NCBI GenBank assembly: GCA_964421615.1
Contig: CAYQXW010000001.1
Location: forward strand, 1-27,114
Direction of reading: 5' to 3'
DNA: 27,114 nt
Source of the DNA: an uncultured Planctomycetales bacterium
GTDB taxonomy: Bacteria > Omnitrophota > Gorgyraeia > Gygaellales > Profunditerraquicolaceae
The notes under the pieces are model-generated. The model searched no databases. It had not been told where the DNA came from and was given only the letters and a program-made list of their open reading frames with translations. Below are positions 1 through 27,114 of this stretch, piece by piece (positions within the stretch are counted from its first letter, which is position 1; each line of letters opens with the position of its first letter). Made by a program: the position numbers and the translations under genes.

Positions 1-41
1 GGAGATGGGTAAGAAGAAAGTAAACTAAGAAATTTCGTAAT

Positions 42-1298
42 ATGAAAGATACAAATTTTTTAAAAGAAAAAATTAATTGTTTACCGGATTCATCAGGTGT
101 GTATATTTATAAAGATGCTAACGGGGAAATTCTATATGTTGGGAAAGCGAAGAATTTAAAGAAACGCGTGCAGTCATACTTTACCAGGTTTTTAGACGCA
201 AAAACTCAAGCGTTAGTTGAAAAAATAGCGGATTTAGAATATAGGGAAACGGTTACTGAGTTTCAGGCGCAGCTTCTAGAAGCTTCTTTAATCAAAGAAA
301 TCCAGCCGAAATATAATATCGACCTTAAAGATGATAAATCTTTTCCTTTAATTAAAATATCAAAAGAAGATTTTCCATTGATTGCTATTTGTCGGCATAA
401 AGAATTTTTACAAGATAAGGAAAAAGCTAATTTTTATTATGGGCCTTATTCAAGTGCAATATTTTTACGCCAGGCTTTAAAAGTTATCCGTAAAATATTT
501 GGTTATCGAAGTTGTAAACAATTTCCGAAAGCAGCTTGTCTTTATTTTAGATTGAAAATGTGTCCTGCCCCATGTATTGGTAAAATTCGCAAAGAGGAAT
601 ACTCTCGGATAATTGAAGAAATTAAAATGTTTTTGGATTTGAAGTATGAAAAGCTGATTGAAAGTCTTACTAAGCAAATGGAGTTAGCTGCAAAATCTCA
701 TGAGTACGAGCAGGCGGCTAAAATTCGGGATCAAATTAATGCTTTAAGTGCTTTAGGAAAAACTAATTCTAAGTTTTCTAGCAGTGATGAACTTGAGGAT
801 TTAAAAAAATTATTGAAACTAAAAAGTTTACCGGTTAGAATTGAAGGGTTTGATATTTCTAATATTTCAGGAAAAGAGGCAACTGGGTCTATGGTTAGCT
901 TTCATAGAGGCAGGCCGGATAAAAATAATTATAGAAGGTTTAAAATTAAGGAAGTTTCAGGGATAGATGATTATTCTATGTTGCGGGAAGTAGTAAAAAG
1001 AAGGTATTCTCGGTTGCAGAAAGAAAAAATTAATATGCCAGATTTAGTTTTAATCGACGGTGGAAAACAGCATTTGTTGGCAGCGCAGGATGAATTAAAA
1101 AAATTAAATTTAGATTTGTCTTTGATGAGTATTGCGAAAGACCAAGAACATGTTTATGTTAAAGGAGAAGTTTCGCCAATAAGTTTTTCTGGTGATACGC
1201 CGGCGTTGAATTTGATTCGCAGAGTTAGAGATGAAGCGCATCGGTTTGCGCGTAAGTATCATCATCTTTTACATAAAAAAGCAGTATTTAGTGATTAG
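42..1298 (+). CDS. uvrC: Excinuclease ABC subunit C, compact form without the C-terminal HhH domain
   Basis: GIY-YIG motif (GVYIYKD...ILYVGKAKNL), Cys-rich segment (CKQFPKAACLYFRLKMCPAPC), UVR domain (QMELAAKSHEYEQAAKIRDQI) and RNase H-like domain (RIEGFDISN, LIDGG, RDEAHRFA). Ends at 418 aa. Confidence 0.95.
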   Translation: MKDTNFLKEKINCLPDSSGVYIYKDANGEILYVGKAKNLKKRVQSYFTRFLDAKTQALVEKIADLEYRETVTEFQAQLLEASLIKEIQPKYNIDLKDDKSFPLIKISKEDFPLIAICRHKEFLQDKEKANFYYGPYSSAIFLRQALKVIRKIFGYRSCKQFPKAACLYFRLKMCPAPCIGKIRKEEYSRIIEEIKMFLDLKYEKLIESLTKQMELAAKSHEYEQAAKIRDQINALSALGKTNSKFSSSDELEDLKKLLKLKSLPVRIEGFDISNISGKEATGSMVSFHRGRPDKNNYRRFKIKEVSGIDDYSMLREVVKRRYSRLQKEKINMPDLVLIDGGKQHLLAAQDELKKLNLDLSLMSIAKDQEHVYVKGEVSPISFSGDTPALNLIRRVRDEAHRFARKYHHLLHKKAVFSD

Positions 1299-1299
1299 C

Positions 1300-1578
1300 A
1301 TGACTCCGTTAGCTAAAAAAGTTTATAAAGTTATTTCGACAATTCCAATAGGGCAGACGCGTAGTTACAAATGGGTAGCTCAACAAGTTGGGAGTCCACG
1401 AGCTTTTCAGGCAATCGGACAAATTTTAAAGCGAAATCCATATCCTATAATTATTCCTTGCCATCGCGTAGTAAAAAGCGATAATAGTTTGGGTGGATAT
1501 GTGTTTGGTCAAAGCAAAAAGAAAGAGTTATTAGATTTAGAAAAGGATATATGCATAAGTCTGGGGAACAAAGAATAA
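1300..1578 (+). CDS. ogt: Single-domain MGMT-family methylated-DNA--protein-cysteine methyltransferase (92 aa)
   Basis: IPIGQTRSYKWVAQQVGSPRAFQAIG helix-turn-helix and NPYPIIIPCHRVV active-site motif. ATG at 1300 lies 1 nt after the uvrC stop, so it is preferred over the track's 1231 start. Confidence 0.9.
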   Translation: MTPLAKKVYKVISTIPIGQTRSYKWVAQQVGSPRAFQAIGQILKRNPYPIIIPCHRVVKSDNSLGGYVFGQSKKKELLDLEKDICISLGNKE

Positions 1579-2483
1579 GAGCAGTTTTATATTATATAAG
1601 TTTATCTATATTTTTTATAGGTTTACCATTTATTCTTGCTTTTTCTTTAAGTTATAAATTTAATCCTAAAAAATTACAATTTACAAAAACAGGTATTGTG
1701 GGAATTCGCACTCAACCTTCCGGGGCTTTTGTTTATATTGATGGAAAGTTGTTAACAGATAAAACCCCAGTTAGTATTAATGAACTTTTACCGGGTAAAT
1801 ATAAGATTGAAGCAAAAATAGATGGTTATTATCCTTATTCTATAGATGCAGAAGTTGAAGCAGGTAAAGTTACTAGACTTGAAAAAATTATTCTTTTTCC
1901 TTTGATTCCGAATGTAGAGCAATTAAATAAAGATAGAATTTCGTTTTTCTGGGTAGATGAAGTAAAAGGATTGATTTATTATGTAAATGAATCTGATAAC
2001 GTGATTTATCGTTCTGACCAAAATGGTGAGCATTTTGAAGAAGTTGCGAAGTTTTTGCCAATAACTCCAGTACCCAAAAAATGGGTTTTATCTTACAATA
2101 AAGAGAAATTGATTTATTTTAATAATCATCAAGTAGGAGTTATTAATTTTGAATATAAAGATAAAAATAAGGATACAGGAAGTTTTATTATGAATTTTGC
2201 TCAGGAGAATATTAATGAAGTTTTTTGGTATTCTGATAATTACCATTTAATATTTATTTGCAGTAATAAAATTGCGATTTCAGAAAGCAGAGTAGATGCT
2301 CCATTAATAAATTTGGCGAATTTGAATAAAAAGAATTCTTCTGGGTATTTTGATTCTAGGACAGATATTTTATATTTTTTAGATTCACAACGAGCTAGTG
2401 ATGGTCAGTTTTATGATAATTTATATAAAATTCAGTTAAATAAAAGAATACATTCATTCCAATTTCAAGAGTTTATAAATTAA
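1551..2483 (+). CDS. PEGA domain-containing membrane-anchored protein
   Basis: N-terminal TM helix, then GIVGIRTQPSGAFVYIDGK...TPVSINELLPGKYKIEAKIDGYYPY (PEGA pattern), then a beta-rich region. AAGGA RBS at 1543-1547. Confidence 0.8.
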   Translation: MHKSGEQRIRAVLYYISLSIFFIGLPFILAFSLSYKFNPKKLQFTKTGIVGIRTQPSGAFVYIDGKLLTDKTPVSINELLPGKYKIEAKIDGYYPYSIDAEVEAGKVTRLEKIILFPLIPNVEQLNKDRISFFWVDEVKGLIYYVNESDNVIYRSDQNGEHFEEVAKFLPITPVPKKWVLSYNKEKLIYFNNHQVGVINFEYKDKNKDTGSFIMNFAQENINEVFWYSDNYHLIFICSNKIAISESRVDAPLINLANLNKKNSSGYFDSRTDILYFLDSQRASDGQFYDNLYKIQLNKRIHSFQFQEFIN

Positions 2484-2486
2484 AAT

Positions 2487-3980
2487 ATGAATAAGAATTA
2501 TAAATTAAAAAGATTTTTAGAAATAATTCCTGGGAGCTTGTCTTGGGGAGTTATTCTTTTTTTTATTTTAATCGCTTTTATTAATCCTGTCGGATGTGCG
2601 ATTATAATTATTATTTTTGATTTTTACTGGATCATCCGTACAGTTTATTTAACTACTCTTTTAATTATGGCGCACCAGCGGTTGACTCGGGAGCGTAATA
2701 TAAAATGGTTGGAAGAATGCAAAAAAGTTACAGCAAAGAAAAATTGGCAGGATATTCATCAGTTAGTTTTATTTCCTGTTTATAAAGAAGGCGTGGAGAT
2801 ATTAAGAGCTTCTTTAAATTCTTTGAAGAATTGCGATTATCCTAAAGAAAAAATTTCTGTGGTTATTTCTTTTGAAGATAGGCATTTCCCATCGAAAGAA
2901 ATAGCTAAAATTCTGGAAGAAGAATTTAAGGGTGTATTTTGTAACTATGTTACTACATTTCATCCCGATGGTTTACATGGAGAGAAAAGGTTAAAAGGTG
3001 CAAATGCTACTTGGGCTGCTAAAAGAGCAAAAGATTTCTTATTGAAACAAAATATTCATCTAGATAATGTGGTTGTATCTTGTTTTGATGCGGATACATG
3101 TATTGATAGACAATATTTTGGATGTTTGACTTATCATTTTCTAACTTGTGCTAAACCGCATAAAGCAAGTTATCAACCAGTTCCTGTTTATAATAATAAT
3201 ATTTGGTATGCGCCTTCTTTGGCAAGGTTAGTTGAAATCAGTGCATCTTTTTGCCAGTTAATCGAAAGTATGCGTTTAGAAAAATTTGTTACTTTTTCAA
3301 GTCATAGTATGAGTTTTAAAACTTTAGTCGATATTGATTATTGGCCTGTAGATATGATTTCAGATGATTCGGTAGTTTACTGGAAAGCATTTATTTACCA
3401 TAAAGGTGATTATCGGGTTGTTCCGATGTATACGACTGTTTCTATGGATGTGGCTTATGGAAATGGATTTTTGAAAACGTTAGAAGTTCAGTATAAACAA
3501 AAAAGACGTTGGGCTTGGGGAGTAGAAAATTTTCCTTATGTTGTAATGCGGTTTATGAATAATCGCGATATCCCTTTTTTAGTGAAGGTACGCAGGTCTT
3601 TCCATCTGTTAGAAGGTCATGTTACTTGGGCGGTATGGGCGGTGATTACTATTATTATTGCTCCTTTACCGATTATTTTTGGAGGAGTATTTTTTTCGCA
3701 GATGGCGATAGGTTATAATTTGCCGCGTATTACAGGATTATTATTGCACTTTACATTATTTAATAGTTTAGTTTGGATTCTTTTAAGCAGAACGATTTTA
3801 CCTCCGCGTCCAAAAGATGTCCCGTGGATAAAACATGTGGTAATGATAATTGAATGGTTTATAGTTCCATTTATTATTTTGATTATTGGTTCTACTCCAG
3901 CTTTAGATGCTCAAACAAGAATGATGTTGAAAAAATATATGGAATTTTCTTCTACAGAAAAATTTCGTAAAGTGGTATAA
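2487..3980 (+). CDS. Membrane-integral glycosyltransferase family 2 (processive synthase-type motifs)
   Basis: Two N-terminal TM helices, PVYKE, DADT (DxD), ISDD (TED-like) and QKRRW (QxxRW) motifs, several C-terminal TM helices. Confidence 0.85.
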   Translation: MNKNYKLKRFLEIIPGSLSWGVILFFILIAFINPVGCAIIIIIFDFYWIIRTVYLTTLLIMAHQRLTRERNIKWLEECKKVTAKKNWQDIHQLVLFPVYKEGVEILRASLNSLKNCDYPKEKISVVISFEDRHFPSKEIAKILEEEFKGVFCNYVTTFHPDGLHGEKRLKGANATWAAKRAKDFLLKQNIHLDNVVVSCFDADTCIDRQYFGCLTYHFLTCAKPHKASYQPVPVYNNNIWYAPSLARLVEISASFCQLIESMRLEKFVTFSSHSMSFKTLVDIDYWPVDMISDDSVVYWKAFIYHKGDYRVVPMYTTVSMDVAYGNGFLKTLEVQYKQKRRWAWGVENFPYVVMRFMNNRDIPFLVKVRRSFHLLEGHVTWAVWAVITIIIAPLPIIFGGVFFSQMAIGYNLPRITGLLLHFTLFNSLVWILLSRTILPPRPKDVPWIKHVVMIIEWFIVPFIILIIGSTPALDAQTRMMLKKYMEFSSTEKFRKVV

Positions 3981-4004
3981 TATTTGCAAACTAGGAGGAT
4001 TCAA

Positions 4005-5099
4005 ATGTTAGATATACATACATGTTTACAGATGATGGTTGAGAAAGAAGCTTCTGATATGTTTTTTCGACCGGGTGGTTATTTACGTATGCGTATCAAT
4101 GGTCAGGTTTTAACAATGTCGGAGAAAATGATTAATACCGATGATTTGGATCAGGCTTTACAGAAATTATTATCTGAGGAGTTGAGGGATTTTTTTAGAA
4201 AAAAATTGGATATAGATTTTGCTTATTTTAGCCCAGAACTTAAAAGACGTTTCAGGGTTAGCATTTTTACTCAGCGTAACTGGCCTGCGATTGTTATAAG
4301 AGCGATTCCACCTTTTTCTAAAACACTAGAGGAATTGAAATTACCGGCGGAAGTATTAAAGAAATTGGCAATGGAAAGACGCGGTATGGTTTTGTTGACA
4401 GGAACTATGGGATCTGGAAAATCAACCGCAATTGCTAGTATGATAGAGCATGTTAATGTAAATTGTTTTAAACATGTGCTTACTTTGGAAGAGCCAATTG
4501 AGTTTACATTTTCAGATAAAAATTCTTTTATAAATCAAAGAGAGTTAGGCAAAGATGTTGCTAATTATCCGGTAGCATTAAGAGCGTTTACGTTGCAGAG
4601 TCCAGATGTTATTTACATCGGTAATATTCGTGATGCGGAAACTATGTCAGCGGCTTTAACTGCTGCAGAGACAGGTGTTTTAGTTTTGAGTACTTTGCAT
4701 ACGGTTAATGCGCCACAAACGATTGAAAGAATTATCAATTTTTTTCCACCGCATCAGCATCAGGAAATTAGGACACAGTTATCTTTTTTATTAAAAGGTG
4801 TTATTTCATTGAGGCTTGTTCCTTTGAAAGAAGAGCAGGCGGTTGGAGTTGCTGGAAGAATTCCTGCAAGTGAAGTTATGATACTAAGTCCTACAGTCGG
4901 AAGGTTGATAAGAGAAAATAAGATTTGGGAGATCACTAAAGTTTTGGAAGAAAGTGAAATCTTTGGGATGCATTCTTTTACCCAATCATTAGTCAAATTG
5001 GTTAAAGACGGGGTAGTGACCGAAGAAGAAGCTCTTAATTTTTGTGATAATAAAGATGAGTTTGTTTTATCACTCAAAGGAATAAAGAAACTATGTTAG
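4005..5099 (+). CDS. PilT/PilU-family type IV pilus ATPase with degenerate catalytic motifs
   Basis: ASDMFFRPG, RFRVSIF, Walker A GTMGSGKST, LEEPIEF, INQRELG, STLHT, RLIRE. ATG at 4005 follows an AGGAGG RBS at 3993-3998. Confidence 0.9.
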   Translation: MLDIHTCLQMMVEKEASDMFFRPGGYLRMRINGQVLTMSEKMINTDDLDQALQKLLSEELRDFFRKKLDIDFAYFSPELKRRFRVSIFTQRNWPAIVIRAIPPFSKTLEELKLPAEVLKKLAMERRGMVLLTGTMGSGKSTAIASMIEHVNVNCFKHVLTLEEPIEFTFSDKNSFINQRELGKDVANYPVALRAFTLQSPDVIYIGNIRDAETMSAALTAAETGVLVLSTLHTVNAPQTIERIINFFPPHQHQEIRTQLSFLLKGVISLRLVPLKEEQAVGVAGRIPASEVMILSPTVGRLIRENKIWEITKVLEESEIFGMHSFTQSLVKLVKDGVVTEEEALNFCDNKDEFVLSLKGIKKLC

Positions 5100-6197
5100 T
5101 TGAAATAAAAAATAAATTACAGAATATTTCTATAGTTATTGAAAATCTTCGGGGGTATCTTTGACATAGATAAGAAAAAGCAATCTATTTTAGAATTATC
5201 TAGTCAAATGTCTGAACCTGCTTTTTGGAATGACGAACAAAAGTCTTCTAAAATTGTAAAAGAACTGAAAAGTTTAAAACTTGTAGTAGAACCTTGGGAA
5301 AATTCTTCTAAAAAACTGCAAGAGATAAAAGAATTTTCAGAGTTGCTTAAAGAAGATAAAGAATCAGATTTAATTTCTGAGTTAGAAAAAAATATCCAAG
5401 TATTGGAAGCTGAAGTCGGTAAGTTAGAGTTTAAAACTTTATTAAGCGGTGAAGTTGATCCTAATAGTGCAATGCTGAGCATTAATGCAGGTGCTGGTGG
5501 AACTGAGAGTTGTGATTGGGTTTCTATGCTTTTGCGAATGTATATGCGTTGGGCTGAAGATAAGGGATATAAAGTTAAGACGCTGGATATTTTACCTGGT
5601 GAAGAAGCCGGGGTTAAGAATGTTACGTTGCTAATTGAAGGAGAATATGCTTTTGGATTTGCAAAAGCTGAAAGAGGAGTACATCGGTTAGTACGTATTT
5701 CACCTTTTGATGCTAATAAAAGAAGGCATACTTCATTTGCGTCGGTAGATGTTATTCCAGAAATAGAAGATATGCAGTTGAATATAGATGAAAAAGATTT
5801 ATTGATCGAAACTTTCCGTGCTTCAAGTGCTGGCGGGCAGCATATGCAGAAAACTGAATCAGCAGTTAGGATTACGCATTTACCTTCAGGAATTATTGCT
5901 CAGTCTCAGAATGAACGTTCGCAGCAGCAAAATAAACAAACTGCTATGAAAATTCTTCAAGGCCGAGTTTATGATTATGAGCAGCAGAAAAGAGAACAAG
6001 AATTACAAAAATATGCTGCAGAGAAAAAGAAAATTGAATGGGGTAGTCAGATTCGTTCTTATGTTATGCATCCGTATAATTTGGTAAAAGATCATCGTAC
6101 TGAACATGAAACAGGGAATGTTGCGGCAGTTATGGATGGAAAACTAGATGAATTTATTGAGGCTTATTTAAAAATGCAGGCGAAAGGAAAAGGATAG
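5093..6197 (+). CDS. prfB: Peptide chain release factor 2, translated via a programmed +1 frameshift (about 367 aa)
   Basis: A 23-codon ORF from ATG 5093 ([23 protein letters not shown]) ends at CTT-TGA-C and the +1 frame continues DIDKKK... SPF (RISPFD) and GGQ motifs and the [10 protein letters not shown]-terminus are present. Confidence 0.95.
5151..5165 (+). promoter_or_regulatory. RF2 +1 programmed ribosomal frameshift site
   Basis: GGGGGTATCTTTGAC: internal SD-like GGGGG, slippery CTT at 5159-5161, TGA at 5162-5164, then C. This matches the canonical prfB signal. Confidence 0.95.
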
Positions 6198-6199
6198 AT

Positions 6200-9142
6200 A
6201 TGTTGGGGATTGTAAGAAAAATAAATTTGAATAGAGCTCAGAAAAAAATTAAGAAAAATCATCCTAATGTTAAAATGGTTTTGCATAAAGAGATGCCTAT
6301 TTCTTCTATGAATGATATGCCAAGGCTGGCGGCAATTGTAAATAAAGTAAATCTATTTGAAGAAAAGGTAAAACCTTTGTCTGATGCGCAGTTATGTGAA
6401 AAAACTCACCAGTTTAAAGAGTATTTAATTAAGAAGTCAGAAGAGATTAATCCTCAGATTGAAGAATTAAACAACATGATGGAATCTGTTACTATCCAAG
6501 AGGAAAAAGATAAACTTAAAGAAAAAATAAAGTTAACCAGAAATAAAATTTTTGAAGATATTTTACCGGAAGCTTTTGCTGTGGTGCGTGAAGCGTCCAT
6601 TAGAACTATAGGTTTGCGTCATTTTGATGTGCAGATTGCTGGAGGTATAATTTTACATGAAGGAAAAATTCCAGAAATGTCTACCGGTGAAGGTAAGACA
6701 TTAGTGGCAACTTTACCTGCGTATCTTAATGCATTATTAGGTAAAGGTGTGCATATTGTAACTGTGAATGATTATTTAGCAAAGAGAGATAGTGAATGGA
6801 TGGGGCCGATTTTTAAATTTCTTGGGTTAACCGTTGGGGTTATCCAGCATGAATTATCTGATCCGCAAAGAAAAGTGGCTTATGGCTGTGATATTACATA
6901 TGGAACCAATAATGAATTTGGATTTGATTATTTGCGTGACAATATGAAGTATTCTATTGAAGATGTTGTTCAACGGGAACATTATTATGCAATTGTTGAT
7001 GAGGTTGATTCAATTTTGATTGATGAGTCTAGGACTCCTTTAATTATTTCTGGAGCAGCGGAAGAGTCGACAGATAAATATTATACTGCAAAAACAATTG
7101 CAGAAAAATTAAAAGGTAGAAGAATTACTGAAAATGATGAGATTGATGCAAAACATAAAGGCGAAGATTTATCTGTTGGGTTTGATTATGTTGCAGATGA
7201 AAAAGCTCAGACTATTTCCTTGAGTGAAGAAGGGGAAGCAAAAGCTGCTAAATATTGGGGCGTAGATAATTTATATAGTTTTGAAACTATGGAATTAAAA
7301 CACCATATTAATCAGGCTTTGAGAGCTAAAGAATTTTTCAGGAAAGATAAGGATTATATAGTTAAAGATAACCAGGTAATTATTGTTGATGAGTTTACTG
7401 GACGATTGATGCCTGGAAGACGTTGGTCTGACGGATTGCATCAGGCGATTGAGTCTAAAGAAGGAATGAAAATAGAAAGAGAAAACCAGACTTTAGCTAC
7501 AATTACTTTTCAGAATTATTTTAGAATGTATGAAAAGTTAGCAGGGATGACAGGTACAGCTTATACTGAAGCCAGTGAGTTTAAAACGATTTATAGATTG
7601 GAAGTTGTAACGTTGCCGACAAATAGGCCGTTGATTCGTGAGAATTTTCCGGATTCAATTTATCGGACGGAAAAAGAAAAATTTGATGCAGTTGTTAATG
7701 AAATCTCTGAGCTGTATAAAAAAGGTAAACCGGTTTTAGTGGGAACTATTTCTATAGAGAAATCTGAACTGCTTTCAGAGTTACTAAAAAGAAAAGGTGT
7801 GCAGCATCAAGTGTTGAATGCTAAATACCATGAGATGGAAGCGCAGATAGTTGCTCAGGCAGGTCGATATAAGGGAGTTACAATCGCTACCAATATGGCG
7901 GGTCGAGGTACAGATATTTTATTAGGAGGGAACCCTGAATTTTTAGCAAGAAGTTTAATGACTCAAAAAGTAAATTCCGGGGAAGCAAATCTGAATTATG
8001 AAGAAGAATATGTAAAAGTAAAAGAAAGATTTAAAAATCAAGCTAAAGAAGAGCACAATAAAGTTGTGGATCTTGGGGGATTGCATGTTTTAGGTACAGA
8101 ACGTCATGAATCTCGCCGTATTGATAACCAGCTGCGAGGTCGTTGTGGACGTCAAGGTGATCCAGGCGCTTCAAGATTTTATATTTCATTAGAAGATGAT
8201 TTAATGCGTTTGTTCGGTTCTGATAAATTAAAAGGGCTTATGGGAACATTTGGTTTTGAAGAAGGGCAAGTAATTGAGCATCCTTTAGTCAGCCGTTCTT
8301 TGGAAGTCGCCCAGAAAAGAGTAGAACAGCATAATTTTGAAATACGTAAGCAGCTGCTTGAATATGATAATGTTATGAATAAACAAAGAGAAGTTATTTA
8401 TGGACAGCGTCGGGATATTTTAGGCGGTTCTAACCTTAAAGAACAGATATATTTTATTGTTGAAAAAATTGTTGATAGTTTTGTTGAGGATTTTTTTAGA
8501 GAAGAACAAGAGGAATCAAAAGTTACTGATGAGGAAAAAGTTAAGCAGCTTATTTCTGCAGTGGGAATGAAATTTGGAGTGAGTATAACTAATTCCGATA
8601 TTGATGGTAAGAATAGAGATGATTTAAAAAAAGATTTAAATGATAAAGTGATTGCTTTTTATGAAGAAAAAGAAAAGCGGATTGGAACTGAACTTTCCCG
8701 CCATATGGAAAGAATGGTTTTTCTACAGATTATGGATAGTAAGTGGAAAGATCATCTTTACGCGATGGATAAACTTCGAGAAGGAATTGGGCTGCGAGCT
8801 TATGGGCATCGGGATCCGTTGATCGAATACAAAAAAGAAGCTTTTTCTTGTTTTAGTATAATGATGGATGGGATTGATGATGAAGCTGTTGAAATGATTT
8901 ATAAACTTCAACCGGTAAAAGAAGAACGGGTTAAAACAGTTTTTCATGCTGATAATCAGCAGATGGTTCACCCGGAAGTTAATAAATCTGCAAGTATTCA
9001 GAAAGAAGCAGAGCATTCTTCCAGTCAGCCTCAAAAAGTGCAGACTCAAGTTAATGCTGCAAATGATAAAGTTGGACGAAATGATCCTTGTCCTTGTGGT
9101 TCGGGGAAAAAATTTAAAAAATGTTGTGGGATCAACGGTTGA
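6200..9142 (+). CDS. secA: Preprotein translocase ATPase SecA
   Basis: MSTGEGKT Walker [48 protein letters not shown], and C-terminal [23 protein letters not shown]. Confidence 0.98.
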
Positions 9143-10638
9143 GATTTAGTTATAGAATATTATTATCTGTATTATCTGGGATATTGCTTGCGTTATCGTT
9201 TCCTCGGGTAAATTTTTGGTTTTTTGCTTGGGTAGCAATGATTCCTGTTTTATTCGCTATTGAAGGACAGAAGAAAAGAGTAAGTTTTCTTCTGTCCTTT
9301 ATTTTTGGTTTAGTTTTTTGGGTTTTTAATGTTTATTGGATTATTCATGTAACATTAGTTGGGTTGATATTTTTAGTTTTGTATTTAACTTTGTTTTTTG
9401 CTTTATGGGGAGTGGTGGTTAGTAGTGTAAATTTAGGGAAGTTTGTTGTTGCTAAAGTTTTTTTTATTTCAGCTGTGTGGGCATGTTGTGAATATTTAAG
9501 AGGCATATGTTTAACTGGTTTTCCGTGGTCTTTATTAGGTTATAGCCAAAGTCAGAATTTAATGGTAATTCAGATTGCTGATATTTTTGGGCCTTGGGGT
9601 GTTTCTTTTTTAATTGTTTTAGTGAATATTTTTTTAAAAGAAGTTATAGGCAAAAGGATAAAAATTTATCATTGGATCGGGTTAATAATTATTTTTAGTG
9701 CTGTTTTGTTGTATGGTTTTTATCAGATAAGATACTCCGAAAAAAAAGAAATAAAAAAATATTTAGATATATCTTTAATTCAAGGGAATATTTCTCAAGA
9801 AGATAAATGGGATCCTGCAAAGCGAAAAGATATTATAAATAAATATGTTAAATTAACTTTAGCTGCGTTGCAAGAGGATTCTCAGTTGGTGATTTGGCCT
9901 GAAGCTTCTTGGCCTGTAATTTTGCAGGTAGATTTAAATAAACCGGAAGCTTTTGGAGATTTTTTAAAGGATTCTAAAAGCAACCTTTTAATAGGTGCGG
10001 TTACTCGGGAAGAGGATCTTTATTTCAATAGTGCAATATTATTGAGTGAAAATAAAGTAAGTAAGTATGATAAATTACATTTAGTTCCATTTGGTGAATA
10101 TATTCCGTTGCGAAAAATTTTTCCTTTTTTAGAAACTATAGCTCCTATTGGAGAAATTGAACCAGGGAAAAAATACGAAATATTTGAAGTAGATAATTTA
10201 AAAGAAAAAGTTGTGAATAAATTTGCTGTACTTATTTGTATCGAGGATTGTTTTTCTAATTTAGCGAGAAAATTTGTTAAAAAAGGCGCTCAGTTTTTAG
10301 TGAATATTACTAATGACGGTTGGTATTTGAAGACCTCTGCTCCTTATATGCATTTACAGGCTTCAATATTTAGAGCTGTTGAAAATAAAGTTCCTTTAGT
10401 TCGCGCGGCTAATACGGGTATTTCTGCTTTTATAGATGCTAATGGCCGAGTTGTGTCTGTTGTTAAAGATGGGAATAAAAAAGAAATTTTTATTGAAGGG
10501 AAATTAACTCAAAAAATTAGAATTGATTCTACCCGTAAAACTTTATATACTATTTATGGTGACTGGTTTATTTTGTTGTGTTTTGTTTTTAGCGGATTTT
10601 TAGTAGGTAAAAATTTTAGATTGAGGAATAAATGTTAA
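9121..10638 (+). CDS. lnt: Apolipoprotein N-acyltransferase
   Basis: Multi-TM N-terminus, GFPW motif, and nitrilase-fold triad WPE / K(LHLVPFGEY) / IC(IE), plus NITNDGW and RAANTGIS. The exact start is uncertain (ATG 9121 overlaps secA; TTG 9139 is an alternative). Confidence 0.93.
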
Positions 10639-11783
10639 ACATAATTTTATTAGGTATTACAAGTTTACTGACAGATATTTCTACCGAGATGGTTTATCCG
10701 ATTCTTCCTATATTTTTAGTTGCTCAATTAGGCGCAAGTCCTGCGATATTAGGTGTGATTGAGGGAGTAGCAGAGAGTTTAGCAAGTTTTATGAAGTTTT
10801 TTTCTGGATACTGGTCTGATAAAATAAAATTAAGAAAGCCTTTTACAATTTTCGGGTATACGTTTTCAACTTTAGGAAAATTCTTTTTGTATATTTCTAC
10901 TAGCTGGGGGTATGTTTTATTCGGGCGGATTGTAGATCGTTTTGGTAAAGGGATTAGGACTGCGCCTCGTGATGCTTTAATTGCAGAAACAACTGCTCCA
11001 GAAAAAAGGGGAGCGGCTTTTGGGTTACATCGGGCGATGGATACGTTAGGTGCTTTAATCGGTGTAATCATTGCTTATTATTTGGTTGTTGAATATAAAG
11101 GGCAGATGCGCAATGTGTTTTTGTTTTCTCTTATTCCTGCTGCTTTAGGTGTTTTTATTTTGTTTTTGATTAAAGAAAAAAATAAAGTTGAATTTAATAT
11201 TGAAACCAAACCTAAAAAAATTGAATTGAAATGGTCGAGTCTTGATAAAAGGTTGAAGTTTTTTCTGATTTTTACGTTTATTTTTACTTTGGGTAATTCT
11301 TCTAACCAGTTTTTATTATTAAAAGCAAAAGCGTTAGGTAATCCTTTACCAAAAGTTATATTGTTTTATTTGGTTTATAATGTTTTTTACCTTTTGTTTG
11401 CTTATCCTGCTGCAAAATTATCAGATAAAATCGGACGGAAAAAATTATTGGTTCTAGGATACTTATTTTATGGTTTAGTTTATATCGGTTTTGCTGTTAA
11501 CCGTAATGCAAATGCTTTTTGGGTTTTATTTGCAGTATATGGTTTGTATATGGCTTTTACCGAAGGGGTTGAAAAAGCTTTAGTGGCAGATATTTCGCCT
11601 GTTAATTTAAAAGCTACAGTTATGGGGCTGCATGCTATGTTAGTTGGAATCGGGTTGTTGCCAGCGTCTATAATTGCAGGATTATTATGGAAATATGGCG
11701 GTGCGGAAACCCCTTTTTATTTCGGTGGTTTTATGGGAATTATTGCTAGTATAGGTTTGTGGTTTATTCTTAAAGGATTATAA
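10632..11783 (+). CDS. MFS transporter, substrate unknown
   Basis: About 12 hydrophobic segments, GYWSDKIKLRK and AKLSDKIGRKK motif-A-like loops, and DRFGKGIRTAPRDALI. Confidence 0.88.
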   Translation: MLNIILLGITSLLTDISTEMVYPILPIFLVAQLGASPAILGVIEGVAESLASFMKFFSGYWSDKIKLRKPFTIFGYTFSTLGKFFLYISTSWGYVLFGRIVDRFGKGIRTAPRDALIAETTAPEKRGAAFGLHRAMDTLGALIGVIIAYYLVVEYKGQMRNVFLFSLIPAALGVFILFLIKEKNKVEFNIETKPKKIELKWSSLDKRLKFFLIFTFIFTLGNSSNQFLLLKAKALGNPLPKVILFYLVYNVFYLLFAYPAAKLSDKIGRKKLLVLGYLFYGLVYIGFAVNRNANAFWVLFAVYGLYMAFTEGVEKALVADISPVNLKATVMGLHAMLVGIGLLPASIIAGLLWKYGGAETPFYFGGFMGIIASIGLWFILKGL

Positions 11784-11796
11784 TTTAGGGGTTTAA

Positions 11797-12678
11797 TTAT
11801 TGATTCAGTGGTTCAATATGAATTACTACGTCAGTTACTCCATCAATCTTTTTTTTCAGTTCTTCTTCAATTTGATTGCTAATTTGGTGAGCTTGTTCTA
11901 TATGCATTGAGGGGTTTACTTGTATATGCAGATCAATATGAATATCATCACTACGTCCACGGGTTCTGATTTTGTGGCAGGATTTCACGCCTTTAACAGA
12001 TAATACAACTTCTGAAATTTTATTTTCGTCGGATATAACTGCAGAATCACATAAAACATTACAGCTTTCTTTGGCAATGCCAAAAGCAGAATAACCTATA
12101 AAAACTGAGATTACTATAGTAATAATTGGATCGACGATAGGAAATCCCATTTTAGTTAATGCTAATGCAAATATTACAGAAATTGATGTGAGAATATCCG
12201 CTTTTGTATGCAAAGAATCGGAAACTAAAATATCACTCTTTAATATTTTGCCTTTTTTGAATTCATAATTCATGACCCAGAAATTCACACCCAAAGTTAG
12301 TATCATTACGACAAAACTTAAAAAATCAACTTGTGGAACTTCACCTTTAGAAAATCTTTGAATTCCTTCTTTTGCCAAATTAAAACAAACAACTCCTAAA
12401 GAAACAGAAATTCCCAATGAAAAGAAGGTTTCGAATTTCTTATGCCCGTAAGGATGGTTTTTGTCTTTTGGTTGAGATGCAAAAAAAATTCCAATTAGTC
12501 CGATAATGTTTGATGCTCCGTCTGAAAGGGAATGGAATCCATCCGCAGTCATACTTGAAAATCTAGTGGCAAGACCGTAAAATATTTTTATTAAAGCAAC
12601 TGCCCAATTTAAAATAAGAATTGTAAGAAGTATTTGCGAGATTTTTTTGTATTTATCTTGCGAAGGATTGGTTTGCAT
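11797..12678 (-). CDS. Cation diffusion facilitator (CDF) family metal transporter
   Basis: TM2 HSLSD and TM5 HTKAD metal-site motifs, HPYGHKKFE, and a C-terminal dimerisation domain (IRTRG...DLHIQV...IHIEP). Confidence 0.92.
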   Translation of the reverse strand: MQTNPSQDKYKKISQILLTILILNWAVALIKIFYGLATRFSSMTADGFHSLSDGASNIIGLIGIFFASQPKDKNHPYGHKKFETFFSLGISVSLGVVCFNLAKEGIQRFSKGEVPQVDFLSFVVMILTLGVNFWVMNYEFKKGKILKSDILVSDSLHTKADILTSISVIFALALTKMGFPIVDPIITIVISVFIGYSAFGIAKESCNVLCDSAVISDENKISEVVLSVKGVKSCHKIRTRGRSDDIHIDLHIQVNPSMHIEQAHQISNQIEEELKKKIDGVTDVVIHIEPLNQ

Positions 12679-12684
12679 AAATCA

Positions 12685-12713
12685 ATTATAGGATTTAATT
12701 TAAAAAAATGCAA
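12685..12713 (-). promoter_or_regulatory. Sigma70-type promoter for the CDF gene, probably leaderless
   Basis: On the - strand: TTGCAT (12713-12708), 17-nt spacer, TATAAT (12690-12685). The ATG at 12678 starts 7 nt after the -10 hexamer. Confidence 0.65.
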
Positions 12714-12726
12714 TTAATTTTTACTC

Positions 12727-12755
12727 TCGATTGTTTTATAAGAAAGTGATATAAT
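12727..12755 (+). promoter_or_regulatory. Putative distal glgC promoter (extended -10)
   Basis: TCGATT (12727-12732), 17 nt, TATAAT (12750-12755), preceded by TG at 12747-12748. Confidence 0.45.
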
Positions 12756-12770
12756 GTTTCATTGAAGGTC

Positions 12771-12799
12771 TTGACTATCATTAATAAAAAATATAATAT
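12771..12799 (+). promoter_or_regulatory. Putative proximal glgC promoter
   Basis: TTGACT (12771-12776), 17 nt, TAATAT (12794-12799). An overlapping TATAAT lies at 12792-12797 and an AGGGAG RBS at 12818-12823. Confidence 0.5.
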
Positions 12800-12829
12800 A
12801 GACGCAATAATTTTAATAGGGAGTTTATT

Positions 12830-14089
12830 ATGAAAGATGTTTTAAGTGTTATTTTGGGTGGAGGTAGAGGTACTCGGCTTTATCCTTTAACTAAATATAG
12901 AGCTAAACCGGCAGTGCCGTTAGTAGGAAAATATCGGCTTATAGATATACCTATTAGTAATTGTTTGAATTCTGGAATACATAAGATTTTTATTCTTACG
13001 CAATTTAATTCTGGTTCTTTAAATAAACATATTTTTCGAGGGTATAAACTAGATGCTTTCTCCGGCGGGTTTGTAGAAATCATTGCCGCTGAACAATCTA
13101 ATGAGCAAGGTGAATGGTTTCAAGGATCTGCTGATGCTGTGAGAAAATGTTTGAAGCATTTTAATGATTCGAGAATAAATCATATTTTGATTTTATCAGG
13201 AGATCAATTGTACCGTATGAATTTTGAAGAACTTTTTAAATTTCATATGAGTAAAAAAGCAGAAATTACTATTGCTTGCAATACTGTTAGCGCAGAAGAA
13301 TCCAGTGAACTAGGGATTATTGGTATTAATAAAGATTATAGAATTAATAAATTTGTGGAGAAACCTAAAGACAAAAAAGAGATAAAGGATATTGCTTTGA
13401 AAGTTGACGGGAAAGAAAGATATCTTGCGTCTATGGGGATTTATTTATTTAATAAAGATGTTTTGTTTAATTTATTAAGAAGCAATAATAAAACTGATTT
13501 TGGAAAAGAAGTTATTCCGGAAGCTTTGGCAGCGAATAAAATTAAGATGAGTGCTTTTGTGCATAAAAGTTATTGGAAAGATATTGGATCAATACGGTCT
13601 TTTTATGAGGAGAATTTAGCTTTTTTGAGTGATAATCCGCCGTTGGACTTATACGATGAAGATTGGCAGTTTTTTACAAGACCAAGATTTTTGCCTTTAA
13701 GTAAAATCAGTAATAGTTTTATTCAGCGTTCCGATATAGGTGAAGGTGCGATTATTGAAGATTCTAAAATCAATCATTCAATTATTGGGTTACGCAGTAA
13801 AATAGGATCCGGTACACAAATAGATGATTCAATTGTTATGGGTAATGATTTTTATGAGGAGAATGTTATTAGGAGAGTTAATGCTCCGAGGAAACCTATT
13901 TCTTTAGGTATCGGTAAGAATTGCGTTATCAAAAAAGCAATTGTTGATAAAAATGTGAGAATGGGCGATAATGTAAAACTTATAAATAAGAAAAATGTAC
14001 AAGATTTTGAGAATGAATTTTGTGTTATTAAAAACGGGATTATTATTATTCCTAAGCATACGACTATCCCATCTAATTTTGTAATATAA
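12830..14089 (+). CDS. glgC: Glucose-1-phosphate adenylyltransferase (ADP-glucose pyrophosphorylase)
   Basis: GGGRGTRLYPLT...KPAVPL.GKYRLIDIPISNC, WFQGSADAVR, ILSGDQLY, FVEKP, ASMGIY, DFGKEVIP, YWKDIG, and C-terminal hexapeptide repeats. Confidence 0.96.
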   Translation: MKDVLSVILGGGRGTRLYPLTKYRAKPAVPLVGKYRLIDIPISNCLNSGIHKIFILTQFNSGSLNKHIFRGYKLDAFSGGFVEIIAAEQSNEQGEWFQGSADAVRKCLKHFNDSRINHILILSGDQLYRMNFEELFKFHMSKKAEITIACNTVSAEESSELGIIGINKDYRINKFVEKPKDKKEIKDIALKVDGKERYLASMGIYLFNKDVLFNLLRSNNKTDFGKEVIPEALAANKIKMSAFVHKSYWKDIGSIRSFYEENLAFLSDNPPLDLYDEDWQFFTRPRFLPLSKISNSFIQRSDIGEGAIIEDSKINHSIIGLRSKIGSGTQIDDSIVMGNDFYEENVIRRVNAPRKPISLGIGKNCVIKKAIVDKNVRMGDNVKLINKKNVQDFENEFCVIKNGIIIIPKHTTIPSNFVI

Positions 14090-14099
14090 AGGAGCTGTC

Positions 14100-14582
14100 G
14101 TGGAGATAAAAATAGTTAAAATAAAAAAAACTGATGAGCTTAATATTATAATCGGGCAGAGTCATTTTATTAAGACAGTTGAAGATTTATATGAAGTTAT
14201 TGTGAGTAGTGTGCCGGGGATCAAGTTTGGAGTAGCTTTTGTTGAAGCTTCTGGATCTTGTAAAATCAGAGTGGAAGGCACTGATGAAGAGTTGAAAAAA
14301 CTTGCGGCAGAGAATGCTTTAGAAATAGGGGCGGGGCATACTTTTATAATAATTTTAGGTAACGCCTATCCGATTAATATTCTAAATGCGGTTAAAAATG
14401 TTCCGGAAGTTTGCCATATTTATTGTGCTTCTGCTAATCCCGTGGAAGTTTTGATTGTTGAGTCTGAGCAGGGACGCGGTATTATTGGTGTAATTGATGG
14501 AGCAAAGCCAAAAGGTGTTGAAAATAAAGATGATATCGAATGGCGTAAAGGGTTGTTGAGAAAAATTTCTTATAAACTTTAA
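14100..14582 (+). CDS. Adenosine-specific kinase family protein (DUF355)
   Basis: NIIIGQSHFIKTVEDLYE, FGVAFVEASG, GAGHTF, YPINILN, ASANPVEV, GRGIIGVIDG. GTG start after an AAGGAG RBS. Confidence 0.85.
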   Translation: MEIKIVKIKKTDELNIIIGQSHFIKTVEDLYEVIVSSVPGIKFGVAFVEASGSCKIRVEGTDEELKKLAAENALEIGAGHTFIIILGNAYPINILNAVKNVPEVCHIYCASANPVEVLIVESEQGRGIIGVIDGAKPKGVENKDDIEWRKGLLRKISYKL

Positions 14583-14594
14583 AAACTAAAAATA

Positions 14595-15509
14595 ATGGAC
14601 TTTAAAAAAATTCGTAAAACTTTTATTTATTCTTTGGGAAGAATTGCTTTAACTGTTTGTCTTAATCTTGTGAAAATAATCCCTTTTAAATTTCTTTTTA
14701 CTTTTGCTAATGTTATGGGGACGCTGGGTTTTTATATTGCTTCTAAACAGAGAAAAATTGCATTGGAAAGTTTAAATTTTGCTTTTTCAAAAGAAAAGAG
14801 CAAAAAGGAAATAGTGAATATTGCGAAAAATTGTTTTATAAGTATGGCAAAGTCTGGAGTAGAAATAGCTATTTATATGAATAATAAGCAGCTTATATCT
14901 GAAAAAGTAAGATTTGTAAATAAAGAGAGATTAGATAATGCTTTGGCAAAAGGCAAAGGTGTTATTCTTGTAAGTGCTCATTTTGGCAATTTTCCGTTGA
15001 TGATTGGAAGATTAAGTCAGGCTGGATATAAAGTGGGTGCGATTATGCGTCCAATGAAAGATGCTAAAGTAGAAGAGATGTTTGAGTCAGAAAGAAGGAA
15101 AATGGGAATTAAAGCTATTTATAGCATTCCTAGGAATACTTGTGTTAATAATACTATTCAAAGTTTGCGTAATAATGAGATTGTTTTTTTACCGCTGGAC
15201 CAGAATTTTGGTACAGGCGGAGTTTTTGTGAATTTTTTTGGTAAAAAAGCTGCTACTGCAACTGGGCCGGTGATTTTTGCTCAACGTACTGATGCAGTTT
15301 TGTTGCCAGTTTTTATAGTAAGGCAAAAAGACAATACTCATGAAATTGTTTTTGATGTTCCGTTAGAATTATTAAAAGGCAATGATGAAAATGATGCTAT
15401 TGTTAAGAATGTTCAGCAGATTACTGATATTATAGAATTATATGTGCGTAAATATCCTGGTGAGTGGGGATGGATTCATAAGAGATGGAAAGCACAGGAA
15501 AAAAGATAA
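14595..15509 (+). CDS. LpxL/HtrB-family (lipid A lauroyl/lysophospholipid) acyltransferase
   Basis: N-terminal membrane anchor, SAHFGN, LPLDQ, FVNFFGK, ATGP, and the YPGEWGWIHKRWK C-terminal signature. Confidence 0.85.
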   Translation: MDFKKIRKTFIYSLGRIALTVCLNLVKIIPFKFLFTFANVMGTLGFYIASKQRKIALESLNFAFSKEKSKKEIVNIAKNCFISMAKSGVEIAIYMNNKQLISEKVRFVNKERLDNALAKGKGVILVSAHFGNFPLMIGRLSQAGYKVGAIMRPMKDAKVEEMFESERRKMGIKAIYSIPRNTCVNNTIQSLRNNEIVFLPLDQNFGTGGVFVNFFGKKAATATGPVIFAQRTDAVLLPVFIVRQKDNTHEIVFDVPLELLKGNDENDAIVKNVQQITDIIELYVRKYPGEWGWIHKRWKAQEKR

Positions 15510-15525
15510 AGTTCGAGGAGGAAAT

Positions 15526-15720
15526 ATGGCTGTAAAAGAAGATAAAGCAAAGAAAAATATTTCTGCAGCAATTAAGGTTTTGATTGGTATGGTTTTTTTA
15601 GGATTAGGTGTTTTTTCGATTATAAAATGGTGGAGTTTTGTAGTAGCTTTATTTAAAGGTAGCTGTGGTTTGTTTTTTATTTTAGCAGGTATCATTTTAT
15701 TAGCAATTGCAAAAGAATAA
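15526..15720 (+). CDS. Small two-TM membrane protein (64 aa), function unknown
   Basis: Strong GAGGAGG RBS at 15515-15521 before ATG 15526. Two hydrophobic helices and host-like codon usage. Confidence 0.75.
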   Translation: MAVKEDKAKKNISAAIKVLIGMVFLGLGVFSIIKWWSFVVALFKGSCGLFFILAGIILLAIAKE

Positions 15721-15739
15721 ATTAATATATAGCAAATAC

Positions 15740-15767
15740 TTTACTATTTCTGAAAAAAAGTTATAAT
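15740..15767 (+). promoter_or_regulatory. Putative sigma70 promoter for bioY
   Basis: TTTACT (15740-15745), 16 nt, TATAAT (15762-15767). Confidence 0.45.
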
Positions 15768-15802
15768 ATATTGCATTATAAAAAATGATCAAGGAGAGAA
15801 AT

Positions 15803-16372
15803 ATGGAATTGTTGTTTTCAAAAAAGGCTGTAAACAGTAAAGCTTTAAATAGTTGTGCTGTTTTTGTTTGTTTTGTTTTATTAATTAGTTTATCTGGTTT
15901 TTTAAGAATTCCTTTAGCTTTTAGCCCGGTTCCAATTACTTTGCAGACAGTTTTTGTTTTGTTAAGTGCGGCTTTGTTGACTGGATATTCAGGGTTGGGA
16001 GTTCAAATGAGTTATATTTCTTTAGGATTATTAGGATTGCCTGTTTTTAGTTTAGCTATTGGCGCAGTTGCTTATTTAGCTGGTCCTACAGGTGGATATA
16101 TAATGGGTTTTGTTTTGGCATCATTATTTTTAGCTAAAATGCAAAAATATTTTAAATCTAATTTTGCGCTTTTTTCTTCTTTTGTTATTGCTGATGGGAT
16201 TATTCTTTTGAGCGGTATGTTGTGGTTAAAGATCCTTTTAGGATTGTCAATGGGAAAAGCTTTTGTAATGGGAGTTGTTCCTTTTATCCCAGGAGATTTA
16301 TTGAAAATAATTTTGGCAGTATCTTTATATAAAGCTTTAAAACCTAAGTATGAATTATATTGCAAAAAATAG
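15803..16372 (+). CDS. bioY: Biotin transporter BioY (ECF S-component)
   Basis: IPLAFSPVPITLQT, YISLGLLGLPVF, GPTGGYIMGF, PFIPGDLLK. ATG 15803 follows an AAGGAG RBS at 15791-15796; the track start at 15785 is an alternative. Confidence 0.92.
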   Translation: MELLFSKKAVNSKALNSCAVFVCFVLLISLSGFLRIPLAFSPVPITLQTVFVLLSAALLTGYSGLGVQMSYISLGLLGLPVFSLAIGAVAYLAGPTGGYIMGFVLASLFLAKMQKYFKSNFALFSSFVIADGIILLSGMLWLKILLGLSMGKAFVMGVVPFIPGDLLKIILAVSLYKALKPKYELYCKK

Positions 16373-16392
16373 TTTCGAAAAAGCAATTTAAA

Positions 16393-16421
16393 TTGACAGA
16401 AATATTTAGTCGTGTTAAGCT
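16393..16421 (+). promoter_or_regulatory. Sigma70 promoter with extended -10
   Basis: TTGACA (16393-16398), 17 nt, TAAGCT (16416-16421), with TG at 16413-16414. Confidence 0.65.
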
Positions 16422-16441
16422 TAAATTCAAGGAGGTGTCAA

Positions 16442-16933
16442 ATGAACAAGAGGTCAGTAATGGTGGTTGGCTTAGTCGTTTCATTTCTTCTTTTAAGTGG
16501 TAGCTTTATTTTTGCTCAGGAGAATAGTCAGGCTCCAGCAGTAAAAAATGCTAATGATGAAGTAGAATGGTTGTGGGGAGAAGTTGTTTCTTTAAATGGT
16601 GCTGAAAAAAGTTTTTTAGTGAAATATGTAGATTATGATTCAGATACCGAAAAAGAAATGGCTATTTATACAGACGATAAAACTGTATTTGAAAATGTTA
16701 AAGATTTAAATGAAATCAAGACTCAAGATACAGTGAGTGTCGATTATCTGATGAATTCTGATAAAGCTTTTGCTAAAAGTATTAGCGTGGTAAAAGTAGA
16801 AGAATTAACTGATGCTGAACCTCAGGCACCTGTAAATGCAAATACGAATATTACTGAACAACCTGTTGTAGAAAAAGCTAAAGAAGCAGCTCCAGAAGCA
16901 GCAGTTGTTCCAGCAGTTCCAGAAACAAAGTAA
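16442..16933 (+). CDS. Secreted/periplasmic hypothetical protein with a small beta-rich (OB-fold-like) domain and an acidic Pro/Ala/Glu tail
   Basis: AAGGAGG RBS at 16429-16435. Signal peptide MNKR...SFIFA|Q, then WGEVVSL...FLVKY...IYTDDKTVF...EIKTQDTVSVDY and a low-complexity C-terminus. Confidence 0.75.
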   Translation: MNKRSVMVVGLVVSFLLLSGSFIFAQENSQAPAVKNANDEVEWLWGEVVSLNGAEKSFLVKYVDYDSDTEKEMAIYTDDKTVFENVKDLNEIKTQDTVSVDYLMNSDKAFAKSISVVKVEELTDAEPQAPVNANTNITEQPVVEKAKEAAPEAAVVPAVPETK

Positions 16934-16946
16934 TAAATATAAAAAT

Positions 16947-16974
16947 AAAGGCAGGATTACAATCCTGCCTTTTT
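16947..16974 (+). terminator. Rho-independent terminator
   Basis: AAAGGCAGGAT-TACA-ATCCTGCCTTT perfect 11-bp stem followed by a T run, 13 nt after the stop codon. Confidence 0.85.
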
Positions 16975-16997
16975 AAATTTTAAGTAATTATTAAATA

Positions 16998-17651
16998 ATG
17001 AAAAATAAAAAACTTGAAAATATAAAATTAGTTATTTTTGATTTAGATGGTACGTTAATTAATGCATATCCAGCTATTTATGAAAGTTTTAATTTTGTGA
17101 TGCGTAAATTTAAATTAAAGCTTCAGAATCATTTAGTGATTAAAAGAGCAGTTGGTGGTGGGGATAGAAAATTACTTGAACCTTTTGTTGGACAATGTGA
17201 TGTGGATAAAGTTTTAAATGAATATCGAAAACATCATAAACACAGTTTAGTGCAAAAAAGCAAGTTGTTCCCTAAAGTAGAAGAATTGCTGAAATATTTA
17301 AAAAATAAAGGTTTGAAAATTGCGGTAGCGAGTAATCGTCCAACAAAATTTTCAAAAATTTTAATAAAACATTTAGGGATCGAAAAATATTTTGATATGG
17401 TTTTATGTGGTGATAAAGTAAAGAATATGAAACCTCATCCGGAAATTATTAAGAATATTATGTGTAAATTTAAGATAAAACCTATTGAAACTGTTTATGT
17501 TGGAGATATGGTTATTGATGTTTTAGCTGGAAATAGAGCTAAAGTTAATATGATAGCGGTTAATACTGGATCCAGTACAACAGAAGAGTTAATGGCAAAA
17601 AAACCGAAAATGTTATTAAAGAATGTTTGTTTATTAAGTAAATTTGTATAA
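16998..17651 (+). CDS. HAD-superfamily subfamily IA hydrolase (phosphoglycolate phosphatase-like)
   Basis: Motif I FDLDGTL, motif II VASN, motif III KPHP, motif IV YVGDMVIDV. Confidence 0.88.
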   Translation: MKNKKLENIKLVIFDLDGTLINAYPAIYESFNFVMRKFKLKLQNHLVIKRAVGGGDRKLLEPFVGQCDVDKVLNEYRKHHKHSLVQKSKLFPKVEELLKYLKNKGLKIAVASNRPTKFSKILIKHLGIEKYFDMVLCGDKVKNMKPHPEIIKNIMCKFKIKPIETVYVGDMVIDVLAGNRAKVNMIAVNTGSSTTEELMAKKPKMLLKNVCLLSKFV

Positions 17652-17675
17652 TCTGCTTAAAAATTCCAAATAAGC

Positions 17676-17703
17676 TTGACATAGTAAGTCTTTTTTCTAT
17701 AAT
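17676..17703 (+). promoter_or_regulatory. Consensus sigma70 promoter
   Basis: TTGACA (17676-17681), 16 nt, TATAAT (17698-17703). Confidence 0.7.
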
Positions 17704-17726
17704 AAGTATATAACTTATAATAATTT

Positions 17727-18386
17727 ATGATTAAATTAATAAATATAATAGTCTTTTTTATGTTTTTTGCGTCTCCTGTTTTTGCTCAAACAGTTACGCA
17801 GCCGGAAAAAATAATAATTTTTATTACGGAACAGAGTATTGATAATAGTAAATTTTCTTGGTGGATTAATGAAATGGATTATTCTGTAAGCGAAAAAGAG
17901 ATTGCTAATAAGCTGGAGGCAACAGGTTTTCAGGTTATAAATCCTGTGAGTTTATTAGATTTATTGAAGAACGAAAAAGTATTTAAGCCACGCAATGGAA
18001 CTGATGCGAGTTTTTTAAAATTGGCGAGTAAGTCTGGTGCGAATTTAGCAATTATTGGACAATCCATTGTATCTTTAAGTAAATCTGGGTCTAATGCTGA
18101 TACTCGTACTTGTTTTGCAAATGTTACAGGCAAAATAATTAATGTTGATAACGGTCAAGTTATTGGGTTTATAGAATCTTCGTCTAGCGCTTTAAATGTA
18201 GATATTGTTTTGGCGAGTAAGGATTCTTTGTTTAAGGCTATAGATGTTTTTAATTCCAGGATAATAGATAAGTTGAAAAGTGTATTTAAGAAGGAAGAAA
18301 GAGCAGAAGATAAAAACAATAATGAACCCAATTTAAGTGGCGATGTAATCGTTGGTAATATTACTGGGAATGTAACTAAGATATGA
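17727..18386 (+). CDS. Secreted hypothetical protein, probable CsgG/FlgT/TolB-N-like alpha/beta domain
   Basis: Signal peptide (...ASPVFA|Q). The pattern IANKLEATGFQVIN...ASKSGANLAIIGQ...ANVTGKIINVDNGQVIG is typical of that fold class; the fold assignment is inference. Confidence 0.6.
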   Translation: MIKLINIIVFFMFFASPVFAQTVTQPEKIIIFITEQSIDNSKFSWWINEMDYSVSEKEIANKLEATGFQVINPVSLLDLLKNEKVFKPRNGTDASFLKLASKSGANLAIIGQSIVSLSKSGSNADTRTCFANVTGKIINVDNGQVIGFIESSSSALNVDIVLASKDSLFKAIDVFNSRIIDKLKSVFKKEERAEDKNNNEPNLSGDVIVGNITGNVTKI

Positions 18387-19063
18387 TTAAAAATGTGCTT
18401 AAGTTATTGTTAATAATTTTTTTTATTGGTGGATGTGCAACTGTTCCTAAAAATGCAGCTATTGTTGATAAATCTCAAGATAAATCATTATTGCCTGTAT
18501 ATTCTGGTTTAAAATCACGGATTACTATAGCTGATTTTGAACTTAAAGCTGCTAAAGCTTCTAGTGATATAGGATTTGGATTACGAGAGATGTTAGTTAA
18601 TTTATTAATCAATAGTAATAAATTTTCTATTATTGAAAGACAGAATTTAGTAGGTAATGGTAATAAAGATAAAGTTGAAACTGCAGATTTAATTGTTTCT
18701 GCCAGTGTTGTTGAATTTGAACCTCAAGCTTCAGGTGGTAGCGCTGGAGTTGGAGGTGGTGGTGGAGTCAATAGTGGATTATTAGGTGGGTTGTTGGGTG
18801 CGTCTTTAAGTAAAGCGCATATGACTTTAGAGATAAAAATTGCAGATGCGGTTACATCTGAAATTGTTGCGACGACAAGTATTTCTGGTCGAGCTACGGA
18901 TATGAATGGTGATATTATGGGGGGAGTTATTACTAATTGGAAGTTAGGATCAGGGTTAGATGTTTTTGCTAATTCTCCTATGGAAAAAGCGATCAGAATT
19001 TGTATAATTGAATCAATGAGATATGTTACGCAGAATATTCCGTTAAAATATTACAAATACTAA
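18383..19063 (+). CDS. CsgG/HfaB-family lipoprotein
   Basis: Lipobox IGG|C, RITIADFE, GLREML...NSNKFSIIERQNL, ADLIVSASVVEFE, a Gly-rich hairpin, LEIKIADAVTSEIV, SPMEKAIR. Overlaps the upstream gene by ATGA. Confidence 0.8.
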   Translation: MIKNVLKLLLIIFFIGGCATVPKNAAIVDKSQDKSLLPVYSGLKSRITIADFELKAAKASSDIGFGLREMLVNLLINSNKFSIIERQNLVGNGNKDKVETADLIVSASVVEFEPQASGGSAGVGGGGGVNSGLLGGLLGASLSKAHMTLEIKIADAVTSEIVATTSISGRATDMNGDIMGGVITNWKLGSGLDVFANSPMEKAIRICIIESMRYVTQNIPLKYYKY

Positions 19064-19080
19064 AAGAAAGAGGTAGGAAA

Positions 19081-19161
19081 ATGGGAAAGAGAAAACGTAG
19101 AGGAAAATTGAACTGGCGTTCTAAAAAAGCAAATAAGGGAAGAAAACCTAATTTAGGATAA
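19081..19161 (+). CDS. 26-aa highly basic peptide MGKRKRRGKLNWRSKKANKGRKPNLG, bL37-like small ribosomal protein candidate
   Basis: GAGGT/AGGA RBS at 19070-19078, ATG 19081, TAA 19159-19161. The SKKANKGRKPN end resembles the SKANHGKRPN end of actinobacterial bL37 as I recall it. Not in the ORF track. Confidence 0.7.
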   Translation: MGKRKRRGKLNWRSKKANKGRKPNLG

Positions 19162-19185
19162 TATTCACGTCAGAAAATAATTTAG

Positions 19186-19233
19186 AGGAAGTCTTAATTA
19201 GGGGTATCCCTTTTTAAGATTTCCTTTATTTTT
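19186..19233 (+). terminator. Long hairpin (terminator-like, or an operator) between the peptide gene and feoA
   Basis: AGGAAGTCTTAA (19186-19197) pairs with TTAAGATTTCCT (19214-19225, one G-U), plus an inner AGGG/CCCT stem with a GTAT loop, followed by TTATTTTT. Confidence 0.55.
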
Positions 19234-19245
19234 ATATTGTAGCCT

Positions 19246-19479
19246 ATGAGAAAATTAAGCTTAGCAGAAATTAAACCTAAACTAAAAGCGCGTATTGTTG
19301 AAATAAATCTTTCAAAAAATTTACAGGATAAACTGATGAGTATGGGAATTTATCCTGGCAAAGAGGTAGTCAAAATTAGCCAGTTTTTAATGCGTGGTCC
19401 TATTGCTTTAAGAGTTTCGAGGACAGTTTTAGCTTTAGGATATAGCACTGCTAGTAAAATAATTTTAGAGGTAGAATGA
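19246..19479 (+). CDS. feoA: Ferrous iron transport protein A
   Basis: 77-aa SH3-like pattern KLMSMGIYPGKEV...RGPIALRV...LALG, directly upstream of and overlapping feoB. Confidence 0.9.
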   Translation: MRKLSLAEIKPKLKARIVEINLSKNLQDKLMSMGIYPGKEVVKISQFLMRGPIALRVSRTVLALGYSTASKIILEVE

Positions 19480-21203
19480 TTAAGAAGATTTATTTAGTCG
19501 GTAATCCTAATGTCGGAAAAAGCCTTGTTTTTTCGCGATTAACTGGCGTTCATACTGTTGTGTCTAATTTTGCAGGGACTACTCTTGAAGTAACGAAAGA
19601 TTTGATTGAATATGAATCTGCAAAAATTGAAATTTTAGATTTGCCTGGTATTTATTCTTTAGAAGGGGAATCTAAAGCGGATGAATTGGTGTCGCAAGTT
19701 TTAGCTAAAGAAAATAAAGATGAAGTTGTAATTTTTAATGTTATTGATTCTACTAATTTGGAAAGAAATCTTTATTTGACTTTACAGCTTTTAGAGCAAG
19801 GTTTTTCTTTAGTTTTATGTTTGAATATGTGTGATGAAATGAAGCATCGCGGTATTCAGATTGATATTGAAAAAATGCAGGAGATTTTAGATGTTCCGGT
19901 TGTTTTTACTTGTGCGGTTACAGGCAACGGTATAAAAAATATTATAGATAAAATTAAGCAAGCTAAAAAAAAGGAAGTTGTTTCTAGAACTCATGAACAG
20001 CGTTGGGTAGAAATAGGAAAAATTGTAGAGTCAGTTCAGAAATTAACACATAAACATCATAGTTTTAGAGAAGTTTTAGAGGATATTTCAATTAATCCAT
20101 ATACTGGCTTTTTAGTTGCAGGTGTTGTTTTGTTTTCTTCTTTTAAAGTAATCACTTTGTTCGCGAAGTTTTTAATCGAAAAAATTTTTGATCCTTTATT
20201 TTTTGATTTTTATCAGCCTGTATTAGTTAATTTAAGTAATTATTTAGGCGGAGATGGTTTTTGGCACCATTTATTTATAGGGGATTTAATTAACGGTAAA
20301 ATAGATTTTGAACAATCTATGGGTGTGTTAACGACTGCTCCTTATATAGAAATCGCAATGGTTTTGCCATATATTATATCTTTCTATATGGTTTTGAGTT
20401 TGTTGGAAGATATTGGGTTTTTACCGCGGTTTGCATTGCTTTTAGACAATATTTTTCATAAACTTGGACTTCATGGTTATGCGATTATTCCTATCCTTTT
20501 AGGGTTTGGGTGTAATGTTCCTGGTATTATCTCAACACGTATGCTTGAATCTAAGCGCGAAAGATTTATTGTATCTGTGTTAATTTCTATAGGCGTACCG
20601 TGTGTTACTTTACAAGCGATGATTTTAGGACTACTCGGGAAAATTTCCGGATTTTATGTTGCTGGTGTTTATGGAGTTTTATTTTTTTTATGGTTAGTAT
20701 TAGGGTTTTTCTTGAATAAAATAATGAAGGGTGATAGTCCAGAATTGTTGATAGAGATCCCTTCATACAAATTTCCTCCAGTATGGTTATTGCTGAAAAA
20801 GATTTTTAGTCGAATTTTTGGTTTTTTGCTGGAAGCTTTTCCTTTAGTTCTATTGGGAGTTTTATTTGTAAATATCCTATTTTATTTTAATCTATTAAAT
20901 GCTGTTACAAATATTTTTTCTCCTGTTATTCAAGGTTTATTTGGTTTACCAAAAGAATCTGTTATCGCTTTAGTTATGGGGTTATTAAGAAAAGATGTTG
21001 CAGTGGCTATGCTTGTACCGTTGCATTTGAGCGCTAAACAACTTTTTATTTCGGTTACTTTACTTGCAATATCATTTCCGTGTATCGCGACTTTTATCGT
21101 GTTGTTAAAAGAATTAGGGATTCGTTATTTTTTAAAAGCAGTTCTTTTAATGGTAGGGATAGGTATTATTGTAGGTGTTGTTCTTAATTTGGGGATAAGA
21201 TAA
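19476..21203 (+). CDS. feoB: Ferrous iron transporter B (short, 575 aa)
   Basis: G1 GNPNVGKS, G2 NFAGTT, G3 DLPGIYSL, G4 NMCD, gate motifs LEDIGFLPR, GFGCNVP and PCVT, and FPCIAT. Confidence 0.93.
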   Translation: MIKKIYLVGNPNVGKSLVFSRLTGVHTVVSNFAGTTLEVTKDLIEYESAKIEILDLPGIYSLEGESKADELVSQVLAKENKDEVVIFNVIDSTNLERNLYLTLQLLEQGFSLVLCLNMCDEMKHRGIQIDIEKMQEILDVPVVFTCAVTGNGIKNIIDKIKQAKKKEVVSRTHEQRWVEIGKIVESVQKLTHKHHSFREVLEDISINPYTGFLVAGVVLFSSFKVITLFAKFLIEKIFDPLFFDFYQPVLVNLSNYLGGDGFWHHLFIGDLINGKIDFEQSMGVLTTAPYIEIAMVLPYIISFYMVLSLLEDIGFLPRFALLLDNIFHKLGLHGYAIIPILLGFGCNVPGIISTRMLESKRERFIVSVLISIGVPCVTLQAMILGLLGKISGFYVAGVYGVLFFLWLVLGFFLNKIMKGDSPELLIEIPSYKFPPVWLLLKKIFSRIFGFLLEAFPLVLLGVLFVNILFYFNLLNAVTNIFSPVIQGLFGLPKESVIALVMGLLRKDVAVAMLVPLHLSAKQLFISVTLLAISFPCIATFIVLLKELGIRYFLKAVLLMVGIGIIVGVVLNLGIR

Positions 21204-22195
21204 TGAAAGCAATTGCGTTAATTTCCGGTGGGTTAGACAGTATTTTAGCAGCGAAAATAATTAAAGATATGAATATTGATGTTATGGGAGTTTATTTTAG
21301 AACTCCTTTTGATATGCTTGATAAGGGGGCTGTGACTAAAGAAGAGTATATCCGTAATTTGACTTCTCAACAGTCGATAGATTTTCAAGTTATAGATTTA
21401 GGGCAGGATTTTTTGGATATGGTTAAAAAACCTAAACATGGGTTTGGCGCAAATGTTAATCCGTGTATTGATTGTCGAATTTATATGTTAAAAAAAGCTA
21501 AGCAGATGATGCTGGATACAGGTGCATCTTTTTTAGTTACCGGAGAAGTTTTAGGCCAGAGGCAGATGTCTCAGCATTTAAGAACGATGTTGAAGATTGA
21601 TAAAGAAGCAGATGTTGAAGGAATAAACTTAAGGCCGCTTTGTGCAAAACATCTTGAGGAAACTATTCCAGAAAAAAATGGGTGGGTAGACAGGAATAAC
21701 TTATTTGATTTTGCGGGTAGAGGAAGAAGAAACCAGATTGATTTAGCGATTACTTTAGGGATTGTAGAATTTGCGCAGCCAGCTGGAGGTTGTTTGTTAA
21801 CTGATGTTCAGTATGCGAAAAGGTTTCGCGATCTTTTAAAGTTCGGTACATATGATTTAAATAATATTGAACTTTTGAAATACGGTAGACATTTTAAATT
21901 AGCAGATAATATTAAATTGATTGTAGGTAGGAATTTAAGAGATAATGATGCAATTACAAGATTATCTGGTTGCGGAAATTTTTTATTGGAACCTCCGGAA
22001 GAAGTTGCTGGTCCGACTGCTTTAGTAATAGGTCAGGCGCAGAAGGAAAATTTAGAGTTGGCAGCAGCGATTGTTTGTCGGTATTGTGATAAAAAAGAGT
22101 TAGTTGTGAGCTGTAAAGATTTATTGAATAACCAGAAAAGTCTTTTTAATGTTGCAGCAATTGATGATTTAAAAGCGCAAGAGTATAGAATATAA
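21203..22195 (+). CDS. ThiI-like PP-loop ATPase (putative tRNA thiolation enzyme) with a C-terminal DUF814/NFACT-R-like region
   Basis: SGGLDS PP-loop, NPCIDC, TGEVLGQR.MSQ, LRPLCAK, PAGGCLLT, GRHF...KLIVGRN. Confidence 0.8.
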   Translation: MKAIALISGGLDSILAAKIIKDMNIDVMGVYFRTPFDMLDKGAVTKEEYIRNLTSQQSIDFQVIDLGQDFLDMVKKPKHGFGANVNPCIDCRIYMLKKAKQMMLDTGASFLVTGEVLGQRQMSQHLRTMLKIDKEADVEGINLRPLCAKHLEETIPEKNGWVDRNNLFDFAGRGRRNQIDLAITLGIVEFAQPAGGCLLTDVQYAKRFRDLLKFGTYDLNNIELLKYGRHFKLADNIKLIVGRNLRDNDAITRLSGCGNFLLEPPEEVAGPTALVIGQAQKENLELAAAIVCRYCDKKELVVSCKDLLNNQKSLFNVAAIDDLKAQEYRI

Positions 22196-22215
22196 AGTAG
22201 ACTTAATTTAAAAAT

Positions 22216-23232
22216 ATGATTAAAGAAGCGTTACTTTATGAAAAACAGGAAGATAAAAAAGTTAAGTGTTTGCTTTGTGCGCATGAATGTTTGGTTGAAG
22301 TAGGCAAATTTGGATTTTGTGGTGTAAGACAGAATTTAGAAGGTAAGCTATATACGCATGTTTATGGGAATATCATTTCTTCTCATGCTGATCCGATAGA
22401 GAAAAAACCTTTGTACCATTTTTTACCTGGTTCAAAAAGTTTTTCTATTGCTTCAGTGGGTTGTAATTTTAGGTGCCATTTTTGTCAAAATTGGGAAATT
22501 TCCCAGTTGCGTAAGGATCAGCAGATAAGTTTGCCAGAAAAAGAATTTACTTGTGAACAGATTGTTGAAGAAGCAGTGAAGTATAGATGTCAGAGTATAT
22601 CTTTCACTTATACTGAACCTACAGTTTTTTTTGAGTTTGCGTTGGATGTTGCTAAACGGTCGTTTGAGCGGAAACTAGCGAATATTTTTGTGACTAATGG
22701 ATTTATGAGTGCAAAAGCTATTGAAATGATTGCCCCTTATTTAAGTGCGGCAAATATAGATCTTAAATTTTTTAAGGACGAATCTTATAAAAAAATTTGT
22801 GCAGGGAAATTGGAGCCAGTTTTAAATTCGATTCGCTTAATGAAGAAACTTGGTATTTGGGTTGAAGTTACCACGTTAGTTGTGCCAAAACAAAATGATA
22901 ATGAAAAAGAGTTGAGGAATATTGCGGAATTTATTGCTGGGGTAGATAAAAGTATTCCGTGGCATATATCTAGATTTTTTCCGAATTATAAGTATGACGA
23001 TTTAAGCGCAACAGGAGATCGGATATTAAAAATTGCTGAAAAAACCGGGCATGAATCTGGATTGAATTATGTTTATGTCGGTAATGCTTATGGTTGGAAT
23101 AATGATACAGTTTGTTCTAGTTGCAAAGAAATTCTGGTTAAAAGAAATGGTTTTACTATTTTAGAAAATAATATTGAGCAGGGTATTTGTAAATTTTGTA
23201 AAAAAGAGATACCTGGTAAATTTAATAATTGA
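22216..23232 (+). CDS. amrS: AmmeMemoRadiSam system radical SAM enzyme
   Basis: N-terminal CLLCAHEC...GFCGVR, DPIEKKPLYHFLPG, CxxxCxxC (GCNFRCHFCQNWEIS), FTYTEPT, WHISRFFP, YVYVGN, and C-terminal CxxC pairs. Confidence 0.9.
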   Translation: MIKEALLYEKQEDKKVKCLLCAHECLVEVGKFGFCGVRQNLEGKLYTHVYGNIISSHADPIEKKPLYHFLPGSKSFSIASVGCNFRCHFCQNWEISQLRKDQQISLPEKEFTCEQIVEEAVKYRCQSISFTYTEPTVFFEFALDVAKRSFERKLANIFVTNGFMSAKAIEMIAPYLSAANIDLKFFKDESYKKICAGKLEPVLNSIRLMKKLGIWVEVTTLVVPKQNDNEKELRNIAEFIAGVDKSIPWHISRFFPNYKYDDLSATGDRILKIAEKTGHESGLNYVYVGNAYGWNNDTVCSSCKEILVKRNGFTILENNIEQGICKFCKKEIPGKFNN

Positions 23233-23257
23233 TTATATTTAACTAAGAGGGGTTTAT

Positions 23258-26200
23258 ATGAAATTAGTCTGGCATCAGGAGATTAACGATGTTGAAGCAG
23301 TGTTGAATAGTAATTCTAACAGCGGGATTTCTAATGTAGAAGCAAAGGCGAGATTAGAAAAGTATGGCCCTAATGTTTTAAAAGAAGGCAAAAAAATAAC
23401 TCCGTTAGAAATATTTATTGACCAGTTTAAAGATTTTATCGTGTGGATTTTAATTGGGGCAGCATTAGTTTCAGGATTCTTAAAAGAATGGGTTGATGCG
23501 TTAGCTATAGTTGCAATTGTGGTTCTTAATGCAATTTTAGGGTTTATTCAGGAATATCGTGCAGAGAAATCATTGGCCGCTTTAAAAAAACTTTCTGCTC
23601 CAAATTCTAAAGTTATTCGCGATGGGAAAAATAAACTGATTCCATCTTCTGAAATTGTTGTTGGAGATTTAGTGGAGTTAGAAGCTGGTGATTATGTTCC
23701 AGCGGATAGCCGTTTGGTTTGGGCGAGTTCGAATTTTGCTACTTTGGAAGCAAGTTTAACTGGAGAATCAACTCCGGTTATGAAAACTTCATTAGCGTTG
23801 GAAGAAAAAGAAGTATCTTTGGCAGATAGGGCGAATATGGTTTATTTAGGAACTTCTGTCTCTAGTGGTAAATCCAGAGCTTTAGTTTTTCATACGGGAA
23901 TGAATACGGAATTAGGTAAGATTGCCGGTATGATACAAGATATTAAAACTGAAGAGACGCCGTTACAGAAAAAATTAGAAGAGTTCGGTAAAAGAATTGT
24001 AGTTATTTGTTTTATTCTTGTGGGATTAGTTTTTATTTTGGGTATTATTCGAGAAGGTATTTCTAAAGACCATCTAATTGAACTATTTTTAACTTCTGTT
24101 AGCCTTGCAGTTGCGGCTATTCCGGAAGGGTTGCCTGCAGTAGTAACTATTGCATTGGCATTAGGTGTGCAGAGAATGGTTAAACGTAATGCGTTAATCC
24201 GTAAGTTGCCTTCTGTTGAAACTCTTGGATGTGCAACAGTTATTTGTTCTGATAAAACAGGGACTTTGACTAAAAATGAAATGACTGTGCAAGCTTTGTA
24301 TACTTTAAATAATAGTTTTAAGGTTACAGGTATTGGTTATAATCCGAATGGGCAAATATTAGCTGGGGATAAAAATATTGATTTAAAAAAATATGTTGAT
24401 TTAGAAAAGTTATTAAGTTGTTCTGTTCTGTGTAATGGTGCGATGTTAGTTGTAGATAAAGATAATACTAAAATTGTTGGTGACCCTACAGAGGCAGCTT
24501 TGTTAACCGTGAGTGCTAAAGTAGATATTTGGAAAGAGAAAGAAGAAAAAAATTATGTTTTTGTAGAGGAAATTCCTTTTGATTCTGAAAGAAAGAAGAT
24601 GACTATTGTAAGAAGAGATAAAAGTGATAATATTTTTGCTTTTGTCAAAGGTGCGCCGGATATGTTGATTAATGATTGTACTAAAATATTGGATAATGGT
24701 TCTATTCGTGAATTGATTGCTCCCGATAAAGAAAAGATATTAAATAAAAATATGGAATTTGCTAATAATGCAATGCGTGTTTTAGCGATAGCATATAGAA
24801 ATATTGATAATCCTCGGGATAAATATGACGTTTGCGCAATAGAGAATAATTTAGTTTTTGTTGGGCTTGTTGCAATGATTGATCCTCCTCGAGATGAAGT
24901 TCGCGAAGCGATTAAAATTTGTAAAAGCGCAGGTATTCGTACAGTTATGATAACAGGTGATCACAAGAATACAGCCGTTGCTATTGCAAAAAGTTTAGGT
25001 TTCTTTCATCAGGAATCTTTAGCTATGACAGGAGAAGAGTTAGATAAAGTTTCTGATGATGAATTGAAAGAAAAAATTGAAAAAATTTCTGTTTATGCGC
25101 GTGTTTCTCCAGAGCATAAGTTGAGAATTGTTAAAGCTTGGCGTAAAAAGGGCCAGGTTGTGGCAATGACTGGCGATGGGGTTAATGATGCTCCAGCAGT
25201 TAAAGAGGCAGATATTGGCGTGGCTATGGGGATTACAGGAACAGATGTAACAAAAGAAGTTTCTGATATGGTTGTAACTGATGATAACTTTGCTTCCATT
25301 GTTTCTGCTGTTGAAGAGGGACGAGGAATTTATGATAATATTAAAAAGTTTATTCATTATCTTTTATCATGTAATACCGGTGAAATTTTAGTAATGTTTA
25401 GTGCTTCTTTATTTGGGTTGCCAATACCATTATTGCCTATACATATTTTGTGGGTCAATTTAGTTACTGATGGTTTACCGGCATTAGCTTTGGGAGTTGA
25501 TCCTGTTGATAAAAAAATAATGAATAGGCAGCCGAGAAAGCAGAATGAACCGGTTATAACTAAAAAGAATATGTTGTTAATGTTGATGCAGGGTGCGTTT
25601 ATTGCATTTTGCAGTTTGTTGGCGTTTTGTTTTGTGATGTATGTTGAAAAAGAAGGGTTAGCTAGAGGAAGAACAGCCGCGTTTATAGTTCTATCTTGTT
25701 CGCAGTTATTTCATTCTTTTAACTGTAGAAGCCAAGTTGAATCATTATTTAAATTAGGCGTTTTTACTAATATGAAATTAATTGCTGCAAATTTTGTTTC
25801 GTTTTCATTGCAGATGATGGTTGTTTATGTTCCGTTTTTTCAGAAAATATTTAAAACTGAAGCTTTAAGTTTGACTGATTGGTTGTTTGTTATTGCAGTT
25901 GCATCTTTGCCTTTATGGGGGATGGAGCTTTATAAAATTTTTGTTAAGACCAAAGAAGAAAATAAAATGGTCATAAGCAATAAACTTCCGGAACTCGCCA
26001 GAGTAGCTGAATTTATTGAAAGCCTGGGCGAAAAATGGGGCGTTTCGCAAAAGGCCGTCATCGACATAAACGTCTGCATGGAAGAACTGATTGTCAACAC
26101 TATATCATACGGTTATCCCGACAAAGGCCGGCACGAGATCGAAATAACCGTCACGCGCGAAGAGCGGGCCATAAAAATAAGGATCGAGGACGGCGGATGC

Positions 26201-26365
26201 GAATTCGATCCTTTAAAAGCAGCGGCGCCGGCCGACATAGATAAACCCCTCATGGAAAGAAATATCGGCGGCCTCGGGATCCATTTCGTTAAAAATCTCA
26301 TGGATGATTTCGAATACGAAAGATCCGGCGGCAAAAACATCGTGACGCTCACCAAAAACTTCTGA
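23258..26365 (+). CDS. Type IIA (Ca2+-type) cation-translocating P-type ATPase (about aa 1-897) reading in frame into an RsbW-like HATPase_c domain
   Basis: TGES, AAIPEGLP, CSDKTGTLT, KGAP, DPPR, MITGD, TGDGVNDAP, NLVTDGLPAL. The last ~138 aa form an anti-sigma/kinase-like domain with different codon usage. Confidence 0.88.
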   Translation: MKLVWHQEINDVEAVLNSNSNSGISNVEAKARLEKYGPNVLKEGKKITPLEIFIDQFKDFIVWILIGAALVSGFLKEWVDALAIVAIVVLNAILGFIQEYRAEKSLAALKKLSAPNSKVIRDGKNKLIPSSEIVVGDLVELEAGDYVPADSRLVWASSNFATLEASLTGESTPVMKTSLALEEKEVSLADRANMVYLGTSVSSGKSRALVFHTGMNTELGKIAGMIQDIKTEETPLQKKLEEFGKRIVVICFILVGLVFILGIIREGISKDHLIELFLTSVSLAVAAIPEGLPAVVTIALALGVQRMVKRNALIRKLPSVETLGCATVICSDKTGTLTKNEMTVQALYTLNNSFKVTGIGYNPNGQILAGDKNIDLKKYVDLEKLLSCSVLCNGAMLVVDKDNTKIVGDPTEAALLTVSAKVDIWKEKEEKNYVFVEEIPFDSERKKMTIVRRDKSDNIFAFVKGAPDMLINDCTKILDNGSIRELIAPDKEKILNKNMEFANNAMRVLAIAYRNIDNPRDKYDVCAIENNLVFVGLVAMIDPPRDEVREAIKICKSAGIRTVMITGDHKNTAVAIAKSLGFFHQESLAMTGEELDKVSDDELKEKIEKISVYARVSPEHKLRIVKAWRKKGQVVAMTGDGVNDAPAVKEADIGVAMGITGTDVTKEVSDMVVTDDNFASIVSAVEEGRGIYDNIKKFIHYLLSCNTGEILVMFSASLFGLPIPLLPIHILWVNLVTDGLPALALGVDPVDKKIMNRQPRKQNEPVITKKNMLLMLMQGAFIAFCSLLAFCFVMYVEKEGLARGRTAAFIVLSCSQLFHSFNCRSQVESLFKLGVFTNMKLIAANFVSFSLQMMVVYVPFFQKIFKTEALSLTDWLFVIAVASLPLWGMELYKIFVKTKEENKMVISNKLPELARVAEFIESLGEKWGVSQKAVIDINVCMEELIVNTISYGYPDKGRHEIEITVTREERAIKIRIEDGGCEFDPLKAAAPADIDKPLMERNIGGLGIHFVKNLMDDFEYERSGGKNIVTLTKNF
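25949..26365 (+). other. RsbW/anti-sigma-factor-like ATP-binding (HATPase_c) domain in the higher-GC segment
   Basis: NKLPELARV..F, N-box EELIVNTISYGY, G1 EDGGCEFDP, G2 IGGLGIHFVKNLMD, Y.R.GGKN.VTL.K. Confidence 0.85.
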
Positions 26366-26367
26366 AA

Positions 26368-27114
26368 ATGCATAAAAAATACAATGTCGAAAAAGGTCAA
26401 ATGACGGAACTTTCGCCTGAAGCCCTTCCGCTTTTAAAAAGCAGCGGCCTCTACGGCGACGACCTGCGGCCGGTAAAGATCGCGAGCCGGGGCTGGACAT
26501 ACGTCGATTTCGCGGCGCTTTGGATCAGTATGAGCATCTGCATTCCCACATACTCGCTCGCGTCCGGTTTGATAACGAGCGGAATGAATTGGTGGCAGGC
26601 TATTTTCACTATATTCGCCGGAAATTTTATAGTACTGATACCCATGGTCTTAATAGGGGCCGCGTCCACCAGATATGGAATTCCCTATCCGGTTTTCTGC
26701 CGCGCCTCATTCGGAACGAAAGGCGCGCATTTTCCGGCGATACTCCGCGCCGGCGTCGCGTGCGGATGGTTCGGCATCAACTGCTGGATCGGGGGCGAGT
26801 TCTTATATAGCGCTCTGTTCGTGACTTTTCCAATAATATCGGCCGTGCCGCACGCTAAATTCATTTCATTTCTTCTTTTCTGGGCCGTCAACGTATATCT
26901 TGCCTATAAGGGAAACGAAATGATAAGGCGGATGAATATTTTTGCCACTCCGGTTCTCACGGCCGCCGGGTTTGCGGTCATATTCTGGGCTTTATATGAA
27001 GCGGGTTCGGTCGCCTGGCTTTTTTCAGCCACTTCAAGGATAACGTCCAACGGCGCAAGCGCTTCTTTCACGGCGCTGTTTCTTCCGTCGCTCAACGCGA
27101 TGATAGCCTACTGG
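26368..27114 (+). CDS. NCS1-family nucleobase:cation symporter (cytosine/uracil/allantoin/hydantoin permease type), 3'-partial
   Basis: Open frame of 249 codons from ATG 26368 to the window end: DLRPVKIASRGW...ALWISMSICIPTY.LASGLI..GMNWWQA...YGIPYPVFCRASFG.KGA..PA.LRA.VACGWFGINCWIGG...NAMIAYW. Missing from the track because it has no stop in the window. Confidence 0.92.
   Translation, partial: MHKKYNVEKGQMTELSPEALPLLKSSGLYGDDLRPVKIASRGWTYVDFAALWISMSICIPTYSLASGLITSGMNWWQAIFTIFAGNFIVLIPMVLIGAASTRYGIPYPVFCRASFGTKGAHFPAILRAGVACGWFGINCWIGGEFLYSALFVTFPIISAVPHAKFISFLLFWAVNVYLAYKGNEMIRRMNIFATPVLTAAGFAVIFWALYEAGSVAWLFSATSRITSNGASASFTALFLPSLNAMIAYW

Follow-up and report, generated by a model that had tools for sequence, protein, structure and literature searches.

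PilT-family ATPases are usually treated as obligate motors. In the secretion-ATPase superfamily, the Glu that follows Walker B serves to activate the attacking water, an Asp-box Glu binds Mg and the second His of the His box contacts the gamma-phosphate, and the catalytic Glu has been called completely conserved across the superfamily (PMC5424180). The interface of PilT-Gm contains the contacts R195-D161 and R195-T133, a proton relay E204-H230-T221-T133 has been proposed, and the E204A mutation abolishes PilT function in vivo (PMC6858323). PilT and PilU form separate homohexamers; PilU keeps all of the catalytic motifs and its own ATPase activity is required (PMC6821130). The pilU gene is usually found directly 3' of pilT (PMC6762196). 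PilU-driven retraction is still supported by ATPase-dead PilT, and both the V. cholerae K136A/E204A variants and the R206S PilT of strain MO10 remain a platform for another motor (PMC6762196, PMC6821130). Multiple PilT-family genes, some of them off the pilus clusters, occur in G. sulfurreducens (PilT1-4) and M. xanthus (PilT, PilU and three paralogues), and these paralogues are reported to retain the Walker A/B, Asp-box and His-box hallmarks (PMC5065972, PMC13584747). No described catalytically inactive PilT homologue was found in the literature that we searched. In Omnitrophota, which are uncultivated, ultra-small and probably host-dependent, type IVa pilus gene sets have been reported in nearly all genomes (PMC10066038).

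We analysed a PilT-family gene in a stretch of 27,114 nucleotides from an uncultured member of the Omnitrophota; this whole stretch is referred to as the window. The gene and its putative ribosome binding site are as follows.

4005..5099, + strand: pilT-like gene of the PilT/PilU family, 364 aa, with degenerate catalytic motifs (translation, TIGR01420, PF00437)
3993..3998, + strand: AGGAGG, Shine-Dalgarno-like, 6 nt 5' of ATG 4005 (read from the sequence)

Translation probably starts at ATG 4005, since this AGGAGG precedes it and the alignments with homologues begin at residue 2. In a profile search, residues 4-352 of 364 matched TIGR01420, the PilT/PilU model, with 365 bits against a curated cut-off of 319.1, and Pfam gave a PF00437 (T2SSE) match with E = 7.8e-36. 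The protein aligns over its full length with the solved PilT and PilU structures. Its AF2 model (pLDDT 82.5, pTM 0.75) contains the two-domain PilT fold, with a PAS-like N-terminal and a RecA-like C-terminal domain, and the best PDB matches of the model are PilT and PilU (TM 0.81-0.90), the value of 0.90 being obtained with G. metallireducens PilT4 (6ok2_F). A first-pass annotation, made from the letters alone, had called the fold intact and full length, and the alignments and the model bear this out.

The PilT proteins of known structure (6OJX/6OK2 of G. metallireducens PilT4, 5FL3 of T. thermophilus PilT2, 3JVV of P. aeruginosa and 2EWV of A. aeolicus) have the same length and two-domain fold and are 33-38% identical to the pilT-like protein, with TM up to 0.90. 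PilU of P. aeruginosa (9N32) is about as similar as PilT (241 vs 243-252 bits; TM 0.83-0.88), and it is also an extra PilT-family member whose function possibly depends on other components. We rejected an identity with PilU, as the catalytic motifs are lost in the pilT-like protein and the pilT-pilU arrangement is absent. The motifs compared with PilT are as follows.

4254..4301, + strand: Arg-finger region R84...R99; both Arg kept, the adjacent canonical N86 replaced by Ser
4401..4427, + strand: Walker A, G133-T-M-G-S-G-K139-S-T141; P-loop intact, the PilT-typical Thr (PilT-Gm T133) replaced by Met
4485..4502, + strand: Asp box, L161-E162-E163-P-I-E166 in place of (I/V)EDPIE; both Glu kept, a conservative change of the canonical Asp to Glu
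4590..4607, + strand: T196-L197-Q-S199-P-D201 where canonical PilT has LRQDPD; Leu at the position of the interface Arg (PilT-Gm R195)
4614..4634, + strand: atypical Walker B, Y-I-G-N207-I-R-D in place of hhGE(M/I)RD; the catalytic Glu replaced by Asn
4668..4700, + strand: His box, E-T223-G-V225-L-V-L-S-T-L-H232 in place of ETGHLV.STLH; the first His replaced by Val, Thr and the second His kept
4809..4811, + strand: L269, the sixth fixed switch, at the canonical Gln position of the S-Q-x-L strand

Substitutions in four motifs had been noticed before within 4488-4700, the codons for E162 to H232, and they are real: the translation of 4005-5099 reads LEEPIE, TLQSPD, YIGNIRD and ETGVLVLSTLH. The substitutions affect the catalytic Glu, an Arg-Asp pair of the closed interface and the first of the two His-box His residues (PMC5424180, PMC6858323). 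The accompanying statement that Walker A is intact applies to the generic P-loop, in which all 120 homologues share G136, S137, G138, K139, S140 and T141, but not to the PilT-specific Thr of GPTGSGKST; M135 stands in its place, and Met is found there in none of the canonical representatives. The pilT-like protein shares with PilT the P-loop, the Asp-box Glu residues, the Arg fingers, the GxxRD tail of Walker B and the second His of the His box. AIRNLIRE has a partial counterpart of the form xxxRLIRE: residues 297-304 read T-V-G-R-L-I-R-E, the LIRE part is conserved, and R300 is fixed in the clade where canonical PilTs mostly have Asn.

We compared 82 genomic orthologues, 60-76% identical and nearly all from Candidatus Omnitrophota MAGs, with 157 non-clade PilT-family domains taken from the 150 nearest 50%-cluster representatives. 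Neither in the window nor at any of the 82 loci is the open reading frame interrupted or truncated. N207 is present in 82/82 orthologues (codons AAT 62, AAC 20), V225 in 80/82 with four codons, E163 in 79/82 with codons GAA or GAG, and L197 in 77/82 with all six Leu codons used, the remainder being F or M and never R. A set of 120 database homologues has E163, L197, S199 and N207 in 120/120 and V225 in 117/120. About 200 orthologues keep the GN, TL and GV substitutions, with codons that turn over synonymously. The canonical domains have E207 in 153/155, R197 in 152/154, H225 in 142/154 and D163 in 149/154. S199, at the place of the first Asp of RQDPD, counts for little because Ser, Ala or Asn occurs there in 36/155 canonical domains. 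The residues K139, S140, E162, E166, R84, R99 and H232 are each found in 82/82 orthologues and T223 in 79/82, and the spacing of 15 residues from R84 to R99 equals that of R271/R286 in PilB-Gm (PMC5424180).

An unbiased scan of the 77 positions that are at least 85% conserved in canonical PilTs found 47 identical and 6 switched and fixed in the clade (N86S, D163E, R197L, E207N, H225V and Q269L). Because so few conserved positions were switched and 47 were unchanged, the changes are targeted rather than diffuse. At the position of residue 269, the frequency of Q is 0.89 in canonical domains and that of L is 0.94 in the clade; the unconditioned count of Q is 136/154. Unlike PilT, the clade has N207, L197, E163, V225 and M135 fixed, and the losses of N86 and Q269 are fixed as well.

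Purifying selection on the pilT-like gene is strong and about equal to that on prfB and secA. The median pairwise dN/dS is 0.088, compared with 0.094 for prfB, 0.096 for secA and 0.139 for uvrC from the same genomes; these values come from 38 unsaturated pairs out of 3321, as the synonymous sites of the others are saturated (median pS about 0.80). The check proposed in the first-pass annotation, whether the substitutions are conserved under purifying selection, thus comes out in its favor with about 200 orthologues and a dN/dS of about 0.09, and for the same reason they are neither unique to this sequence nor accompanied by general decay. An NJ tree places the degenerate sequences in one clade, with the steps QSNT to MSN(V/A) to LSNV, and they have a single origin. 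All of those that carry names belong to Omnitrophota, and the gene is an Omnitrophota-wide orthologue of a PilT-derived protein. Judged by sequence, the product is a putative pseudoenzyme, having lost a key catalytic residue (E207N, coupled with five other switches) and kept the fold under purifying selection. As these changes have become fixed throughout Omnitrophota and are under strong selection, the gene is most likely a working one that encodes an ATP-binding non-motor protein rather than a broken gene.

We consider it reasonably probable that the protein forms a PilT-derived hexamer which binds ATP, turns it over very slowly if at all, and has a non-motor role. We infer ATP binding, hexamer formation, a partner and the loss of hydrolysis, the last from the motif sequences. 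The whole two-domain fold is retained together with all the residues required for binding ATP-Mg at a subunit interface, namely the P-loop Lys and Ser, both Asp-box Glu, both Arg fingers and the gamma-phosphate His. The water-activating glutamate is lost by its replacement with N207, and the coupled closed-interface and proton-relay set is lost by the replacement of Arg with L197, of its partner Asp with E163, of Thr with M135 and of His with V225, accompanied by N86S and Q269L. Such a ring would act through its nucleotide-dependent shape and not as a motor, possibly as a long-lived plug, an adaptor, or a switch on a membrane platform that responds to a nucleotide or second messenger. Its most plausible target would be the base of the type IVa pilus (PilC/PilM), which is nearly universal in Omnitrophota.

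The ATPase-defective PilT variants offer the best functional analogy, and an ATPase-dead PilT that aids PilU may serve as a precedent for a non-catalytic role. These variants are single substitutions that were made in the laboratory or occur in one strain, whereas the pilT-like clade has six coordinated positions changed phylum-wide; the R206 that is altered in MO10 PilT corresponds to R209 here and is retained. The earlier suggestion that an impaired subunit works in mixed hexamers is weakened because PilT and PilU form separate hexamers (PMC6821130), and the idea is better founded if the plug, adaptor or sensor is a ring of its own.

A rewired but active motor is an unlikely alternative to the non-motor ring. 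Asn in place of Glu may leave residual activity, and the fixed D163E could supply a substitute carboxylate, both of which speak against the non-motor ring. The general base would then be another residue such as E163, whose side chain is longer than that of Asp and, with R197 gone, would no longer be held in a salt bridge, and the protein would be the retraction ATPase, possibly the sole one, of the Omnitrophota type IVa pilus. The invariant nucleotide- and Mg-binding residues, the two invariant Arg fingers, the joint fixation of D163E with E207N in the main clade and the very strong purifying selection are all in agreement with this explanation, and pseudoenzymes whose catalytic residues have migrated are known (PMC10211241). 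The distribution of canonical PilT also favors it and speaks against the non-motor ring. The canonical genes of MAGs labelled Omnitrophica that were looked up (P0339, P0316, P0340 and P0299) follow rpoA-rplQ and lie in the assemblies JAMWCD, JAMWDM and JAMWCQ, none of which is among the 80 degenerate-gene loci; canonical and degenerate genes were found in different assemblies, and the protein that the first-pass annotation called a paralogue is only a candidate for one. The phylum of this canonical cluster is uncertain because part of it is labelled Ratteibacteria. The order of the changes argues against a rewired motor. In the degenerate lineages that branch off first (P0128 and P0278 types), N207 stands beside the canonical D163, so the Asn arose without its putative replacement E163; D163 also occurs with N207 in 3/82 orthologues. 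Six positions around the active site and closed interface changed together, the first His and the interface Arg among them, and the catalytic relay thus seems to have been dismantled and not to have undergone a one-for-one swap. Moreover, PilT function is abolished by E204A (PMC6858323).

The neighborhood of the gene was examined next to these motif data, and its main features in the window are listed here.

42..1578, + strand: uvrC (418 aa) overlapped by an ogt-like ORF of MGMT type; the pair is conserved and anchors the array on its upstream side
1551..3980, + strand: cassette directly 5' of the pilT-like gene, encoding a PEGA-domain protein and a family-2 glycosyltransferase of 497 aa (Pfam)
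5093..6197, + strand: prfB (release factor 2), TIGR00020 496 bits
6200..9142, + strand: secA, next after prfB in all loci long enough to show it

The conserved order is uvrC-ogt-(PEGA-GT2)-pilT-like-prfB-secA-lnt, and the synteny of the uvrC-ogt anchor holds even in deep-branching lineages. The PEGA-GT2 cassette is optional, being present at 40 loci and absent from 37, where ogt adjoins the pilT-like gene. The coupling to prfB and secA that had been noticed in the window is conserved: prfB lies directly 3' in 78/78 loci and is followed by secA in 63/63. The ATG of prfB overlaps the end of the pilT-like gene, stop codon included, by 7 nt in the window, and elsewhere the gap is mostly 10-45 nt. 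The programmed +1 frameshift site of prfB, CTT TGA C, is at 5159-5165 and is present in 80/82 loci. Scans for promoters and terminators gave sites no more numerous than in shuffled sequence, so the operon structure is deduced from gene spacing. No RNA-seq run containing the window was found. Membership of a defence or mobile element was rejected, the context being housekeeping and conserved across the phylum. The remark that the gene sits away from pil genes was confirmed: pilB, pilC, pilU and other pilus genes are absent from the 27-kb window, and no second secretion (T2SSE) ATPase was found within 10 kb at the 82 loci. In this the gene differs from PilT genes.

This arrangement bears on a quite unlikely explanation, in which an ATP-binding ring has been recruited to a neighbouring housekeeping process (SecA/Lnt export, translation termination or UvrC/Ogt repair) apart from pili. 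It would explain why a single copy is retained under constraint like that of an essential gene, and the order conserved also in deep-branching degenerate lineages, the tight spacing to prfB, the dN/dS equal to that of prfB and secA and the missing pilus genes are all consistent with it. The neighbors, however, are functionally unrelated to one another, and the array therefore seems to be an inherited gene order, not a functional module. A 5.5-kb insertion separates the gene from prfB at one locus (L090), and in another sub-lineage the gene has been relocated next to a PilZ gene. No case in which a PilT-family protein works with SecA, RF2 or UvrC is known to us. A decaying pseudogene, an assembly artefact or chance substitutions in one metagenomic contig has practically no chance of being correct, since nothing but the four non-canonical residues speaks for it and it is ruled out by the intact, full-length frames in the window and at 82 loci, the fixation of the same residues in roughly 200 sequences with synonymous codon turnover, the dN/dS of about 0.09, the 47 canonical positions kept, the confidently folded AF2 model and the presence of the stretch in contigs of four independent wastewater metagenome runs.

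For the favored hexamer with a non-motor role, the same neighborhood is in part unfavorable. The gene is never beside pilus genes, its constant neighbors uvrC/ogt and prfB/secA are uninformative on pili, and selection equal to that on secA and prfB would be unusual for an accessory pilus regulator. A regulatory hint comes from one degenerate sub-lineage of 4 loci, in which an ORF encoding a PilZ domain with the motifs RxxxR and NxSxxG lies directly 3' of the gene; a CHASE2-GGDEF gene is nearby in 1 of these 4. The PilZ link is confined to that sub-lineage and is absent from the window's own, which counts against the non-motor reading.

A bolder form of the hypothesis, put forward tentatively and as improbable, is that the protein arose a single time from PilT, is an essential-like pseudo-ATPase throughout the phylum and forms an ATP-locked ring gating a membrane machine in response to nucleotide or c-di-GMP. 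Its target would be the type IVa pilus used for holding on to host cells or, more radically, the co-encoded Sec export. If such a gate exists, the secretion-ATPase superfamily would have its first natural member that is non-catalytic and has a conserved function of its own. A large, old, selected clade is informative here because the catalytic Glu has been described as completely conserved across the superfamily. If the non-motor reading is true, the PilT ring has a selectable non-motor function, so far only hinted at by ATPase-dead PilT mutants from the laboratory. A conserved brake, adaptor or sensor on the pilus or export machinery would also bear on the attachment biology of Omnitrophota.

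Non-catalytic PilT modules recur elsewhere. In tandem PilT-PilT fusions (for example P0135, P0157 and P0131), which are unannotated and unstudied, one copy lacks the catalytic residues and the neighbouring module is canonical. These fusions differ from the pilT-like protein in that their domains are joined and their losses are idiosyncratic and include the Walker A Lys, whereas the pilT-like protein stands alone, keeps this Lys and belongs to a large orthologous clade; the G. sulfurreducens and M. xanthus paralogues differ from the clade in the catalytic hallmarks that they retain. The degenerate proteins pass the PilT/PilU model and carry public names such as "twitching motility protein PilT" and "PilT/PilU family type 4a pilus ATPase". 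Genome-based claims of a complete, retractile type IVa pilus in Omnitrophota may thus count a protein that is unable to power retraction.

Translation of the pilT-like gene gave a 364-amino-acid protein.

4005-5099, + strand, pilT-like gene

An AGGAGG sequence lies 6 nt 5' of the ATG at 4005 and the homologue alignments begin at residue 2, thus residue numbering from this ATG is sound. The protein matches PF00437, and it scored 365 bits with TIGR01420 over residues 4-352 (curated cut-off 319.1). Thermus PilT2, Geobacter PilT4, and Pseudomonas PilU are its closest solved structures (241-252 bits). The AlphaFold2 model has a pLDDT of 82.5 and a TM-score of 0.90 against PilT4 of G. metallireducens. 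All of these homology measures place this protein in the PilT/PilU family. Judged by the catalytic residues that define a canonical PilT or PilU, it is neither: checks for the catalytic Glu, the first His, and the interface Arg showed all three to be missing. The substitutions that the first-pass annotation placed at 4488-4700 are exactly as described there, within a segment spanning E162 to H232. The Asp box reads L161-E-E163-P-I-E166, followed by T196-L197-Q-S199-P-D201, a Walker B region of Y-I-G-N207-I-R-D210, and a His box of E-T-G-V225-L-V-L-S-T-L-H232. The P-loop is G133-T-M-G-S-G-K139-S-T.

These residues were compared with the 150 nearest 50%-identity cluster representatives of 35,135 hits, which contain 157 domains outside the degenerate group. 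Among the non-degenerate domains of these representatives, Glu is found at the equivalent of position 207 in 153 of 155, Arg at 197 in 152 of 154, His at 225 in 142 of 154, and Asp at 163 in 149 of 154. A fifth difference, S199 in place of Asp, is frequent among canonical PilTs and has little evidential weight. We also scanned without bias for positions whose conservation among canonical PilTs is 85% or more and which are fixed otherwise in the clade of the window. Six of the 77 conserved positions are switched and fixed (N86S, D163E, R197L, E207N, H225V, and Q269L), and 47 are conserved in both groups with the same residue. The four substitutions originally singled out are four of these six clade-wide switches. 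In addition, the PilT-typical Thr of GPTGSGKST is replaced by Met or Ala in the clade; Met occurs in none of the canonical representatives. Tandem PilT-PilT fusions of 660-1024 amino acids were also seen among the nearest representatives (P0122-P0126, P0129, P0131, P0135, and P0157). In some of them one copy is without the Walker A Lys, the His-box His, or other motifs, and the other copy is canonical.

The roles of these residues have been described in related ATPases. The Glu that follows the atypical Walker B motif coordinates the water attacking the γ-phosphate and has been called fully conserved across the superfamily; Mg coordination is taken over by an Asp-box Glu. The second His of the His box contacts the γ-phosphate, the first packs against a Thr in the adjacent unit, and the N-terminal domain supplies two Arg fingers (PMC5424180). 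In G. metallireducens PilT, whose numbering is that of the window minus 2, R195 contacts D161 at the closed interface and T133 at the open interface. R195 and T133 are evolutionarily coupled, a proton relay from E204 through H230 and T221 to T133 has been proposed, and twitching is abolished by E204A and by H229A (PMC6858323). L197, E163, and M135 of the window's protein correspond to R195, D161, and T133, respectively, N207 to the catalytic Glu, and V225 to the first His. T223 (T221) and H232 (H230) are kept. K139, S140, E162, E166, R84, R99, and H232 are each present in 82 of 82 orthologous sequences. By this mapping onto published roles, the catalytic base is replaced in the clade, as are the two residues that pair in the interface salt bridge and hydrogen bond, and all residues that hold ATP-Mg are kept.

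Thousands of relatives came out of a search against 5.8 billion proteins. Identity is 64-76% for the best 120, and the named ones among them are called PilT/PilU family ATPases of Candidatus Omnitrophota. E163, L197, S199, and N207 are present in all of these 120 and V225 in 117. With one genome scanned per species, 222 genomes had a relative; identity is 60-75% in the best 80 loci, almost all of which are labelled Omnitrophota. Several loci (L011, L012, L015, L026, L034, L043, L072, and others) have Omnitrophota-type gene order under the labels Deltaproteobacteria, Planctomycetales, Patescibacteria, Margulisiibacteriota, or Verrucomicrobiota, which are probably mislabelled or placeholder taxonomy. 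Over 82 sequences, N207 is encoded by AAT in 62 and AAC in 20, V225 by all four Val codons, and L197 by all six Leu codons. Such alternation of synonymous codons at the substituted residues is a signature of selection acting on the amino acid itself. In 38 genome pairs with unsaturated synonymous sites (Nei-Gojobori method), the median dN/dS was 0.088 for the pilT-like gene, compared to 0.094, 0.096, and 0.139 for prfB, secA, and uvrC, respectively, of the same genomes. The dN of the pilT-like gene is usually the lowest of the four in the closest pairs. Purifying selection on the substitutions, a point raised by the first-pass annotation, is thus borne out by a median close to those of prfB and secA. 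Since the residues recur throughout the 120 homologues and 82 sequences, with synonymous turnover and a low dN/dS of 0.088, the substitutions are neither unique to this sequence nor accompanied by general decay.

More distant degenerate sequences, the named ones all from Omnitrophota, were found by the representative search beside the main clade, which has L-S-N-V at positions 197, 199, 207, and 225. These are P0128 and P0147 (Q-S-N-T/C), P0133 (M-S-N-V), P0127 (M-S-Q-A), and P0184 (Y-S-T-Q). Neighbour-joining put the degenerate sequences into a single group whose sister is the canonical PilTs, and this distance tree suggests a single origin. The earliest branch (QSNT) keeps D163 and N86; on this tree, therefore, the catalytic Glu and interface Arg were lost first and D163E and N86S came later.

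Canonical PilTs are present in MAGs labelled Omnitrophica (P0153 and P0339 types), after rpoA-rplQ. Part of this cluster is labelled Ratteibacteria.

8001-9098 of L083, a locus of a MAG labelled Omnitrophica, canonical PilT at the end of the ribosomal-protein/rpoA-rplQ cluster; also in L085, L088, and L089

This is an unusual housekeeping site for pilT. At these four loci the gene is preceded by an ORF of 59-70 amino acids, one copy of which matches RNA_pol_Rpb6, and followed by purD directly or with one ORF between. No canonical PilT was found beside the degenerate gene in one genome; the Omnitrophica canonical PilTs came from other assemblies. Unlike the degenerate clade, the characterised PilT paralogue sets of Geobacter and Myxococcus retain these hallmark residues throughout (PMC5065972, PMC13584747). 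We found no description of a natural catalytically degenerate PilT clade in the searchable literature, and the proteins are named plain PilT in public records. A phylum-wide PilT without the catalytic Glu under secA-level constraint would not have been predicted by a specialist. The sequence-level result is robust.

The gene order in the window is uvrC, MGMT-like ORF, PEGA protein, GT2 glycosyltransferase, pilT-like gene, prfB, secA, and lnt, then an MFS transporter, a CDF transporter, glgC, metabolic and transport genes, feoB, and a P-type ATPase.

42-1578, uvrC and overlapping MGMT-type ORF, a pair conserved across related loci
1551-3980, PEGA-domain protein and 497-aa GT2 glycosyltransferase, between the MGMT-like ORF and the pilT-like gene
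5093-6197, prfB, whose ATG at 5093 overlaps the pilT-like stop codon by 7 nt
5159-5165, programmed +1 frameshift site CTT TGA C of prfB, with SD-like GGGGG before it

As first described, the gene sits away from pil genes (none in the 27,114-nt window) and is coupled to prfB-secA: prfB is directly downstream in 78 of 78 loci reaching far enough, and secA follows prfB in 63 of 63. The gap to prfB elsewhere is mostly 10-45 nt, with a 5.5-kb insertion in one locus (L090). The frameshift site is kept in 80 of 82 related loci. The order uvrC-(ogt)-pilT-like-prfB-secA is also found in the deep QSNT lineage (L092). Because the PEGA-GT2 pair is upstream in 40 loci and the MGMT-like ORF abuts the pilT-like gene in 37, the pair is an optional cassette rather than a partner. 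A second secretion-type ATPase within 10 kb was found in none of 82 loci. As the functions of the neighbours are unrelated, we read the array as an inherited housekeeping gene order, not a functional module; it nonetheless argues for constitutive co-expression with core genes. Promoter and terminator scans of the window were uninformative. Positions 3000-7000 were found in contigs from four DNA runs of a single wastewater-metagenome study (41-92% of sampled words) and in no RNA runs.

Some other genes in the window are unusual. The uvrC product is short (418 aa), with GIY-YIG, UVR, and RNase H-like domains and no C-terminal HhH match, and the overlapping 115-aa MGMT-like ORF has only the DNA-binding domain of O6-methylguanine methyltransferase.

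17727-18386, 219-aa ORF without a Pfam match, preceding the CsgG-like lipoprotein
18383-19063, CsgG-like lipoprotein (curli secretion channel family), with no other curli genes seen in the window
21203-22195, 330-aa protein with a ThiI/tRNA-methyltransferase-type PP-loop and a C-terminal NFACT-R_2 RNA-binding domain
22216-23232, radical SAM protein, after the PP-loop/NFACT-R_2 protein
23258-26365, P-type cation-transporting ATPase, 1035 aa, with a C-terminal HATPase_c_2 domain

HATPase_c_2 is an anti-sigma-factor or histidine-kinase-like ATPase domain, an unusual fusion to a P-type ATPase.

The pilT-like protein has an intact PilT fold that keeps the ATP-Mg residues and has lost the catalytic base, the interface Arg-Asp pair, and the first His; these changes are fixed, and the gene is under strong purifying selection. 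For its biological role, we infer that the protein is still hexameric, with ATP bound at the subunit interfaces. Hydrolysis would be abolished or very slow, like in Glu-to-Ala or Glu-to-Gln mutants, and the protein would function through nucleotide-dependent conformation, not mechanical work. PilU-powered retraction still takes place in V. cholerae, A. baylyi, and P. aeruginosa when PilT has a defect in ATP binding or hydrolysis, but not when pilT is deleted (PMC6762196, PMC6821130). Thus, a non-catalytic role for a PilT ring has precedent. Mixed hexamers had been suggested for this subunit; the separate homohexamers of PilT and PilU (PMC6762196, PMC6821130) argue against them and in favour of a ring of its own that would serve as plug, adaptor, or sensor. 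Type IVa pilus gene sets have been reported for nearly all Omnitrophota (135 of 141 Velamenicoccia genomes and the majority in the other classes; PMC10066038), which makes the pilus base the most plausible target, the weakest step of the argument.

PilZ-domain proteins are partners of pilus ATPases. A metagenome scan with P0133 as query returned MSNV- and LSNV-type relatives. In four independent contigs (L091, L093, L094, and L096), a PilZ-domain ORF of 125-127 amino acids lies directly after the degenerate gene (27-29 bits; cut-off 22.5 bits), an arrangement absent from the lineage to which the window belongs.

6110-6487 of L091, PilZ-domain ORF with RKFFR and NLSVSG
7131-7514 of L093, PilZ-domain ORF directly after the degenerate gene

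In L091, RKFFR fits RxxxR and NLSVSG fits (D/N)xSxxG, which together are the c-di-GMP-binding signature. In L093, a CHASE2-GGDEF diguanylate cyclase is encoded 3 kb beyond the PilZ ORF. These neighbours hint at a regulatory, second-messenger-linked role. The L093 neighbourhood also contains a sugar MFS transporter and an OprB porin.

Follow-up and report, generated by a model that had tools for sequence, protein, structure and literature searches.

The DNA analysed here (hereafter the window, 27,114 nt) contains an open reading frame (ORF) on the + strand, 23258-26365, whose 1035-aa product begins as a P-type ATPase and ends in a complete HATPase_c_2 domain, with an abrupt change of base composition between the two. 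This locus raises the question of whether such a protein exists in a cell that has acquired foreign DNA, or whether two genomes were joined during assembly. An earlier reading of the sequence alone had favoured the latter, that is, a chimeric join of two genomes (misassembly or spliced sequence), over a recent illegitimate recombination. To answer the question, we considered the composition of the two parts, the source of each, the exact position of the join, and the processes which could have produced it.

Compositional step within the fused reading frame

Bases 1-25950 have a GC content of 32% and a C content of 11%, with a fraction of C-ending codons (C3) of 0.02-0.06 in 20 out of 20 ORFs; bases 25972-27114 have a GC content of 50%, no GC skew, and C3 values of 0.34-0.40 in both of their ORFs (0.40 and 0.34, respectively). 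In 500-nt windows, the left part (1 to ~25950) varies in GC between 0.25 and 0.38 and displays strongly positive GC skew (+0.2 to +0.5), whereas from ~25970 to the window end, GC is 0.49-0.50 and the skew is zero, and the C content of the bases increases from 0.11 to 0.25. C-ending codons gave a likelihood change-point at 25970 and GC one at 25987, and the step at the join amounts to 18 GC points within ~30 nt. Within the fused ORF, C-ending codons number 43 out of 898 in the ATPase part and 53 out of 131 beyond it (Fisher p = 7e-27). By tetranucleotide profile, the last 1143 nt lie at a distance of 0.664 from the left part (z = 13.4), compared to 0.266 +/- 0.030 (maximum 0.335) for 249 equally long windows from the left part. 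An extreme change at a single point, as looked for in chimeras, is thus found in both GC (0.32 to 0.50) and C3 (0.05 to 0.40).

The sharp break within the ORF, first noticed in the sequence-only reading, is therefore real. The codon counts given there (0 of 29 ending in C before the break, 7 of 29 after it) are exact, although the C-free run before the break in fact spans 31 codons (0/31), and GC does stay at about 50% through to the window end, as was stated. The description of the pre-break codons as T- or A-ending is correct in that none ends in C, but 9 of the 31 end in G, so that C alone is missing. Two compositional checks had been named beforehand, a tetranucleotide comparison of the sides and a GC3-type step whose absence was to count against the break; the profiles differ and the step is present.

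Independently of the join, the left part is of interest for the extreme C depletion of its coding strand over 1-25950 (C 11%, C3 0.02-0.06 in all 20 ORFs measured) and for its strand bias, with 26 of 27 large ORFs on the + strand; the GC skew (+0.2 to +0.5) reverses only over the single minus-strand gene, encoding a CDF transporter (11797-12678).

Sources of the two sides and position of the join

The following features were delineated:

1..25950, + strand: left source, Omnitrophota-like segment (composition, Pfam, relatives, 100%-identical contigs)
23258..25971, + strand: P-type (Ca2+-type) cation ATPase gene from the left source, truncated 13 nt short of the native stop (Pfam)
25951..25971, no strand assigned: junction word CAAAGAAGAAAATAAAATGGT, 21 nt, in both source genomes
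25951..26365, + strand: 3′ end of a sensor gene, comprising a linker and a complete HATPase_c_2 domain (RsbW-like kinase) (Pfam, relatives)
26368..27114, + strand: NCS1 nucleobase/allantoin-type permease, N-terminal half, running off the window end (Pfam Transp_cyt_pur, 1-214/440)

The left source encodes a set of housekeeping proteins recognizable by Pfam, namely, UvrC, RF2, SecA, Lnt, GlgC, FeoB, a radical-SAM enzyme, and the P-type ATPase. The latter contains the Cation_ATPase_N, E1-E2_ATPase, Hydrolase, and Cation_ATPase_C domains, the last of which is complete and ends at residue 895. Among the best 120 homologues, the nearest are 73-76% identical, with the named ones mostly from Candidatus Omnitrophota, and the C-termini of the homologues lie 5-20 residues past the LPLWxME motif. 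The earlier placement of the break where such an ATPase normally ends is accordingly right as to position, but the ATPase is incomplete there: at the join it lacks its last 4 codons and stop.

The DNA of the window is present in several runs of one wastewater/aquatic metagenome study (2020 runs); run X1 corresponds to SRR10083294 (via a shared 1703-nt contig). The assemblies compared were Logan contigs (k = 31), and 100%-identical Logan contigs back the window path in runs X1, X2, X3, and X8. A contig of run X2 (1090 nt, depth 6.5) is a 100% match to the window up to 25971 and then continues with AGTTAATGTATAAATTAAGGAGGCAGTATG, and a 187-nt contig of run X3 is mismatch-free to 25971 and continues with the same AGTTAATGTATAAATTAAGGAGGCAGTATG. 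In these assemblies, the ATPase ends with ...KTKEENKMVVNV and a stop codon (…K T K E E N K M V V N V stop), which makes the native protein 908 aa long and places its end where the homologues end. The stop is followed by AAGGAGG (Shine-Dalgarno) and then ATG, and the alternative continuation of the left genome past the join reads …AAAATGGTAGTTAATGTATAAATTAAGGAGGCAGTATG…. The X2/X3 continuation is the native one of the left genome and is as AT-rich as the rest of it. In two Omnitrophota relatives, unrelated genes lie downstream of the ATPase gene: in one, that of a YHS/ArsP permease at a distance of 20 nt, and in the other, that of an H+-PPase. Two further positions in the window, 14949 and 22450, looked like branch points and were considered as additional misjoins; both were rejected, because window-path contigs cross them (2-3 runs) and there are no loose ends.

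Several other genes of the left part merit a comment. The prfB gene, encoding RF2, carries the canonical programmed +1 frameshift site (5094-5170): the ATG at 5094 is followed by 24 codons and by GGGGG TAT CTT TGA C at ~5149-5165, and ORF 5139-6197 holds the body of RF2 (PCRF and RF-1 domains), shifted into the +1 frame. Although such sites are known, a plain ORF caller would mis-start the gene at a TTG. The UvrC homologue (window region 42-1578) is short, at 418 aa, with GIY-YIG, UVR, and RNase H-like endonuclease domains and no match to the HhH domain; the 3′ end of its gene overlaps by 68 nt a gene for an MGMT/Ogt-type methyltransferase DNA-binding domain (1231-1578). A frameshift in uvrC at 1231-1298 was considered and rejected, the second ORF being the separate MGMT-type gene. 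Finally, 21203-22195 encodes a PP-loop protein resembling ThiI/tRNA-methyltransferases, with an RNA-binding NFACT-R_2 domain at its C-terminus, and a gene for a radical-SAM enzyme (22216-23232) lies directly downstream.

On the right side, HATPase_c_2 (PF13581) occupies residues 907-1033 of the fused ORF (profile 2-127/127, E = 9e-26), and the permease gene starts 2 nt after the upstream stop. The same spacing is found in GTDB contig CAZJFS010000078.1, which derives from a MAG (hereafter L002) and matches the window only over 25952-27114 (82% nucleotide identity) and nowhere else; its permease, encoded by 5707-7179, is 88% identical to that of the window at the protein level. Upstream of it, ORF 3344-5704 of L002 encodes a 786-aa protein with MCP-like PDC/dCache, HAMP, SpoIIE (PP2C), and C-terminal HATPase_c_2 domains, in which the linker before HATPase_c_2 reads ...SENKEAKKMIIKNK; …ISKTVKKASENKEAKKMIIKNK…. 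Contigs from other studies agree with the window from 25951 on. A 177-nt contig of runs X6/X7 is 97.6% identical to 25951-26117, its four differences all being located from 26021 onward. Upstream of 25951, this contig has AGAGTGAAAA in place of the TTGTTAAGAC of the window. In a contig of run X9 (~82% identical), the match starts at 25951 and is preceded by …ACAAGCGAAAA. The upstream letters of X9 and X6/X7 encode SENKEENKM in frame, with no stop.

Given this open frame upstream and the sensor fusion in L002, the right part is, by sequence comparison with its nearest relatives, the 3′ end of a Cache-HAMP-SpoIIE(PP2C)-HATPase_c_2 sensor gene, the 5′ part of which is missing. The ATG at 25967 was first favoured as the start of a stand-alone RsbW gene (25967-26365), distant homologues being 127-189 aa long, but this assignment was dropped: the frame is open upstream in L002, X9, and X6/X7, and the L002 domain ends a 786-aa SpoIIE sensor, so that the ATG most likely specifies an internal Met. 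Of the hallmarks of RsbW/SpoIIAB-type anti-sigma factor kinases, 25967-26365 displays the complete HATPase_c_2 domain, but is not a separate small gene with its own start. For the kinase half, identity to the best 120 homologues reaches at most 48-54%; these proteins are 111-189 aa long, and none has an ATPase domain listed. No 100% match was found among GTDB representative genomes, and the right-hand boundary is defined by relatives (97.6%, ~82%, and 82% identical) rather than by a 100%-identical strain; for the latter, we infer an upstream sequence which would read …AG(T/C)GAAAA immediately before CAAAGAAGAAAATAAAATGGTCATAAGC…, with A rather than C at 25950, within a SpoIIE-HATPase_c_2 gene.

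Two observations on these relatives are worth recording. In L002, genes for an NMT1/THI5-like binding protein, the Cache-HAMP-SpoIIE-HATPase_c_2 sensor, and the NCS1 permease are tightly packed (2365-7179; overlapping or 2 nt apart), a layout which suggests an operon for nucleobase or thiamine-precursor uptake with its own partner-switching sensor. According to their labels, runs X6 and X7 come from different studies and biomes (wetland 2023 and soil 2024, respectively); they share identical 177-nt and 111-nt contigs, located at window positions 25951-26117 and 26536-26568, as well as depths and longest record, suggesting that they represent the same data under two accessions or have a shared source.

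The join can thus be positioned precisely. Left-specific sequence extends to base 25950 and right-specific sequence begins at base 25972; the left source fits the window to 25971 and the right source fits it from 25951, and the overlap is therefore exactly 21 nt. The word is bounded on the left by position 25950, where the window has C and all three right-side relatives have A, and on the right by position 25972, where the window has C and the left genome's own continuation has A. It occurs once in the window, encodes KEENKM(V) in a frame identical in both genes, and is free of N's and linker letters; when extended by a degenerate tail, it found no match among JGI metagenome contigs. The break had previously been placed at 25946-25950; it exists, but the join lies slightly to the right, at 25951-25971, and the ACC codon, which had been taken as the first of the new sequence, still belongs to the left genome.

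Origin of the join

The two sides also differ in taxonomic affiliation. The left side is 73-76% identical to sequences carrying Candidatus Omnitrophota names, whereas the right side is 88% identical to an unclassified MAG, followed by UBP16, ADurb.Bin243, and Wallbacteria at 55-57%. Best-hit taxonomy had been named in advance as a check of the chimeric reading, and sharing of the arrangement by relatives as evidence against an artefact; the affiliations diverge, and no relative of either side shares the arrangement. Each side continues differently elsewhere, with X2 and X3 leaving the window after 25971, and X6/X7, X9, and L002 before 25951/25952. No contig crosses 25951-25972 among the Logan contigs of eight runs (X1-X4, X6-X8, X14), that is, assemblies at k = 31 do not reproduce the join; these contigs are fragmented at 2-7x, and the missing crossing contig in X1 therefore says little by itself. 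Contig depth on the right is ~0.4-0.5x of that on the left in X1, X2, and X8, and the Logan contigs of X3 lack the right side; together with the missing crossing contigs, this depth difference is suggestive. As a measure of the independence of the two sources, abundance across samples is thus divided: the right side is absent in X3, yet the ratio is alike in X1, X2, and X8.

Collectively, these results make us highly confident that the window represents a chimera of two genomes, assembled from a metagenome at low coverage and produced by a misjoin in the de Bruijn graph at a chance identity of 21 nt. The misassembly proposed by the sequence-only reading is thereby supported by the divergence of the sides at 25972/25950, the 21-nt overlap, taxonomy, and depth. 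Inter-genome chimeric contigs are a known class of error in short-read de Bruijn assembly, sought by misassembly-detection and MAG-refinement tools, and MEGAHIT and metaSPAdes, two common metagenome assemblers, both start by default from a smallest k of 21. The shared word has the same length as this default; a k of 21 for this assembly is inferred from the overlap.

The misjoin most probably arose as follows. Two unrelated bacteria co-occur in the samples of the wastewater study: an AT-rich Omnitrophota-like organism at ~4-7x and, at ~2-4x, an organism of 50% GC whose relatives are UBP16/Wallbacteria-like MAGs. The A-rich 21-mer CAAAGAAGAAAATAAAATGGT would be shared by chance, forming part of the C-terminal tail of the ATPase in one and of the linker preceding HATPase_c_2 in the other, and both genomes would meet at its node in a graph built at k = 21. 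Because the true continuations were probably too thinly covered, the node would have seemed unbranched, and the assembler would have crossed from one genome to the other, the contig ending 1.1 kb past the join. Since both genes read the word in one and the same frame, the join removed the stop of the ATPase and gave rise to one long spurious ORF. The 1035-aa ATPase-kinase ORF is thus most likely an artefact, an in-frame by-product of the join. PF13581 is not listed for any of the best 120 homologues of the ATPase half; the fused architecture was not seen among the 240 homologues (best 120 per half) and hence does not recur as a natural ATPase-HATPase_c_2 protein would; and both the fused protein and the HATPase_c_2 protein are absent from the exact-sequence protein index.

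The foremost alternative is a real and recent illegitimate recombination, whereby a sub-population of the Omnitrophota-like organism took up DNA of the 50%-GC bacterium by microhomology at the 21 nt, yielding a genuine in-frame fusion. If so, there would be cells with a Ca2+-type P-type ATPase bearing a C-terminal RsbW-like serine kinase domain, an architecture absent among the 240 homologues. We consider this very unlikely. Short-homology recombination could in principle make use of an identity of 21 nt, but this length coincides with the default assembler k; the join is in frame, but no such fusion is found among the homologues; and although both partners are present in the same samples and the roughly constant right/left depth ratio (0.4-0.5) in X1, X2, and X8 is what a strain variant might give, the assemblies of X2 and X3 proceed unbranched into another continuation of native appearance, and no contig in eight runs backs the join. 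Furthermore, the right side is devoid of any amelioration and the signature of a mobile element is lacking: there are no tRNA genes in the whole window, repeats around the join are at chance level only, and no integrase or transposase domains were detected by Pfam among the ORFs scanned. The earlier statement that no integrase, transposase, tRNA, or flanking repeat is visible is borne out by these scans. A genomic island is thus without an integrase or transposase, a tRNA target, or flanking direct repeats here; the foreign stretch is located at the very end of the window, which terminates before any return to host sequence.

Similarly improbable is that the join was made after assembly, by scaffolding, contig merging, overlap-based de-duplication, or a deliberate in-silico splice, rather than by an error in the graph. 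In favour of this, none of the public collections queried contained the contig of the window itself. Overlap-merging tools can join on short identities too, but normally require much longer overlaps, and an arbitrary splice would not land on an exact 21-nt identity common to both sources; N's and linker letters are also absent at the join. Ordinary heterogeneity within one genome (due, for example, to an old island or to strong expression of the genes), the ORF then encoding a natural multi-domain protein, has nothing but the uninterrupted reading frame in its favour and is refuted by the composition (18 GC points in ~30 nt, z = 13.4, C3 from 0.05 to 0.40 inside one ORF), by the different continuation seen for the left genome, and by the collinearity of the right side with a different lineage.

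On the reading of the window as an assembly chimera, the apparent fusion protein and foreign island are products of assembly and carry no biological weight. In practice, the contig or bin needs to be cut back by its final 1.14 kb (25972-27114), databases and counts of new domain architectures should exclude the 1035-aa ORF, and the ATPase should be annotated as 3′-incomplete, with its true end, …KMVVNV followed by the stop, taken from other assemblies. The locus also provides a clean worked example of an in-frame k = 21 chimera which can be diagnosed without raw reads, using longer-k assemblies and the relatives of each side.

Comparison with known ATPases, sensors, and assembly chimeras

The left gene closely resembles the P-type II Ca2+-type cation ATPases of Candidatus Omnitrophota, with which it has all domains in common, as well as an identity of 73-76% across the C-terminal 403 residues and a last transmembrane segment at the equivalent position (LPLWxME motif). 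It differs from them in that the window copy lacks the last four codons and stop and reads into foreign sequence.

The right side is comparable to the Cache-HAMP-SpoIIE-HATPase_c_2 sensors, which combine RsbU/RsbW-type partner-switching in one chain and are exemplified by L002 3344-5704. Residues 904-1035 of the window ORF align over the full length of the C-terminal domain and its linker, and the same NCS1 permease follows 2 nt after the domain. In contrast to the L002 sensor, however, the window has a foreign P-type ATPase in place of the sensor, HAMP, and phosphatase domains; of the sensor gene, no more than the final ~137 codons are represented.

The window as a whole resembles known inter-genome assembly chimeras, in which co-occurring low-coverage genomes are joined via an exact word of assembler-k length; the 21-nt word here would be of that kind. 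It shares with them the abrupt shift in composition, taxonomy, and depth, the short foreign piece at the contig end, and the lack of the join in longer-k assemblies (Logan, k = 31). Unlike in the usual chimeras, the word is in frame in both genes, so that a long and plausible fusion ORF results rather than a truncated gene; this outcome is less common, but nothing essential differs.
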